Shown here one piece after another: positions 1 to 64,000 of a DNA stretch of 64,000 bases (position 1 is its first letter; each line of letters begins with the position of its first letter). The DNA comes from Nannocystaceae bacterium ST9 (GTDB taxonomy: Bacteria > Myxococcota_A > Polyangia > Nannocystales > Nannocystaceae), in NCBI GenBank assembly GCA_048320885.1, contig JBLWFJ010000001.1, positions 5,761,697 to 5,825,696 on the forward strand, written 5' to 3'. The position numbers were made by a program, and so were the translations under genes. The notes under the pieces were generated by a model. That model was not told the origin of the DNA. It searched no databases and saw only the letters and a list, made by a program, of their open reading frames with translations.

Positions 1-877
1 TGATGAACCAATAGTTGTTCATCGAGTCGACCGCGCCACCGTAGCCGCCGAAGAAGCCCGCGCCGATCTCGGGGATCGGGATGTCCTCGTCGATCGAGCC
101 GTCGTCGCCGTTGAGCCGATAGACGTGGGTCGAGCCGGCCTGACCGCTGATCCCGGCCGTGGTCCACACGAACTGATCGGTGACCTCGCAGGTGTTCGGG
201 TCGAGCAGACCCGAAGTCCAGGCCAGGGGCCGTTGGGTGGTGACTCCCGGGAAGGGCGTGTTCCAGGCCACGCAGTCGTCCTGGTCCCAGGCGAGCACGT
301 CGAACTTGCCCGACGAAGTCTGCAGGCCGGGTTGGCCGTTCTTCATCTCGTCGCAGTTCTCGTGGAGCGCGACGACCTTGGTGACGCTGCCGGTTCGATT
401 GGCGACCGCGACGTCGCCGGTCAGGTTGACCGAGGTTCGCGAGGGGCTGCCACCCGCATCGGCGCGGGTCCGGTAGCGGCCCTCTTCGACCAGCGTGACC
501 GTGTTGATCTTCGAGATCGTGCCCTCGCCCGAGTTGGCCACCCAGATGTACGACCACTCGGGGTCGCCCATGCCCATGCCTTCACAGTTGCCCATGCCTG
601 CGTCGGGCACGACCAGCGTGTCGAACTTGGGCGCCTCCTCGTCGTTGCCGTCGTTGCTGGTCCCGTCGTTGGTCGTGTCGTCGGGGTTGGACGTGGTGCC
701 GTTGGTCTCGCCGACCTCGGTGCCGTTGGTCTCGCCGGCCTCGGTGGCCTGCTCCGAGTTGGTGTCGAGCGAGTCGGTGCCGATCTCGTCGGCGGCGGTC
801 GACGTGCCCTCGCCACGATTGTCGCCACACGCCAGCAGGAACAAGCAAGTCAGGGGAACAACCGGAAGCCGCCTCAT
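1..877 (-). CDS. Secreted lipoprotein, N-terminal portion of a gene that continues beyond the window start. It has a signal peptide with an LLAC lipobox (MRRLPVVPLTCLFLLACGDN...) and an acidic Thr/Asn/Gly-rich linker, then a globular domain.
   Basis: Hand translation of the reverse complement of 1-877 gives an open frame with ATG at 877..875, strong GC3 bias, a signal peptide plus lipobox Cys, and no stop before position 1. It is absent from the ORF track because it runs off the edge. Confidence 0.6.
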   Translation of the reverse strand, partial: MRRLPVVPLTCLFLLACGDNRGEGTSTAADEIGTDSLDTNSEQATEAGETNGTEVGETNGTTSNPDDTTNDGTSNDGNDEEAPKFDTLVVPDAGMGNCEGMGMGDPEWSYIWVANSGEGTISKINTVTLVEEGRYRTRADAGGSPSRTSVNLTGDVAVANRTGSVTKVVALHENCDEMKNGQPGLQTSSGKFDVLAWDQDDCVAWNTPFPGVTTQRPLAWTSGLLDPNTCEVTDQFVWTTAGISGQAGSTHVYRLNGDDGSIDEDIPIPEIGAGFFGGYGGAVDSMNNYWFI

Positions 878-889
878 GCAACCAGGCTA

Positions 890-1219
890 TCAGAACCCCG
901 AAACCGGTGACAGACAGCAGCAAGACACCCGATGGACCATGGCGTCGTCGTAGATCAGCGACCCCGCGACGACGTCGCCGTCGCCATCGCCGTTGGGGTC
1001 GACGAACTGGTCGCACTCGTGGGGGTCTGCGGCGACATCGATGGCGACTTCGTGACACGAGTGGCCCGGCATCGGCGCACGACAGAACTCGGCGCAGGTC
1101 GAGCGCGCTCGTTCGTCGTGCAGAGCACAGGGCGTGCATGCACGATCGACGTGCGGGCGCCAGCCGAGCCGGGCCGCGCCCGCGAACGCGATCGTCAACG
1201 CGATGACCTGAACTCGCAT
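890..1219 (-). CDS. Small Cys-rich secreted protein, hypothetical, with a signal-peptide-like N-terminus (MRVQVIALTIAFAGAARLG).
   Basis: 113-aa ORF 890..1231, co-oriented with and immediately upstream of the lipoprotein. It has about 10 Cys and a hydrophobic N-terminus, but GC3 is only moderate and the ORF is small. Confidence 0.35.
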   Translation of the reverse strand: MRVQVIALTIAFAGAARLGWRPHVDRACTPCALHDERARSTCAEFCRAPMPGHSCHEVAIDVAADPHECDQFVDPNGDGDGDVVAGSLIYDDAMVHRVSCCCLSPVSGF

Positions 1220-1333
1220 CGGCGAGCCCAACGCGAACCGGGCGGGATGATTGCGACCTGATTGCCGACCGAGAGATGAGGGTTCGTCGCGCGTCGCTCG
1301 AAACTCGCGCCACTCGGGCCGGGTCGCCGGCGA

Positions 1334-2764
1334 TCACACCCGGACGCGGGCCGTGAAGCGGCCTTCGCGATGCCGATGGCGAGCGAGCACGCGATCGAGC
1401 TCGACTCGCCACTCGTCGACCTGCTCGGGCGATCGCCCGACGTAGCGGCGCGGATCGACGGCCTGATCGTCGACGAAGCGACCGAGCTCGGGATCGGCCC
1501 GCATGCGCTCGATCAGATCGTTGCCCTCGCCTCGCTTGAGCCGCTCGGCGGCCGCCAGGCTGAGCGTCCGAATCGTCTCGTGCAGGGCCTGGCGATCGCC
1601 GCCGGCCTCGACCGCGCGCATCAGCACGTTCTCGGTCGCCATGAAAGGCAGCTCGTCGGCCATGTTCTTGGCCAGCATCGCCGGGTTGACGACCAGGCCG
1701 GCGCTGACGTCGACGACCAGGTTCAAGATCGCGTCGGTCGCCAGGAACGCCTCGGTGATGACCAGCCGGCGGTTGGCGCTGTCGTCGAGCGTGCGCTCGA
1801 GCCATTGATTGGCATGGGTCTCGCGCGGGCTGGTCGCGAGCGAGTGGACGAAGCGAGCGAGCGAGCAGATCCGTTCGGATCGCATCGGGTTGCGCTTGTA
1901 GGCCATCGCCGACGAGCCGATCTGTTTGGACTCGAAGGGCTCGTCGAGCTCGCGCTCGTGGGCGAGCAGGCGCATGTCGGTCGCGAACTTGGCCGCCGAG
2001 CCGGCGACGTCGGCCAACGCCGAGACCACCCACGTGTCGAGCTTGCGCGTGTAGGTCTGGCCCGAGACCGGGATCGACCTGGCGAAGCCCATCGCGGCGC
2101 AGACCCGGCGATCGAGCTCGCGGACCTGCGCGTGGGGATCGTCGGCCTTGCCGAACAGGGCCAGGAACGACGCCTGCGTGCCGGTCGTGCCCTTGACCCC
2201 GCGCATCGGCAGCCGCTCGATCAACGCCTCGAGCGTCTCGAGATCGAGCAGGAAGTCCTGCGCCCACAGGCAGGCTCGCTTGCCGACGGTGGTCAGCTGC
2301 GCGGGCTGAAAGTGGGTGTAGGCCTGGATCGGCTCGGCCCGCCAGGTCGCCGCGAACGTGCCCAACTGGGTGAGCACGGTGTAGAGCCGATCCATCAGCA
2401 GCTCGAGCCCGGCCCGCATCATCACCAGCTCGGCGTTGTCGGTCACGTAGCAGCTGGTCGCGCCGAGGTGGATGATCTTGCCGGCGTCGGCCCCGGCGAC
2501 CTCGCCGTAGTGATGGACGTGGGCCATCACGTCGTGGCGCAGCTCGGCCTCGAGCGCGGCGACCCGAGCGAAGTCGATGGTCTCGCGGGCCTGTTCGAGC
2601 GCGGCGATCTGGGCCGCGGCGACCGGCAGGCCGAGCTCGTGCTCGGCTCGGGCCAGGGCGATCCACAAGTCGCGCCAGAGCAGCGCGCGGCGGCGATCGG
2701 AGAAGTTCTCCAGCATCGCCCGGGTCGCGTAGCGGGTGGCCAGCGGGCTCTCGTAGTCGCTCAT
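1334..2764 (-). CDS. purB: Adenylosuccinate lyase.
   Basis: Translation MSDYESPLATRYATRAM...HERELDEPFESKQIGSSAMAYKRNP... is the fumarate-lyase/PurB signature (GSSAMxxKxN). The in-frame ATG at 2764 starts MSDYESPL. The upstream ORF extension is Arg-rich junk. Confidence 0.9.
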   Translation of the reverse strand: MSDYESPLATRYATRAMLENFSDRRRALLWRDLWIALARAEHELGLPVAAAQIAALEQARETIDFARVAALEAELRHDVMAHVHHYGEVAGADAGKIIHLGATSCYVTDNAELVMMRAGLELLMDRLYTVLTQLGTFAATWRAEPIQAYTHFQPAQLTTVGKRACLWAQDFLLDLETLEALIERLPMRGVKGTTGTQASFLALFGKADDPHAQVRELDRRVCAAMGFARSIPVSGQTYTRKLDTWVVSALADVAGSAAKFATDMRLLAHERELDEPFESKQIGSSAMAYKRNPMRSERICSLARFVHSLATSPRETHANQWLERTLDDSANRRLVITEAFLATDAILNLVVDVSAGLVVNPAMLAKNMADELPFMATENVLMRAVEAGGDRQALHETIRTLSLAAAERLKRGEGNDLIERMRADPELGRFVDDQAVDPRRYVGRSPEQVDEWRVELDRVLARHRHREGRFTARVRV

Positions 2765-2792
2765 GCGCGGGGAGGATATATGCTCTGCGTTC

Positions 2793-3947
2793 ATGCGCGA
2801 GCTCCTGCCGCCCGCACCCGACCCCGGCTCGCTCAGCGCCGACGAGCGGCTCGACGAGCTCGGCTGGCTGCTGCGTCCGCCGGGCCAGGGCATCCACACG
2901 GTCTCGTCCGGCAAGCGCGAGCTGCTCGACAAGACGCGCGCGTACCTCGGAGAGTTCGACGACCAGCGAGCGTGGCGCGAACACGTCGCGGGCGTGCTCG
3001 CGGCCAAGCCCGAGGTCGCGATCCTCGCGATCCCCAGCGACACCGGGGCCGGGATCGTGCGAGGGGCCGCGCGCGGGCCCGAGGCGATCCGGGCCGCGCT
3101 CGGTCGAGCGCCCGCGCCCGATCTCGGCGACGTGATGTGCATCCAACACCTGCTCGACGAGCCGATGCTCTCGCAGGGCCAGCGCATGCGCTGCCAAGAC
3201 GCGCTGTGGCCCGAGCTCGAGGTCGGTCGTCGGCGCACGCTGCCGGTCTCGCCGGTCGGCATGGCCGAGCGCGCGCGCCGACTCCTGCTCGCGCAGGCGC
3301 CTCGGCTGCGCGTGTTCATGCTCGGGGGCGATCACACCGTCACCTGGCCGGTGATCGCTCCGCTGCTCGAGCTCGATCGCGTGCACGAGGTCGGGGTCGT
3401 GCACTTCGACGCGCACACCGATCTGCTGCCCGAGCGGCTCGGCGTGCGGATCTGCTTCGCGACCTGGGCCTTCCACGCCAACGCGCTGCTCGGCGGCGGC
3501 GAGCGGATGATCCAGATCGGCATCCGTGCCTCGGCTCGCGATCGCGGTCACTGGGAGCGCGAGCTCGCGGTCCGCCAGATCTGGGCCGACGAGGCGCTCG
3601 AGATCGGCGCCGAAGTGCTCGCCGCACGCGTGGTCGAGCACCTTCGCTTCCGCGGCATCCGTCGGGTTTACGTGAGTAATGACATCGATGGGACCGACGC
3701 GCACTGGGCGGCCGCTTGCGGAACACCCGAGCCGAGGGGCCTGACCCCGGCGATGGTCGTCGCGGTGATCCAGGCGTTGGGTCGTGAATTCGAGCTGATC
3801 GGCGGTGATCTGGTCGAGCTCGCGCCGGGCCTCTCGCTCGATCACGACGCCTCGCGCCGGAGCATCGAGACCGCAGCGCTCTATACGCGCGAGACCCTTG
3901 CCGCCCTCGCGGAGGGGACCCAGAGGAATAGCGATGAGCGAGCCTAG
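2793..3947 (+). CDS. Arginase-family ureohydrolase (agmatinase or formiminoglutamase-like).
   Basis: Motifs GGDHTVTWPV, HFDAHTDL and SNDIDGTD match the binuclear-Mn arginase fold. The gene is divergent from purB. Confidence 0.85.
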   Translation: MRELLPPAPDPGSLSADERLDELGWLLRPPGQGIHTVSSGKRELLDKTRAYLGEFDDQRAWREHVAGVLAAKPEVAILAIPSDTGAGIVRGAARGPEAIRAALGRAPAPDLGDVMCIQHLLDEPMLSQGQRMRCQDALWPELEVGRRRTLPVSPVGMAERARRLLLAQAPRLRVFMLGGDHTVTWPVIAPLLELDRVHEVGVVHFDAHTDLLPERLGVRICFATWAFHANALLGGGERMIQIGIRASARDRGHWERELAVRQIWADEALEIGAEVLAARVVEHLRFRGIRRVYVSNDIDGTDAHWAAACGTPEPRGLTPAMVVAVIQALGREFELIGGDLVELAPGLSLDHDASRRSIETAALYTRETLAALAEGTQRNSDERA

Positions 3948-4647
3948 TTCGCGTCCGCCGATGGAAGTCGCCGCCCGGCAAGAGTTCGAGCACAACGCGC
4001 TCCCGCTGCTGGACAATTTGTATGGCGCTGCGATGCGCCTGACTCGCGACCCGGCCGAGGCCGAGGATCTCGTGCAGGACTCGATGGTTCGGGCCTACCG
4101 GTTCTGGGACACCTTCCAGCGCGGCACCAACATCAAGGCCTGGTTGTTCACGATCCTGCGCAACACCTTCATCAACGGCTACCACCGCAAGGGTCGCGCG
4201 CGGACCTTCCAGTCCGACGTCAACGCGCAGATGAACTCGCTCGGGCCCGCGGTCGCGGTCGCGAACTCGACGAGCCAGCCGGCGGGGCCCGAAGAGGTCG
4301 TGCTCGGCCAGATCACCCAGGCCAAGATCCGCGAGGCCCTCGACTCGCTGCCGGCCGACTATCGCCTGGCCGTGACGCTCGCCGATCTCGAGGGCCTCTC
4401 GTACAAGGAGATCGCCGACATCATGGAGTGCCCGATCGGCACCGTGATGAGCCGGATCTATCGGGGTCGAAAGGCCCTGCACAAGCTGCTCTACGAGCAC
4501 GCGCGCGAGATCGGGTTCGTCGACGAGAGCGACCCGCCCGCGGGCGAACGCGAGACCGCGCGCGCTCGCAAGACCGCGCCTGCACGCAAGAAGGGCGAGG
4601 CCGAGGCGGTCGACCTCGCGGCCTGGCGCGATCGCAAGCGGGCCTGA
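3934..4647 (+). CDS. ECF (sigma-70 family, RpoE-like) RNA polymerase sigma factor.
   Basis: Region 2 (LVQDSMVRAYRFWDTFQ...KAWLFTILRNTFING) and region 4 (LADLEGLSYKEIADIMECPIGTVMSRIYRGRKAL) are recognisable. A GGAGGGGA RBS lies upstream of the ATG at 3934. Confidence 0.85.
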   Translation: MSEPSSRPPMEVAARQEFEHNALPLLDNLYGAAMRLTRDPAEAEDLVQDSMVRAYRFWDTFQRGTNIKAWLFTILRNTFINGYHRKGRARTFQSDVNAQMNSLGPAVAVANSTSQPAGPEEVVLGQITQAKIREALDSLPADYRLAVTLADLEGLSYKEIADIMECPIGTVMSRIYRGRKALHKLLYEHAREIGFVDESDPPAGERETARARKTAPARKKGEAEAVDLAAWRDRKRA

Positions 4648-4696
4648 GGCCCGAGCCCCCACCACGATTTTCTCGGACCCCCCGAAAGACACACCC

Positions 4697-5512
4697 ATGA
4701 CCTTGGACACCGACCACGATCGCAACGACCTCGTCGGGCTCTTGCAGCCTTATGTCGACGGCGAGCTCTCGCCCGAAGAGCACCGCTTGATCGCCGAGCG
4801 AGTCGCGGTCGACCCCGAGTATCAGGCCATCGTCGGCGAGCAGCAGCGGGTTCGTTCGCTGCTGCGCGAGATGGCGCTCGAGGGGGCGCCCAGCGGACTG
4901 CGCGCGCGCATCCTCGCGGATCTCGATGCCGTCGACCGCGAGCGCGAGCGAGCCGAGCGGCGAGGGTGGATGGCCCCGGTGCTCGGTCGGCTGCGGGCGT
5001 TCGGCAAGGGCACCATGTTGATGATGCCGGCCGCAGCCGCTGCGCTGGCGCTCTTCGTGGTCGCCCGCAACGGCCAGCTCGACGGGATCGGGGGCGCGCA
5101 CGTCGACGGCGGGCTCGGCCAGTCGTTCGCGCTGCAACAGCAAGGTGGCGACGAGGCCGATCGCTTCCCGATCCAGCTCGCGGCCGAGGGCTCGCTTCCG
5201 GCCGGCGTCCAGCAGGTCAGCGCAGCGACCGACAGTCGCGCGATCAACTACCGCGACGCCGAGGGTCGGGTGATGGTCGACCGCCAGCGGCGGGCCGCGA
5301 TGACCGAGCCGACGGGTACGCGTCAGGTGTTTAGGGGACACACCTACTACCTCGGCCTCGACGGGCGAGGGCGAGCGCGGGTCGAGTTCGTGCTCGGGCC
5401 AGTGCACCACCACCTGACGGTCGAACAAGGTCACACCCCGATCGCAGCCATCGACGCGGCCGAGCCCGACTTCCGTCGCCTGCTGGAACTCGGCGAGGCA
5501 CTTCGGCGGTAG
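4697..5512 (+). CDS. Putative anti-sigma factor, cognate to the upstream ECF sigma; a single-pass membrane protein.
   Basis: It lies immediately downstream of the ECF sigma gene. The N-terminus LLQPYVDGELSPEEHRLIAERVAVDPEY resembles an anti-sigma N-domain, followed by a TM segment MLMMPAAAAALALFVVA. No Cys zinc motif is present. Confidence 0.55.
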   Translation: MTLDTDHDRNDLVGLLQPYVDGELSPEEHRLIAERVAVDPEYQAIVGEQQRVRSLLREMALEGAPSGLRARILADLDAVDRERERAERRGWMAPVLGRLRAFGKGTMLMMPAAAAALALFVVARNGQLDGIGGAHVDGGLGQSFALQQQGGDEADRFPIQLAAEGSLPAGVQQVSAATDSRAINYRDAEGRVMVDRQRRAAMTEPTGTRQVFRGHTYYLGLDGRGRARVEFVLGPVHHHLTVEQGHTPIAAIDAAEPDFRRLLELGEALRR

Positions 5513-5567
5513 CGAAGTAGACAACCTGCTGGCGCCGCGGCCCCGGTAGCAGATAGTCTCGCGTCCC

Positions 5568-7805
5568 GTGTTTTCTGCGCTGATCATCGACGCCGACGCC
5601 GAGGCCCGATCCCGGATCGAAAAGTCGCTCGAGCCCTACGGCCTCGAGTTCTCCTCGTCGCCCGAGCCCAACGAGGCGATGAACCTCGCGCGGACGATGA
5701 CGCCGGACATCATCTTCCTGCGGGTCGAGCTGCCGGGCGCCTCGGGGTTCTCGGTCTGCAACAAGCTGCGGCGCAACGACGAGACCAAGTACATCCCGCT
5801 GATCATGTACGCGTCGGACGTCGCCGACGACGTGTTCCAGCAGCACGGCAAGCTCAAGACTCGCGCCGACGAGTACATCCGCCTGCCGATCCGCGGCGAG
5901 GATCTGGTCGGCACCGTGCGGACCCTGCTGCCGCTGCCGGCCGAGCCGATCGGGGGCAACGGGGTCGGTGGCGAGTCGGCGGCGGTCAAGACCGCCGTCG
6001 CGGCAGCGCAGGCCGACGCGGCAGCGCAGGCCGACGCGGCAGCGCAGGCCGACGCGGTCGAGGCAGACGCCGACGCCACCGACATCGACGACTTCGGCGA
6101 CATCGACTTCGACGAAGAGACCGCCGACGAAGGACCGCCGGCCGCCACACCACCTCCGCTTCCTCCGCCACCGCCGGCGAGCAAGCCCGAGGTGGTCGAG
6201 GCCAAGGGCGAGACCATCGATCTCGGTGAAGAGACCGACGCCGCGTTCGCGGCCTTGACCTTCGAGGACGACGACGAGCTGCCGCTCGAGCCGGAAGCCA
6301 CAGCCGAGCCTGTGGTCCAAGCCCCGGAGCCCGAAGCGGAGCCTGAGCCCGAAGCGGAGCCTGAGCCCGAAGCGGAGCCGGAGCCCGAAGCGGAGCCTGA
6401 GCCCGAAGCGGAGCCTGAGCCCGAGGCAGAGCCGGAGCCCGAACTCGAGGTCGCGCTGGCGCCCGACATTCCAGAGGCCGAGGCGCCCGAGCCCGTCGAG
6501 CACGAGAACTCGGGCGACCGCTTGTCGAGCCGCCGCGAGCTGCTGCGGCTGCGATCCGAGCTCAACAAGAAGGACCGCGAGCTGCTCTCGCTGCGCGACG
6601 AGCTCGAGCAACGCGAGCGAGCGATCCTCGACGCCAAGCAGAAGAACCGCCAGCTCGAGGCGACCGCGAGCGAGGCCGAGGCCCGCGCGCTGCAACTCGA
6701 AGAGCAGGTCATCTCGGCCCAGGAAGAGGCCGACGCGGCCGGCCGCAACGCCGAGACCCAGCGCAAGCGCGAAGAGGGGCTCAAGAACCGACTCGATCTC
6801 GCCCAGAAGAAGTCCAAGGAGGTCGAGGTTCGGCTCGACGCGGCCGACAAGCAGGTCGTCGAGCTGCGCGAGCAACTCGCCGCGCTCGAGGCCAAGCTCG
6901 AGGTCGGCCAAGCCACGCTGAGCGAGCGCGACGAACGACTCGCGCAGGTCGAGCAAGACCGCGACGCCCTGGCCGGCGAGCTCGAGCAGGCCAAGCAGGC
7001 CGCCGAAGCGAGCGCCGGCAAGCTCGCCACGCTCGAGGCCGGCCGGCAAGAGTCCGATGGTCAGGTCGCGTTCCTCGAGGGTCGGACGCGCGAGCTCGAG
7101 GCCGAACTCGGCGACGTGCAGGCCAAGCTGAGCGCGAGCGAGACCAAGGCAGGCGAGGGCGCGGCCGAGCTGGCCGCGATGCAGACCAAGCTGGCCGCGA
7201 GCGAGGCCGAGCAAGCCGAGCAGAAGGCCAAGCTGGGCGAAGTCGAAGCCAAGCTCGCCGAAGTCGAAGCCAAGCTGGGCGAGACGCAGACCAAGCTGGG
7301 CGAGACCGAGACCAAGCTGGGCGAGGCCGAACAGACGGCGACGCGAGAGCTCGCCGCGCTCGCTCGTGCCAAGCAAGAGCTCGAGCAGCAGCTCGTCGAG
7401 CTCGAGCAGGCCAAGCAGGCCGCCGACGCAGAGACCACCCAGAAGATCGCCGAGCTCGAAGAGAAGCTGGCCAGCCAATCCGAAGATCAGCAGTCCGAGC
7501 TCGAGTTCCTCGAGAAGCAGAGCGACCAGCTGCGCGGCCAGTTGACCGAGGCCACCGCGGCCGCGAGCGCGGCTGCCGAGACCGCGGCGGCCGAGCGCAA
7601 GACCTTGGAGGGCGAGCTGGCCGGCGCCCGCGAGGCCACCCAGACCGCCCAGGCAGAGGCGCAGGCCCTGCGGGAGCGCTTCGAGCAGAGCCTCGCCGAT
7701 CTCGAGGCTCGCCAGCAGGAGCTCGAGAGCCAGCTCGCCGCCCGCAGCGACGCCGCACGCCGGGCCCAGCAGGCGCTGGCGGTCGCCCTGAAGGTGCTCG
7801 AGTAG
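5568..7805 (+). CDS. FrzS/AglZ-like motility-type protein: an N-terminal pseudo-receiver domain lacking the phospho-acceptor Asp, an acidic Pro/Glu repeat linker, and a long C-terminal coiled coil.
   Basis: The N-terminus ([38 protein letters not shown]...[12 protein letters not shown]) aligns by eye with the FrzS pseudo-receiver (PDLVVLAVDLSAG...LKAHADEYVAKP). The C-terminal 400 aa has heptad-like E/K/Q/A/L-rich sequence. A GTG start sits at 5568. Confidence 0.8.
6000..6053 (+). repeat. 18-bp in-frame tandem repeat ×3 (gcggcagcgcaggccgac) encoding AAQADA.
   Basis: Read directly in the sequence. It lies inside the frzS-like CDS. Confidence 0.8.
6329..6446 (+). repeat. 18-bp in-frame tandem repeat ×~6 (gaagcggagcctgagccc) encoding (AEPEPE)n.
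   Basis: Read directly in the sequence. It forms the acidic Pro-rich linker of the frzS-like CDS. Confidence 0.85.
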
Positions 7806-7909
7806 CAATTGCGACCTCGGCGAGCTTGCCCGGCAGGGAACTCGGTCACACACTGCTGCGCTGGGTCCACAGACCTGGTGTCCTTGGACTTTCCTCGCTC
7901 CGAGCCCCG

Positions 7910-9646
7910 ATGACAGACGTCGTTCACGGCGAAACCCAAAGCCTCAAACCCAGTCAAGCCAAGGCGTTGGCGCGCCTCGCCGAGCGCGGCGTCCCGGCCG
8001 ATCGATTGATCAGCCCGCCGCTCGCCCGCGATCTGCTCGAGCTGTCGCACGAGCTCAACCGTCGGATCGGCTTGTTCATCGATCGTCGCGGACGGATCAG
8101 TCGGGTGATCCTCGGTGACGCGCACAGCCTCGAGCTGCCCGAGTTCGATCGCGTGCGCGGTGCCGACGGGCGTCTGCGCGGCATTCGACTGGTGTCGACC
8201 CACCTGGTCGCCGAGGGCCTCGACCGCGAGGAGCTGGCCGACCTCGCCAAGCTCCGGCTCGATCTGATCGCGACCTTGCACGACAGCCCCGGCGGCATCC
8301 AGGTCGACATGGCCACGCTGAGCCCGGGCCGACGCGGGCGCGGTGGCTTCGAACTGCGGACCTTCCCGCGTGCGTCGCTGGCCCTGTTCTCGCCCGACGC
8401 CGGCGGTCGAAACCAAGCCGATCATCCCCGCCCCGATCTGCCGAGCGACCTGACCGGGTTCTTGCGCGACCTCGAGGCCCAGCTGGTCGCCGCGACCGAG
8501 GCCGCGCGGGCCGAGGGCCAAGGCACGCGCGCGATGGTCCTGCAGGTCCACACCGACGCGATGAACCGACAAGGCGGCGTCGAAGCTCGGCAAGACGAGC
8601 TGCGCGAGCTGTGCCGGACCGCCGGCGTGCACATGGTCGACCTGATCGTCCAGCGTCGCCGCTTTCCCGACCCGCGCACCTTCCTCGGCTCCGGCAAGCT
8701 CCGCGAGGTCCTGGTCCAGGCGCTCGAGCAAGACGTCGAATTGCTGATCTGCGATCCCGAGCTCAGCGCCTCGCAGGCCCGCGAGATCAGCGAGCAGACC
8801 GATCTGCGCGTCATCGATCGGACCATGCTGATCCTCGACATCTTCGCCCAGCACGCCAGCAGCAGCGACGGCAAGCTGCAGGTCGAGCTCGCCCAGCTGC
8901 GCTACCGCCTGCCGCGAATGATCGGCAAGGGCACGATGATGTCGCGCCTGGCGGGTGGCATCGGCGGTCGCGGACCCGGCGAGACCAAGCTCGAGGTCGA
9001 TCGTCGGCGCGCCAAGGATCGAATCGGCGAGCTCGAGCGCCGGCTCGAGCAGATGGGCCGGCAACGCGATCAACGTCGCGCCGCTCGCCGACGCAGCGAC
9101 GTTCCGGTCGTGGCGATCGTCGGCTACACCAACGCCGGCAAGAGCACGCTGCTCAACACCGTGACCAATTCCGACGTCCGGGCCGAGAACAAGCTGTTTG
9201 CGACCTTGGATCCGACCGTGCGACGGGTTCGCTTCCCGCACGATCGAGAGATCGTCCTGCTCGACACCGTCGGGTTCATCCGCGACCTCCCGCCCGCGCT
9301 GCGCCAGGCCTTCTCGGCCACGCTCGAAGAGATCGCCGACGCCGACCTGCTGCTGCAGGTGGTCGACGCGACCGACCCCGACAGCGCCCAGCAGATCGCG
9401 ACCGTCGAGGCGATCCTCGCCGAGCTCGGGGCCGGCGACGTCGATCGCTTCATGGTCTTCAACAAGTGCGATCAGCTGCCGGACGATCAGCGGCTCGAGC
9501 CCGAGGCGCTGCCCGCCAATCACTTTCAGATCAGCGCGCTCGATCGTCGGAGCACTCGTCGCTTGATGGACGCGATCGAGCATCACCTCTGGGTCCGCGG
9601 CAAGGTCGAGGCGCCGCCGACCGAGGTCGCGCCCGTCGGCGTGTAG
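7910..9646 (+). CDS. hflX: GTPase HflX.
   Basis: Signatures IDRTMLILDIFAQHA...GKLQVELAQLRY...GGIGGRGPGETKLEVDRR...VVAIVGYTNAGKSTLLN...DTVGF match the HflX N-domain and G-domain. Start taken as MTDVVHGE. Confidence 0.9.
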   Translation: MTDVVHGETQSLKPSQAKALARLAERGVPADRLISPPLARDLLELSHELNRRIGLFIDRRGRISRVILGDAHSLELPEFDRVRGADGRLRGIRLVSTHLVAEGLDREELADLAKLRLDLIATLHDSPGGIQVDMATLSPGRRGRGGFELRTFPRASLALFSPDAGGRNQADHPRPDLPSDLTGFLRDLEAQLVAATEAARAEGQGTRAMVLQVHTDAMNRQGGVEARQDELRELCRTAGVHMVDLIVQRRRFPDPRTFLGSGKLREVLVQALEQDVELLICDPELSASQAREISEQTDLRVIDRTMLILDIFAQHASSSDGKLQVELAQLRYRLPRMIGKGTMMSRLAGGIGGRGPGETKLEVDRRRAKDRIGELERRLEQMGRQRDQRRAARRRSDVPVVAIVGYTNAGKSTLLNTVTNSDVRAENKLFATLDPTVRRVRFPHDREIVLLDTVGFIRDLPPALRQAFSATLEEIADADLLLQVVDATDPDSAQQIATVEAILAELGAGDVDRFMVFNKCDQLPDDQRLEPEALPANHFQISALDRRSTRRLMDAIEHHLWVRGKVEAPPTEVAPVGV

Positions 9647-9654
9647 CTTCGCTC

Positions 9655-9688
9655 GGACCACCGCGGACCACCGCGGACCACCGCGAAC
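9655..9688. repeat. 10-bp tandem repeat ggaccaccgc ×3, with a degenerate fourth copy, lying between hflX and the Rpn-like gene.
   Basis: Read directly in the sequence. Confidence 0.7.
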
Positions 9689-9691
9689 CAC

Positions 9692-9724
9692 GAAGATTTG
9701 CCGGATTCGAACCGGCACATCTTC
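9692..9724. terminator. Stem-loop GAAGATTTGCCGG-attcgaa-CCGGCACATCTTC (12/13 bp stem) downstream of hflX. It is sequence-related to the hairpin at 10674-10707.
   Basis: Inverted repeat read directly. There is no U-tract, so it is a structure only, not a canonical intrinsic terminator. Confidence 0.5.
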
Positions 9725-9761
9725 ACTGGTTCACCGCGATCCGGCACGCGAGGATCCGGCC

Positions 9762-10670
9762 GTGCCCTCCAAGCTCCATCAAGCCTTCGTCGCGATCCTG
9801 CGTCGGCGCGAGTGTGCCTGCGAGCTCGCCCGCCTCGTCGACGCGCCCGAATTCCCCGCCGAGCGCTGGGCCGAGGTCGAGGCCGAGTTCGCCGATCCCG
9901 ACAACACCGGCAAGCTGCGCCACGCCGATCTCGCGCTGGTCGCCTTCGTCGACGGAGACACCAGCAAGCCGGCGCTCGCGGGTCTGTTGCTCGAGCCCCA
10001 GCTTCACCGCGATCCCGCCAAGCCCTACACCTGGACCTTCTACTGGGCCGCGCTGCGCATTCGGTACTGCTGTCCGGTCTGGGAGATCGTGGTGAGCCCC
10101 GACGAGGGGCTCGTGCAGTGGGCCGAGCGCTCGCTCGACGGCGAGGTCCGCCGGATCCACGTGCTCGGCGGCGATCGGATCCCACCGGTCCTCGATCACG
10201 AACGAGCGCGAGCCAACCTCGCCTGGGCGACCCTGGTGGCGGCGCTGCACGCCGAGGGTCCCCATGCGCTGGCGAGCGCCCGAATCATCATCGACATCTG
10301 CGCTACACTGAGCGCGACCGAGCGCAGGTCGTACATGGAACTGATGGTCGCGGGAATGAGCGAAGAGACCATGAACGAGCTACACACGACGCAACTGCCC
10401 GAAGAGATCGAGTGGGAGCTGACCGAGTACGAGCGCCGGACCGTCGGCTTCGTGCACGGCAAGGCCGAGGGAAAAGCCGAAGGAAAGGCCGAAGGAAAGG
10501 CCGAGGGCCAGCGCGAGGCGCTGCTGAGCGCGATCGAAGCCCGCGGCTTCGCGTTGACCCCGGCCCAGCGCGCCATCGTCGACGCCTCCGACGATCCCCT
10601 CCTGCTCGATCGGTGGCTGCGCCGGCTCTTCCGGGTCGACTCGATCGACGCGCTCTTCGCCGAAGCCTGA
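9762..10670 (+). CDS. Rpn-family (YhgA-like, PD-(D/E)XK) recombination-promoting nuclease / putative transposase-like protein with a C-terminal DUF4351-like tail.
   Basis: 302 aa with strong GC3 bias. The C-terminus (GKAEGKAEGKAEGKAEGQREALLSAIEARGFALTPAQRAIVDASDDPLLLDRWLRRL) matches the DUF4351 pattern of G-K/E repeats followed by ...FG/F-L-P ... LL..W. The N-terminal D...E.Q-type core is DLALVAFVDGD...LLLEPQL. Recalled from family knowledge, not searched. Confidence 0.55.
   Translation: MPSKLHQAFVAILRRRECACELARLVDAPEFPAERWAEVEAEFADPDNTGKLRHADLALVAFVDGDTSKPALAGLLLEPQLHRDPAKPYTWTFYWAALRIRYCCPVWEIVVSPDEGLVQWAERSLDGEVRRIHVLGGDRIPPVLDHERARANLAWATLVAALHAEGPHALASARIIIDICATLSATERRSYMELMVAGMSEETMNELHTTQLPEEIEWELTEYERRTVGFVHGKAEGKAEGKAEGKAEGQREALLSAIEARGFALTPAQRAIVDASDDPLLLDRWLRRLFRVDSIDALFAEA
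10447..10500 (+). repeat. 12-bp in-frame tandem repeat ×4 encoding (GKAE)4 within the Rpn-like gene.
   Basis: Read directly in the sequence. Confidence 0.8.
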
Positions 10671-10673
10671 CCC

Positions 10674-10707
10674 GGAAGATCTGCGGGTCTCGACCCGGCA
10701 GATCTTC
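10674..10707. terminator. Strong GC-rich hairpin GGAAGATCTGCGGGTC-tc-GACCCGGCAGATCTTC between the convergent Rpn-like and cbiX-like genes. It is a likely bidirectional terminator or palindromic element.
   Basis: 15-16 bp near-perfect inverted repeat read directly. It shares the GAAGATyTGCCGG/CCGGCAsATCTTC core with the hairpin at 9692-9724. Confidence 0.55.
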
Positions 10708-10711
10708 ACGC

Positions 10712-11089
10712 TCACCCCGAGAGCCGCCGCAGGCTCGCGGCGACCAGCGCCGCGATCACGCCCTCGTCGTCCCCGAGCGCCCCCTCGATGAGCTCGATCT
10801 CGACCTCCCCGAAGCGCTCGCGCGCAGCCGCGACCGCCTCGGGGATGTCCTGCTTCACGTGTCGCCCACCCGGCGAGAGCAGGGCCGCGATCACCACCAC
10901 CCGTCGATGCCCGAGCCCCGCGAGCCGCTCGATCGCGTCGGCGAGCCCGGGCGAATGCGCGAGGTAGGCGAGCGCCACCCGATCCGCACCAAGCTGCGCC
11001 GCGAGGTGCAGCTCGAGCAACTCCAGCGGCCGGCGCCAGTCGGGATCCGGCGAGCCGTGGGCGATCAACACCAGCGCCGGCGTGCTCAT
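10712..11089 (-). CDS. cbiX: CbiX(small)/SirB-like sirohydrochlorin chelatase (125 aa).
   Basis: Translation MSTPALVLIAHGSPDPDWRR...VVVIAALLSPGGRHVKQDIPEAV has CbiXS-like size and an HGS...motif. It is the only real part of the 1817-aa track ORF. Its ATGA overlaps the serA stop. Confidence 0.65.
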   Translation of the reverse strand: MSTPALVLIAHGSPDPDWRRPLELLELHLAAQLGADRVALAYLAHSPGLADAIERLAGLGHRRVVVIAALLSPGGRHVKQDIPEAVAAARERFGEVEIELIEGALGDDEGVIAALVAASLRRLSG

Positions 11090-12291
11090 CGCGAGCGCAA
11101 GTCGACCGCGAGCACGTTGGCGTCGCGGCGGATCTCGTCGAGCAGCTCGGCGCTGGGCTCGTTCTCCAGCACGATCGTCGCCGACGCGGCCCCCTCGGCG
11201 CCCTTGAACACCACGTTGCTCATCTCCTGCACGTTGATCCGAGCGCGGCGCAGGGCATCGAGCACGCCGGCGAGCACACCGACGCGATCGAGGTGGCGAA
11301 CGACCAGGTTGAAGAGCCCGGTCCGATCGGTGACGAGGTTGACCACGTTGGGCACCGAACCGCGCTCGCCGAACTCCTTGATGATCCGGGCCGTCTCGGC
11401 GGCGATCGCCTCGCTGGCCTGCTCGGTCGAGGCGCCGACGTGCGGGGTCATGTAGATGCCCTCGATCATGCGCAGCGGCAGCTCGAAGTGGGCGGTCCCG
11501 GCATCCGGCTCGCCTTCGAATACGTCGAGACCGGCCCGCACGTGCCCGGCCCGGACGGCCTCGGCCAGGGCGGCGTCGTCGACGACCCCACCGCGCGAGG
11601 TGTGGATCACCAGCGCACCCTTCTTCATCAAGCCGAGCTCGCGCGCGCCGATCAGATGGCGGGTGCTCTCGCGGTAGGGCACGTGCACGCTGATCACGTC
11701 GCAGGCGGACAGCAGCTCGTCGAGGGTGGTAGCGATCTCGATCTTGCGGGCCGCGGCGTACTGCGCGTCGATGAAGGGATCGAACACCGACACGCGCATC
11801 CCGAACGCCCGCGCCCGACTCGCGACTTCGCGACCGATCGCCCCGAACCCGACCAGCCCGAGCCGGCGACCGTACACGCCCTCGGCCTTGCTGTACTTCT
11901 TCTTGTTCCACGAGCCCGCGGCCAACTCGGCCGTCGCCTCGCAGATCCGCCGGTCGAGCGCGAGGATCAGGCCCATCGCCAGCTCGGCGACCGCGATCGC
12001 GTTCTTGCCCGGGCAGTTCGACACGAACACGCCGCGTCGGCTGGCGGCCTCGAGATCGATCGTGTTGACGCCCGCGCCGGCGCGAATGACCAGCGAGAGC
12101 CGATCGGCGGCCGCGAACGCGGCCTCGCGAACCTCGGTCGAGCGCACGACCAGGACCTCGGGGCGCTCCTCGGCGAGCAGGGCAGGCAGCGCGTCGGCGC
12201 TGACGTCGGGGTTGTAGACGACGGGGTGTCCGAGCTGCTCGATGGCGGCCAGACCGGCAGACGAGAACTTGTCGGCGACGAGGATCCGCAT
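11086..12291 (-). CDS. serA: D-3-phosphoglycerate dehydrogenase with a C-terminal ACT domain.
   Basis: 2-hydroxyacid dehydrogenase fold (GLVGFGAIGREVA NAD-binding, catalytic R/E/H) plus a C-terminal ACT-like 80 aa. 401 aa. Confidence 0.9.
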   Translation of the reverse strand: MRILVADKFSSAGLAAIEQLGHPVVYNPDVSADALPALLAEERPEVLVVRSTEVREAAFAAADRLSLVIRAGAGVNTIDLEAASRRGVFVSNCPGKNAIAVAELAMGLILALDRRICEATAELAAGSWNKKKYSKAEGVYGRRLGLVGFGAIGREVASRARAFGMRVSVFDPFIDAQYAAARKIEIATTLDELLSACDVISVHVPYRESTRHLIGARELGLMKKGALVIHTSRGGVVDDAALAEAVRAGHVRAGLDVFEGEPDAGTAHFELPLRMIEGIYMTPHVGASTEQASEAIAAETARIIKEFGERGSVPNVVNLVTDRTGLFNLVVRHLDRVGVLAGVLDALRRARINVQEMSNVVFKGAEGAASATIVLENEPSAELLDEIRRDANVLAVDLRSR

Positions 12292-12412
12292 GAGGCCTAC
12301 TAGGTATCACAGACCGCCGCGCGGGAAGTCGTCGACACCACGAGGCGTCGCACGAGCGAGCATGCGAGCGGGCTTTCGTGCGACTTGCTGGCCAACGCGT
12401 GCGCGGATCGGT

Positions 12413-14593
12413 ATGACCGTGGCGATGCCTCGCCCCCACGGCCGATCCTGGCTGGCCATCTTCGGACCAGGAGTCGGACTGGCAGCCGTGCTCGTGCTGG
12501 CGTTGGCCTGTGGCAGCGGGCGAGGCGGGGCCGATCCGGACTCCCCCGACGGCGCGCCCGAGCACGAGACCACGGGTGCGAAGCCGGCTGCCGAGTCGGA
12601 CGAGGCCGGGCAGCTCAGGGTCGCGGGCGAGCCCGAGCGCGAGCGGCTCGACGCGTTCATGGCTCGCTTCGCTCGCGGGGTCGCCCCTCCGCCCGAGCCC
12701 CCGACACCCGCGCAGGCCGGCAGCTGTCCAGACAGCAAGGGTCGCGACCGCGATCTCGGCATCCTGGTCTCGCCGCTGCACCCTGCCAAGGGCCAAGAGG
12801 TGCGCGTGATCGCGGCGACGCTCGCGGGCGAGGACGCGCTGGCCCTGCGGATCGAGCTCGACGGTCAGCCGGTCGAGTTCGAGGCGGTGCATCGGCGAGG
12901 CGTGCCGGCGGCGACCATCGCTCGGTTCACGCCGAGCGAGGCCGGCAAGTTCGAGGTCGTCGTCGGTCGAGACGGGACCGGCATGCGCTGCACGAGCTTC
13001 AGCGTTCGCAACGGTCGCTACCGCGACGAGGGCCTGGCCGACATGACTCGGGTCTGGCCGACCGAGCGCAACTGGGATCGCCAGGAAGAGGCGCTCTACA
13101 GCGCGTGGCTGCGCGAGCTGTTCGCCGGACCCGCCGATCAGGACCTCGCCTGGAAGTCGCTGACCGAGGTCACCAGCGATCGCGGGCGCAACCTCTTGCA
13201 CGATCACCTCGGGCGCGCCGAGGACGATCCGGTGGTCGGCATGCAGCTCGAGCCCGACTGCGCCGACACGCCCTACTTCCTGCGCGCCTACTTCGCCTAC
13301 AAGCGCGGGCTGCCCTTCGGGTTTCGCAGGTGCTCGCGCGGCAAGGGCAAGCCACCGAGCTGCTTCGATCTGCGGACCAACGAGAGCCCGCCGGATCTCA
13401 AGCCGATCTGGATCGATCCGGTCGCGCCGATCCTCCCGATGCACACGGCGCTGGTCGAGCACTTCTTCCGCAAGACCGTCGGCTGGGGCGTGCACACCGG
13501 CAACGGTCGGACCGCGTTCGGCGACTCGCAGAGCGACCTCTATCCGGTCGCGCTCGATCGCCGCGGGCTGCGACCGGGCATCGTCTACGCCGATCCCTAT
13601 GGACACATCCTGGTGTTGGTCGAGCTGGTCGAGCCGCGTGGTGACAAGCCGGGGATCCTGTTCGCGATCGACGGCCAGCCCGACGCCTCGATCACCCGCA
13701 AGCGCTTCTGGGAGGGCAACTTCTTGTGGAACCAGTCCGACCCGACGCTCGGCGGCAGCGGGTTCAAGGCGTTCCGACCGATCACGCCGGTCGGCGAGGG
13801 CGAGGCGACCACGTGGGTCCAGGCCGGCGACGAGACCCTGGCCAAGCTGCGCGACTATGGCGACGTCTCGATGGAGCAGCGCGAGCTCGCCCCGCTCGAC
13901 TTCTACGATCGCATGGAGCGGCTGATCACGCCGGGCACGCGCAGCCCCTTCGCCGCCCAGGAAGAGGCGGTAGACGCCCTCGCCGAGGCCGTGCGCGTGC
14001 GTGTGACCTCGGTCGGCAACGGCCTCGAGTGGCACGCCGACAATCCCAAGGACGTCGCCGAGATGCCTTGGGGTCACGAGCTGTTCGAGACCAGCGGCGC
14101 TTGGGAGGACTACTCGACGCCGGCCCGCGACTTGCGCTTGCTGATCGCCATGGACGTGGTCCGTGGCTTCGCCGACAAGGTCCGTCGCAACCCCGACGCG
14201 TTCGGGTTGGCGGCCGACCCCGCCCTGCTCGAACAGACCCTGACCTACCTGGTCGAGCAGCGCGACGCGCTGCTGGCCGATCCCGCGCGGGCGGTCGAGT
14301 ACGAGCGCTCCGACGGCAGCCGGTGGACCCTTCGTCTGGACGAGATCCTCGCGCGCTCGGAGGCCTTCGAGGTCGCCTACAACCCGAACGACTGTCCCGA
14401 GCATCGCTGGGGCGCGCCCGAGGGCAGCGACGAGCGCTCGACCTGCCACCGCCGCGCGCCCGAGGACCAGCAAGCGAAGATGCGCGCCTACCGAATATGG
14501 TTCGCCGAGCGCCGTCGTCCCGCCCGAGGCGATGCCGGTCCACCCGTGCCGGAATTGGCCGGTGTCCCGCGGATCGACGACGAGCAAGAGTGA
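12413..14593 (+). CDS. Hypothetical lipoprotein (signal peptide ...LAAVLVLALACGSG lipobox) of about 725 aa. Function unknown.
   Basis: Long ORF with good GC3 and an N-terminal signal plus lipobox. The start is ambiguous: 12413 (MTVAM) or 12362. Confidence 0.55.
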   Translation: MTVAMPRPHGRSWLAIFGPGVGLAAVLVLALACGSGRGGADPDSPDGAPEHETTGAKPAAESDEAGQLRVAGEPERERLDAFMARFARGVAPPPEPPTPAQAGSCPDSKGRDRDLGILVSPLHPAKGQEVRVIAATLAGEDALALRIELDGQPVEFEAVHRRGVPAATIARFTPSEAGKFEVVVGRDGTGMRCTSFSVRNGRYRDEGLADMTRVWPTERNWDRQEEALYSAWLRELFAGPADQDLAWKSLTEVTSDRGRNLLHDHLGRAEDDPVVGMQLEPDCADTPYFLRAYFAYKRGLPFGFRRCSRGKGKPPSCFDLRTNESPPDLKPIWIDPVAPILPMHTALVEHFFRKTVGWGVHTGNGRTAFGDSQSDLYPVALDRRGLRPGIVYADPYGHILVLVELVEPRGDKPGILFAIDGQPDASITRKRFWEGNFLWNQSDPTLGGSGFKAFRPITPVGEGEATTWVQAGDETLAKLRDYGDVSMEQRELAPLDFYDRMERLITPGTRSPFAAQEEAVDALAEAVRVRVTSVGNGLEWHADNPKDVAEMPWGHELFETSGAWEDYSTPARDLRLLIAMDVVRGFADKVRRNPDAFGLAADPALLEQTLTYLVEQRDALLADPARAVEYERSDGSRWTLRLDEILARSEAFEVAYNPNDCPEHRWGAPEGSDERSTCHRRAPEDQQAKMRAYRIWFAERRRPARGDAGPPVPELAGVPRIDDEQE

Positions 14594-14701
14594 GCCTGGC
14601 CAGGGGTCCAGGCGCTGGTTCGAAAGGCCAGCTCGACCGATTCGCAGGTGGGTGGCGAGAGTCGGGGTCGACGGGCCTCGCGTTGGTGTAGACTGATCCG
14701 C

Positions 14702-15046
14702 ATGTCGACGACCCAGGGCGCGAGCGATCCCAGCGAGCGTCGCGACAATCAGCGCTTCGACTACGAGGTCATCGTCCACGTGACGCGTGGCGATCTGTCG
14801 TTTCAATGCGCGAGCGAGGACGTCAGCACCGGCGGCATGCGCTTGCGCCTCGAGGGGGCACCGCCGCGAGTCGGCGAGCGTCTGCGCGTCGAGTTCAAGT
14901 TGCCGCTGCTCGCCGATCCGATCCGTGCCGAGGCCGAGGTCCGCTGGATCGATCGATCGTCGAGCGCCAGCTGTGGCGTGCAGTTCATGACCGGCCTGCG
15001 CGCCCGCGAAGTCTGGGCGATCAATCGCCTGCACGCGCGTCGATAG
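14702..15046 (+). CDS. PilZ-domain (c-di-GMP-binding) protein.
   Basis: RRDNQRF (RxxxR) and DVSTGGMRL (DxSxGG) motifs at PilZ spacing. 114 aa from the ATG at 14702. Confidence 0.7.
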   Translation: MSTTQGASDPSERRDNQRFDYEVIVHVTRGDLSFQCASEDVSTGGMRLRLEGAPPRVGERLRVEFKLPLLADPIRAEAEVRWIDRSSSASCGVQFMTGLRAREVWAINRLHARR

Positions 15047-15091
15047 AGCCGCCCTTGCGGCCCTCGTCGAGTCGCGCGAGGCTGCGGCCCG

Positions 15092-15832
15092 GTGACGCGC
15101 CTCCGAACCCTTGGCGTCGTGCTGGCGCTGGCGAGCCTGGTGCCCGTGCCGGCGTGGGCGAGTCCACCCGAGCCTGCGCGGCCCCACGATCCCGACACCA
15201 TCCACGAGATCCACGCCTACGCGCCCGAGCCGGTCGTCGAAGGTCCGGTCGAAGCGGAGACCGACGCCGAGATCGAGCCCGCGAGCGAAGACGTGGTCGA
15301 GCCGCCGCCGCCCAACATGCCCGCGGGCGAGAGCATTCGGGTGGCGGTCGGGCTCTCGCCCGAAGTGCTCGGCGACAAGACCGAGAAGGCGCTGCTCGAT
15401 CGCCTCGAGGTCTCGGTCCGCGCGTCGAGCAACCCGCGAACCGAGGTCCGGCGGCTGCGAGCCGGGGCGGCCGAGGCTCGCGTGCTCTGTCGCGAAGGTC
15501 GCGACGATCTGATCATCGTGGTCGGCTATCTGCCCGAACGCCCCGAGCCGGTGCTGCTCAGCTACGACTGTCGGATCGACGAAGAGCTCGGCGTGCGTGC
15601 CTCGCTGGCCGCCGACGAAGCCGACCTCGTCGGCGTGCTCTGGGCCGAGCACGCCACGCGCGTGGCCGCGGGCGCACGCGAGCGTCGACGCAACGTGATC
15701 TCGCCCAAGGTCAAGACCGGGCTGATCGCCGGCGCGGCCGTGCTGGTGATCGGCGCGGCGATCACCTTGCTGATCGTCGGCGCGGCCTCGCGCGAGACCG
15801 TGGTGATCAAGGTGAGCCCCGAGAACCCCTGA
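15092..15832 (+). CDS. Hypothetical secreted/membrane-anchored protein with a signal peptide and a C-terminal TM helix.
   Basis: Signal peptide MTRLRTLGVVLALASLVPVPAWA and C-terminal TM GLIAGAAVLVIGAAITLLIVGAA. Good GC3. Confidence 0.5.
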   Translation: MTRLRTLGVVLALASLVPVPAWASPPEPARPHDPDTIHEIHAYAPEPVVEGPVEAETDAEIEPASEDVVEPPPPNMPAGESIRVAVGLSPEVLGDKTEKALLDRLEVSVRASSNPRTEVRRLRAGAAEARVLCREGRDDLIIVVGYLPERPEPVLLSYDCRIDEELGVRASLAADEADLVGVLWAEHATRVAAGARERRRNVISPKVKTGLIAGAAVLVIGAAITLLIVGAASRETVVIKVSPENP

Positions 15833-15842
15833 TCGACGCGGG

Positions 15843-16889
15843 CTACTTCGGCATCTGCCGGATGTACACGTCGGTCTTGGGGTAGGGGATCTCGATGTTG
15901 GCGGCGTTGAGCGAGTCGTAGATCCGCGTGGCGACCTCGTCGATGACGGTATCGCGCAGCCTGTGGACCTCGAGCCAGACCCACGCTTCGAACTCGACGC
16001 CGGAGTCTCCGAGCGCGCGCAGCCGGACGACCGGCGGCATGCTGTCCATGATGTGCGGCGTGTCGGCGAGCCCGGCCCGCACGACCTGACGGACCTGCTC
16101 GAGGTTCGAGCCGTAGGCGACCGAGAACTTGGTCCGCACGCGCTGACGGACGTAGGGGCCGCCACTCTCGTTGAGGACCTGGGCGTTGCCGATCACCGCG
16201 TTGGGCACGTTGATCTCGACGTCGTCGTTGGTCAGGATCCGGGTCGAGCGAATGCCGATGTGGGTGACCTCGCCGCGCAGGTTGCTGTCGAGCACGATCC
16301 AGTCCTTCACCTTGTAGGGACCGTCGGCGAGGATCACGATGCCCGAGATCAAGTTGGCCAGCGTGTCCTTGGCCGCGAAGCCGACCGCGATGCCGACGAT
16401 GCCGGCCGAGGCCAGCCAGCCGGTCAGGTCGATGTTCCAAGCCAGAAACACGAAGTAGCAGCTGGCCGCGATCACCACCGTCTTGAGCGCGATGTCGAAC
16501 ACCGGCAGCGTGCGAGCCTGCAACATCGCGCGCTCGCGAGCCTTGGCCGCCCAGCTCTGTAACAGCAACGTGCCAACCCGGATGATCGCCATCGTCCAGA
16601 TCAGGATCGCCATCGTCCGCAGCAGCGCGTAGACCGGATTGGCGACGCGCTCGGGCAGCTCCAGTACGTGCGCCGACCAGCTCAGGCCGTAGAGCAGCAC
16701 GCTGAGGAAGATCGGCCGGCGGATGATCTCGACGATCGCGTCGTCGAGGTCGGTCTTGGTCTTCGATGCCGCGACCGCGATGGTCTTGGCGATGACGAGC
16801 TCGACCAACCAGGCGCCGACGACCGAGAGCAGCGCGATGCCGAGGGCCACCACGTAGGGGATGGCCAGCAGTTCGTCGATGAACTCCAT
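15843..16889 (-). CDS. Mechanosensitive ion channel, MscS family.
   Basis: N-terminal TM helices plus the conserved MscS pore and beta-domain (GIVGIAVGFAAKDTLANLISGIVIL...PYKVKDWI...GEVTHIGIRSTRILTNDD). Start at MEFIDEL (16889). Confidence 0.85.
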   Translation of the reverse strand: MEFIDELLAIPYVVALGIALLSVVGAWLVELVIAKTIAVAASKTKTDLDDAIVEIIRRPIFLSVLLYGLSWSAHVLELPERVANPVYALLRTMAILIWTMAIIRVGTLLLQSWAAKARERAMLQARTLPVFDIALKTVVIAASCYFVFLAWNIDLTGWLASAGIVGIAVGFAAKDTLANLISGIVILADGPYKVKDWIVLDSNLRGEVTHIGIRSTRILTNDDVEINVPNAVIGNAQVLNESGGPYVRQRVRTKFSVAYGSNLEQVRQVVRAGLADTPHIMDSMPPVVRLRALGDSGVEFEAWVWLEVHRLRDTVIDEVATRIYDSLNAANIEIPYPKTDVYIRQMPK

Positions 16890-17122
16890 ATGCCGGGCGA
16901 TTTGAGCCGGCCGGCGAACTCGACGCAATCCCGAGTCGAGGGTGGGCCCAGGTGGGCCATCACCGAGGGTGCAGGCCCCGCGGAACACCCGCTGCCACGC
17001 GATGCTGGCCGTCTGACAGGCCCCGGGCGTGCGCTCGGGCGTCGAACGAAACCCGGCTTTGCTACCTTCGTAGGGACCCGTCGAGCTTGCGCGACATCGG
17101 GTCGTGCCCAACTTCCTCCGCC

Positions 17123-18142
17123 ATGGTCCCTGCCTCCGCCTCCCGTCTCGCTCGTTCGTGGCCCCGCCTGCTCGGCATGCTGGGGGCGCTGCTGCTGACG
17201 GTGATGCTGGTCGGGCTGGCGCCCGGCAGCGCGCGGGCCGAGGAGGGCACCCCGGTCGGCTGGGCGCTCGACGACGCCAGCCAGACCTTGATCAAGGGCC
17301 GCGCGCTGTTCCGCTACGAGCCCGGTCTCGAGGACGAGACCCGCGAGCTGGCCGACAACCTGCCGCAGTGGTGGTCGGAGATCGAGCGGGTGCTCGGCAG
17401 CGATCTCGACGACAGCGTGATCATCCACGTCGTCAGCCACTCGGGCATGGTCGCGCACGCGACCGACATGCCGGTCTGGGTCTCGGGCGTCGCTCACCCG
17501 CCGCGCGGCGAGATCGCGATCGCCATCCACGACCCCGACGGCTCGCGCTCCGATCTCGACACGCTGCTGCGCCACGAGCTGGTCCATGTCGCGCTGTTTC
17601 GGGCCAGCGAGGGCGCCGAGCTGCCGCGCTGGTTCCACGAGGGCGTGGCCGAGAGCATCGCCAACGAGGTCGATCTGCTGCGCGCCGAGGCGCTGGCCAG
17701 CGCGGTGTTCGGAGTCGGCGTGCCGCCGATCGGCGAGCTCGAGGCCTCGTTCCACGGCGACGCCAAGCAGGCCTCGGTCGCCTACGCGGCCTCGCGCGAC
17801 TTCGCGACCTGGCTGCGCTACCACGACGCCGACGGCTCGCAGTTCCGCCAGCTCTTCAGCCAGCTTCGCATGGGTCGCGGCTTCGAGACCGCGGTCGCCG
17901 ACGCCTACGGCGAGAGCCTCGGCGAGCTCGACGAGCAGTGGCGGGCCGGGCTGCTCGGTCGCTTCATGTGGTTCCCGCTGCTCGGCTCGGGCGAGCTGCC
18001 CTTCTTGTTGCTCGGCCCGGTGATCGGCTACGCGTGGGTCCGTCGGCGTCGCCAGCTCGCGGCCGGTTGGGCGCGGCTCGAGGCCGAAGACGAGGCCGAG
18101 CGCTCGCATCGGCTCGACGTCGGGATGGCGCTGCGGGCCTGA
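17123..18142 (+). CDS. Putative secreted zinc metallopeptidase (HEXXH motif HELVHV), with an N-terminal signal peptide and a C-terminal TM anchor.
   Basis: Signal peptide MVPASASRLARSWPRLLGMLGALLLTVMLVGLAPGSARA, HELVHVALF...FHEGVAE (HEXXH plus a downstream E), and C-terminal TM FMWFPLLGSGELPFLLLGPVIGYAWV. Confidence 0.55.
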   Translation: MVPASASRLARSWPRLLGMLGALLLTVMLVGLAPGSARAEEGTPVGWALDDASQTLIKGRALFRYEPGLEDETRELADNLPQWWSEIERVLGSDLDDSVIIHVVSHSGMVAHATDMPVWVSGVAHPPRGEIAIAIHDPDGSRSDLDTLLRHELVHVALFRASEGAELPRWFHEGVAESIANEVDLLRAEALASAVFGVGVPPIGELEASFHGDAKQASVAYAASRDFATWLRYHDADGSQFRQLFSQLRMGRGFETAVADAYGESLGELDEQWRAGLLGRFMWFPLLGSGELPFLLLGPVIGYAWVRRRRQLAAGWARLEAEDEAERSHRLDVGMALRA

Positions 18143-18160
18143 CTTGCGTGGCGATCGAAC

Positions 18161-19243
18161 TCAGCCGAGCGCGCGCTCGATGACCACGCGCGCCTCGGCC
18201 AGCACGCTGGCCTCCCACTCGGGATCGTCGGGTCCGAACGCCTCGCGCATGGCCGCGTGGATGCCCGGCGCGCGAGGATCGGCGAGGTCGGCCCGGGCCC
18301 ACAGCCAGTGATCGTCGCAGAGCGCCTTCAGCACTCGCGGCGCGGGCAAGGTGCCGAACTCGTGGGCAATCGCGACCAGCGAGCCGACCCGCTCGCCGAG
18401 CTCCTCGCGGACACCGATCAGCAGATCGCCGTGGGTCGGGTAGGCGATCGTGCCGGGCGCGTCGACCGGGACCACCGCGGCGCCCCAGAGTCGCTCGGCC
18501 TCGATCGACTCGCGGCGCGCTCGCGGATCGTCGTGTTCGCGGGCAGCCGCGATCAGCTGGCCGCGCCCGCGCTCACCGAGGCCCGAGTGATGGTCGATCA
18601 GCACGACTCGCTCGCGATCGGCGAGCCGACGAGCGATCGCCCGCATGCGTCGGTTCGACCAGGTCGTCGCCTCGCCGCCGTAGAAGGGCGCGTGGGCGAA
18701 GCGGTACTGACCGCGGGCGACCGCGCCGGGCCCGAGCTCGCCGACCAGCCCGAGCAGGCGCGCGTCGTCGGCCTCGCGAGTCGGACCCTCGAACTCGCTC
18801 GGGACCAGCAGCGCGGCCAAGCGGTCGAAGCCCGGGCTCTCGGGCAAGGGCCGGCCGAAGTCGACGAAGTTGCGGTTGAGATCGACCCCGTCTTCGTTGC
18901 AGCGTCGGCTCCACGCGAAGCCCCAGGGGTTGATCGCGTGGACGACCAGAAGCGCGAACGAGCTGGGCAGCTCGGCGATCAGCGGCGACTCGATCGTCGC
19001 CACGCCGATCCCCGATCCACACCGGCCTTCGATGCCGTGCGTGCCGCTGAGCAGGACCAGGACCGAGCGCGCGTCGCTCGGGCCAAACCATGCCAGGTCG
19101 ACGAAGAGCCGCTCGCCGGAGCGGCCGCGCAGCGGATGTTGAAGGGCTTCGTGCCAGCTCGGCCGCACGCGCTCGAGCGCACCGAGCAGGCGAGCGCGGC
19201 AGCTCGGGTAGTCGGAGCCGAAGGGGCTTGCAGGCACGCCCAC
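18161..19243 (-). CDS. M14-family (succinylglutamate desuccinylase/aspartoacylase-like, DUF2817-type) zinc carboxypeptidase-like protein.
   Basis: VLVLLSGTHGIEG (HxxE zinc motif). About 360 aa, typical of DUF2817. Family assignment is from memory. Confidence 0.55.
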   Translation of the reverse strand: MGVPASPFGSDYPSCRARLLGALERVRPSWHEALQHPLRGRSGERLFVDLAWFGPSDARSVLVLLSGTHGIEGRCGSGIGVATIESPLIAELPSSFALLVVHAINPWGFAWSRRCNEDGVDLNRNFVDFGRPLPESPGFDRLAALLVPSEFEGPTREADDARLLGLVGELGPGAVARGQYRFAHAPFYGGEATTWSNRRMRAIARRLADRERVVLIDHHSGLGERGRGQLIAAAREHDDPRARRESIEAERLWGAAVVPVDAPGTIAYPTHGDLLIGVREELGERVGSLVAIAHEFGTLPAPRVLKALCDDHWLWARADLADPRAPGIHAAMREAFGPDDPEWEASVLAEARVVIERALG

Positions 19244-19285
19244 GACTCTCGCACACCCGCCGCCGCGCTCGCGACGGATGGCGAA

Positions 19286-20101
19286 TCAGCTCGCCTTGGC
19301 CTGGTGCACGATGATCGCCGGGGTCGGCAGCGCGATGTTGGCCTTGGCCAGGTGCTCGTAGACCGCTCGGCGGACGGCCGGCTGCATCGGAATGAAGTCG
19401 CCCGGCTTGGAGTGGACCATCACGTCGAAGGTCAGCTGCGCGGGCTCGACGATCGAGAACACGGCCGCGGGCGCGGGGTCCTTGAGGACCATGTCGACCG
19501 AGCGGGCCGCCGCCTCGAGCACTTCGCAGACCTTGCCGACGTCGTTGCCGGCCGCGACGATCACTCGCACGGCCGCGCGCGGCTTGCCGAGCGCGGTGTA
19601 GTTGATGATCGCCCCGCCCGTGACCGAGCCGTTGGCGAGGATGATCTTGGTCGCGTCGGGGGTGATCAGCGTGGTGCCGAAGAGCCCGATCTCGTGGACC
19701 TCACCGGTCTTGCCGGCGACCTCGACGACGTCGCCGATCGAGATCGGCCGGAACAGCAGCAGCATCACGCCACTGGCGAAGTGCGAGAGGTTGCCCTGCA
19801 GCGCCAGGCCGATCGCGAGGCCGGCGGTGCCGAGCAGCGCGACCAAGCTGGTCGTCTCGACGCCGACCCGGGCCAGCGCCGTGATGATCGCGGCCGCGAT
19901 CACGGCCCACTGCGCGAGCGAGGCGAGGAAGCGAACCACCGCCTCGTCGATCTTGCGAATTCGAAGCAGCCTGGTGACTAGGCCGTGGACCCAGCCGGCG
20001 ATGACCCAGCCGAGGAGGAAGATGACCAGCGCCGTGACACTGCCGACGATCAGCGGCATGTAGGGTTGGAGGGCATCGGGGATGAAGGGGAGGTCGGTCA
20101 T
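19286..20101 (-). CDS. Small-conductance mechanosensitive channel (MscS family), 271 aa.
   Basis: Three TM helices then ALARVGVETTSLVALLGTAGLAIGLALQGNLSHFASGVMLLLFRPISIGDVVEVAGKTGEVHEIGLFGTTL, the canonical MscS core. It is the only real part of the 767-aa track ORF. Confidence 0.85.
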   Translation of the reverse strand: MTDLPFIPDALQPYMPLIVGSVTALVIFLLGWVIAGWVHGLVTRLLRIRKIDEAVVRFLASLAQWAVIAAAIITALARVGVETTSLVALLGTAGLAIGLALQGNLSHFASGVMLLLFRPISIGDVVEVAGKTGEVHEIGLFGTTLITPDATKIILANGSVTGGAIINYTALGKPRAAVRVIVAAGNDVGKVCEVLEAAARSVDMVLKDPAPAAVFSIVEPAQLTFDVMVHSKPGDFIPMQPAVRRAVYEHLAKANIALPTPAIIVHQAKAS

Positions 20102-20182
20102 GATCGGCGCGGAGGATGACAGGCGAGCCCGCCCCTGCCTACTGGCGATTTCGCCTGATCCGGTCGAGCGACTACGCCCCTG

Positions 20183-21670
20183 GTGACCGGTCTGGCGTAC
20201 AATCTCGCGGTGCGAGGCGTCGTCGCTGCAGGCAATGTTCATTCGGTCGAGGCCGCGACGGCGATGCTCGAGCGGGGCGGAAACGCGATCGATGCCGCGG
20301 TCGCTGGCGCGCTGGTCTGCTTCGCGGCCGAGCCGCTGCTGGTCTCGGCCGGCGGCGCGGGCATCATGCTGGTCGAGCCGCCCGACTCGCCCGCGGTCGC
20401 GGTCGACTTCTTCTCGGCCGTGCCGGGTCGAGGACTCGTTCGCCGATCCGGCGAGCCGGCGCTCGACTTCGAGGCCATCGAGGTCGACTTCGGTGCCGCT
20501 CGCCAGACCTTTCACGTCGGTCGTGGCTCGGCGACGGTGCCCGGAGTGCTCGACGGTCTGGCCGGCGCCGCGCGTTGGTACGGGAGGCTCTCGCTGCCCG
20601 AGCTCACGGCGCCCGCGATCGCGCTGGCCCGCGACGGGTTGATCGTCGACGAGCTCGTCGCTCGCACCTTTCGCTTGCTGCGGGCGATCCTCGCTCGCGA
20701 TCCCGCTTGCATGGCCGAGGTCGCGTTCGGCCTGCCCGGCGATCGCGTGCCGCAGGTCGGCGAGCTCCTGCGCAACCCCACGCTCGCGCGCACGCTCGTC
20801 GAGTTCGCCGAGGTCGGTGGCATGCCCGAGTCGGTTCGGCGCGGGTTGATCGACGAGTTCGGACCGGCGCGCGGCGGGCTGATCACTCCCGACGATCTCG
20901 CCAGCCCACGGGTCGAGCGAGTCGAGCCGCATCGCTTCGTGCTCGGTGACTGGTCGGTCGCGACCTCGCCGCGCTTGGGCGGTCGGCTCGTCGCTCGGAT
21001 CGCCGAGGCGCTCCTGGCTTCGCCCACACGCACGAGCGAGCGCGAGGCCATCCTCGATGTCGCCCGCGCCTCGCTGGCCGGTCATCAGGCTCGCTCGTTG
21101 CTCGGCAGCACCACCCACGTCTCGGTCGTCGACGATCAGGGCGGCGCGGCCTCGGTGACGCTGACCTCGGGCGAAGGCTGCGGCCACGTCGTGACCGGCA
21201 CCGGCGTGCACGTCAACAACTTCCTCGGTGAAGAAGATCTCAACCCGGCCGGCTTCCATCGCCACGCCGCGGGGGCGGCCCTGCAGACGATGATCGCCCC
21301 GACGATCGCTCGCCACCGTGACGGGCGAGTGGTCGCCCTCGGGAGTGGTGGATCCAACCGGATCCGAAGCGCAGTGGCACGCGTGTTGGTCGAAGTGGTC
21401 CGCGGGGCCTCGATCGAGATCGCCGTGTTGGCGCCCAGGGTGCACGCCGAGGTCACACGTGACCACACCGAGGTCTGGCTCGAGCTCGCCGGCCTCGCCG
21501 ATCCCGAGGCTACCCGCGAAGCGCTGGCGGCCGAGTTCGCCACGATTCACCCCTTCGACGCCCGCGACTTCTTCTTCGGGGGCGTGCACACGGTTCAGCG
21601 GAGTCCGGACGGCCGGTTGACCGGCGTCGGCGATGCTCGTCGCTTCGGGTTGGCGCGCGAATCGTCGTGA
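20183..21670 (+). CDS. ggt: Gamma-glutamyltranspeptidase family protein.
   Basis: Nucleophile region GSTTHVSVVDDQGGAASVTLTSGEGCGHVVTGTGV and GGSNRI motif. Confidence 0.9.
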   Translation: MTGLAYNLAVRGVVAAGNVHSVEAATAMLERGGNAIDAAVAGALVCFAAEPLLVSAGGAGIMLVEPPDSPAVAVDFFSAVPGRGLVRRSGEPALDFEAIEVDFGAARQTFHVGRGSATVPGVLDGLAGAARWYGRLSLPELTAPAIALARDGLIVDELVARTFRLLRAILARDPACMAEVAFGLPGDRVPQVGELLRNPTLARTLVEFAEVGGMPESVRRGLIDEFGPARGGLITPDDLASPRVERVEPHRFVLGDWSVATSPRLGGRLVARIAEALLASPTRTSEREAILDVARASLAGHQARSLLGSTTHVSVVDDQGGAASVTLTSGEGCGHVVTGTGVHVNNFLGEEDLNPAGFHRHAAGAALQTMIAPTIARHRDGRVVALGSGGSNRIRSAVARVLVEVVRGASIEIAVLAPRVHAEVTRDHTEVWLELAGLADPEATREALAAEFATIHPFDARDFFFGGVHTVQRSPDGRLTGVGDARRFGLARESS

Positions 21671-21703
21671 GCGAAGCGTCGTAAGCGAATCTTCGCGAGT
21701 TGG

Positions 21704-21721
21704 TTGTCGATCCGATGATCG
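21704..21721. terminator. Hairpin GTCGATC-cgat-GATCGAC downstream of ggt.
   Basis: 7-bp perfect inverted repeat read directly. It is weak as a terminator because there is no U-tract. Confidence 0.3.
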
Positions 21722-22010
21722 ACTCGGCCAACCCAGGGCACTACGTCCGAGGTGACTCCGAGCGAGTCATCCGCCTGGTCGACGGACCGGCCCCTTTCTC
21801 GCGTCGGTTCGAGTCTGCCGACGGTCGTCGGGAATGGGTCGTGGATCTTCGGGGGAGGGTCCAAGCAGGGGGCCGGCCCGTCGACCGGCCATGTATGCCA
21901 TCGAATGTGCGAAGGGCTCGCCGTCGACGGTCATGCACGGCATGAACGATCTTCGTGACGATTTTTCACGCGAGTGGACATCGTAGTCGGGAAGCGGGGG
22001 AGTAAAAAAC

Positions 22011-24182
22011 ATGAGCGACATCAGCAATCGGGGATCACGAGTGTTTCGCGTTGGTTGGATCGGCTGTCTCGGGATCGGCCTGATCGGCCTGATGCCCGGT
22101 TGCGTGATCCTCATCGAAGAGCCCTCGTTCGAGGACGACGGCAACCTGAGCGTCGCCGACGAGGCCGATGGGCCCTACGAGTCGTCGTCGTCCGAGGACG
22201 GGTTCGACACCTTCGATACGTTCGAGACCTTCGAGGGCGAGGTCACCTCCGAAGAAGGCGAAGTCACGAGCGGCTACGAGTCGTCGTCCGAGGATGGGTT
22301 CGACACCTTCACCGAGGGCGAGGTCACCAGCTTCGGCGAAGAGGGGTTCGACACCTTCGTCGACGAGGGCGAGGTCACCAGCTTCGGCGAAGAGGGCACG
22401 AGCTTCGACACCGGCGAGACCTACGATACCGGCTTCGAGACCGGGTTCGACACGGGCTTCGAGACCGGGTTCGACACGGGCTTCGAGACCGGGTTCGACA
22501 CGGGCTTCGAGACTGGGTTCGACACGGGCTTCGAGACCGGGTTCGACACGGGCTTCGAGACCGGGTTCGACACGGGCTTCGACAGCGGCGAGACCTACGA
22601 CACCGGGTTCGACACGGGCTTCGACACGGGCTTCGAGACTGGGTTCGACACCGGCTTCGACACCGACACCGGCTTCGACACGGCGGAGAGCGGGTTCTTC
22701 GAGACCGGCTCGTCCGACACATACCAGGACACGGAGTCGGGTGGCGAAGAGACCGACACCGACACGGGCGGCCAGTGCGATCTCCCGCCGCTGCACGCTC
22801 GTCGCTCGCTGATCGAGACCAACCCGCAGGCGCTCGCCGGCATCAGCATGGAGCAGCTGCTCGCCCAGTCGGCGGCCGGCGCCGATCTGACCCCGGACCC
22901 GCAGTTCACCTTCACCCGGCTCTTCGACAGCTTCGCGACCGAGGCCGACAGCGTGCTCCCGGGCGGGGCTCACTGCGACGACAAGATCATCGACGGCGAG
23001 GCCGCGCTCAACGGCTACCCGATCCAGTGCCCGCGCATCGAGTCGCTCGAGGTCGGGGTGATGGAGCAGTGGTTCCCGATCGCCGCGGTCAATCGCTTCG
23101 ACCTCACCCCGGTCGACGGCAGCCACTGCGGCGAGCAGCGGATCATCATGGCCAGCAACGGCGTCAGCCGGGCCTTCGCGATCTTCGAAGCGCAGATCCC
23201 CAACCCCAACCCCGAGTGTGGCGTCGCGGCTTGCGAGCCGCTGGTCGCGTTCTGGGCCAACCTCGGTCAGAACCCGGATCCGGCCGATCGCGCCGCGCAG
23301 ATCCGCATGGCCTTCCTCGACGGTCACCCCGAGCTCGCGGCCGCCGGCTTCGAGCCCTTCATGACCAGCGTCAACATGACCTTCGGGACCGGGCAGATCC
23401 GGACCAACAGCTTCGACGACTCGCCCTGGACGCTGCGCGAGTTCTCGTTCGTGACCGAGGGCGATCGGCTCAGCGTCGTCCCGACCCCGGTCGCCGACAA
23501 CGTGTTCGGTCCGCTGTGGAACGACCTCGATCCGCTGCCGCAGGGCGAGGCCTGCCGCAAGGCGATCCTCGACAACCTCGGCAGCCTGCTCGTCGACGAC
23601 GTCTCGAAGATGGGCATGGCGCTGCCGCCCGACTGTCTGGCCGGCGAGAGCCGCGACGACGAGAACACCGACTACGCCGGGTGGCTGGCCGCCGGCAGCG
23701 GCGAGTTCGAAGCCACGCTGGCCTCGCGCCTGGCCGATCTCGGCTCTGATCTGACGCCCTTCGAACTCGCCAATCGGGCCGAGTTCGCCAGCAACTGCAT
23801 GGGCTGCCACCAGAGCGCCACCTTCGAGGAGCTCGGCCATGGCCTGACCGCGCCCTCGTCCAACAGCTTCGTGCACGTCGACGAAGGCTTCACCGAGAAC
23901 TGCGGCTCCGGCCAGACCTGCTTCGCGATCTCGCCGGCGTTGGCCGAGGAGTTCCTGCCCCACCGCCGCGAGGTGATGGTCAACTTCCTCGACCAGATCG
24001 CCTGCGACACCAGCTGCATCGACGGCACCGAGGAGGCCGTGCAGGCGCTGATGAACGGCCCGGCGACGATCGGTCTGCCCAGCATCGACGAGCCGATCGA
24101 CGCGATGCTGGCCTGGGAGGTCGACTACGAGGCCGACCTCGCCAAGCAGACGCTCGGTGGTCGGCCCCGCGGTAGCCACTGA
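22011..24182 (+). CDS. Repeat-containing lipoprotein. It has a signal peptide plus lipobox (LMPGC), a long acidic (T-G-F-E/D)n tandem-repeat region, and a C-terminal Cys-rich globular domain carrying a CxxCH heme-c-type motif (NCMGCHQS).
   Basis: The protein has excellent GC3. A GGGGGAG RBS sits 9 nt upstream of the ATG in a locally AT-richer leader. CMGCH is read directly. The domain family is uncertain; PSCyt-like domains (the CxxCH 'planctomycete cytochrome' domains of DUF1592-type proteins) are a guess. Confidence 0.7.
22428..22680 (+). repeat. Array of about 10 in-frame tandem 24-bp units (ggcttcgagaccgggttcgacacg) encoding TGFETGFD.
   Basis: Read directly in the sequence. Confidence 0.9.
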
Positions 24183-24271
24183 TCGCTCGGCCACTCGCTC
24201 GAAGCAGCCCGGCGCGCGCGTGATGGCGCGACTCGCCGGGCTGCTGCTTTGGTTCCGATATCCTGGCGCCC

Positions 24272-25561
24272 ATGCCTCGCTCTCGCGTCGCGCTACCCAC
24301 CATCGCGCTCGGCTTCGGCCTCGTGTTCGCCTGCGCCGACGATGGTCCGGCCGGCACCGACGACGAAGTCGGCACCAGCGAGGGCACCGACACGACCGGC
24401 CCGAGCACCGACACGTCCGGCCCGAGCACCGACACCGACACGGGCAGCGAGAGCGACTCGAGCGATGGCCCGAGCCCCGATCTGCCCGACGAGCAGCCCG
24501 GCGAGGTGTTCGACGGCGAGCCGCTGCCGCCCGCCTCGCCCGGCGACTGGAACTGGATCGACATCCCCGAGGCCCAGTGCATCGACGGCAGCCCGGCCGG
24601 GATCGGCGTGCGCTACGGGATCTCCGACGAGCTGGTGATCTTCTTCGAGGGCGGCGGCGGCTGCTTCAACCCGGCCACCTGCGGGCTGTTCTACGCCAGC
24701 TTCGCCAACTTCGATCAGCTGACCTTCGATCTGATCTGGCAGAACACGGTCTTGCAGAGCGGCATCTTCTCGACGCTCAGCGCCGACAACCCGGTCCGCG
24801 ACTGGAACTTCGTCTACGTGCCCTACTGCACCGGTGACGTGCACGCCGGCGCGGCCCCGGACACGCCGGTGCCCGGCTACGCGTTCGATCAGCCCCAGCA
24901 GTTCGTCGGCTACACCAACGTCCATCACTTCCTCGATCGCGTGGTCCCGACCTTCCCGGACAGCTCGCACGTGCTGGTCGCGGGCATCAGCGCCGGCGGG
25001 TTCGGGGCCGCGTTCAACTACGATCGGATCGCCAAGGCCTTCCCCGACACCAAGGTCACGCTGATCGACGACTCGGGCCCGCCGCTGACCGACTCCTGGC
25101 TCGCGCCCTGCCTGCAACAGACCTGGCGCGAGCTCTACGATCTCGACGCGACCTTGCCGGCCGACTGCACCGAGTGCTTCCAGCCCGACGGCGGCGGCAT
25201 CCACAACCTCGCCGCGTACATCGCGAACGAGCACCCCGATCAGACCCTCGCGCTGATCTCCGCCGAGCAGGATCTCGTGATTCGAACCTTCTTCGGCTAC
25301 GGGATCCAAAACGAGGGCGGCCCGCTGTGCCCCGAGGGCATCTTCGAATTGCCGATGGACGGCGCGTACTTTCAGGACGGCCTCTACGCGCTGCGCAGCG
25401 AGGTCACCACGCAGCCCAACTGGGGCTCGTACCTGATGCCCGGCGTCACGCACACCTACCTGAGCTTCCCGGACTACTACCTGAAGACCGTCAACGGGAT
25501 TCGCATGGTCGATTGGGTTCGCAACGTCCTCGAAGGCCAGCCCTCGCACATCAGCCCCTGA
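24272..25561 (+). CDS. Pectin-acetylesterase/Notum-like (PAE family) serine hydrolase lipoprotein.
   Basis: Lipobox LVFAC. Motifs FFEGGGGCFNPATC, YVPYCTGDVHAG and GISAGG match the PAE-family GGGWC / YCDG..H.G / GCSAGG pattern. There is an acidic Thr/Ser-rich linker after the lipobox. Confidence 0.7.
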   Translation: MPRSRVALPTIALGFGLVFACADDGPAGTDDEVGTSEGTDTTGPSTDTSGPSTDTDTGSESDSSDGPSPDLPDEQPGEVFDGEPLPPASPGDWNWIDIPEAQCIDGSPAGIGVRYGISDELVIFFEGGGGCFNPATCGLFYASFANFDQLTFDLIWQNTVLQSGIFSTLSADNPVRDWNFVYVPYCTGDVHAGAAPDTPVPGYAFDQPQQFVGYTNVHHFLDRVVPTFPDSSHVLVAGISAGGFGAAFNYDRIAKAFPDTKVTLIDDSGPPLTDSWLAPCLQQTWRELYDLDATLPADCTECFQPDGGGIHNLAAYIANEHPDQTLALISAEQDLVIRTFFGYGIQNEGGPLCPEGIFELPMDGAYFQDGLYALRSEVTTQPNWGSYLMPGVTHTYLSFPDYYLKTVNGIRMVDWVRNVLEGQPSHISP

Positions 25562-26054
25562 GTCGCTCGCGGATCGCCGCGAGCTCCAGCGCGACCTCGC
25601 GATCCTTGGGTCGTGTCAGGCTCTGCTTGATCTCGATGAGTTGATCGAGCGTGATTACCTTGCAGCGCAGATCTCCGAGGGTCAACTCGACGGTTCGCAG
25701 CGCCGGGTAGACCCCGATGGGCGAGACCTCCCGGAGCACGTCGAGTCGGCCGAGATCGGTCTCGATCAGCAGCAGACGCGCCTCGACGAGTCGATCGAGC
25801 GGTTCGTCGAGTATCCGAAGATCGGGTCGAGTGGCGTGACGAGGATCGAGATCGGCGATCGCGGCGAGCAGGCGCCGCATGTTCTCGACGTCGAAGGGGG
25901 CCGCGAGATCGAGGTCGACCGTCATGCGCGAGCACCCGAACAGCGCCGCCGCCACGCCGCCGACGATGCAGAACTCGAAGCCGCTGGCGAGCAGCCGGCT
26001 CAGCAGCGCGTCGTTCTGCTGGGTACGCGGCTTGCGAGCCACGTCAGCGACCAA
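25551..26054 (-). CDS. Minimal nucleotidyltransferase-fold (MNT-like) protein, paralog A.
   Basis: FCIVGGVAAALFGCSRMTVDLDL (the GG/S...T.D.D nucleotidyltransferase signature) and a C-terminal LIEIKQSLTRPKDREVALEL. It is paralogous to 51897..52361. Confidence 0.6.
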   Translation of the reverse strand: MVADVARKPRTQQNDALLSRLLASGFEFCIVGGVAAALFGCSRMTVDLDLAAPFDVENMRRLLAAIADLDPRHATRPDLRILDEPLDRLVEARLLLIETDLGRLDVLREVSPIGVYPALRTVELTLGDLRCKVITLDQLIEIKQSLTRPKDREVALELAAIRERLRG

Positions 26055-26238
26055 CGAGGCGCAGCGCGTCGTTCAACTGCTTCAAGCGCTGGGCTGGAGT
26101 GAGCTCGAGGTTGCGCTCGAGCAGCAACATGTCGATCCCGTACTCCGCGGCGGCTCGCCACGCAGGACCGCCGCGCTCGAGTTGCGCGCGGGCGAGCTGC
26201 TCGTAGTCGAGTTCGGCCGGGTCGATCGGCTTCGACAT
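26044..26238 (-). CDS. Small helical partner protein (64 aa), overlapping and upstream of MNT-like paralog A.
   Basis: Overlaps the MNT-like gene by 11 nt (coupled). Good GC3. It resembles the small ORF 52351..52566 next to paralog B. Confidence 0.45.
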   Translation of the reverse strand: MSKPIDPAELDYEQLARAQLERGGPAWRAAAEYGIDMLLLERNLELTPAQRLKQLNDALRLVGR

Positions 26239-26310
26239 CGTCTCCAGTCTATCACGTCCTGTCGATCACGAAGCCAAAGAGCGCAGGCCTGCAGGAGTAT
26301 GCTCGCACGC

Positions 26311-27126
26311 ATGAGCGCTCCCGCCTCCGATCCGCCGCCGCCCGAGGGCCGAGTTCGCGTCAACGTCGAAGGCCGCCTGTGCGTGATGACGATCGATCGC
26401 CCGGCCAAGTACAACGGCTTCACGCCCGAGATGCTCGAGCAGCTCGCCGCCGCGTACACGCGCCTCGAGCACGATCCCGAGCTGTGGTGCGGCGTGCTCG
26501 AGGCCGAGGGCCCGCACTTCACGGCCGGGCTCGAGCTCTCGCGCTTCGACATCACCGCGCCGCTCGACGCCAACGCCTCGCTCGGTGTGCCGGCGGGCAT
26601 CGATCCGCTCGACCTTCGCCCACCTCGCCGGACCAAGCCGATCGTCGCGGCCGTGCACGGCATCTGCTTCACGATCGGCATCGAGCTGATGCTCGCGGCC
26701 GACGTCGTGGTCGCCGAGCGAGGGGCCCGCTTCAGCCAGCTCGAGGTCAAGCGCGGGCTGATGGCCTACGGCGGCGCGACGATCCGCATGGTCGAGCGTG
26801 CGGGTTGGGGCAACGCGATGCGCTGGCTGCTGACCGGCGACGAGTTCGATGCCGACACCGCGCTGCGGCTCGGCTTCGTGCAGGAACTCGTCGATGCCGG
26901 CCAGGCCCGCGAGCGCGCGCGGGCGATCGCCACCCGGATCGCCGAACAGGCGCCGCTGGCCGTTCGCGAGTCGCGACGCTCGGCCCAGCTCGCGGCCGAG
27001 CAGGGACCCGAGGCTGCGGTCGCAGCGTTCTCCGAACAACTCCAGATGCTCGCGGCCAGCGATGACTTCGCCGAGGGCGTGCGCTCGTTCGTCGAGCGTC
27101 GAGCGGGTCGCTACTCGGGTCGCTGA
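26311..27126 (+). CDS. Enoyl-CoA hydratase/isomerase (crotonase superfamily).
   Basis: VAAVHGICFTIGIELMLAADVVVAERGARFSQLEVKRGLMAYGG is the crotonase oxyanion-hole fold. Confidence 0.85.
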   Translation: MSAPASDPPPPEGRVRVNVEGRLCVMTIDRPAKYNGFTPEMLEQLAAAYTRLEHDPELWCGVLEAEGPHFTAGLELSRFDITAPLDANASLGVPAGIDPLDLRPPRRTKPIVAAVHGICFTIGIELMLAADVVVAERGARFSQLEVKRGLMAYGGATIRMVERAGWGNAMRWLLTGDEFDADTALRLGFVQELVDAGQARERARAIATRIAEQAPLAVRESRRSAQLAAEQGPEAAVAAFSEQLQMLAASDDFAEGVRSFVERRAGRYSGR

Positions 27127-27211
27127 AATCGTCGGCGGATCCTCGGGGCCGCGCCAGAAACTCGGTACTGCGATCGCGCGTGTTCACGATTGCGCCCAGT
27201 GTGGCGCGTAA

Positions 27212-36831: not shown

Positions 36832-38042
36832 GTCATCCCTTGCACGTCAACGCGTACACGCGGGCCATCCAGCCCTCGGCCACCTTGGTCATCTCGGCGC
36901 GAGCCGGCGAGCTCGCGGCCTCGGGTCGAACCATCTTCAAGTTCGCGGCGGGCCAGCCCGACTTCCCTCCGCCGGCGCCGATCACCGAGGCGGTGACTCG
37001 TCGGCTGCAGGGCGCCCAGGTCGGCTACTCGCCGGTGCCGGGCTTCCCCGAGCTGCGCGACGCGATCGCGGCCGAGCTCTCGCGCTTTCACGGCCGGCCC
37101 TTCTCGCGCAAGCAGATCCTGGTCTCCAACGGGGCCAAGCACACGCTGATCAACCTGCTGATGACCACGCTCGAGCCGGGCGACGAGGTGATCATCCCGG
37201 CGCCCTTCTGGGTCTCGTACCCCGAGATGGTCCGGCTCGCGAGCGGTACACCGGTGCTGGTCTCGTGCCCGCGCAGCGAGAGTTTCAAGCTCACGCCCGA
37301 GCGTCTGGCGGCCGCGCTCGGACCCAAGACCAAGTTCGTGATCGTCAACAGCCCCTCGAACCCGACCGGCATGGCCTACACGTCCGCCGAGCTGCGGGCG
37401 CTGGGCGAGGTGATCGCCGCTCGGGCGCCGCAGACCTGGGTGCTGACCGACGACATCTATCGCCGGCTCTGCTACTCGCAGGTCGAGGTAGCGTCGGCGT
37501 TTCAGGCGATGAAGGGCATCGCCGGGATCGAAGATCAGATCATCCCGATCGACGGCGTTTCGAAGAGCCACTCGATGACCGGCTGGCGGATCGGCTACCT
37601 CGCGGCGCCGCTCGAGATCGCCGAGGGCATCAACGCGCTGCAAGGTCAGATGACCTCGGGCGCGTCGACGCCGGCGCAGTGGGCCGCGCTGGCGGCCTTG
37701 ACCGACCCGCGCGTGCCGGCCGAGGTCGAGGCGATGGTCGAGAAGTTCGCCGAGCGCAAGCTCGCGATGTGCGAGGGCCTGCGCGCGAGCGGGCTCGAGT
37801 TCGTCGAGCCCGACGGAGCCTTCTACGTGTTCCCCGAGGTCAGCGACTTGCTCGGCGAGGGTCGGCGCTTCGCCGACGATCTCGGGCTGGCCAAGTGGTT
37901 GCTCGAGGATCACGGCGTCGCGACCGTGCCGGGCTCGGCCTTCGGCGCGCCGGGCCATCTGCGGCTGAGCTTCGCGACCGCGCTCGCCGAGATTCGGGCC
38001 GGCATGCAGGTGTTCGGGGCGGCCGTGGCCAGCTTGCGCTGA
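36828..38042 (+). CDS. Aspartate/aromatic aminotransferase (PLP fold type I).
   Basis: SNPTGMAYT, GVSKSHSMTGWRIGY (Lys-PLP), ...NG..G. Its ATGA overlaps the rsmD stop. Confidence 0.9.
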   Translation: MSHPLHVNAYTRAIQPSATLVISARAGELAASGRTIFKFAAGQPDFPPPAPITEAVTRRLQGAQVGYSPVPGFPELRDAIAAELSRFHGRPFSRKQILVSNGAKHTLINLLMTTLEPGDEVIIPAPFWVSYPEMVRLASGTPVLVSCPRSESFKLTPERLAAALGPKTKFVIVNSPSNPTGMAYTSAELRALGEVIAARAPQTWVLTDDIYRRLCYSQVEVASAFQAMKGIAGIEDQIIPIDGVSKSHSMTGWRIGYLAAPLEIAEGINALQGQMTSGASTPAQWAALAALTDPRVPAEVEAMVEKFAERKLAMCEGLRASGLEFVEPDGAFYVFPEVSDLLGEGRRFADDLGLAKWLLEDHGVATVPGSAFGAPGHLRLSFATALAEIRAGMQVFGAAVASLR

Positions 38043-38086
38043 GCCGCTTGCACGCCCGCGCGCGATGCCGGACGCTGCTCGACGCG

Positions 38087-39202
38087 ATGATCATCGAGGT
38101 CGAGAAGGGCAACGAGACCACGCTCGGACACATCCGCGACCTCGCCGGTCGCTACGGCAATCGAGTCGAGCTCAAGGACGGCTCGCTCTACGTGACCGCG
38201 TGGATCATCGGCGACACGCGGGCCTTCGAGACGCGCACCGACTACCTGCGCGGGCTGCCGGGCGTGAAGCGGGCGTGGCGGGTCGCGGCCGAGTACAAGA
38301 ACATCGCTCGGGTCGTGCGCAGCGAAGACGGCCGCGCGCACGTCCGCGAGCGCCGGCCGGTCGGCGTGAAGGGGCTCGACGGTCACGTGCGTCGGTTCGG
38401 CGCCGGCAAGCACATCTTCGTGGTCGGGCCCGACTCGGCCCAGGATCTCCAGCAGGTCCTGACGATCGCCCGCGGAGCGCGAGACATGGCCGAGAAGTTC
38501 GGGATCCTCGATCGCGTGATGCTGCGCGGCGGCGCGTTCAAGCCCCGCACCCGGCCGACCGACTGGCGCGGGCACGGCATGAAGGGCGTAGCGATGCTCG
38601 ACGCCGGCCGCGAGGAGAGCGGGCTGCCCTACGTCACCGAGGTCATGGATCACAACCTGGTCGAGGAGATGGCCGAGCACGCCGACATGCTGCAGATCGG
38701 CACCCGCAACGCGCAAAACTTCGATCTCCACGAGGCGGTCGGGCGCTCGGGCAAGCCGGCCATTCTCAAGCGCGGGTTCGGCAACGAGGCCAAAGAGTGG
38801 TTCTACGCGGCCGAGTACATCGCCAATCAGGGCAACCTCGACATCGTGCTGTGCGAGCGGGGCATGAAGACGCTCTACACCAAGGGCGGATATTGCCGCT
38901 TTCACCCCGACTTCAACGTGATCACGCATTGCCGCAAAGAGACGATCCTGCCGGTGATCTTCGATCCGAGTCACCCGGCCGGCGATCATCAGATCGTCGG
39001 GCAGAACATGATCGCCTCGCTCGCGTACCTGGCCGACGGGACGATCACCGAGACCCTGCACGAGGAGAGCTTCCGCGAGCAGCAGCTCTGCGACGCCTCG
39101 CAGGCGCTCTCGATGGAGAAGTACGCCCGGCTGGTCGAGGCCGTGCTGGAGTTCGAGCAGAAGATCACGCCGATCCTGCGCGAAGTGTCCGACGAGGCCT
39201 GA
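38087..39202 (+). CDS. 3-deoxy-D-arabino-heptulosonate-7-phosphate (DAHP) synthase, type Ibeta, with an N-terminal ferredoxin-like regulatory domain (Thermotoga-type).
   Basis: N-terminus MIIEVEKGNETTL... resembles T. maritima DAHPS MIVVLKPGSTEE. The core has RGGAFKPRT, LQIGTRNAQNF, KRGF, LCERG and DPSH. Confidence 0.9.
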   Translation: MIIEVEKGNETTLGHIRDLAGRYGNRVELKDGSLYVTAWIIGDTRAFETRTDYLRGLPGVKRAWRVAAEYKNIARVVRSEDGRAHVRERRPVGVKGLDGHVRRFGAGKHIFVVGPDSAQDLQQVLTIARGARDMAEKFGILDRVMLRGGAFKPRTRPTDWRGHGMKGVAMLDAGREESGLPYVTEVMDHNLVEEMAEHADMLQIGTRNAQNFDLHEAVGRSGKPAILKRGFGNEAKEWFYAAEYIANQGNLDIVLCERGMKTLYTKGGYCRFHPDFNVITHCRKETILPVIFDPSHPAGDHQIVGQNMIASLAYLADGTITETLHEESFREQQLCDASQALSMEKYARLVEAVLEFEQKITPILREVSDEA

Positions 39203-40105
39203 TCAGCTCAGCAGCCGCAGGGCCGCCGGCTCGATCGCGAGCTCGAAGCGGCTCGACTTCACCAGGATCTCGCCGTCGCCGTAGAAGCGGACCTCGTGAT
39301 CGGCGGTGATCGTGGCCCGGCGCGTGCGGATGATTCGCAGGTCGCGGGTCGAGGGCGTGCGCTGGACGATCGCGGCGAGCAGGCGCAGCAGGGGCACGCG
39401 GCCGCGCGGGAGCAGAATGCACAATTCGAACAGCCCGTCGGAATTGTGCGCGTCGCGGACGACCTGCAAGGTCCGCGCGAAGGTCGATTGATTGGTCACG
39501 AAGAGCCCGTGCGATTGCACGCTCGTGCGCCGCCACTCGCCGGTGCCCGGATCCTCCCATTCGACGTCGAGCCGATGCAGTGGCAGCGTGCGCAGGCAAC
39601 ATTGCGCGCCGATCACCGGATAGAGCGAGACGCCGAGATCGTCGATCCAGCCGCCGCGGCCCTCGTTGCGCAATTGATTGACGCGATGGGCGATCTCGGC
39701 CGGCAACCCGAGCCCGCCGGTCGTGCAAAATCGCTGATCGTCGACGCGCACGACGTCGATCCGACAGGCCGAGCGCAGCACGAAGCTGCCGAGGTGGCCG
39801 GGGTTGCGCCGGACCCCGAGGAAGCGGGCGAGATCGTTGGCGGTGCCGAGCGGGAGCAGGGCCAGGGCGTCGCGCTCGCGCATGGCCTGCAGGGCGAGGT
39901 TGGCCGTGCCGTCGCCGCCCGCCGCGATGATCACGTCGGGCTCGTAGTCGTGCAGGAGCCGGCGCAGCGAGCCGGGGTCGTCGGTGGTCAGTCGCTCGCT
40001 GCTCGGGAAGGCGCGGGCGACCTCGCGGTCGAATTCGTGGCGGGCCGGCCCGAGCCGATCGACGGTCGGCGGGGTCATCAAGAGCAGCGCGCGGCTCGGC
40101 GTCAT
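39203..40105 (-). CDS. Diacylglycerol-kinase-catalytic-domain (YegS/BmrU-like) lipid kinase.
   Basis: DVIIAAGGDGTANLAL...LALLPLGTANDLAR. A GGAGG RBS sits 7 nt upstream of the ATG at 40105. It is the last gene of the overlapping minus-strand operon. Confidence 0.8.
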   Translation of the reverse strand: MTPSRALLLMTPPTVDRLGPARHEFDREVARAFPSSERLTTDDPGSLRRLLHDYEPDVIIAAGGDGTANLALQAMRERDALALLPLGTANDLARFLGVRRNPGHLGSFVLRSACRIDVVRVDDQRFCTTGGLGLPAEIAHRVNQLRNEGRGGWIDDLGVSLYPVIGAQCCLRTLPLHRLDVEWEDPGTGEWRRTSVQSHGLFVTNQSTFARTLQVVRDAHNSDGLFELCILLPRGRVPLLRLLAAIVQRTPSTRDLRIIRTRRATITADHEVRFYGDGEILVKSSRFELAIEPAALRLLS

Positions 40106-40692
40106 CCGATCCTCCGCTTGAGCCCGAGCGCGACCATGATCGCGGCGACGGCCGGATGGACCAGCACCGTGACCAGCAGCAAGGTGAGCACGAAGGCCGG
40201 CGAGGGCACCCGCCAGACGGCCAAGGCGATCAGCACGGCGATCGTGCTGTCGACCTGATCGGCCAGCCAGAACAGCCGACGCAGCCGCTCGGGCGCCGGC
40301 TCGCCGGGGTCGATGTCGAGTTGGCGCTTGATGAAGCTGTTGGGCAGCTCGCCGACGATGTACGCGACGCCGAGCGCCAGGCCGAGCCCGAGCGAGCCGA
40401 GCTGGGCGAGCGGGATGAAGCGCAAGCTGGGGTCGAGGCCGAGCCCGAGCGCGACGGCGTCGACGACCAGCGTCCACGCCACACAGGCGGCGATCATGAT
40501 CATCGCGCCGCGCAGGGTCTTGTTGGCGCCGAAGAGCGGGCGCCCGCGAAATTCGAGCCCGCCGTCGAGCCGGATTCGAGCCAGCTCGGCCAGCAGGTCG
40601 CGCTTGATCGCGATCACGTGGGTGAGCCCGGCGAGCGTGACCGGCAGCGCCAACCACAGCGCCTGGGCGATCGTGCCGTATTCGCCGGTCAT
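40102..40692 (-). CDS. CTP-transferase-1 superfamily membrane protein (CarS/CdsA-like cytidylyltransferase), 196 aa.
   Basis: Polytopic. Motifs GANKTLRGA and GELPNSFIKRQLDIDPG resemble the K-T-x-R/E-G and S-F-x-K-R signature region of CDP-archaeol/CDP-DAG synthases. It has 4-nt overlaps with the genes on both sides. Confidence 0.55.
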   Translation of the reverse strand: MTGEYGTIAQALWLALPVTLAGLTHVIAIKRDLLAELARIRLDGGLEFRGRPLFGANKTLRGAMIMIAACVAWTLVVDAVALGLGLDPSLRFIPLAQLGSLGLGLALGVAYIVGELPNSFIKRQLDIDPGEPAPERLRRLFWLADQVDSTIAVLIALAVWRVPSPAFVLTLLLVTVLVHPAVAAIMVALGLKRRIG

Positions 40693-41507
40693 GCTCGCCA
40701 GCCCTCCGGGTAGGCCAGATAGAGCGCGCGTAGCTCGTCGCGATGGCGGAGCAGATCGGGCAATTCCCAATCGTGCGTGTCGATCGGCGAATGGGCGTAG
40801 ACATGGATCTCGCCCGGGCGCGTGCGAAATCCGGTACCTGGATTGATGCGACGCGGGACGTCGATGTAGACCGGGACGATCGGCCAGCCGAGCTCGGTCG
40901 CGAGGTGAAAGGTGCCCTTGTTGAAGGGTCCGACCCCGCCGGTGGTCCAGCGCGTGCCCTCGGGGGTCAAGAACACGGAGTCTCGGGTCTCGCGGAGGAT
41001 CGCCTCGGCCCGGGCAAAGCAGCGCACGCGCTCGGCGGGCAGCGATTGCGGCGGGGTGAAGAAGGTCCCGGTCGACCAGCCGAGGATCGCGAGCGGCGGA
41101 TAGAGCTTGGTCCAGCGCGACATGAACGATCGCTTGTGGGCGATCGGCAGCATGCTGATCACGAAGAGATCGAGGGTCGACGAGTGGTTGCCGGTGACGA
41201 TGCAGGGGCTGGGCAGGTCCTCGAATCCATGCATGTGCACGTCGATCCGCAGCAGCCTCATGATCAGCCGCGCGCCGGCCGGGGCGATCACGTCGAGACA
41301 GAAGCGGCGCGCACGAAAGCCGGTGATCAGGTGAGCGAGCACGCAGACGATCGCGACGGCGAGCATGACCAGGTTCACGACCGTCCAGCCGAGCACGCCA
41401 CGCAGGCGCAGGTACACGCGATCGCCCAGGCCCTCGATCGATTCGAGCACCGGCTCGCTCTTGCCCGGCCCGCGCAGCTTGGCCTTGCGCTCGGCGTTGA
41501 GGCTCAC
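40689..41507 (-). CDS. 1-acyl-sn-glycerol-3-phosphate acyltransferase-like protein (PlsC/LPLAT family).
   Basis: VTGNHSSTLD (HX4D) and TPEGTR motifs. GTG start at 41507, with a GGAGG 6 nt upstream. Confidence 0.8.
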   Translation of the reverse strand: MSLNAERKAKLRGPGKSEPVLESIEGLGDRVYLRLRGVLGWTVVNLVMLAVAIVCVLAHLITGFRARRFCLDVIAPAGARLIMRLLRIDVHMHGFEDLPSPCIVTGNHSSTLDLFVISMLPIAHKRSFMSRWTKLYPPLAILGWSTGTFFTPPQSLPAERVRCFARAEAILRETRDSVFLTPEGTRWTTGGVGPFNKGTFHLATELGWPIVPVYIDVPRRINPGTGFRTRPGEIHVYAHSPIDTHDWELPDLLRHRDELRALYLAYPEGWRA

Positions 41508-42430
41508 GCTCGCCTCCGGCACACGACCGTCTGCATCGCGAGGTTGAGCCGGCGCTCGAACGCCAGCACCGGCGCGAGCGCGAGCTGGCCGGCGAAGTAG
41601 GGGTAGATCATTTTGTCGAGGTCGAGCCCCTTGCCCGCGAGCAGCTTGAACGCGGTCCCACAAAACAAGTAGAAGTAGGGCGGGAAGGCGCCGTAGGGCA
41701 GGTATTCGACCACGTCGAGACCGGCCTTGCGCACGAACGCGAGCAGCTTGGCGCGATCGTAGAGCACGGTGTGCTGAGGCGCCTGCAGGCCTGGCCAGCG
41801 ATCGCCGAAGAGCCGGAAGCTGACGCTGTCGAGCCGCGGCACCTCGATCACCAGCCGGCCTTCGTCGGCCAGCTTGTCGCGCGCGGTCGCCAGGCTGCGC
41901 AGCGGATCGTAGTCGTGCTCGAGGAAGTGCCACATCGTGATCAGGTCGAAGCCGCGATCGGGCAGGTCTTGCTCGTAGAAGAGCCCGTGGCGAAAGTCGA
42001 TCGCCTCGAAGCCGGGGTGGTGGCTGCAATCCTCGAAGTCGACGCCGGTCAGCCGGCAGCCGTAGCGCTGGCCGAGCCGAATCAAGAACGACCCGACCGC
42101 ACAGCCGACGTCGAGCACCCGCGTGGCTCGGCCGAGCCCGACGTAGCGGTGGACGAGCGCGTCCTTGTCGCGATCGTGCTTGGACATCGCCCACTCGTAG
42201 AGCGGCGCGAGCGGGCCCCAGTCGGTCTTCTTGCGATGGGCGATGTACTCGTCGTCGTAGTAGAATTTGATCGCGTCGAGATCGAGGCGCGGGTTTTGAA
42301 ACACGAGCCCGCAGTCGTCGCAGCGCACGAAGGTGAAGGTGCCGGGCTTGCCGGTCAGATCTTCTTGGGCGTCGATGAAGTGGGAGTGGCGGGCGCTACC
42401 GCAGTAGTAGCAATCGAGCGTCTCGAGCAT
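41504..42430 (-). CDS. Class I SAM-dependent methyltransferase with an N-terminal Cys4 zinc ribbon.
   Basis: CYYCGS...CDDCG followed by VLDVGCAVGSF (motif I) and DLITMWHFLEH. It overlaps PlsC by 4 nt. Confidence 0.8.
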   Translation of the reverse strand: MLETLDCYYCGSARHSHFIDAQEDLTGKPGTFTFVRCDDCGLVFQNPRLDLDAIKFYYDDEYIAHRKKTDWGPLAPLYEWAMSKHDRDKDALVHRYVGLGRATRVLDVGCAVGSFLIRLGQRYGCRLTGVDFEDCSHHPGFEAIDFRHGLFYEQDLPDRGFDLITMWHFLEHDYDPLRSLATARDKLADEGRLVIEVPRLDSVSFRLFGDRWPGLQAPQHTVLYDRAKLLAFVRKAGLDVVEYLPYGAFPPYFYLFCGTAFKLLAGKGLDLDKMIYPYFAGQLALAPVLAFERRLNLAMQTVVCRRRA

Positions 42431-43149
42431 GCGGGGCTCCAGTCGCGGCGGGCGACTCGAAGAAGGACCAGACGAACACGAGGACCAAGAAGATGGGCAG
42501 GCCGCGACCGGCTAGCGCCCGGGTGGCGGCGAACGACCACAGGCCGACCAGCAGGGCCAACCACGCGATGTCGCCGGGGCCGATCACGAAGCCGGCGAGC
42601 GCGAGGAAGGCGAAGAGCAGGCCGAACAGGCGAGGCGCGGCGTCGGAACGGCGGCGCAGCTCGGGGTCGTCGGCGCGCTCGAAGATCGCGAAGCCGAGGT
42701 AGATCAGCGTGGCGCCGATCCAGCCGAGCTCGCCGAGCAGCGCGACGAAGGCCGGATACTTGAGCAACACCCAGCGATGCCGAGCCGGCAGCCCGACGCG
42801 CTCGGCCAGTTCGAACGCCGCGGCGAGCCCGAGCAGCAGGGCCGCGCGCTCGGGCGAGTGGACGAGCGCGAGCACCAGGCAGGCGAGCGCCAGGCCGATC
42901 GCGTGGGCGAGCTCGAGCGGTCGCGTCGACGTGGCGCGGACCAGTACGCGCTCGGGGTGGAGCAGGGCGTCGCGCGAGCGCTCGGCGAGGTCGTCGCGCA
43001 GACGAAACACGGCGAGCAGCAAGAAGGCCAGGCTGGTCGCGGGCGCGCGGCCGAGCTCGAGGTCGCCGCCGAGCAGGACCAGCAGCACGGCGAGCGGGCC
43101 GAAGCGGGCCAAGGGCAGGCGTTCGCGGATCCATGCACGCACGAGGTTC
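42396..43149 (-). CDS. Polytopic integral membrane protein, function unknown (250 aa).
   Basis: Six or more hydrophobic helices. It is the only coding-looking part of the 1100-aa track ORF. It overlaps the methyltransferase gene and the upstream PEP-utilising gene start region. Confidence 0.5.
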
Positions 43150-45715
43150 ATGAGGGCTCCTGGTCGAGTCGGCGGACGCGGCCGAGGTCGCCGTCGACCT
43201 CGATCGCCTGGTCGGATCGAAGGATTCGCGTGGCGTCGGGCACCGCGATCACGCCGGGGATCCCGAACTCGCGCGCGACGATCGCCCCGTGCGAGAGCAT
43301 GCCGCCGCGCTCCATCACCAGGCCCTTGGCGAGGAAGAAGAGCGGCGCCCAGCCGGGATCGGTCTGGCGGGTGACCAGGCAGTCGCCGCGGCGGAACTGG
43401 TCGGCGTCGGCGAGATCCTCGAGCACGCGCGCGGGGCCGATCGCTCGCCCTCCGGCCACGCCCACGCCGGTCAGGACTTCGGCGTCGCGATCGAACTCGC
43501 TCTCGATCGGCGAACCCTCGAGGTAGGTGCCGACCGGCAGACGCACGCTGTCGGGCGGGCGCTGCTCGGACAGCCGAGCGTGCTCGCGGCGACGCAGGAC
43601 GATCAGCTCGCCGGTCAGCGCGGGGAACATCGCGTGGCCGCCCAGCCAGTCGTCGATCTCGCGCCAGCTCAGGAAGAGCAGATCGTCGGGGGCCGCGAGG
43701 CGATGCTCGGCGTGCAGTCGCTCGCCGAGCCGACGGATCAACATGCGCAGCCGACTGTAGAGCAGGGCCTGCTTCAAGCGGGCGCGCTCGCGGTAGCCGA
43801 TCGCTCGCTGGGTCATTCGCAGCGCGCGATCGAACGCGAAGCGCCACCCGAACCCGAGCCGCCCGCGGACCTCGGCGACCACCCGATCGCGGCGCTCGGC
43901 CTGCGCGGCCGTGGTCTCGCACGGCGAGGGACCCTCGAGCTCGAGGTAGGGCGCGAGCACGGGCAGCAGCGCGGCGGGCTGCTCGAGGTAGCTGCGCGTG
44001 GTCAGCATCAGCTCGCCGGAGATCCGGTAGCCCCAGTCGCGCAGGTAGTCGTCGAAGGCCCGGCGAAACTCGGCGTGGCGATCGTGGGTGCGGATCTGGG
44101 CGAGCAGGGCCTCGGGGTCGCGGGTCGCGAGTCGAGTGAAGCCGTCGCGCAGCTCGACGTCGGCCCGAGCGATCCGCGAGAGCGCCCACAGGCCCTCGAT
44201 CGGCCCGGAGCTGACCACGTCGGGGATCGCCAGCAAGAGCGTCTGCGGCAGTCGCTGGGCGGCCGTGGGCCCGAGCGAACGGGCGAGGATCCTGCGCAGC
44301 AGTGCGTAGGCGAGCGTGGCCGCGAGGTCGGCCAGCGACGCGTCGGCCCACTGGTGAAAGCGAATGTCGAGGAAGCCGCGAAAGCGCGCGAGCAGGTCGG
44401 CGATCGTGACGTCGGCGCTCGCGAGCTCGCCGAGCGCGTCGATGTCCGCGACCCAGCGATCGACCCGTGCTTCGAAGCGCGGCAGTCGACGCGGCAGCGA
44501 GGCGAGCGAGCGGGTGGCGATCACGAGCACGCGGATCAGGTCGGTGGTCGTGGAGGGCGTTTCGCCGCCGCTCGCCTTCATGCTCGGTGCTCGGCCGCCC
44601 TCTTCGTCCACGCCGACGAAGCCGTCGAAGGCCGCGGCGAGCTGACTGCCGAAGGGCGCGGCGCGGATGCAGGCGTGAATGTGGGTCAGGTCGTAGTAGA
44701 GCCGGGCCCCGTGCACGCCCACGCAGTGGCGCAGCGGATGCTCGATCGACGCGAGCACCGACTCGCGCACGCCGAGCAGGCGCCCGAGGTTGCGAAAGTA
44801 GTGCTCGTAGGCCTCGCCGGCGATCGAGTAGAGCAGCGGCGAGATCGGCCGCGGGTAGTTCTCGTTGACGTTGACGTTCGAGAACACCTGGGTGGGTCCA
44901 CGCGACGCGGGCGACCCGGGTGATGTCGTGATCGCTCGGCTCTGGACGATCCAGAGCTGGCCGGCACGATCGATCACCCACTCGACGTCCTGCGGGCCGC
45001 CGAGCGCTCGCTCGAGTCGCAGGCCGATCGCCGCGAGCTCGGCGAACTCGGCCGGCGGCGCGTGGTCGCGGGCGAAGCTCGCCCGCAGGGGATCGACGGC
45101 GCCCGCGACCAGCTCGGCGGGGTGGCCCTCGACGTACTCGATCGCGATCGCCTCGGGGTCGCTCGGCGAGCGCGTGAACAAGACGCCGCCGCGCGCCGGG
45201 TCGATCATCCGCTGCACGATCACGCCCATGCCTCGCAGTCGCCGACCGCGGGCGCGCTGATAGAAGAGCGAGCGCGCCGACCAGTACGAGCCCCAGCAGA
45301 TCCGCAGCGCTCGCTCGAGCTGCGCGGGCGTGCGGACCTCGAGCACCGAGTCGAGCTGGCCGGCGAACGAGTCGGCCTCGGAGTCCTCGCCGAGCGCCGA
45401 GCTGCGCACGATCCACGCGCCCTCGCCGGGCCAGGCGGCGAGCAGCGCGGACCAACACTCGGGCGGGATCGTGGCCTGATCGACGAGCGCCTGCATGGCC
45501 GCGGCCGCGCGGGTGAAGCTGGCCGGATCGTCGAGCGCCAGCGTCTGCTCGGCCAGCGCGGCGTCGAGTCGGTTGAGCGCGACGAAGCGATCGAAGACCT
45601 CGCGCTCGACGACCAGGCCCTCGGGCACCGGGAGCGCTAGCCCGATCAGCCGCGCGAGGTTGGCCGCCTTGCCACCGACCCGCTCGGGGTCGCTGCACTC
45701 CGCGAGCGCGAGCAT
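43148..45715 (-). CDS. PEP-utilising enzyme (phosphoenolpyruvate synthase / pyruvate-phosphate dikinase-like; PPDK_N ATP-grasp plus a C-terminal mobile phosphohistidine domain). Likely a small-molecule or lipid phosphotransferase.
   Basis: N-terminus GGKAANLARL...WIVRSSALGEDSEADSFAGQ. C-terminus GDCLVTRQTDPGWAPLF...ERGGMLSHGAIVAREFGIPGV (catalytic His). Its ATG overlaps the desaturase stop (TGATG). Confidence 0.85.
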   Translation of the reverse strand: MLALAECSDPERVGGKAANLARLIGLALPVPEGLVVEREVFDRFVALNRLDAALAEQTLALDDPASFTRAAAAMQALVDQATIPPECWSALLAAWPGEGAWIVRSSALGEDSEADSFAGQLDSVLEVRTPAQLERALRICWGSYWSARSLFYQRARGRRLRGMGVIVQRMIDPARGGVLFTRSPSDPEAIAIEYVEGHPAELVAGAVDPLRASFARDHAPPAEFAELAAIGLRLERALGGPQDVEWVIDRAGQLWIVQSRAITTSPGSPASRGPTQVFSNVNVNENYPRPISPLLYSIAGEAYEHYFRNLGRLLGVRESVLASIEHPLRHCVGVHGARLYYDLTHIHACIRAAPFGSQLAAAFDGFVGVDEEGGRAPSMKASGGETPSTTTDLIRVLVIATRSLASLPRRLPRFEARVDRWVADIDALGELASADVTIADLLARFRGFLDIRFHQWADASLADLAATLAYALLRRILARSLGPTAAQRLPQTLLLAIPDVVSSGPIEGLWALSRIARADVELRDGFTRLATRDPEALLAQIRTHDRHAEFRRAFDDYLRDWGYRISGELMLTTRSYLEQPAALLPVLAPYLELEGPSPCETTAAQAERRDRVVAEVRGRLGFGWRFAFDRALRMTQRAIGYRERARLKQALLYSRLRMLIRRLGERLHAEHRLAAPDDLLFLSWREIDDWLGGHAMFPALTGELIVLRRREHARLSEQRPPDSVRLPVGTYLEGSPIESEFDRDAEVLTGVGVAGGRAIGPARVLEDLADADQFRRGDCLVTRQTDPGWAPLFFLAKGLVMERGGMLSHGAIVAREFGIPGVIAVPDATRILRSDQAIEVDGDLGRVRRLDQEPS

Positions 45716-46668
45716 CAGATGTCGAGCCCCGACTGATCGCGGTTGGAGTAGAGGAACACGTGGGCGGGGATCCGCTTGGCCGCGAGCGCCCAGGCCAAGG
45801 GCGCGACCTCGCCGGGCATCGGTCGACGGATCTTCGCGAGTCGGTAGCCGGGCGTGCGCGGCAGCTCGTGGTGGAGCTCGTGGGCGTCGAAGCCCAGAAA
45901 GAGCCAGCGCGAGATCCAGCCCGGGCAGCGGAGTGAGCGAGTGAAGCGGACCTGATCGGCGTAGGCGAAGGGCTCGACCTCGCGTTCGCCGGCGACCTGC
46001 ATGGGCACGTGGGTATGCTGGCTGAGCAGGACCACGTCGAGGATCTGGTTGGAGACGAGCAAGGGCAGCCCGATCACCTTCACGATCGGACCGAGCCCGA
46101 ACAGCGCGATCGAGCCGACCAACACGATCGAATAGAACCCGGCCTGCACGAGCACGGCGCGACGATGCCGACGGCGATGGACGGGGCGCGGGAACAGCTC
46201 GTACAAGCGCGGCAGGTTCCAGTAGTTGTTGAGCCGGTAGACCACCGCGAACACGGGGATCCACAGCCGCCAGCACCAGTCCATCGCGAACTTGGTCAGC
46301 GGCGGCAGCTCGCGCGGGACCAGGATGTTGGTGGTCGGGTCCTTGTCTTGCCAGCCGGTCCAGCGGTGGTGCTGATGGTGGATCGCTCGCCAGGTCGCGA
46401 AGGGAAACCCGGCGAACAACCCGGCGACGTGACCGACGATCACGTCGAGCCGCGGCGTGGCGAACAGCGTCGCGTGGCCACACTCGTGCAGGACGAAGAA
46501 CCACTGCAACAGGCAGCCGGTCAGCAGCAGGGTGCCGAGGCCCCAGGCGAGCCAGGAGTCCTGGCTGGCGAGCACGAGCCCTGCCGCGCTCGCGAGCGCG
46601 AGCCGAAACGTGATCCATGCGCCGATCCAGTCGCTCGAGCGCAGGTCGTGGGACTCTCGATCACGCAT
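45715..46668 (-). CDS. Membrane fatty-acid desaturase family protein (di-iron, three His boxes).
   Basis: HECGH, HHQHHRW, HELHH. 317 aa from MRDRESHDL. Confidence 0.8.
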   Translation of the reverse strand: MRDRESHDLRSSDWIGAWITFRLALASAAGLVLASQDSWLAWGLGTLLLTGCLLQWFFVLHECGHATLFATPRLDVIVGHVAGLFAGFPFATWRAIHHQHHRWTGWQDKDPTTNILVPRELPPLTKFAMDWCWRLWIPVFAVVYRLNNYWNLPRLYELFPRPVHRRRHRRAVLVQAGFYSIVLVGSIALFGLGPIVKVIGLPLLVSNQILDVVLLSQHTHVPMQVAGEREVEPFAYADQVRFTRSLRCPGWISRWLFLGFDAHELHHELPRTPGYRLAKIRRPMPGEVAPLAWALAAKRIPAHVFLYSNRDQSGLDI

Positions 46669-47992
46669 GGCGGCGACGCAGGCCGAGCAGGCCGAGCAGC
46701 GCGAGCGCGGCGATCGGACTCGCGGGTCGGGGTTCGCTGGTGCAGCCGCAGCCCTCGTCGCCGCGATCGATCGCGGGCCCGCAGGGATAGGTGCAGTCGG
46801 TGTCGGCCTCGTCGAGGTTGCCGGAGTCGGCCTCGCTGGCGCCGCTGCTCTCGCCCGTGGGCTCGCAGATCCCATCCACGCAGGTCAGGTCGGGATCGCA
46901 GCCGCCCCCGGGCGTGCAGGGGCAACCTTCGCCGCCGATCGGACACTCGCCGCCCTCCGTCGACGAGCCGCCAGAGCTCGTGCTGTCGCCCTCGCCGGAG
47001 GTCGTGGTGGTGGTCGAGTCGCCGTCGCCGTCGCCGGCCCAAGTGAAGCGCACGCTGTCGAACGCGAGCGGGTGCATCAGGGCATAGGCCTCGCCGGTGT
47101 TGTCGGGCAGCTCGACGAACTGATCGCCCGAGCCGTCGAAGCCGAACACGCCGAGCGACTGCCAGCTCTTCTGCGTGGCCTGATCGACGCCGACCATGCT
47201 GACCTGGCCGGCGTGGTGGACATGATAGACGGCGCCGCTGGCTTGCGCGGTGCCCTCGGGCACGTGCACGGCGACCTCGTAGTCACCGGGCACCGACACG
47301 CCGAAGCGCCAGCGGCCGATCGTGTCGGCCTGCGCGGCGTCGGTCGTGTACGTGTACCAGTGGTGCCCGTCGAGGCCCTCGCCCGCGTCCCACCACCACT
47401 TGGTCAGGCGATCGAAGCAGGTCTTGTCGGACTCGGACACGAGCGTCTCGCCGCCGGCCAAGACCGCACCGCATGCGCCACAGTTCTCGCTGGTCATCGA
47501 CTCGCCGTCCGCGACCACGCCCGCGGCGTAGAACTCGGAGGGGATCGACTGGCACCACCACGAACCGCAGAGCCCTTGAACTTGGAAGTGCAGGTGCGCG
47601 CCGCAGGTCCAGCCGGTCAGGCCGACGCGGGCGATCGTGTCGCCGGCTTCGACGAAGTCGCCGAGCCCGAAGGGCGACGAGTTGCCCTCGACATGCATGT
47701 AGAGCCCGGCCGTGCCGTCGCCGTGATCGATCACCACGTAGTTGGCGTCGTTCGCGTAGGTCTGGCTGCATCCGCCGACCTGCGAGTCCATCTCGATCAG
47801 CACGATCGTGCCGGCGTGTGCGGCCTTGATCTCGGTGCCGAGCGGCAAGCCGAAGTCCCAGGCGAACTGCGCGAACCCGGTGTGGCTGGTCGCGCCGCCG
47901 TTGCCTTGCGTGCACGGGTAGGTGGCTTCGCAAGCCCAGGGCGCCTCGAGGTGGGGTTCGATTGCGAGCAGCAGCGCGAGCGAGGCGAGCAT
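46661..47992 (-). CDS. Secreted M23 (LytM-type) metallopeptidase with a C-terminal Cys-rich region and a MYXO-CTERM-like sorting tail.
   Basis: HTGFAQFAWDFG...VIDHGDG...GWTCGAHLHFQV. C-terminal ...GCGCTSEPRPASPIAALALLGLLGLRRRHA. Overlaps the desaturase start by 8 nt. Confidence 0.75.
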   Translation of the reverse strand: MLASLALLLAIEPHLEAPWACEATYPCTQGNGGATSHTGFAQFAWDFGLPLGTEIKAAHAGTIVLIEMDSQVGGCSQTYANDANYVVIDHGDGTAGLYMHVEGNSSPFGLGDFVEAGDTIARVGLTGWTCGAHLHFQVQGLCGSWWCQSIPSEFYAAGVVADGESMTSENCGACGAVLAGGETLVSESDKTCFDRLTKWWWDAGEGLDGHHWYTYTTDAAQADTIGRWRFGVSVPGDYEVAVHVPEGTAQASGAVYHVHHAGQVSMVGVDQATQKSWQSLGVFGFDGSGDQFVELPDNTGEAYALMHPLAFDSVRFTWAGDGDGDSTTTTTSGEGDSTSSGGSSTEGGECPIGGEGCPCTPGGGCDPDLTCVDGICEPTGESSGASEADSGNLDEADTDCTYPCGPAIDRGDEGCGCTSEPRPASPIAALALLGLLGLRRRHA

Positions 47993-48108
47993 GTCCGCCA
48001 AGGTACGCCAATGGTCGGGTTCATGACTGTCCCTCTGGCCGGTTGCCGGCCGGTTGGGCAGCGCGTGTCGACGACGCGTGTTCGACATCGACCTGTTCGC
48101 TCGGCGGG

Positions 48109-48153
48109 TGTGTTTTGAGTGATTTGAACCACTGAAATGATGGGGATATAAGC
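48109..48153 (+). promoter_or_regulatory. Putative sigma-70-like promoter (TTGAAC-N17-TATAAG) ending 6 nt before the ATG of the 48159 gene. It may drive a leaderless transcript.
   Basis: AT-richer island tgaTTTGAACcactgaaatgatggggaTATAAGccacgcATG in an otherwise 70% GC region. Positions and match are read by eye. Confidence 0.3.
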
Positions 48154-48158
48154 CACGC

Positions 48159-49898
48159 ATGCGACGTCTGCCCCCCGATCTCGCTCGCGTCACGAGCCGC
48201 CTCAGCCTGGTCGCGCTGCTGCTGCTCGGCGGCTGTGCCTACTTCCGAATCACCGAGAGCACGCTCGAGCAAGCCCAGGCGGCGCAGGCCGCCGGCGACG
48301 AGGTGAAGGCCGAAGAGCTCTACCGCGAGGCGATGCGCGAGAAGGGTCGCGACCGCGAGGACGCCAAGCGCGGGCTGGTCTCGCTGCTCTTGCAGAAGGC
48401 CGTGCGGGTGGCCGAGACCGATCAAGAGGAGGCGATGCGGATCCATCGCGACGTGCTGACGATGGTGCCCGAGTCCGACGAGGCACGGATCGCCTACGGC
48501 CGCGCCCTGATGAACTCGCAGCGCTTCACCGAGGCGATCGACGTGCTGATGGAGGCGCCCAAGTGCCGCGGCTGCAAGACCATGATTTCGGTGATCTACA
48601 TCGCCCGGGCCGAGCACTCGGTCAGCGAGGGGGCCTTCACCGACGCACTCGCCGACTACGACCAGGCGATCGCGCTGAGCCATGATCCGCTGACCGTGCT
48701 GGCCAAGGTCGACATCTACACCAAGAGCGGGCACGGCAAGGCCGACGACGCGGTCGCCTGGCTCGATCAGGCCCAGCGCCTGCTGCCGGTCGACCAGACC
48801 GGCCAACAGGCGCTCTGGTTCGAGAAGCGGACCGAGGTGATCTACTGGGCCGCGATGCGGAGCGAGCACGAGGCGATCGGTCGCGCGCTGACGCTCGACG
48901 ATCCGCGGACCCGCGTGCCGGCCGAGCAGAAGCTGATCGACCAGCTCAACCTGCAGATGTACGCCGCGTCCTTGCAGATCTATCAGCAGCAGTTCGACGT
49001 CGGCACCCAGCGCGGGCTGGCGACCTGGCAGCAGGCCCAGGCCGCCAACCTGAGCGGCGCCCCGCTCGAGTCGCTGCGCAAGACCCTGCTCTCGCTCTTC
49101 GCCCAGCGCGTGGCGGTCCACATGGCCAACGGCGAAGAGAAGCAGGCCCGCGAGGTGATCGCGATGGGCCGCCAGGTCGATCCCGAGGATCGCATGCTGG
49201 CCCTGCAGGACATCATCGTCACCGCGATGCGCAACACCGGCAACGCCCGCAAGATGCTCGAGGAGTGGAAGGACGACGAGGCCTACGTCCGCATGCGCGC
49301 GCTGGTCGAGACCGTCTACGCCCAGAAGATGATGGGCATCGGCCAGTTCACCGCCGCCGCCGGAGCGGTCGAGAAGGCCAAGAAGATCGATCCCAACCTG
49401 CTCGAGACCAAGCTGGCCGCCGCCGAGCTGCTGGCCGAGACGCGGCTGGTCGATCTGCGCAAGGTCTGGGCCGAGAACTTCCGCGAGATCGCGACCTACT
49501 CGTACCCGGGCGGCCGGATCAACTACTACGGGCAGGCGCTGGCCGAGCTGCGCGGCGTCCAGGCCATGTTCGACGAGAACGCCCAGCGCGACTTCCTGCG
49601 CGGGCCGAGCGTGGGCAAGCGGATCGCCGCGCTCGAGCAGCGGATCACCGGGTTCTATCCCTTCGCCGTCGAGTCGCGCCCGGACGGCAAGGCGACGATC
49701 GTGCTGACCCGCAAGGAGGGCTCGGCCGTGACCGTGGCCGTGCAAGGCCCGAGCAAGGCCCACGAGGTCGCGGTGCCCGAGAACGGCCAAGCCGAGCTGG
49801 TGCTCGAGGGGCCGGGCTACGTCGTCGTGACCACGCCGAGCGGCGGTCGCAAGGCGATGTTCGCCGAGCCGGGGGTCGCGATCATCGTCGACCTGTGA
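48159..49898 (+). CDS. TPR-repeat lipoprotein (lipobox LLLGGC), function unknown.
   Basis: Signal peptide plus lipobox. Repeated A/Y/L-rich helical hairpins (EAMREKGRDREDAKRG..., IAYGRALMNSQRFTEAI...). Confidence 0.6.
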   Translation: MRRLPPDLARVTSRLSLVALLLLGGCAYFRITESTLEQAQAAQAAGDEVKAEELYREAMREKGRDREDAKRGLVSLLLQKAVRVAETDQEEAMRIHRDVLTMVPESDEARIAYGRALMNSQRFTEAIDVLMEAPKCRGCKTMISVIYIARAEHSVSEGAFTDALADYDQAIALSHDPLTVLAKVDIYTKSGHGKADDAVAWLDQAQRLLPVDQTGQQALWFEKRTEVIYWAAMRSEHEAIGRALTLDDPRTRVPAEQKLIDQLNLQMYAASLQIYQQQFDVGTQRGLATWQQAQAANLSGAPLESLRKTLLSLFAQRVAVHMANGEEKQAREVIAMGRQVDPEDRMLALQDIIVTAMRNTGNARKMLEEWKDDEAYVRMRALVETVYAQKMMGIGQFTAAAGAVEKAKKIDPNLLETKLAAAELLAETRLVDLRKVWAENFREIATYSYPGGRINYYGQALAELRGVQAMFDENAQRDFLRGPSVGKRIAALEQRITGFYPFAVESRPDGKATIVLTRKEGSAVTVAVQGPSKAHEVAVPENGQAELVLEGPGYVVVTTPSGGRKAMFAEPGVAIIVDL

Positions 49899-49917
49899 TC
49901 GAAGGCAGCCCGCGGCC

Positions 49918-51840
49918 TCAGCCCATGCGCTGCTGGAAGTAGAGCTCCTCGATCGCCTTGACCTTGTCGGCCTCGCCGGCGTGCTTGTCCGAGCGAATCG
50001 CTACCAGTTTGGGGTCGCGCAGCTTGAGATCGCCGGTCTCGTTGTCCTTGACGATGCCCTCGAAGCGGACGGTCACGACGATGTGCGGCCGCAGCTCGAC
50101 GCCGGGCCGCACGCCCGACGAGCTCTGGCGAGTGGTCCGCTTCCCGGTCATCAGGCCGTTGCGCATGATCTCGGCCTGCAGCTCGCGGTCGCGGATCTGA
50201 TCGACGCCGGCGACGTCGCCGACGTCGAGGAAGCCGCCGTCGTTGGTCCGGGCCCCGATCGCGAAGCTGCCGAACATTCCGGCCTTGGCCTTGCTGGTCA
50301 CCGAGAACACGCCCTCGATCAGCACCAGATCCAGCGTGATCTCGGGCTTGCGCTTGAGCCAGTCGGGGTCGCGGCGGGCCAGCGCGTACACGCCGTCGAG
50401 ATCCTTGGTGATGATCCCTTCGTAGCCCTGGCTGCGGAAGTGCTGGTAGAGCCGATTGACGTCGTTCTTGTCCTTGGCCAGCTGGCCCTCGGCGATCGTC
50501 AGCGGGATCGGGTTGGGGAAGTTGCTGACCGGGCCGAGGAACTGCTGGAGCAGCTTGCGGCGCTCGTGCAGGGGCAGCTGGGTCAGGTCGCGGCCGTTGA
50601 GGTAGACGAGATCGAAGGCGGCGTACTTGAGGTTGACCGGGCGCTGGACGACCTCGCCCGACAAGCTGGCGTAGACCTCGTAGACGGTCGCCGGGCGGGC
50701 GCCGTCGAGATCGAACACCGAGCCGAACAGCTCGCCGTCGATGATGCAGTCGCGGCAGGGGAAGTTGGCGATCGTCTGACGCATGCCGGTGATCTGCTCG
50801 AGCCAGTCCTTGCGTCCGCGCGTGTAGGCGGCGCAGAGCATCGAGCCGCTCGCGTCGGTCGACTTGTGCAGCATCAGGCGGATGCCGTCGTACTTGCGCT
50901 CGACCCAGCAGGGGTACTTCTTGACCGTGTCGGTCGAGCCGCTGGCCAGCGCGGGCTTGACCGCGACGAGCGGCTGGAGCTGGACCTCGCGCAGACCGTC
51001 GGGGCCCTTGGCCGCGAGCGTCTTGGCGACCGAGAAGGGATCCGACAGGGCGATCGCGTGCTGGACCGCCTCGGGCTCGGCCCCGTAGTACTGGCCGAGC
51101 GCGCGAGCGATCACGGCGCCCTCGTATTCGAACCCGAAGTCGGCCTTGCCGAGGATCAGCCGGGCCATGAAGTAGGCCTCGATCTTGCCCATCCGCTCGA
51201 GCAGCGAGCGGAGCAGATCGAACTTGAGCGAGCGGACGGCGTCGGGCAGGAACTCGAGCGTCAGCATGACCTCGCCGGCGGTCAGCGGCGGATCGCTCTT
51301 GAGCTGCTTGCGCGACTCGGCGAACAGCACACCCGGATCGCCGACCCGCGACAGGCGATCGAGCATGTCGCGGTAGCTGACCATCGTGACCGACATCAGC
51401 AGACGCAGCAGGCTGTCGCGCTTGAACGTGCTGGTCCGACCGAGGAACACGTCGCCGACCAGACAGCCGATCTTCTGGACCGCCGAGAGCCCGGTGTCCT
51501 TGTCGAGGAAGCGCTGGACCAGCTCGGCCCGACCGGCCGTGTCGGGCGGCGGGTCGCCGACGATCCCGAACAAGCTCGCGGCCTTCTCGGGGTGCATGCG
51601 CATCAGCGGCATGAACAGCCCGCGGCACAGCGAGTGAAAGGGGATGGTCGCCAGCTCCGAGAGCGAGCGCCCGGCCTGCGTGAGCTGATCGGTCACGAAC
51701 TGCACGTGCAGCGGCAGGCCGAGCACCTCGTCCATGTACTCGTAGCTGGGCCGGTGACTGCCGATCTGCCCGGTCAGCAGCTCGAGGCTCTCGCCCGAGT
51801 GGAACCACTTGCGGATGGTCGCGTCGTCGACGATGTGCAT
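49918..51840 (-). CDS. ATP-dependent DNA ligase (Lig1/LigB type, with an N-terminal DNA-binding domain).
   Basis: Adenylation motif I VERKYDGIRLMLHK, then LCAAYTRGRKDW...DGELF..., EGIITKDLDGVYALARRD...WLKRKPE, and an OB domain. Confidence 0.85.
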   Translation of the reverse strand: MHIVDDATIRKWFHSGESLELLTGQIGSHRPSYEYMDEVLGLPLHVQFVTDQLTQAGRSLSELATIPFHSLCRGLFMPLMRMHPEKAASLFGIVGDPPPDTAGRAELVQRFLDKDTGLSAVQKIGCLVGDVFLGRTSTFKRDSLLRLLMSVTMVSYRDMLDRLSRVGDPGVLFAESRKQLKSDPPLTAGEVMLTLEFLPDAVRSLKFDLLRSLLERMGKIEAYFMARLILGKADFGFEYEGAVIARALGQYYGAEPEAVQHAIALSDPFSVAKTLAAKGPDGLREVQLQPLVAVKPALASGSTDTVKKYPCWVERKYDGIRLMLHKSTDASGSMLCAAYTRGRKDWLEQITGMRQTIANFPCRDCIIDGELFGSVFDLDGARPATVYEVYASLSGEVVQRPVNLKYAAFDLVYLNGRDLTQLPLHERRKLLQQFLGPVSNFPNPIPLTIAEGQLAKDKNDVNRLYQHFRSQGYEGIITKDLDGVYALARRDPDWLKRKPEITLDLVLIEGVFSVTSKAKAGMFGSFAIGARTNDGGFLDVGDVAGVDQIRDRELQAEIMRNGLMTGKRTTRQSSSGVRPGVELRPHIVVTVRFEGIVKDNETGDLKLRDPKLVAIRSDKHAGEADKVKAIEELYFQQRMG

Positions 51841-51896
51841 GGCGTGCGGGGCGATGGTCGCACGAGCGGCGGGGCTCGTGCTAGCGTCGATCCGCC

Positions 51897-52361
51897 TTGA
51901 ACCTGGTCGACGAACTCCACGCGATCGCGGCGGCCCTGCGCGGTGCAGGGGTCGAATACGCCATCTGTGGGGGCCTGGCGGTGACGATCCACGGCGCCAC
52001 CCGGACGACCAAGGACATCGACTTGCTCGTCGAGCCTCGTGACGTCGCACGCGTGCTCGAGCTGCTGCGCCCGCTCGGCTACGTGTTCGCGGCGCTGCCG
52101 ATGACCTTCGACGCCGGGACCCCGAGCGAGCGGCATGTGCAGCGGGTCAGCAAGCTCGAGGGCGATCAGCACGTGTGCGTGGATCTGCTGCTCGCCGACG
52201 CTGCGTTCGCGGGCCTGCTCGCCGACAAGGTCGAGGTCGCGCTGCCCGAAGGTCCGTTGGTCGTCGTCTCGTTGCTCGGGCTGACCACGATGAAGCGACT
52301 GGCTGGTCGACCTCAGGACATCGCGGATCTCCAGCGGCTGGAGGTGCCCGATGCCGACTGA
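51897..52361 (+). CDS. Minimal nucleotidyltransferase-fold (MNT-like) protein, paralog B.
   Basis: YAICGGLAVTIHGATRTTKDIDLLV and C-terminal LTTMKRLAGRPQDIADLQRL, matching paralog A at 25551..26054. Confidence 0.6.
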   Translation: MNLVDELHAIAAALRGAGVEYAICGGLAVTIHGATRTTKDIDLLVEPRDVARVLELLRPLGYVFAALPMTFDAGTPSERHVQRVSKLEGDQHVCVDLLLADAAFAGLLADKVEVALPEGPLVVVSLLGLTTMKRLAGRPQDIADLQRLEVPDAD

Positions 52362-52566
52362 TCTCTCGCCGGATGCCGTCGCGCGCCGGCTCGCTCGACT
52401 GCGCGAGCTCTACGTGCCCGAAGATCGAGCCAGCGCGACGGCCCGACTGGCCGCCGAGCGCCCGTTTCGACGCGAGAGCTTCGAGCAGGGCGTCGGGCGC
52501 CGGCTCGCCGAGCTGCGAGACCTGCTCGAGCTCTCGAACGTGCTGCAGCGCGCGAGCCGACGGTAA
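52351..52566 (+). CDS. Small partner protein (71 aa) overlapping the 3' end of MNT-like paralog B.
   Basis: 11-nt overlap (coupled). Its C-terminus (RRLAELRDLLELSNVLQRA) resembles the C-terminus of the 26044..26238 protein (RLKQLNDALRLV). Confidence 0.4.
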   Translation: MPTDLSPDAVARRLARLRELYVPEDRASATARLAAERPFRRESFEQGVGRRLAELRDLLELSNVLQRASRR

Positions 52567-52572
52567 CTCAGC

Positions 52573-53022
52573 TCAATCGAGCGGCTTGGTCATCAGCAGG
52601 CGCGGCACGGCCTTGAACCCCTCGCGCTCGTAGAGCCGGCGGGCGCCCTCGTTCTCGTGGCGCACGACCAGGTGCAGGGCACCGACCCCGGCCGCGCGCG
52701 CGTGCGAGTCGGCGGCCTGCAAGAGCCGCTCGCCCAGGCCGCGCCCGCGGGCCTCGGGCACGACCCAGAGCTCGGTCACGAACGCATCGCGGCCGCCCCA
52801 CTCGAGGTCGAACCCGAAGGTCAGGACCGCGTAGCCGTGCAGCGTCGCGGCGTCGATCGCGACCACGACCAGTCCGAGCGACTCGTCGGCGAGCAGGCGT
52901 CGCAGCGCTCGCTCGATCCGCTCGGGCTGCCAGGGGATCCGCTCGCCCTCGTTGAAGGGCTGCATCTGCGCGAGCAGGGCGGGGACGTCGGACTCGGTGG
53001 CGCGGCGCAGCTCGAGCGCCAT
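52573..53022 (-). CDS. GNAT family N-acetyltransferase.
   Basis: ELWVVPEARGRGLGERLL...RRLYEREGF matches GNAT motifs A and B. Its ATG overlaps the upstream ATPase stop by 1 nt. Confidence 0.8.
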   Translation of the reverse strand: MALELRRATESDVPALLAQMQPFNEGERIPWQPERIERALRRLLADESLGLVVVAIDAATLHGYAVLTFGFDLEWGGRDAFVTELWVVPEARGRGLGERLLQAADSHARAAGVGALHLVVRHENEGARRLYEREGFKAVPRLLMTKPLD

Positions 53023-54128
53023 CACGCCATCTCGATGATGGCCTTGTCCTCGGGCTGATCCGGCGACACCACCAATTCGCCAGTCCCGTCCTTCTGCACG
53101 ACCTTGATCGGGTGCTGGAAGATCGGCGCCGACACGCACTTGACCGCGCGGATGACCACGATCTTCTCGCGGTACTTGCCGCCCCACTCGGCGGCGTGCT
53201 CCTTGCTGCCCAGGCTCATCTCTTCGATCAGGAACACGGCGTCGGCGGTGTGCTGCATGGCTTCGCCGCCGACCGGATCGCCGGTGTCCTTGATCTGCCC
53301 GACGCACAGGCAGGTCACGCCCTGCTCGTGGTTGTAGGTCTTGAGCGTGCTCAGGTGGTCGGCGGTCTTGGCCCGGCTCGGGTCGAGCATGTTGAGCGAG
53401 TCGATGACCACGAACTTGATGCCGGCCTTCTCGACCAGGTAGCGGTACTTGGCGATGAAGTCGTCCCAGGTCGTGCCGCGGTGGTACTGCGACTCGATCA
53501 CCCACATGTTCTCGAGCGCCTTGGTCTTGAAGTCCTTCTCCTTCAAGCCGGTCGCGGCCATGCCGATCTTGGTCATGCGCGAGCCGAGGTCGTCGCGGCC
53601 GGAGCCGGCCTTGTCGTGGAAGCCCTCTTCGGCGACGACGAACGCAACCTTCATGCCGCTGGCGGCGACGCGGGCGAGCGTGGCCAAGGTGGTGCGGGTC
53701 TTGCCTTTGCCGGGCGGGCCGACCAGCGCGATCGTGCAGCCCTTGGGCAGACCGCCGAGCGCGTGCTTGCCGTCTTCGGTCAGGCACAGGTAGTCGAGCA
53801 CGGTGCCGGTCGGCAGCGGCTCTTGTCGACGGATCAGATCGTCGAAGGTCGCCGGCCGGATGATGTCGGCGTCGAGGCCCGCGTCTTCGTCCTTCTCGAG
53901 CTTGTTCTGGAAGGGCGTGGCCGAGGGGTCGAACTGCGGGGCCATGCCCTGGCCGCCCATCATCTGCCCCATCATCTGCATCATCTGCATCATCATGGGG
54001 TTCATGCCGGGCATCATGCCCTGCTGCGGCATCATGCCGGGCATCATGCCGGGCATCATCCCCGGCATCATCATGCCAGGCTGCATCATTCCGGGGTTCT
54101 GCGGCGGGTTCTGATCGTCGTTGGCCAT
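53022..54128 (-). CDS. KaiC/RecA-superfamily single-domain ATPase with an N-terminal Met/Pro/Gly/Gln-rich low-complexity segment.
   Basis: Walker A GPPGKGKT, Walker B VVIDSL, then a KaiC-like core. The N-terminus is MANDDQNPPQNPGMMQPGMMMPGMMPGMMPGMMPQQGMMPGMNPMMMQMMQMMGQMMGGQGM. Confidence 0.75.
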   Translation of the reverse strand: MANDDQNPPQNPGMMQPGMMMPGMMPGMMPGMMPQQGMMPGMNPMMMQMMQMMGQMMGGQGMAPQFDPSATPFQNKLEKDEDAGLDADIIRPATFDDLIRRQEPLPTGTVLDYLCLTEDGKHALGGLPKGCTIALVGPPGKGKTRTTLATLARVAASGMKVAFVVAEEGFHDKAGSGRDDLGSRMTKIGMAATGLKEKDFKTKALENMWVIESQYHRGTTWDDFIAKYRYLVEKAGIKFVVIDSLNMLDPSRAKTADHLSTLKTYNHEQGVTCLCVGQIKDTGDPVGGEAMQHTADAVFLIEEMSLGSKEHAAEWGGKYREKIVVIRAVKCVSAPIFQHPIKVVQKDGTGELVVSPDQPEDKAIIEMA

Positions 54129-54179
54129 GGTCGGGTGCCGGTCGGGCCGGGACGATATCATCGCCCGCGGCAGTCCTGC

Positions 54180-56360
54180 ATGACCCGGCTCGAAAACCCT
54201 GAAATCGCGGCGTTGTTCGCCGAGATGGCCGACCTCATGCAGATCAAGGGCGGCGACCGGCACAAGGTCATGGCCTTCCGTCGGGTCGCGCGGATCGTCG
54301 AGGCGCTGCCGCGGCCGGTCGACGAGCTGCTCGCTCGCGGCGAGCTCGACAAGGTCAAGGGCATCGGCGGCGGGACGGTCCACCGGGTCAAGCAGATGTT
54401 GCGGGCCGGCAGCTGCGACGACCTCGACGAGCTGCGCAACACCCTGCCCCCGGGGCTGCGCGAGCTGATCCAGATCAAGGGGATCGGGCCGACGACGATC
54501 CGCAACATCTACAACCGCTTGGGCATCCGCGACCTCGACGACCTCGAGCGCGCGGCCAAGTCGGGGGCGATCGAGGCCATCCCGCGGATGGGCAGCTACG
54601 TGGCCCAGAAGATCCTGTCGGGCATCGAGGCCTATCGAGCGCGGCGCGGCAAGGTCCCGCTGATCGAGGCCCAGCGGGTCGGTCGGCGGATCGTCGCGGC
54701 GCTCGCCCAACTCCGCCAGGTCCAGCGGATCGAGCAGGCCGGCAGCGTGCGGCGAGGCAAGGCGGCGATCGGCGACCTCGACATTCTGGTCGCGTCGACC
54801 GATCCGGGCCCGATCGCGGCCCGCTTTCAGACTCTGCCCGACGTCGCGGCGATCCTGCTCGAGGGCGACACGCGCTGCTCGGTCCGCCTGCGCAACGGGC
54901 TGCAGGCCGATCTTCGCGTGTTGCCGCCGCAGAGCTTCGGCGCCGGGCTGCACTACTTCACCGGGTCGAAGCTGCACAACGTCGAGATCCGCAAGCGCGC
55001 CGGTCGGATGGGGCTCAAGGTCGGGGACAAGGGCGTGTTCAAGCGGACCGGCGACGCGGCCAACGAGTCGCTGCCCGAGAACCTGATCGATCCTTGCCCG
55101 GAGGAGATCGACGTGTTTCGCCATGTCGGCCTGCCGTGGATCCCACCCGAGCTGCGCGAGAACTTCGGCGAGATCGAGGCGGCCGAGCGCGGTCGCCTGC
55201 CGCAGCTGATCACGCAGGCCGAGCTGCGCGGCGACCTGCACATGCACACGACCGACAGCGACGGCTCGGGCAGCCTGCGGGCGATGGCCGAGCGGGCGCG
55301 CGAGCTCGGCCACGAGTACATCGCGATCACCGATCACTCGCAGGCCATGCGGATCGCCGGCGGGCTCGACGAGGCCCGGCTGATCGATCAGCTCGCGCGC
55401 GTGCGGGCGTTCGCGGCCGGGTTCGAGGGCATGCGGGTGTTGGCCGGGATCGAGGTCGACATCCTGGCCGACGGCAGCCTCGATCTCGATCCGGCCTTGC
55501 TCGCCCAGCTCGACTTCGTGGTCGGCTCGGTCCACCGCTGGACCGACATGCGCGAGGACGCGATGACCGAGCGGGTGGTCCGGGCGATCCGCTCGGGCGT
55601 GGTCGACTGCATCGGGCATCCGACCGGGCGGCGCCCGGGCAAGCGCGATCCTTTTGCGATCGACATGGAGCGGGTGCTGGCGGCCGCGCGCGAGTTCGAC
55701 GTGGCGCTCGAGTGCAACGGCGGGCCCAACCGCATGGACCTCGGCGACGTCGACTGCCACAAGTGCCGCGAGCGCGGGGTGGCGGTCGCGATCAACACCG
55801 ACGCGCACGCGCCCGAGCACCTCGGTCGACACGAGTTCGGGCTGGCGATGGCCCGGCGCGGCTGGCTGGAGCGCGGCCACGTGCTCAACGCGATGCCCTG
55901 GGAGCGGATCGCCGAGCGTCGGAGCAAGCGGTTGCGCGATCACGGCGAGGCCGAGTGGGGGACCAATCCCGTGCAGGTCCAGGTCCCGCTCGGAGTCGTG
56001 CTCGAGCCCGAGTCGGACGAGCCGCGCACCCGCGAGTCCGGCGAGGCGCATGCCTGGGGCGAGCTCGACGACGAGCCGTCGGCGTCGGTCGAGGCGACGG
56101 TCGAGATCGCGGAGCCGAGCGAGCCCGCGGCGCCCGAGCCCGAGCCACCGCCGATCGATCTCGACTCGGTCGAGGTGCTGAGCGAGCGACTGCGACTCGG
56201 GGTCGAGGCGATCGACGACGCGCTGACCGAGCGACTGACCGAGTGGGTGACCCGCGGCGGCGAGGACCCCGAGCTGGCGGCGGCGCTCGGGCGACTGTCC
56301 GAGAACCCGCTGCAGGCCGGCTTCGATCTGCTGCTGACGATCTGGAACCGCGGCGGCTGA
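54180..56360 (+). CDS. polX: DNA polymerase X family protein with a C-terminal PHP phosphoesterase domain.
   Basis: HhH (GIGGGTV, GIGPTT), the Pol-beta-like nucleotidyltransferase GDLDILV, then PHP motifs LHMHTTDSDG, HSQAM, DTDAH. Confidence 0.9.
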   Translation: MTRLENPEIAALFAEMADLMQIKGGDRHKVMAFRRVARIVEALPRPVDELLARGELDKVKGIGGGTVHRVKQMLRAGSCDDLDELRNTLPPGLRELIQIKGIGPTTIRNIYNRLGIRDLDDLERAAKSGAIEAIPRMGSYVAQKILSGIEAYRARRGKVPLIEAQRVGRRIVAALAQLRQVQRIEQAGSVRRGKAAIGDLDILVASTDPGPIAARFQTLPDVAAILLEGDTRCSVRLRNGLQADLRVLPPQSFGAGLHYFTGSKLHNVEIRKRAGRMGLKVGDKGVFKRTGDAANESLPENLIDPCPEEIDVFRHVGLPWIPPELRENFGEIEAAERGRLPQLITQAELRGDLHMHTTDSDGSGSLRAMAERARELGHEYIAITDHSQAMRIAGGLDEARLIDQLARVRAFAAGFEGMRVLAGIEVDILADGSLDLDPALLAQLDFVVGSVHRWTDMREDAMTERVVRAIRSGVVDCIGHPTGRRPGKRDPFAIDMERVLAAAREFDVALECNGGPNRMDLGDVDCHKCRERGVAVAINTDAHAPEHLGRHEFGLAMARRGWLERGHVLNAMPWERIAERRSKRLRDHGEAEWGTNPVQVQVPLGVVLEPESDEPRTRESGEAHAWGELDDEPSASVEATVEIAEPSEPAAPEPEPPPIDLDSVEVLSERLRLGVEAIDDALTERLTEWVTRGGEDPELAAALGRLSENPLQAGFDLLLTIWNRGG

Positions 56361-56376
56361 TCCGATCGGCGCCGAG

Positions 56377-58701
56377 TCAGATCGTCACGCCCATCGACTT
56401 GCACTGCTTGCGCAAGGGCGGCTTGCGGACCCCGGCGACCTTGTCGAGCGCGCTCTTGGCCTTGCCGGCGTCGCCGAGCTTGCACGCGGCGAGCAGCATG
56501 AGCTCGGCGGTCTTGGGCTTGGCGCCCTTCTTGTAGCTGGCGGCCGCGAGCTTGTAGGCCTCGCCGGCCTTGCCCTTGTCGTAGGCCGACTTGGCGGCGT
56601 CGTAGAGCTGCTTGGCGTCGCGGTTGTCGACGACGGCGGGCTCGGGCTTGCTCGCGACCGGCTCGGGCTTGGGTTCCGGCTTGGGCTTGGGCTTGGTCGC
56701 CGTCGGCGTGGGCTCGGGCGCGGGCGCGGGCTTGCTCGACTTGGGCTTGCCCGACTTGGGCTTGCTCGTGGACCCGGGCTCGGGGCCGGGCTCGGGCTCG
56801 CTGGGTGGGGCTTCGACCTCGGGTTCGCCGGAATCGGGCGAGGGCGTGGGATCGGCCTGCGCGAGCACGTCTGGGCCCGCGATGGGTTCGACGGGTTTGG
56901 GCTCGACGGGCTCGCTCGGCGGGTCGTCGTTGGCGGCGACCTCGTCGCTGCTCGAGTCGTCGGGGGGCAGCAGCGCGACCAGCAGCGAGGCCGCGATTGC
57001 GAAGAGCACGAAGCCGATCACCAGCTTGCGACGGCCACCGGTGTTGGCGGCCGGGGCCGGCTCGTCGTCCGGCACCTCCATGATCAGAGTCTTGGTCGGC
57101 GGCGGGTGGTGGGTCTTCGCGACCAGCTCGTCGGCCATGCCGTCGATCAGCGCACCGGTGTCTTGCGGGCCGATCGGACGAGGTGCGCCCTCGGGCCGCG
57201 CGAGCACGGGCAGAGGTACGACCTTGCCGGCGTCGGGCGAGGGGGCGGGCGCACGCGCGGGAGGCATCGGCGAGCGGCCGGGCCTGGGCAGCGCCGCGGG
57301 TCCGCGCGGGTTGGTGTCTTCGCGGATCTCGGTGCTCGGCTGGGTGGCCTCGGGTGTCGGCGAGGGCTCGTGCAATCGGACGATCACCGCCGGCGGTTCG
57401 TAGGGAACGCCGAGGCGCGGTCGATCGTCGATCACGGATCGCGGCGCCGGCGGAGCCATCGGATTCGCGGGCTTGCTCGACATGCTTCCGTCCACCGAGG
57501 TGGAAGTGTCTTGCGAAGGTCCGCTCGATTCATGCGATCGCGACTCCGAAGGTGCGCTCGAATCGAACGTCGGGGGGATCGCCGAATCCACCGATGTCGG
57601 CCGCTCGATGATCACCGGCTCGAGGGTCGCGGGCGGCTCGACGTGCGATTCGGTGATTGTCGCTACGATCGCGTCGCGGGGCTCGGCCGCACGCGGCGGC
57701 GGGCTCTGGCGATCGTCGATTTCCTCGGGCACCGCCCCCTGCGCGGCGAGGGTCGCGAGGCTGGGAAAGGGTGCAGTGACGAGATTGTCGATGTCGTCGG
57801 ACTTGGACTTGCCGGCGAGCGGCTTAGGCCCGACGACCGAATCGAGCTTTGGCCCGGTGGGCTTGGGCCCGACGACCGAATCGAGCTTTGGCTCGGTGGG
57901 CTTGGGCCCGACGACCGAATCGAGCTTTGGCCCGGTGGGCTTGGGCCCGACGACCGAATCGAGCTTGGGCTCGGGCTTGGCGTCCGCGAGCGCCATCGCG
58001 ATCGGACCGGGCGTCTCGGTGCGCTCGACGGGGGCGCTCGCCTCTCGCTCGCGCGCGGCCCGAAGCACCTCGGCCGGATCGATCAACCCGACCGAGAGCT
58101 CGAACTCCAAGTCGGGCGAGAGCGCGATGGCCTTGGCGAGGTCCGAGCCGGCCGCGGGCTTGGGCCCGGACGCCTTGCGCTTGTTCGCGACCGGCTTGCC
58201 CTCGATGATCTTGGATTCGGGCCGCGACTCGACGAGCTTGGTCTCGACGGGCTTGGTCTCGACGGGCTTGGTCTCGACGGGCTTGGGCGCCGGGCCGGAC
58301 ACGGTCTCGATCCGTGACTGAGGTAGCGCACCGATCGGAGCACCGGTGGTCGCGAGCTTGGGCGGCGCCGCGAGCTTGGGCGCACCGAGCTTCGGCGGCG
58401 GTGGGACGGCGAGCTTCGGAGGCGCCGGCACGGCGAGCTTGGTCGCGGGGGCGCCCGGTAGCACCGGCACGGCGCCCGAGGGAGCTCGCGCGCCGAGGGC
58501 CGGCACGTCGGCGAAGAGATCGTCGCTGCCGAACACGTCGACGGCCGGCATCCCGGCGATGGTCAGCGGTCGCGGTCCATCCGAAGAGAAGGGCGGCAGC
58601 GTCGGCGGCTCGCCGTGCAGCGGCTTGGGAGCTCCCGTCGCGCTGGACTCGTCGCGCCGGGGGGAGTCGCTCGAGGATGCGTGGTCGTCGGGCATCGCCA
58701 C
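56377..58701 (-). CDS. Pro/Lys-rich single-pass membrane protein with internal tandem repeats, hypothetical.
   Basis: 774-aa ORF with a TM (LVIGFVLFAIAASLLVALL), PKLDSVVGPKPTG ×4 and KPVETKPVETKPVE repeats. GC3 is good, but the low complexity makes the call tentative. Confidence 0.5.
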   Translation of the reverse strand: MAMPDDHASSSDSPRRDESSATGAPKPLHGEPPTLPPFSSDGPRPLTIAGMPAVDVFGSDDLFADVPALGARAPSGAVPVLPGAPATKLAVPAPPKLAVPPPPKLGAPKLAAPPKLATTGAPIGALPQSRIETVSGPAPKPVETKPVETKPVETKLVESRPESKIIEGKPVANKRKASGPKPAAGSDLAKAIALSPDLEFELSVGLIDPAEVLRAAREREASAPVERTETPGPIAMALADAKPEPKLDSVVGPKPTGPKLDSVVGPKPTEPKLDSVVGPKPTGPKLDSVVGPKPLAGKSKSDDIDNLVTAPFPSLATLAAQGAVPEEIDDRQSPPPRAAEPRDAIVATITESHVEPPATLEPVIIERPTSVDSAIPPTFDSSAPSESRSHESSGPSQDTSTSVDGSMSSKPANPMAPPAPRSVIDDRPRLGVPYEPPAVIVRLHEPSPTPEATQPSTEIREDTNPRGPAALPRPGRSPMPPARAPAPSPDAGKVVPLPVLARPEGAPRPIGPQDTGALIDGMADELVAKTHHPPPTKTLIMEVPDDEPAPAANTGGRRKLVIGFVLFAIAASLLVALLPPDDSSSDEVAANDDPPSEPVEPKPVEPIAGPDVLAQADPTPSPDSGEPEVEAPPSEPEPGPEPGSTSKPKSGKPKSSKPAPAPEPTPTATKPKPKPEPKPEPVASKPEPAVVDNRDAKQLYDAAKSAYDKGKAGEAYKLAAASYKKGAKPKTAELMLLAACKLGDAGKAKSALDKVAGVRKPPLRKQCKSMGVTI
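57821..57976 (-). repeat. 39-bp tandem repeat ×4 (ggcttgggcccgacgaccgaatcgagctttggcccggtg) encoding PKLDSVVGPKPTG.
   Basis: Read directly in the sequence. Confidence 0.85.
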
Positions 58702-58764
58702 CTACGTCGGGAAAGAGTAGCGCAAGGGCTCGACCTGCGTGGGGTGAAACGGCACATTCGAGCG

Positions 58765-59643
58765 GTGCGACTCCACCTCGTCGACGGCACCTACGAGCTG
58801 TTCCGCAGCTTCTACGGCGCACCACCCGCGAAGGCTCCCGACGGTCGGGAAGTCGGCGCGACCCGAGGCCTGCTGCGCTCGATGCTCGCGCTGCTGCGCG
58901 AACCCGAGACTACCCACGTGGCGATCGCCTTCGACCACGTGATCGAGTCGTTCCGCAACGACCTGTTCAGTGGCTACAAGACTGGCGCGGGGATCGATCC
59001 CGATCTGTGGGCCCAATTCCCACTCGTGGAGCAGGCCGCGAGCGCGCTCGGTCTGGTGGTCTGGCCGATGATCGAGTTCGAAGCCGACGACGCGCTGGCG
59101 AGCGCGGCCGCTCGCTGGGCCGACGACCCGCGCGTCGAGCAAGTGATGATCTGCTCGCCCGACAAGGACCTCGGCCAGTGCGTGCGCGGGAACAAGGTCG
59201 TGTTGGTCGATCGTCGACGCAAGGAGGTGTACGACGAGCCGCGGATCCTCGAGAAGTTTGGCGTCGGTCCGGCCTCGATCCCCGATCTGCTCGCGCTGGT
59301 CGGCGACTCGGCCGATGGCCTGCCGGGCATCCCACGCTGGGGCATGAAATCGGCCGCCGCGGTGCTGATCGAGTACGGCCAGATCGATCGCATCCCCGAC
59401 GACGCCGCGCAGTGGACCGTCAAGGTCCGCGGGGCCGCGGCGCTGGCCGAGAGTCTTCGCGAGCGGCGCGAGCAGGCGCGGCTCTACCGAACCCTAGCGA
59501 CCTTGCGCGTCGACGTGCCGCTGCCCGAGCGCGAGCTCGACGAGTTGCGCTGGCGCGGCGCCGATCGTGCGGCGCTGACCGATCTGTGTGAGGCGATCGA
59601 CGATCCCCGAGCGCTGGAACGGGTCGGGGCCTGGCGCGAGTGA
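58765..59643 (+). CDS. 5'-3' exonuclease / flap endonuclease (Pol I N-terminal domain family, Xni/ExoIX-like).
   Basis: N-terminal ...LHLVDGTYELFRSFYG..., then DKDLGQC..., and a C-terminal H3TH-like region. GTG start at 58765. Confidence 0.8.
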   Translation: MRLHLVDGTYELFRSFYGAPPAKAPDGREVGATRGLLRSMLALLREPETTHVAIAFDHVIESFRNDLFSGYKTGAGIDPDLWAQFPLVEQAASALGLVVWPMIEFEADDALASAAARWADDPRVEQVMICSPDKDLGQCVRGNKVVLVDRRRKEVYDEPRILEKFGVGPASIPDLLALVGDSADGLPGIPRWGMKSAAAVLIEYGQIDRIPDDAAQWTVKVRGAAALAESLRERREQARLYRTLATLRVDVPLPERELDELRWRGADRAALTDLCEAIDDPRALERVGAWRE

Positions 59644-59660
59644 GGTAGCGATCCCTCGTA

Positions 59661-60632
59661 ATGACAAAATTCGCCAGTTTTGCGGGGTCTGACGCGAAAC
59701 GCTGCTCTCTTGACACCCTTGCCCCCCGGGCTAGGTTTGCCCCGGAGTCTGCCTTGGCCGAACAACCGATCACCAAAGTCGTTCCACCGAGCACGCAGAG
59801 GATCCAGCCCAGGAAGGCGCTCGCGTCTTCGGTCGCGACCGAGCCCCGACTTCCGCCGCAGGCGGCTGCTGCTTCGCCCGTGACCGAGCCCCGGTTTCCG
59901 CCGCAGGCGGCTGCTTCGCCCGTGGACCAGGCTGCTTCGCCCGCGACCGAGCCTTCGGTGCAGCCGCAGGCGCCGGTGACCTTCGATCTCGGCCAGCCGG
60001 TCGGCGATCTGCACGGCAGCAACGAGCCGGTCACCTGGGCCGGCGCTTCGATCGAGCTGGTCACGGCGGAGCATCGGCCCACGAGCGCGCTCGATCGCGA
60101 TCCGGCCCGCAACAAGTGGATGATGTGGGCGATCGGAGGCACCGTCGCGTTCGTGCTGATCCTCGGCTTCGCGCTCACTCGCGGTGGTGATGCCGAGGCC
60201 GGCGAGGCCGGCGATCCGCAGGCGGCCGTCGAGATTCCCGCGGCGCCCGAAGAGCCGCCGCCCGCTCCGGTCACGCCGGAGCCCGAGCCGACCAAGAAGG
60301 ACGGCAAGAAGAAGTCGGGCAAGCGCGACTCGACCCTGGCCTCGTCGAGCAAACCGGCCGACACGAGCAAGGCCGCGAGCTCGAGCAAGCCGGTCGCGGG
60401 CGGAGCGAGCAAGCCGGTCGCGGGCGGAGCGAGCAAGCCGGCCGCGGGCGGAGCGAGCAAGCCGGCCGCGGGCGGAGCGAGCAAGCCCGCCAGCGAGGCG
60501 AGCAAGCCTGCCGGTCCCAACCTCGCGCCGCCCGACGAAGACGCTGGCGGGGCGAAGGCCGAGCTGCCGGACGTGCAGGGCTGGGACGATCAAGACGCCG
60601 CCGTCGGCGATCGCTCGGCCGAAGGCATCTGA
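59661..60632 (+). CDS. Hypothetical single-pass membrane protein with Pro-rich and KPVAGGAS-repeat regions.
   Basis: TM WMMWAIGGTVAFVLILGFAL. Repeats SKPVAGGA ×4. A TTGACA-N17-TAGGTT-like motif inside the annotated 5' end (about 59711-59740) leaves the true start uncertain. Confidence 0.4.
   Translation: MTKFASFAGSDAKRCSLDTLAPRARFAPESALAEQPITKVVPPSTQRIQPRKALASSVATEPRLPPQAAAASPVTEPRFPPQAAASPVDQAASPATEPSVQPQAPVTFDLGQPVGDLHGSNEPVTWAGASIELVTAEHRPTSALDRDPARNKWMMWAIGGTVAFVLILGFALTRGGDAEAGEAGDPQAAVEIPAAPEEPPPAPVTPEPEPTKKDGKKKSGKRDSTLASSSKPADTSKAASSSKPVAGGASKPVAGGASKPAAGGASKPAAGGASKPASEASKPAGPNLAPPDEDAGGAKAELPDVQGWDDQDAAVGDRSAEGI
60383..60484 (+). repeat. 24-bp tandem repeat ×4 (agcaagccggtcgcgggcggagcg) encoding SKPVAGGA.
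   Basis: Read directly in the sequence. Confidence 0.85.
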
Positions 60633-60637
60633 GTCGC

Positions 60638-62392
60638 TCAGGGCTCGTTCAGCCACGCGTCGACGTCGGCGAGCAGCTGGGCCGGCGCGTCCATGCTGAC
60701 CGCGTGCGAGGCCGCGTAGCTCGGCACGCGAAGCGTGCGAGCGCCGGGATCGGGCCACTGCGCGAACGCGTCGGGCCGGTAGTCGATCGTCCACTGGCCG
60801 GGCTCGACCGCGACCGCGGCCACGATCGCGTCGTAGTGCGCGAGCGCAGCGGGGATCGCCGGCGTGTGCACGACCATGTCGTAGTCGGCCGAGGTGATCA
60901 GCGTGTCGACCCACAAGAGGTTGCGCAGCAGGTGCTCGCCGTAGTGAGGGTCGGCCGGCTCGACGTCGAGCTGGCGGGCTTGGTAGCCGCGGAACTGAGC
61001 GAGCGTGCCGTATTCGAACACCAGGAAGTAGCGATCCCAGGGCGCGAGCGCGCCGAGTTGGCGGTCGAGATCGCCGAGCTCCGCGTCGCTCGGGTAGTCG
61101 GTGGGATCGACGGTGCGCCAGGCCTGCGCGCGCTCGGCTGGGCTCGCGCCGACGATCGCGTCGAGCGGAACGCCGAGCAGCTGGCCGATCACCGCGGCGT
61201 CGTTGCAGCGCTGATCGACCAGCGCGAAGAGATCTTCGAGCCAGCTGGCGGGCGCGCGCGTGTCGTAGGGGCTGCGCCCGAGCGAGCCGATGAAGTCCAG
61301 GCCGTTGTCGTAGGGCGTGCAGGGTGGCTGCTGCTCGGCGCAGGTCACATAGTCGACGCCGAACTCGAGCGCGAGCTGATCGAGCGGGGAGCCGGGCTGC
61401 TCGAACAGGACGCCGGCGCTCTGTTGCTGGATGACGCCGGTCAGCGCGGGCTGGATCAGGATCTGCCGGCCGAACTGCTCGGCGGCGAGCTCGGGCGTGG
61501 GCGCGGGCTCGCCGAGCACCTGCTCGTGGTGGGCGGCGATCCGAGCGGTGAGGTCGAGATCGATCATGCGTCGCTCGCCGCTCGCGTAGGCCTGCGGGTG
61601 CAGCAGCATGTCGAGCATCAGCTGGGCTCGCGTGCCGCCGTAGCTCTCGCCGACCACGACGACCGGGTTGTCGCGCAGCTCGGCATGGGTGGCGAGGAAC
61701 TCGAGCAGCACGCGGACGAAGTCGGCGGCGTCGAGGTAGGCGTTGAAGTTGGCGAACGAGAGCGCGGCCTGGCGCGCGAGCGGATCGCTGGGATCGTCGA
61801 GCAGGCTGTACGAGAACCCGACGTGGTGAGCGTCGATCCACAGCAGGTTGCCGAGCGAGGTCCACGAGTGCGGGTTGGCGGCCAGATCCTCGCCCGCGGT
61901 CGCGGCCGGGGCGAAGGTCCACGGTCCGAGGTTGAGCCCGAGCAACATGCCGGTCGAGACCGCCGGGCCGCCGTTGAAGAGCACGAAGATCGGCGCGTGC
62001 TCGGGGTCCTCGTCGGCCGGGCGAAAGGCCAGGAACTGCCGGTGGCCGTCGGCGCTCAGCGGCGTCGGAGGATCGCCGGGCAGGCTCAGCGAGTAGTCGC
62101 GGGCTTCGATCGTCACGAAGCCCGCCTCGGGCTCGATCGTCGGACACTCGCACGCCCACTCGCCCGCGACGCACTCGCAGGCCCTGCAGGGCTGCGGGTC
62201 GAGGCAAGCCGGATCGCCGGTCTCGGTCTCGCCCGTGCTCGCGTCGTCGTCGGGCAGGTCGGGGAGCTCCGCGACGGACTCGCTGCTCTCGCCGAGCTCG
62301 TCGTCGGTCGACCCGCCCGCAGGCGAGTCGCTGCCCGCGTCCTGTCGACAGGCGGACGCGAGCAGCACCAGCGCAGCGAGCCGAGACTTCAC
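60638..62392 (-). CDS. Serine carboxypeptidase (S10)-like alpha/beta-hydrolase lipoprotein.
   Basis: Lipobox LLASAC, an acidic Cys-containing linker, then VVVGESYGGTRAQ (the S10 GESYAG-type nucleophile elbow). Confidence 0.65.
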   Translation of the reverse strand: MKSRLAALVLLASACRQDAGSDSPAGGSTDDELGESSESVAELPDLPDDDASTGETETGDPACLDPQPCRACECVAGEWACECPTIEPEAGFVTIEARDYSLSLPGDPPTPLSADGHRQFLAFRPADEDPEHAPIFVLFNGGPAVSTGMLLGLNLGPWTFAPAATAGEDLAANPHSWTSLGNLLWIDAHHVGFSYSLLDDPSDPLARQAALSFANFNAYLDAADFVRVLLEFLATHAELRDNPVVVVGESYGGTRAQLMLDMLLHPQAYASGERRMIDLDLTARIAAHHEQVLGEPAPTPELAAEQFGRQILIQPALTGVIQQQSAGVLFEQPGSPLDQLALEFGVDYVTCAEQQPPCTPYDNGLDFIGSLGRSPYDTRAPASWLEDLFALVDQRCNDAAVIGQLLGVPLDAIVGASPAERAQAWRTVDPTDYPSDAELGDLDRQLGALAPWDRYFLVFEYGTLAQFRGYQARQLDVEPADPHYGEHLLRNLLWVDTLITSADYDMVVHTPAIPAALAHYDAIVAAVAVEPGQWTIDYRPDAFAQWPDPGARTLRVPSYAASHAVSMDAPAQLLADVDAWLNEP

Positions 62393-62396
62393 CCGC

Positions 62397-63668
62397 TCAT
62401 GCTAACAGTGCGTCGAGCAGGGTCGTGCCGCTGTCGCCGAAGCTGGTCAGATCGGTCCGACCCATCGCGTGGGCGAGCGTCAGCAGCAGATCGTGGTAGT
62501 GCGCGCCGGCGAGGTTCACGAAGCGGCCGGTCGAAAAGAACCCAGCCGCCGAACCCGCGAGCACCACGCCCATGTCGCTCTTGTCGTGCGAGTGCTGGTG
62601 AAGCCCGAGCTCGTTGGTCCACAGCACCACGGTGTTGTCGAGCAGCGTGCCGTTGCCCTCGGGGATCGAGTCGAGCCGGGCGAGCAGGGCCGCGAACATC
62701 TCGGCGTGCCAGACGTTGGCCTGGGTGAAGAGTGCCGACGCGTTGGCGACCGATCCGTGCGCGCACTCGTGGTAGTCCTCGTTGACGCCGGCCCACTCGT
62801 AGTGGCCGGTGTACTCGGCCCCGCCCATCACCAGGGTCACGACGCGGGTCACGTCGCAGGCGAGCGCGGCGGTCAGCGTGTCGATGTGGCCGAGGAAGGT
62901 GGTCGGCACGTCGAGGTCGCCGACCGAATCGGGCAGCTGGCCGCACTCGATCGGCATGAAGGGCATCTGCAGGCGCATCTCCTGCTCGCGGACCAGCTCG
63001 AGGTGGGCGTCGAGCAAGATCCGCTCGTCGCTGCTCAGCCGCGGCTGGATGCTCTGATAGTCGGCGATCACCGAGTCGAGCACGCTGCGGGCCTGGGCCC
63101 GCCGGCGCTCGGCCGCGAGCGGATCGACGTCGACGATCCCGGCGATCCGCTCGAACGCGCCGCGAGCCGAGGCCTGCGGCGGCAGGGCCAGCCCGGTCTC
63201 GGTGTACGAGATGATGCTGGCCGCGTCGTTGTCGGTGTCGACCCCGAGCTGCAGGGACTCGAGCGCGACTTGGTTGGTCAGCCCGCCGGCGATCAGTTGA
63301 TCGACGCTCGGGCCACCGGCGGGCATGTGGTTGGCGCCATCGAGCGGCCGCCCGGTCAGACACTCGGAGTGACCCATGAAGTGGCCGGGGTTGCCGACCA
63401 TCCCGTGCACGACGTTGAGCTTGGCTTGGAAGGGCGCGAGCGGGGCGAGCACGGTGCTCAGCTGAAAGTCGTTCTCGGAGCCGGTCGGCAGCCACGAGTC
63501 CACGAGCTGGCCGTTGCCCGTGTACATCACGACCAGGCGCGGCGGCGGATCGCCGGGCGCCGCCCGGGCCGAGCGAGGCAGCAAGCTGGGCAGCAGCGGG
63601 ATCGTCAGCGCGGTTCCGGCGGTGCCGAGCAGCAGACGGCGGCGAGTCAAGCGAGTGTGCGTGGTCAT
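62397..63668 (-). CDS. DUF1552-family protein with a Tat signal (RRRLLLGTAGTA).
   Basis: Twin-Arg signal, about 420 aa, His-rich motifs. A GAGGAG RBS upstream. Its ATGA overlaps the stop of the upstream partial gene. Confidence 0.7.
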   Translation of the reverse strand: MTTHTRLTRRRLLLGTAGTALTIPLLPSLLPRSARAAPGDPPPRLVVMYTGNGQLVDSWLPTGSENDFQLSTVLAPLAPFQAKLNVVHGMVGNPGHFMGHSECLTGRPLDGANHMPAGGPSVDQLIAGGLTNQVALESLQLGVDTDNDAASIISYTETGLALPPQASARGAFERIAGIVDVDPLAAERRRAQARSVLDSVIADYQSIQPRLSSDERILLDAHLELVREQEMRLQMPFMPIECGQLPDSVGDLDVPTTFLGHIDTLTAALACDVTRVVTLVMGGAEYTGHYEWAGVNEDYHECAHGSVANASALFTQANVWHAEMFAALLARLDSIPEGNGTLLDNTVVLWTNELGLHQHSHDKSDMGVVLAGSAAGFFSTGRFVNLAGAHYHDLLLTLAHAMGRTDLTSFGDSGTTLLDALLA

Positions 63669-64000
63669 GGCGCCATCTCCTCGGGCACGATGCGGAAGTA
63701 GAACGACTCGGCCTCGACGTAGGCGAGCAGGGCCGCGCGGATGCTGTTGGGGTCGTCGTCGAGCCCGCGGATCAGCGCGAGCGTCTCGTCGTCGATCGAT
63801 CCGCCCTGCTCGGTCCGGGCGCCGGCGAACCGGAACCACTGGCGGGCGAAGCAGGTCGCGGCTTCGTCGGAGTCGGCGATCAGCTCGGCGAGCGCGACCC
63901 CACCGACCAGGCTGCCGTCGGCGGCTCCGAGATCGGGCAGACCACCGGACGCGTCGATCGGCTTGCCGTACTCCTCGGTCCGGTGGCGGCCGATCGCGTC
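63665..64000 (-). CDS. C-terminal fragment of the usual DUF1552 partner (a DUF1592/DUF1585-family PSD-domain large protein). The gene continues past the window end.
   Basis: Hand translation gives ...EAATCFARQWFRFAGARTEQGGSIDDETLALIRGLDDDPNSIRAALLAYVEAESFYFRIVPEEMAP*. It is in frame to the window edge, with GC3 bias. Confidence 0.5.
   Translation of the reverse strand, partial: DAIGRHRTEEYGKPIDASGGLPDLGAADGSLVGGVALAELIADSDEAATCFARQWFRFAGARTEQGGSIDDETLALIRGLDDDPNSIRAALLAYVEAESFYFRIVPEEMAP

Follow-up and report, generated by a model that had tools for sequence, protein, structure and literature searches.

Known Minimal Nucleotidyltransferase Toxins and Their Relatives

The MenAT1 system of Mycobacterium tuberculosis (Rv0078B–Rv0078A) couples the nucleotidyltransferase (NTase) toxin MenT1, whose structures are available as PDB 8AN4, 8AN5, and 8RR5, to MenA1, a 68-aa helical antitoxin that does not bind DNA. 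MenT1 residues D41, K137, and D152 are needed for toxicity, T39 serves as the phospho-acceptor, and a single MenA1 helix is enough to induce the auto-phosphorylation of MenT1. A Ser or Thr at the T39 site is strictly conserved in COG2253 and COG4849 (written DUF2253/DUF4849) of the DUF1814 superfamily. Motifs I–IV of DUF1814 were defined by Dy et al. (2014): motif I is hG[G/S]; motif II is DhD, with an Arg four residues ahead of the first Asp; motif III is a Lys with hydrophobic neighbours on both sides and a conserved Arg after it; and motif IV is the acidic pentad +DxxD. MenT-type toxins have so far been characterised almost solely in M. tuberculosis, and homologues of MenA1 have been reported in 21 genomes only.

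AbiEi–AbiEii of Streptococcus agalactiae, MenAT3, and MenAT4 (COG5340–DUF1814, type IV/VII toxin–antitoxin) belong to the same NTase superfamily and share motifs I–IV; these systems are bicistronic and mobile, and their NTase toxin arrests growth. Their toxins, AbiEii, MenT3, and MenT4, are about 290 aa long and carry extra C-terminal domains, and their antitoxins are wHTH/COG5340 proteins of about 200 aa that autoregulate transcription; in AbiEi, the wHTH is N-terminal and an antitoxicity domain C-terminal. A minimal NTase and a small helical protein also make up the two-gene operon of the type VII HEPN–MNT (HepT–MntA) systems, in which the NTase is the antitoxin. ANT(2'')-Ia, LnuA, and TM1012 contain a comparable N-terminal NTase core and act on small-molecule substrates; to our knowledge, a coupled small partner has not been described for ANT(2'')-Ia or LnuA.

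Two NTase–Partner Modules

The window, the whole 64-kb stretch of Nannocystaceae bacterium ST9 DNA analysed here, contains two loci (A and B) in which a minimal NTase gene is paired with a gene encoding a protein of 64–71 aa. The reading frames initially placed at 25551–26054 (−), 26044–26238 (−), 51897–52361 (+), and 52351–52566 (+) were verified, and the features are as follows.

Small partner A: 26044..26238, minus strand, 64 aa; putative antitoxin upstream of NTase A, NCBI hypothetical protein ACNOYE_24100
Junction A: 26040..26054, minus strand; stop codon TGA of the small frame (26046–26044), 1 nt, then GTG at 26042
NTase A: 25551..26042, minus strand, GTG start at 26042, 163 aa; MenT1-like minimal nucleotidyltransferase, putative toxin
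NTase A, alternative frame: 25551..26054, minus strand, TTG start at 26054, 167 aa
NTase B: 51897..52361, plus strand, TTG start, 154 aa; MenT1-like nucleotidyltransferase, putative toxin
Junction B: 52351..52361, plus strand; 11-nt overlap ATGCCGACTGA, with the start of small partner B within the end of NTase B
Small partner B: 52351..52566, plus strand, 71 aa; putative antitoxin downstream of NTase B, NCBI hypothetical protein ACNOYE_24210

We favour the reading, at a probability of roughly 60%, that each locus is a self-contained toxin–antitoxin module of two genes, of the MenAT1 kind and horizontally mobile, and that the partner proteins most likely constitute previously undescribed antitoxin families. 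As this kind of system is already known, the modules extend an existing class and do not found a new one.

The gene order is inverted between the two loci, as had been recognised at the outset, and each order is kept within its own family: the small gene precedes the NTase gene in A, which is the antitoxin-then-toxin order of MenAT1, whereas B is toxin-first. An 11-nt overlap, originally ascribed to both junctions, is real in B, where 38 of 58 homologous loci share it (the overlap is 4, 8, or 14 nt in the remainder). In A, the same overlap would need the alternative TTG at 26054, and the GTG at 26042, which fits the N-termini of the homologues and the NCBI call (P0001, 163 aa), is the likelier start. 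The position of the small-B start inside the end of NTase B implies translational coupling; the genes at junction A, which overlap by 4 nt in homologous family-A loci, are tightly coupled with either start.

MenT1 as the Closest Characterised Relative of Both NTases

As judged from sequence and fold, the closest characterised relative of the two NTases is the AbiEii/DUF1814-superfamily toxin MenT1. NTase B matches MenT1 (PDB 8an4) over its full length (phmmer, E 8.5e-5, residues 6–148), which is its only PDB match at E ≤ 0.01 in full-sequence comparison, and the family-B profile aligns with MenT1 over 139 columns with a probability of 96.3% (hhalign, E 1.5e-9). For NTase A, MenT1 is the best PDB match by fold, and the family-A profile is weak on its own (E 0.19 in the PDB profile search; hhalign probability 37%). 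The two NTases are homologous to each other, as seen by BLASTP (39% over 49 aa, E 2e-7) and by profile–profile comparison of their families (E 3.8e-15 over 138 columns).

The signature GG...R.T.D.D with K....RP(K/Q)D, given in similar form by the initial annotation, is indeed present in both proteins, and motifs I, II, and III can be recognised in each, with invariant or near-invariant G, T, and D columns. The key residues are G28–G29, R39, T41, D43, D45, D101, K139, R144, and D147 in NTase A, and G25–G26, R36, T38, D40, D42, D96, K133, R138, D141, and D144 in NTase B. Motifs I and II read VGG...SRMTVDLD in A and CGG...TRTTKDID in B, in both cases with the 13-residue spacing found exactly in MenT1. 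Motif III is LIEIK139QSLTR144 in A and LTTMK133RLAGR138 in B, and its K and R are invariant in the alignments of 26 family-A and 25 family-B sequences; the K aligns with MenT1 K137. Motif IV of NTase B, QDIAD, has the same form as the QDRSD of MenT1, with D141 and D144 invariant in family B, and the stretch RPQDxxDL is exactly that of MenT1. In NTase A the corresponding KDREV retains an invariant D147, while the position of the second Asp is taken by a near-invariant Val, so that family A has KDxxV in place of +DxxD. The MenT1 residues D41, K137, and D152, on which toxicity depends, together with D43 and T39, have counterparts in each family (T/D/D, K, and D) that are invariant or nearly so. 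The phospho-acceptor Thr is kept as T41 in A and T38 in B, each of which aligns with MenT1 T39 and is invariant in its family alignment (26 and 25 sequences, respectively).

Both loci encode minimal superfamily NTases in the range of about 150–195 aa, with the MenT1 motif register GG, R..T.D.D, and hydrophobic-K, continued in B by RPQDxxDL. They differ from MenT1 in being 30–40 aa shorter and in lacking the MenA1-contacting residues F28 and F38, which correspond to L27 and T37 in NTase B; their hosts are Myxococcota and a branch of Solirubrobacterales, not Mycobacterium. The larger AbiEii, MenT3, and MenT4 toxins are unlike either NTase in length and domain content. Neither NTase reaches a curated threshold of the Pfam AbiEii or PADLOC models. 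Against Pfam AbiEii (PF08843), NTase B scores 13.4 bits, below the gathering cut-off of 22.5, and NTase A has no match, with five of the 26 family-A members matching at E ≤ 0.01; the PADLOC AbiEii matches are weak (E 3e-3 for A, 8e-5 for B).

For NTase B, the Pfam families NTP_transf_5, Aminoglyc_resit, and DUF6036 lie just over their cut-offs and cover the N-terminal core only. The literature consulted on DUF6036, DUF2204, and PF14907 yielded no account of a toxin–antitoxin context. The Aminoglyc_resit match (PF10706; 28 bits against a cut-off of 21) invites a different explanation, in which the NTases are non-toxic small-molecule nucleotidyltransferases resembling ANT(2'')-Ia, LnuA, or a metabolite-modifying enzyme, with the small protein as accessory subunit or regulator; proteins of this sort are also similar in size (about 155–177 aa). 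We consider this explanation improbable. The match is confined to residues 7–63 (profile positions 2–60 of 149), which is the generic NTase core, and leaves the C-terminal half of NTase B uncovered, where the K...RPQDxxDL segment corresponds to MenT1/DUF1814 motifs III–IV. NTase A is not matched by PF10706 at all, and in full-sequence PDB comparisons ANT and Lnu chains were absent at E ≤ 1 whichever NTase was the query. A tiny, coupled, and strictly co-inherited partner is likewise not known from ANT or Lnu enzymes, and the variable context and multi-copy occurrence described below suit a selfish module. A reading of the NTP_transf_5 match in terms of RiPPs or phosphonates was also rejected: the match spans the NTase core only, the product of the small ORF is helical and conserved, unlike a hypervariable precursor, and conserved neighbouring genes for enzymes of this sort do not accompany the module.

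Small Partners Unrelated in Sequence

Small partner A has the core motif GPAW.AA...G(I/V)D..LL.RNL.LTP.QRL, and its AF2 model is all-helical, with four short helices predicted (pLDDT 70). Small partner B, judged from its sequence, appears to contain two conserved helical segments, V..RL..LR.LYVPE ... F..V.RRL.ELRAL.EL...LH. The partners are charged proteins, have no enzymatic or membrane-toxin features, and match no family in Pfam, NCBIfam, or PADLOC; for small B, the PDB gave no match either. In contrast to the AbiEi-type antitoxins, they are only 64–71 aa long and possess no wHTH, and neither Pfam nor PADLOC gave an AbiEi match. As in MenAT1, the partner is a protein of about 65–70 aa from the same operon with no recognisable DNA-binding domain, predicted to be helical from the small-A model only. 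Sequence similarity to MenA1 was not detectable: no MenA1 chain appeared at E ≤ 10 when single sequences and family profiles were compared with the PDB, and Foldseek gave no match between small A and the MenA1 of 8an5 at E ≤ 10, the query being a low-confidence model (pLDDT 70). The only apparent PDB match, the designed repeat protein 8etq, was set aside as a helical-repeat artefact. A Fis-type HTH reading of the AA...GID..LL.RNL segment of small A is speculative, since there was no Pfam HTH match and the Foldseek matches, to sigma region 4 and NtrC4, were non-significant (E 4–9).

The two loci had originally been described as paralogous modules whose small proteins share a C-terminal LxxLxDLL motif, which overstates their relationship. 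Homology is confined to the NTases, and even there it is distant; small A and small B find nothing in each other by BLASTP, and hhalign comparisons among small A, small B, and the Solirubrobacterales partner introduced below give probabilities of 0.2–0.6% (0.6% for A against B). The D of the motif is conserved in neither family, and the resemblance is a chance likeness of amphipathic helices. As the NTases fall into different subfamilies and their partners are unrelated in sequence, the idea of a duplicated module is unsupported, and the two modules are distinct subfamilies that were probably acquired separately. No additional copy of either module was found in the window; a weak tblastn match at 57490–57642 is a chance hit inside a Pro/Ala-rich low-complexity ORF.

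That the partners are not HEPN proteins, as initially stated, was borne out: the Rx4-6H motif is absent from the small proteins and from the family consensus, and there is no HEPN Pfam match. This bears on the possibility of a role reversal on the model of type VII MntA–HepT, with the small protein as a toxin and the NTase as the antitoxin that neutralises it by nucleotidylation. Minimal NTases are antitoxins in HEPN–MNT systems, and copy A has its small gene first, but the small proteins carry neither Rx4-6H nor any toxin-like feature or Pfam family, and both NTases are closer to the toxin MenT1 than to MntA. Natural fusions of small A to NTase A, which are rare (P0335, P0389, and P0396), point in the same direction: in two of the three the DxD motif has been lost and the small domain retained, as would be expected if the NTase activity were the harmful part. 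A reversal of roles is accordingly very unlikely. The fusions also argue for a physical or functional coupling of small A and NTase A.

Strict Pairing of NTases and Partners

Each NTase subfamily is inherited with its own partner. A small-A homologue lies upstream of the family-A NTase in 18 of 19 loci, and a small-B homologue lies directly downstream of the family-B NTase in 79 of 83, the four exceptions being contig ends. A third NTase subfamily, from Solirubrobacterales, has its own small ORF upstream at every locus (61/61), and no cross-association of partner types was seen among the three subfamilies. This strict pairing separates the NTases from ordinary paralogs with no dependence on a partner. 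The likeness to toxin–antitoxin or AbiEii-like modules suggested by the initial annotation is supported by it, together with MenT1 as the nearest relative by sequence and fold and the small, predicted helical partner.

High-GC DNA yields many long spurious ORFs, and the small genes might in principle be such frames beside NTases that stand alone. This explanation has a negligible probability and is already refuted by the conservation of the small ORFs across homologous loci, which is family-specific and on the correct strand and side in the counts given above. Their overlapping starts are conserved, small A has relatives in 496 clusters (profile search, E ≤ 1e-3), sequence differences are enriched at third codon positions, and several independent annotation sources call the small genes.

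Genomic Context

The genes flanking the modules in the window (ligase, GNAT, esterase, and ECH) are absent from the other loci, and no flanking ORFs are common to different loci even at 65–70% NTase identity; it is the module, and not its neighbourhood, that is conserved. The distribution of the modules is patchy and multi-copy. One locus adjoins a PIN/PhdYefM pair and BrxC/PglY, and another adjoins transposases. The neighbourhoods in the window are not defence islands; the neighbouring genes have housekeeping, metabolic, or repair functions. Inverted repeats occur in the window at 26228–26240/26263–26275 and at 51846–51867/51874–51895; the upstream regions of 30 family-B loci show no enrichment of such repeats (mean z 0.39) and no conserved operator, and a search for sigma-70 or terminator consensus sequences found none.

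Several of these observations would also suit a domesticated regulatory pair with no role in addiction or defence, in which the NTase acts as a physiological regulator by nucleotidylating some RNA or protein of the cell, and the small protein, under normal control, is the inhibitor or adaptor of the NTase. The window neighbours and the lack of a conserved upstream operator agree with such a pair, and the MenT literature discusses housekeeping inputs of MenT toxins. Family-B NTases are, moreover, unusually uniform, with about 65–80% identity across more than 100 clusters and a fixed length of 153–154 aa, which would fit a conserved cellular function as well. The unconserved flanks are, however, unusual for a core regulatory gene, and the patchy, multi-copy distribution and the loci adjoining other toxin–antitoxin pairs, BREX genes, or transposases also speak against domestication, which we regard as unlikely, if somewhat less so than the small-molecule explanation.

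Proposed Mechanism

For the MenAT1-like reading, we infer toxicity, neutralisation, the tRNA target, and phosphorylation from the characterised systems. The NTase, a minimal member of the AbiEii/DUF1814–MenT superfamily with an intact active site, would be the toxin and, by analogy with MenT1, MenT3, and MenT4, would extend tRNA acceptor stems by nucleotides at their 3' ends, a modification that would block aminoacylation and translation. The co-translated protein of 64–71 aa would be the cognate antitoxin, binding the NTase and occluding its active-site face. It may also trigger auto-phosphorylation at the invariant active-site Thr, which is T41 in A and T38 in B, in the way that MenA1 acts on T39 of MenT1.

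A Possible Wider Radiation

A bolder and rather doubtful proposal is that Myxococcota and Solirubrobacterales harbour a large radiation of minimal MenT1-like NTases that has so far gone unrecognised, with at least three mutually unrelated and strictly cognate partners, each a helical protein of 55–75 aa, and with one subfamily being toxin-first. If all three partners neutralise through auto-phosphorylation of the invariant Thr, the MenA1 mechanism would be a general, fold-independent switch-off for NTases. Alternatively, the highly uniform family B may lie outside the toxins altogether and be a new switch that nucleotidylates RNA or protein in a housekeeping role. The analysis of the window suggests that soil-dwelling Myxococcota and Actinomycetota contain hundreds of MenT1-like pairs yet to be characterised, which use three unannotated partner families. 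Such pairs would offer a natural comparative set for asking how generally antitoxins induce the auto-phosphorylation of NTases and which tRNAs are targeted, and the small proteins merit family definitions in Pfam or in toxin–antitoxin and defence databases. The homologue searches gave 277 matches with NTase A as query and 853 with NTase B, and Enhygromyxa salina SWB007 carries two family-A modules.

Gene Pairs in the Window

The four open reading frames of the initial annotation, two nucleotidyltransferase (NTase) genes each with a small partner gene, were present as described in an ORF and sequence check, and the window sequence matches Nannocystaceae bacterium ST9.

25551-26054, minus strand, NTase A (copy A), 167 aa if the TTG start is used
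26044-26238, minus strand, small A (copy A), 64 aa
51897-52361, plus strand, NTase B (copy B), 154 aa
52351-52566, plus strand, small B (copy B), 71 aa

In NCBI, NTase A is a hypothetical protein of 163 aa (P0001), NTase B a "nucleotidyltransferase family protein" (P0121), and small A and small B are hypothetical proteins (ACNOYE_24100 and ACNOYE_24210); no additional module copies were found within the window. The 11-nt overlap that had been claimed for both pairs exists in copy B (ATGCCGACTGA); in copy A it needs TTG at 26054 as the start. Homologue N-termini and the NCBI gene call favor the GTG at 26042, 1 nt past the small A TGA, and loci homologous to copy A show a 4-nt overlap between the pair. 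Whichever start applies, the copy A genes are tightly coupled.

A pectinacetylesterase-like gene (24272-25561, plus strand) is convergent with NTase A, and the 3′ ends overlap by 11 nt (25551-25561), a stretch in which no terminator-like structure turned up. The start of small A carries an imperfect inverted repeat (within 26228-26275; 13-nt arms, 85%), and another lies directly upstream of the NTase B start (51846-51895; 22-nt arms, 77%, 6-nt loop). These are probably not conserved operators, because upstream inverted repeats show no enrichment across 30 family-B loci.

Conservation of the Small Partner Genes

Both small ORFs are real genes. In family B, which comprises the homologues of NTase B with their own small partner, tblastn places a relative of small B immediately after the NTase gene in almost all of 80 metagenomic loci, and its overlap with the NTase stop, counted in the 58 loci with complete ORFs, is 11 nt in 38, 8 nt in 11, 4 nt in 7, and 14 nt in 2. 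Loci first scored as "no hit" contain a divergent partner of the same family or reach a contig edge, and the small B family HMM is positive in 79 of 83 loci, the four negatives being contig ends. In family A, the corresponding set for NTase A, annotation places a small gene upstream, overlapping the NTase by 4 nt, at all six loci looked up, and the small A family HMM detects a partner at 18 of 19 Myxococcota loci. A small A profile search recovered 496 clusters (represented at 50% identity) at E ≤ 1e-3, and nearly all of these proteins measure 55-110 aa. Third codon positions are enriched for nucleotide differences, and the alternative that the small ORFs are spurious is excluded.

Three representatives from that profile search are natural small-A::NTase-A fusions of 221-236 aa (P0335, P0389, and P0396), which link the two proteins functionally, and which could be either genuine fused genes or the product of frameshifts in metagenome assemblies. 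The catalytic DxD is kept in P0389 and lost in P0335 and P0396; this loss in two of three, an anecdotal observation, is in keeping with an NTase whose activity does harm when left unchecked.

Relation between the Modules

The proposal that the window carries a duplicated module is not borne out, as it holds two NTase subfamilies whose small proteins are not detectably related. Only 49 residues of NTase A and NTase B align pairwise, at 39% identity (E 2e-7), yet their family profiles match along 138 columns (hhalign probability 98.5%, E 3.8e-15), and the two are distant homologues. Small A and small B gave no BLASTP match and an hhalign probability of 0.6%, and their supposed LxxLxDLL likeness depends on a D conserved in neither family.

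A third NTase branch, with approximately 30% identity to NTase A, is found in some 60 Solirubrobacterales/Conexibacteraceae genomes. Its partner gene, a conserved 55-aa ORF upstream of the NTase at 61 of 61 loci, ends 4 nt inside the NTase gene (for example, small ORF 3819-3986 and NTase 3983-4459 in L095, among loci L090-L150). The encoded protein follows the pattern ...AEAVRVQRLREDA.RP.SVNLAE(G/T)IALSHKLMRF.GAA, has no Pfam family, and resembles neither small A nor small B. Partner types are never mixed at any locus, and the NTases of the window therefore form two distinct subfamilies, each with a cognate partner. The three unannotated partner families, for which Pfam, NCBIfam, PADLOC, and PDB contain no relatives, are new.

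A tblastn match of NTase B to a 774-aa ORF (56377-58701, minus strand) was rejected as chance; this ORF is Pro/Ala/Lys-rich and of low complexity, with tandem "PKLDSVVGPKPTGPKLDSVVGPKP" and "KPVETKPVETKPVETK" repeats.

Kinship of the NTases with MenT1

Domain databases place the NTases loosely: NTase B has marginal, N-terminal Pfam matches to NTP_transf_5, Aminoglyc_resit, and DUF6036, NTase A has a sub-threshold match to DUF2204, some family-A relatives match DUF6036, DUF2204, or AbiEii, NCBIfam gave no match to the NTases, and the AbiEii matches in PADLOC are weak. MenT1, the toxin of Mycobacterium tuberculosis MenAT1 (8AN4, "AbiEii/AbiGii toxin family"), matches NTase B over its whole length (E 8.5e-5) and the family B profile with a probability of 96.3% (E 1.5e-9). 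Family A is more remote; MenT1 is its top match in the PDB profile search, yet with an E of 0.19, and hhalign gives E 3.5e-4 and a probability of 37%. For NTase A, a high-confidence AF2 model (pLDDT 94.7) finds its best Foldseek match in MenT1 (8an5_B, E 7.7e-5).

The published active-site residues of MenT1, T39, D41, D43, K137, and D152, align with T38, D40, D42, K133, and D141 of NTase B and with T41, D43, D45, K139, and D147 of NTase A, and these positions are invariant or near-invariant within both families. The four motifs that Dy et al. described for DUF1814 can be recognized, apart from one deviation, KDxxV in family A versus the expected +DxxD. A small-molecule NTase of the ANT/Lnu type, supported by the near-equal fold scores and the N-terminal Pfam match, is weakened as an explanation by the MenT1-type C-terminal motifs and the obligate partner.

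MenT1 contacts MenA1 through F28 and F38, whereas NTase B has L27 and T37 there, which fits a different partner and interface. Both families also contain a nearly invariant basic loop, located after motif II and ahead of the third acidic residue, that is absent from MenT1: PRHATRPDL in family A (NTase A residues 67-75; ~25818-25844, minus strand) and GT.RERHVQRVSK in family B (NTase B residues 74-86; ~52116-52154, plus strand). These family-specific loops are candidate substrate-binding elements, for RNA or nucleotide.

Genomic Context and Mobility

The neighbors of copy A are the pectinacetylesterase-like gene and an enoyl-CoA hydratase gene. Copy B has an ATP-dependent DNA ligase gene on one side and, on the other, a GNAT acetyltransferase gene (52573-53022), with genes for a KaiC-like ATPase and a PolX-PHP polymerase beyond it; these neighbors, the GNAT gene apart, occupy 49918-51840 (minus strand), 53022-~54500 (minus strand), and ~54100-56360 (plus strand). 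None of the neighbors of either copy recurs beside homologous modules elsewhere, and the ORFs on either side have almost nothing in common across the 19 family-B, 11 family-A, and 48 Solirubrobacterales loci compared. The unusual uniformity of family B suggests a domesticated regulatory NTase, a reading that this absence of synteny speaks against. One family-A module (L159, on the 1.5 Mb ENA contig ctg495481) has a PIN/PhdYefM toxin–antitoxin (TA) pair within ~2 kb and a BrxC/PglY-like (BREX) gene ~2 kb away, a possible sign of a defence or TA island in that genome; another adjoins transposase genes, and Enhygromyxa salina SWB007 carries two family-A modules. What is conserved and mobile is the gene pair.

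The surroundings of copy B resemble a DNA-repair neighborhood that is not conserved beside other family-B modules, and the N-terminus of the KaiC-like ATPase is of low complexity and rich in Met, Pro, Gly, and Gln (PGMMQPGMMMPGMM...).

Proposed Mechanism

MenT1 attaches nucleotides, with a preference for CMP, to the acceptor ends of tRNA and blocks translation. MenA1, a 68-aa protein of two helices, spans two MenT1 protomers and occludes their active-site faces, and it induces the auto-phosphorylation of MenT1 T39, for which a single helix is enough. Because of the homology, the same logic is proposed for both modules: by analogy, the NTases would be translation-blocking toxins aimed at tRNA, and the small helical proteins would be cognate antitoxins of the binding type, possibly acting via the invariant Thr of the NTase. 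The analysis itself shows homology, catalytic and phospho-acceptor residues that are intact, obligate pairing, mobility, and fusions. Reversed roles, as in MntA-HepT, are unlikely, since neither HEPN nor any other toxin features occur in the small proteins.

Systems of this kind are known: MenAT1 likewise pairs an NTase toxin of the AbiEii/MenT superfamily with a tiny helical antitoxin. Among the papers searched, none mentions DUF6036, DUF2204, or PF14907 in a TA context. New are the gene order of family B, with the putative toxin first, and the breadth of these minimal NTases in Myxococcota and Solirubrobacterales.

Follow-up and report, generated by a model that had tools for sequence, protein, structure and literature searches.

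Why should a gene with PEP-synthase-like domains lie in the middle of a tightly packed string of lipid genes? This question is raised by a locus of Nannocystaceae bacterium ST9, seen here within a window of 64,000 nucleotides (the whole stretch of DNA that was analysed). According to the original prediction, seven overlapping genes form an operon for "lipid tailoring" that belongs to no described pathway. The ST9 operon is one variant of a widespread, conserved and undescribed accessory lipid-biosynthesis cluster, which combines two membrane-lipid enzymes of archaeal type with uncommon kinases and whose product is probably a still undescribed, possibly ether-linked, phospholipid. The lipid role thus stands but "tailoring" is too modest a label: the unit resembles a biosynthetic route complete in itself. 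A full-text literature search found no paper describing this gene set, in agreement with what had been claimed.

Organization of the Locus

GC3 frame analysis gives eight consecutive minus-strand genes, G0 to G7, in 39203-47992:

47993-48158, no strand: non-coding stretch, likely promoter region, the only non-coding DNA upstream of the gene string
46661-47992, minus strand: G0, M23 peptidase, 443 aa
45715-46668, minus strand: G1, membrane di-iron desaturase/hydroxylase, 317 aa
43148-45715, minus strand: G2, ATP-dependent PPDK_N/PEP-utilizers phosphotransferase of Rph (rifampin phosphotransferase) architecture, 855 aa
42396-43151, minus strand: G3, polytopic membrane protein, divergent member of the UbiA superfamily, 251 aa, about 8 helices
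41504-42430, minus strand: G4, SAM-dependent methyltransferase, 308 aa
40689-41507, minus strand: G5, PlsC-type lysolipid acyltransferase, 272 aa, N-terminal TM anchor
40102-40692, minus strand: G6, CarS-type CTP-transferase, 196 aa, 5 TM helices
39203-40105, minus strand: G7, soluble DAGK_cat/YegS-type lipid kinase, 300 aa

The domain calls made earlier were all confirmed with Pfam and NCBIfam, and the motifs were checked in the sequence. There are no intergenic bases within the string, since all neighbours overlap, in order from G0 to G7 by 8 (G0/G1), 1 (TGATG), 4 (ATGA), 35 (G3/G4), 4 (GTGA), 4 and 4 nt; the overlaps of 1-8 nt that had been reported are therefore right for six junctions but not for G3/G4. 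The long G3/G4 overlap is kept, at 35-38 nt, in the homologous loci L015, L016 and L019, and 84% identity that begins at residue 1 supports the start assigned to G4. From the gene overlaps, we infer a single transcript and stoichiometric co-expression of the operon.

The upstream stretch is shared with a divergent TPR gene (48159-49898, plus strand) and contains an AT-richer segment at about 48100-48150. A scan upstream of the operon for the sigma-70 consensus gave no match, a negative that is uninformative for a myxobacterium. In this window, the operon is adjoined by genes for a DAHP synthase and an aminotransferase in convergent orientation.

G0 is a secreted M23 peptidase with a Golvesin_C domain and a MYXO-CTERM tail (Pfam, NCBIfam; TIGR03901 at 28 bits, cut-off 20), and a start codon at 48088 would lengthen it to 475 aa. 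At none of the other loci compared is the cluster flanked by an M23 homologue: G0 is a local passenger outside the conserved system, although at ST9 it may be co-transcribed with G1, which it overlaps.

Conservation of the Cluster

The synteny check proposed with the original prediction showed that the seven-gene order recurs in L015/L016, L019 and L021, and that related layouts exist at about 90 loci; Myxococcota, Gammaproteobacteria and Acidobacteria share the conserved arrangement. There are three layouts. One is a four-gene core (Rph, UbiA-like, CarS-like and DAGK-like kinase) found in Myxococcota and Lysobacterales, and another is the seven-gene form of the ST9 locus, found in Nannocystaceae and their relatives. 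The third, FAAL-type layout is the commoner soil form, carried by dozens of contigs from soil and sediment as well as by Hyalangium rubrum and an Acidobacteria MAG. It has a FAAL/ACP/reductase/kinase protein instead of the DAGK-like kinase, gains a serine-synthase-like CDP-alcohol transferase, and places CarS ahead of the Rph and UbiA-like genes. A PssA/archaetidylserine-synthase-like CDP-alcohol transferase often joins the cluster, and the cluster-linked transferases have their top scores against the archaetidylserine synthase and PssA models. The idea of seven genes acting as one unit is, consequently, right in part: their order recurs elsewhere, but the conserved unit is the four-gene core, to which the desaturase, methyltransferase and PlsC genes are an add-on module.

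The Core Enzymes

G2 had been described as a PEP-synthase-like dikinase. The PPDK_N and PEP-utilizers domains are indeed present, and are its only Pfam matches, but the PEP/pyruvate TIM-barrel domain is absent and the architecture is that of Rph rather than PpsA. The protein comprises an ATP-grasp domain (PPDK_N), a central Rph_4th domain (PF27448, precomputed) and a phosphohistidine swivel domain with the motif GGMLSHGAI, an arrangement identical to that of the Rph and PigC/RedH family, in which Rph_4th is the helical substrate domain. In the PDB, it is most similar to 5fbs and 5hv1, with which its intact catalytic His aligns, and the closest solved structure is that of the Listeria rifampin phosphotransferase. 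However, the NCBIfam models for PpsA, Rph and PigC all score under their cut-offs on G2, far under in the case of Rph, PigC and RedH: 203 bits against TIGR01418 (cut-off 740), 241 bits against PigC (cut-off 1300) and 275 bits against RedH (cut-off 1350). Together, the missing domain, the TIGR01418 score and the Rph-type structure answer the question, posed with the original prediction, of whether G2 is a central-metabolism PpsA: it is not. Automated annotation labels it "PEP/pyruvate-binding domain-containing protein". Unlike the genes for Rph, PigC and RedH, this invariant core gene sits in a lipid operon, in strict linkage with the gene of a UbiA-like membrane enzyme (the Rph-like gene is immediately upstream of the UbiA-like gene in 81/81 related loci), so that its substrate is presumably a lipid or a headgroup precursor and not an antibiotic or a pyrrole aldehyde.

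The earlier label of G3, a membrane protein, was correct as far as it went (the protein is polytopic) but undersold it. Motifs, family-level Pfam matches and fold place G3 in the UbiA superfamily, although G3 itself does not reach the Pfam UbiA threshold. It is a divergent, or cryptic, intramembrane transferase of this superfamily, and both the signature gene and an invariant core gene of the cluster. Some sources label members of the family "4-hydroxybenzoate polyprenyltransferase". G6, also an invariant core gene, is CarS-type (CDP-archaeol-synthase-like) by Pfam and fold; its likeness to the CdsA family is limited to a sub-threshold Pfam CTP_transf_1 match.

G7 has the Pfam domains DAGK_cat and YegS_C, the motif GGDGT, and PDB matches to BmrU, YegS and DgkB. 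In the FAAL-type layout, its place is taken by an APH/EcKL domain carried on the fatty-acyl-AMP-ligase/ACP/thioester-reductase protein, where it follows a thioester-reductase domain that scores above its cut-off. The two proteins are mutually exclusive (7 loci with the DAGK-like kinase only, 32 with the FAAL protein only and 0 with both), which suggests that one kinase slot is obligatory in the cluster and that G7 fills it at ST9.

The Accessory Module

The desaturase, methyltransferase and PlsC genes are present together in two of the three layouts (seven-gene and FAAL-type). G1 matches Pfam FA_desaturase (PF00487, E=1e-31), with the His boxes HECGH, HHQHH and HELHH, and stands first in the cluster at L015, L019 and L021 and at most loci of the FAAL type. 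G4 matches Methyltransf_23 (E=6e-22), carries an N-terminal CxxC...CxxC zinc ribbon (CYYC...CDDC) and is the best-conserved protein of the cluster, with 84-85% identity in seven-gene loci and 59-69% in FAAL-type loci. G5 matches Acyltransferase (E=2e-16), with the HX4D motif HSSTLD, and PlsC follows the methyltransferase in all 46 loci where the pair was scored.

The methyltransferase is fused to PlsC in one Acidobacteria MAG (L102), and the UbiA-like protein is fused to the CarS-like one in a single instance, also in a MAG (L014). Both fusions are consistent with consecutive steps; however, each was seen only once, and either may reflect a spurious indel where two genes overlap by 4 nt.

A Possible Ether-Phospholipid Route

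In archaeal phospholipid synthesis, DGGGPS (UbiA family) is followed by CarS (CDP-archaeol synthase) and then by archaetidylserine synthase (PMC9385802). The UbiA-like, CarS-like and serine-synthase-like enzymes of the cluster match these three consecutive steps, which argues for a route to ether-type phospholipids that runs parallel to that of archaea; to this tentative reading, we give a probability of about 0.4. The order of steps is read from domain families only. First, the DAGK-like or APH-type kinase would phosphorylate a lipid alcohol (fatty in clusters with the reductase, either fatty or a prenol at ST9), and the Rph-like enzyme would convert the lipid phosphate into the diphosphate, using the His-bound beta-phosphate. 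The UbiA-like enzyme would then, like DGGGP synthase, move the chain onto a glycerol-phosphate-type acceptor to create an ether bond, PlsC would acylate the free hydroxyl, and the CarS-like enzyme would make the CDP-activated lipid. A CDP-alcohol transferase, encoded elsewhere in the ST9 genome, would add serine or another headgroup, and the desaturase and methyltransferase would tailor the chain or the headgroup. Such a route would yield, in a bacterium and by archaeal-style chemistry, an ether glycerophospholipid of the alkyl/acyl or prenyl/acyl kind.

The parallel has its limits. The hosts of the cluster are bacterial, its sequences all score under the equivalog cut-offs, and it lacks a G1P dehydrogenase and GGGPS; the finding of no glycerol-phosphate-forming or GGGPS-like gene in the cluster counts against the ether-lipid model, as does the sub-threshold UbiA match of G3. 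PlsC implies an ester chain, the fatty-acid-reducing protein suggests fatty rather than isoprenoid chains, and the two kinases (Rph-type; DAGK-like or APH/EcKL) have no archaeal counterpart. Also against the model, UbiA enzymes normally ionise allylic diphosphates, and a saturated alkyl diphosphate as donor would, to our knowledge, be unprecedented as well as chemically harder. Similarly, characterised Rph-type enzymes phosphorylate hydroxyls, and we know of none that turns a phosphate monoester into a diphosphate. The model leaves unexplained how the four-gene core works without PlsC.

Could the same genes be read otherwise? In a logic like that of the mycobacterial decaprenyl-phosphate phosphoribosyltransferase (DPPR synthase), a UbiA-family enzyme (13% identity), the kinase-made lipid phosphate would be the acceptor, the soluble Rph-like enzyme would make a phosphorylated or diphosphate-activated polar donor, and the UbiA-like enzyme would join the two, with release of diphosphate, into an alkyl- or prenyl-phospho lipid with a phosphodiester link; a second phospho-headgroup would then come from the CarS-like enzyme and CDP-alcohol transferases, and PlsC would acylate a hydroxyl of the polar part. 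The cluster, however, lacks PRPP or arabinan genes, and we regard this reading as unlikely. Rather less likely still is an order in which the CarS-like enzyme turns the lipid phosphate into a CDP-lipid (lipid-PP-cytidine) that serves the UbiA-like enzyme as a diphosphate-bearing donor, with CDP or CMP leaving, while phosphorylation of the acceptor or of the product would fall to the Rph-like enzyme. Rph would then need to make no diphosphate, CarS does precede the Rph and UbiA-like genes in the FAAL-type layout, and the single UbiA-like/CarS-like fusion fits either order; yet the frequent PssA-like transferase already accounts for the consumption of a CDP-lipid, and we know of no UbiA-family enzyme that takes a nucleotide-diphosphate-linked donor.

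A prenylated small molecule, either a secondary metabolite or quinone-like, is slightly less probable again. The UbiA-like enzyme would prenylate an acceptor that is aromatic or otherwise not a lipid, the Rph-like enzyme would be an ATP-dependent activating or condensing enzyme of the PigC/RedH kind, and the lipid-type genes would just supply or modify the side chain. This would agree with the polyprenyltransferase labels, the PigC and RedH scores of G2 and the adjoining DAHP synthase and aminotransferase, but these scores are far under the cut-offs, the two neighbours are convergent and conserved in no other locus, and what is conserved is PlsC, CarS, PssA-like and FAAL/reductase genes, with no aromatic-precursor gene among them. 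As for ordinary plsC, cdsA-like and dgk genes lying by chance beside a central-metabolism PEP synthase, the individual families are common and the automated label of G2 points that way, but synteny across three groups of bacteria and the domain architecture of G2 effectively refute this explanation; moreover, the equivalog-level NCBIfam models (PlsC PRK15018, CarS PRK04032, YegS, diacylglycerol/lipid kinase) all score far under cut-off. The original claim of a dedicated, uncharacterised lipid pathway is thereby upheld.

Other Lipid Systems

The ether-lipid genes of Myxococcus xanthus (elbA-E with ElbD; AGPS MXAN_1676; CarF) resemble the cluster as a myxobacterial accessory lipid operon with an associated membrane desaturase and, as the suspected product, an ether lipid; the commoner layout of the cluster likewise has an ElbD-like adenylating-enzyme/ACP/NAD-reductase protein and a PlsC-type acyltransferase. 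The elb operon encodes a HAD phosphohydrolase, a pair of proteins resembling NAD epimerases and an unknown protein (PMC9131029). In contrast to the cluster, Rph-like, UbiA-like, CarS-like, methyltransferase and kinase genes are all absent from it, and the ST9 window, where G1 is a PF00487 desaturase, has no ElbD-like gene.

A parallel in logic to the proposed ether-lipid route is the salvage of phytol in plants, in which the kinases VTE5 and VTE6 feed the UbiA-family HPT and chlorophyll synthase. Both would lead from a lipid alcohol via the monophosphate and diphosphate to a UbiA-family transferase, and both include a member of the CTP-transferase superfamily. However, the kinase families differ, the plant CTP-dependent protein is the kinase itself, and the products are tocopherol and chlorophyll rather than phospholipids.

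The Gene String and Its Boundaries

Raw lists of open reading frames are full of spurious frames because of the high G+C content of the window (around 69%). Genes were called by third-position GC (GC3) profiling together with start-codon inspection, which resolved a single unambiguous run of eight minus-strand genes, G0 to G7:

46661-47992, minus strand: G0, M23 peptidase, 443 aa
45715-46668, minus strand: G1, desaturase, 317 aa
43148-45715, minus strand: G2, protein with PPDK_N and PEP-utilizers domains, 855 aa
42396-43151, minus strand: G3, polytopic membrane protein, 251 aa
41504-42430, minus strand: G4, methyltransferase, 308 aa
40689-41507, minus strand: G5, PlsC-type acyltransferase, 272 aa
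40102-40692, minus strand: G6, CarS-like protein, 196 aa
39203-40105, minus strand: G7, DAGK-like kinase, 300 aa

Successive junctions from G0 to G7 overlap by 8, 1, 4, 35, 4, 4, and 4 nt; the original prediction of overlaps of 1–8 nt thus holds at six junctions and fails at G3/G4. The G4 start was fixed because 84% identity to its homologues begins at residue 1, and the same overlap is called as 38 nt in three homologous loci (L015, L016, and L019), so that the 35-nt overlap is real. From 39203 to 47992 there is not one non-coding base between genes. With respect to operon criteria, the genes lie on one strand, gaplessly, and with overlapping stop and start codons, and the whole string is predicted to form a single transcript.

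The only upstream gap (47993-48158) is common to a divergent TPR gene and includes an AT-richer stretch. A promoter scan with the sigma-70 consensus, uninformative in a myxobacterium, returned no promoter-like site. The terminator scan is uninformative too, with five terminator-like sites where chance alone would give about 3.1. At the other end, the stop of G7 (39203) directly abuts the stop (39202) of a DAHP-synthase-family gene that runs convergently on the plus strand (38048-39202), and these adjacent-base ends leave no room for a terminator on either strand. The remaining neighbours in the window (aminotransferase, DAHP synthase, TPR protein, DNA ligase, and PolX) are unrelated and not conserved. 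Among the loci typed, the M23 peptidase adjoins the cluster in this window alone. The start of G0 may be at 47992 or at 48088. Besides its peptidase domain, the protein has Golvesin_C (E=4e-13), a linker rich in Ser/Gly/Thr and Cys, and a MYXO-CTERM tail for sorting.

The Rph-Architecture Enzyme and the Divergent UbiA-Like Enzyme

The domain calls made from the sequence were all borne out by Pfam and NCBIfam, with catalytic motifs intact, and two of the proteins could be defined further. G2 combines a PPDK_N ATP-grasp domain (PF01326), an Rph_4th domain (PF27448), and a phosphohistidine swivel domain (PF00391); the C-terminal PEP/pyruvate-binding TIM-barrel domain is lacking, the Pfam scan having matched nothing besides PPDK_N and the mobile His domain. 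Its closest solved structures are those of the Listeria rifampin phosphotransferase (5fbs and 5hv1), and in the alignment the His of its GGMLSHGAI motif occupies the position of the catalytic His of 5fbs. This domain content without a PEP barrel, together with the structural matches and the aligned His, identifies G2 as an enzyme of the rifampin-phosphotransferase (Rph) architecture. Such enzymes transfer the beta-phosphate of ATP to a histidine and from there to an acceptor. The alternative, that G2 is a PEP synthase (PpsA) or PPDK, is ruled out by the missing PEP/pyruvate barrel and by scores of 203 bits against TIGR01418 (cut-off 740) and 210 bits against PRK06464 (cut-off 598); the assignment to central metabolism as a genuine ppsA, which would have counted against the original prediction, was not borne out. 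Against the Rph equivalog NF041857, it reaches 278 bits (cut-off 999), and it lies in a context of lipid genes; it falls far below the cut-off of every PpsA, PPDK, Rph, PigC, and RedH model.

G3 had been described only as a membrane protein. It is polytopic, and Pfam gives it no significant match. Its first Asp-rich motif, D53-D54-L-A-E57-R-S-R-D61, conforms to (N/D)DxxDxxxD followed by a later basic residue; in a family alignment of 34 sequences, D53, D54, D61, and R68 are invariant, and at least 90% of the sequences have D at position 57. In the UbiA superfamily, the second Asp-rich motif is DxxxD on a later cytoplasmic loop. The candidate for it in G3 is a conserved (Y/F)-E158-R-x-D-D162, which gives an ExxxD acidic pair rather than the canonical DxxxD. 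The alignment with the neighbours' homologues gives the family motifs as DDxx(D/E)xxxD...R, a KY pair, and (Y/F)ERxDD.

G3 is a divergent branch rather than a standard UbiA member, because it scores 9.1 bits against PF01040 (gathering score 34.2) and because Pfam UbiA matches at E<=1 occur in only 8 of its 34 relatives (best 4.6e-7). A profile search of PDB sequences gave only noise (E >0.5), which made a fold comparison necessary. The AlphaFold model built on the 34 sequences (pLDDT 92.4) has the UbiA membrane fold, with ApUbiA and DGGGP synthase in the top ranks of Foldseek. G3 is thus a divergent UbiA-superfamily enzyme; some sources label its relatives as "UbiA prenyltransferase" or "4-hydroxybenzoate polyprenyltransferase". 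An exhaustive profile search of 1.84 billion proteins found 1043 representative clusters at E<=1e-3 (294 at E<=1e-30); the family is real, mid-sized, and largely unannotated.

The Other Enzymes of the Operon

G6 is of the CarS type: it passes the gathering score of the CarS-like family PF01864 and has five TM helices and the CTP-transferase motifs. It scores 57 bits against the CDP-archaeol synthase equivalog NF003114 (cut-off 148), and any CDP-archaeol synthase activity is putative. Similarly, G5 is predicted to be a PlsC-type acyltransferase, with its HX4D motif (HSSTLD) at residue 108 and 60.5 bits against PF01553 (threshold 23), and falls short of the housekeeping PlsC equivalog PRK15018 (28 versus 501). 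G7 has the GGDGT nucleotide-binding motif with DAGK_cat and YegS_C domains, by which it is a predicted soluble lipid kinase of the YegS/BmrU/DgkB type; it lies below the cut-offs of all the lipid-kinase equivalogs in NCBIfam. With His boxes HECGH, HHQHH, and HELHH and 111 bits against PF00487 (threshold 29.7), G1 can be assigned as a three-His-box membrane di-iron enzyme, predicted to be a desaturase or hydroxylase; there were no matches to G1 among PDB sequences.

The zinc-ribbon class I methyltransferase G4 exceeds all other cluster proteins in conservation by a wide margin, with 84–85% identity compared to 44–78% for the others; in a distant layout, it retains 59–69% where the other proteins show 35–47%. 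This observation suggests that its substrate or partner may be tightly constrained.

Conservation and Layouts of the Cluster

Homologous loci in other genomes and metagenome contigs (given L numbers here) were taken from the contexts of G2 and G3 homologues and from scans of genome and metagenome collections, and were typed by tblastn. Around 90 loci have a G3 homologue. Of these, 81 extend 300 nt or more upstream of the UbiA-like gene, and in all 81 it is immediately preceded by an Rph-like gene. Three layouts recur:

Layout A, four-gene core: Rph, UbiA-like, CarS-like, and DAGK-like (L001, L004 from Enhygromyxa, L014, L020, L022, and the Lysobacterales MAGs L002/L003)
Layout B, seven genes: desaturase, Rph, UbiA-like, methyltransferase, PlsC, CarS-like, and DAGK-like (the window, L015/L016, L019, and L021)
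Layout C, the commonest: desaturase, CarS-like, Rph, UbiA-like, methyltransferase, PlsC, then FAAL and ACP/thioester-reductase with an APH/EcKL kinase domain at the C-terminus, in many cases followed by a CDP-alcohol phosphatidyltransferase (numerous contigs from soil and sediment, Hyalangium rubrum L101, and the Acidobacteria MAG L102)

The expectation of synteny elsewhere is confirmed by the recurrence of the layout B gene order in L015/L016, L019, and L021, where the proteins are 64–85% identical to those of the window, with the exception of the UbiA-like G3 (44–54%). The idea that these are housekeeping genes, or genes juxtaposed by chance, is effectively excluded.

By family assignment, the conserved core combines one kinase with a phosphotransferase of the Rph type, an intramembrane transferase with the UbiA fold, and a CTP-transferase of the CarS type; larger versions add the predicted PlsC, methyltransferase, desaturase, fatty-acid-reducing protein, and serine-synthase-like transferase. 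The best scores of the cluster-linked CDP-alcohol transferases are to archaetidylserine synthase and PssA models. The DAGK-like gene and the FAAL/reductase/kinase protein exclude each other (7 loci with only the first, 32 with only the second, none with both, and 1 with neither), which looks like displacement within one putatively obligatory "kinase" slot.

Two fusions were considered as strong evidence and then downgraded; they are given little weight because each was seen once and in a MAG. One is a 438-aa UbiA-like/CarS-like ORF (L014, 2955-4271; Myxococcota-like MAG GCA_976551095.1; one of nine adjacent pairs), which may have arisen by an indel where the two genes normally overlap by 4 nt. 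The other is a 552-aa methyltransferase-PlsC protein (L102, 9992-11650; Acidobacteria MAG GCA_013697225.1; one of 46 pairs); an alkaline-ceramidase-family gene (Ceramidase_alk) is found 3 kb upstream of it.

Some loci have further neighbours. In L015, a second, shorter protein with PPDK_N only (2091-4085, minus strand, 664 aa) lies divergently upstream of the layout B cluster, accompanied by two unannotated genes. The L017 cluster is flanked by a Rieske-TPP fusion enzyme, another TPP enzyme, and PEP carboxylase. A stand-alone CarS-like gene, around 45% identical to G6, occurs in Steroidobacteraceae-like gammaproteobacterial MAGs (L005-L013, approximately 10001-10560), where it adjoins genes for an Lrp-family regulator and a branched-chain keto-acid dehydrogenase E1 and, in most cases, a TPP enzyme. 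All the other cluster genes are absent from these loci, and these CarS-like genes, set aside as a separate subfamily uninformative on function here, represent a second bacterial context for CarS-like proteins.

A Proposed Pathway and Its Alternatives

PlsC, CarS, and a PssA-like enzyme are the standard trio by which a glycerol-phosphate lipid is acylated, activated with CDP, and provided with a headgroup. Relative to this trio, the cluster would be short of an enzyme to attach the first chain, and it would have in excess a UbiA-fold enzyme and two phosphorylating enzymes, along with, in layout C, a machinery with a kinase domain of its own that converts fatty acid to alcohol. On the most economical reading, the pathway has six steps. 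A lipid alcohol would be phosphorylated by the DAGK-like or APH/EcKL kinase, and the Rph-type enzyme would raise the lipid phosphate to the diphosphate. The UbiA-like enzyme would then move the chain to an acceptor of the glycerol-phosphate type to give an ether, which is the reaction of DGGGP synthase. PlsC would acylate the remaining hydroxyl, the CarS-like enzyme would make the CDP-lipid, and a headgroup of the serine type would be added; the desaturase and the highly conserved methyltransferase would tailor the product. In strain ST9, the alcohol (a fatty alcohol or prenol) would be supplied from elsewhere, and the headgroup transferase would be encoded elsewhere. This particular order of steps is tentative, with somewhat less than an even chance of being right.

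The six-step reading has two weak points: to our knowledge, a saturated alkyl diphosphate is unprecedented as a UbiA donor, and we know of no Rph-type enzyme that forms a diphosphate. Because of them, two mechanistic alternatives are kept, namely a coupling like that of DPPR (the mycobacterial decaprenyl-phosphate phosphoribosyltransferase, itself of the UbiA family) and the use of a CDP-lipid as donor by the UbiA-like enzyme; a non-lipid prenylation is kept for the same reason. That the cluster is a dedicated lipid pathway is nevertheless highly probable (around 0.85). The narrower proposal that bacteria make ether phospholipids here by a route not recognised before, with activation by a kinase and Rph, coupling by the UbiA fold, CDP activation by CarS, and a serine-type headgroup, is a good deal less secure and, taken as a whole, rather unlikely. 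The main idea of the original prediction stands in a sharper form: this is a conserved, uncharacterised cluster for lipid biosynthesis, its defining feature being a hidden UbiA-like/CarS-like pair with unusual kinases. The operon is classed as one for phospholipid or ether-lipid biosynthesis, in which familiar enzyme families come together in a way not previously described.

Relation to Known Systems

The nearest logic is that of archaea, in which DGGGP synthase, CarS, and archaetidylserine synthase act in this order (PMC9385802). However, the cluster does not belong to the archaeal pathway: the equivalog scores are too low, genes for G1P and GGGPS are absent, and enzymes for acyl and fatty-alcohol chemistry are present. 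The best-known bacterial candidates for archaeal-type lipids, in the Cloacimonadota, have no CarS (PMC7852524). In the myxobacterial elb operon, the multidomain protein ElbD is found with ElbB (HAD) and ElbE (NAD epimerase) (PMC9131029); this operon was rejected as the identity of the cluster on gene content, and there are no FAAL, ACP, or reductase matches within the window. The Caulobacter ceramide-phosphoglycerate genes cpgA-D, considered for their lipid kinase, have no Rph-like, UbiA-like, or CarS-like genes. The neighbourhood is absent from the Lipocone-superfamily paper, and a full-text literature search, limited in scope so that a description may exist elsewhere, found none of this gene set.

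The gene basis of ether-linked membrane lipids in aerobic bacteria is largely open, and surveys of bacterial ether-lipid potential rest on ElbD, AGPS, and Ger/PlsA homologues only (PMC11868695, PMC9131029). Here, predicted CarS-type and UbiA-fold enzymes are strictly linked in bacteria and accompanied by kinases; most versions also include a fatty-acid-reducing protein together with a serine-synthase-like transferase. Soil and sediment metagenomes commonly contain the cluster. If the ether-phospholipid proposal were true, archaeal ether-forming chemistry would be applied to bacterial chains, and a further ether-bond-forming system would join Ger/PlsAR, ElbD, and AGPS. The route would be widespread in soil Acidobacteria and Myxococcota, and the tightly linked desaturase and methyltransferase could bear on the genes for ether-linked and methyl-branched lipids of soil bacteria. 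Whatever the product, the cluster provides a first functional context for the UbiA-like family (around 1000 clusters at 50% identity, mostly escaping Pfam), for a branch of the large orphan family of Rph-like kinases, and for bacterial CarS homologues. It is experimentally reachable because it is present in the cultured Hyalangium rubrum (GCA_034259325.1, contig JAXIVS010000004.1) and in the named strain ST9.

Other Features of the Window

Three further regions were recorded:

30570-33224, plus strand: 884-aa protein with MVP_shoulder (E=6e-28) and Vault_3 (E=2e-6; 28.4 bits against a 28.8-bit cut-off)
33258-35544, plus strand: two HNH-endonuclease genes (HNH_2; DUF222+HNH), with no ORF passing the GC3>0.82 filter
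49918-51840, minus strand, and 54135-56360, plus strand: ATP-dependent DNA ligase and PolX-PHP polymerase

A homologue of vault proteins is unusual in a myxobacterium. The stretch with the HNH genes, which separates the vault-like gene from a gene for an RsmD-like methyltransferase (36253-36831), may be an insert of foreign or mobile origin. The ligase and polymerase genes lie near each other upstream of the gene string, separated by a nucleotidyltransferase fragment and a gene for a GNAT acetyltransferase, and this stretch may be a repair gene neighbourhood.
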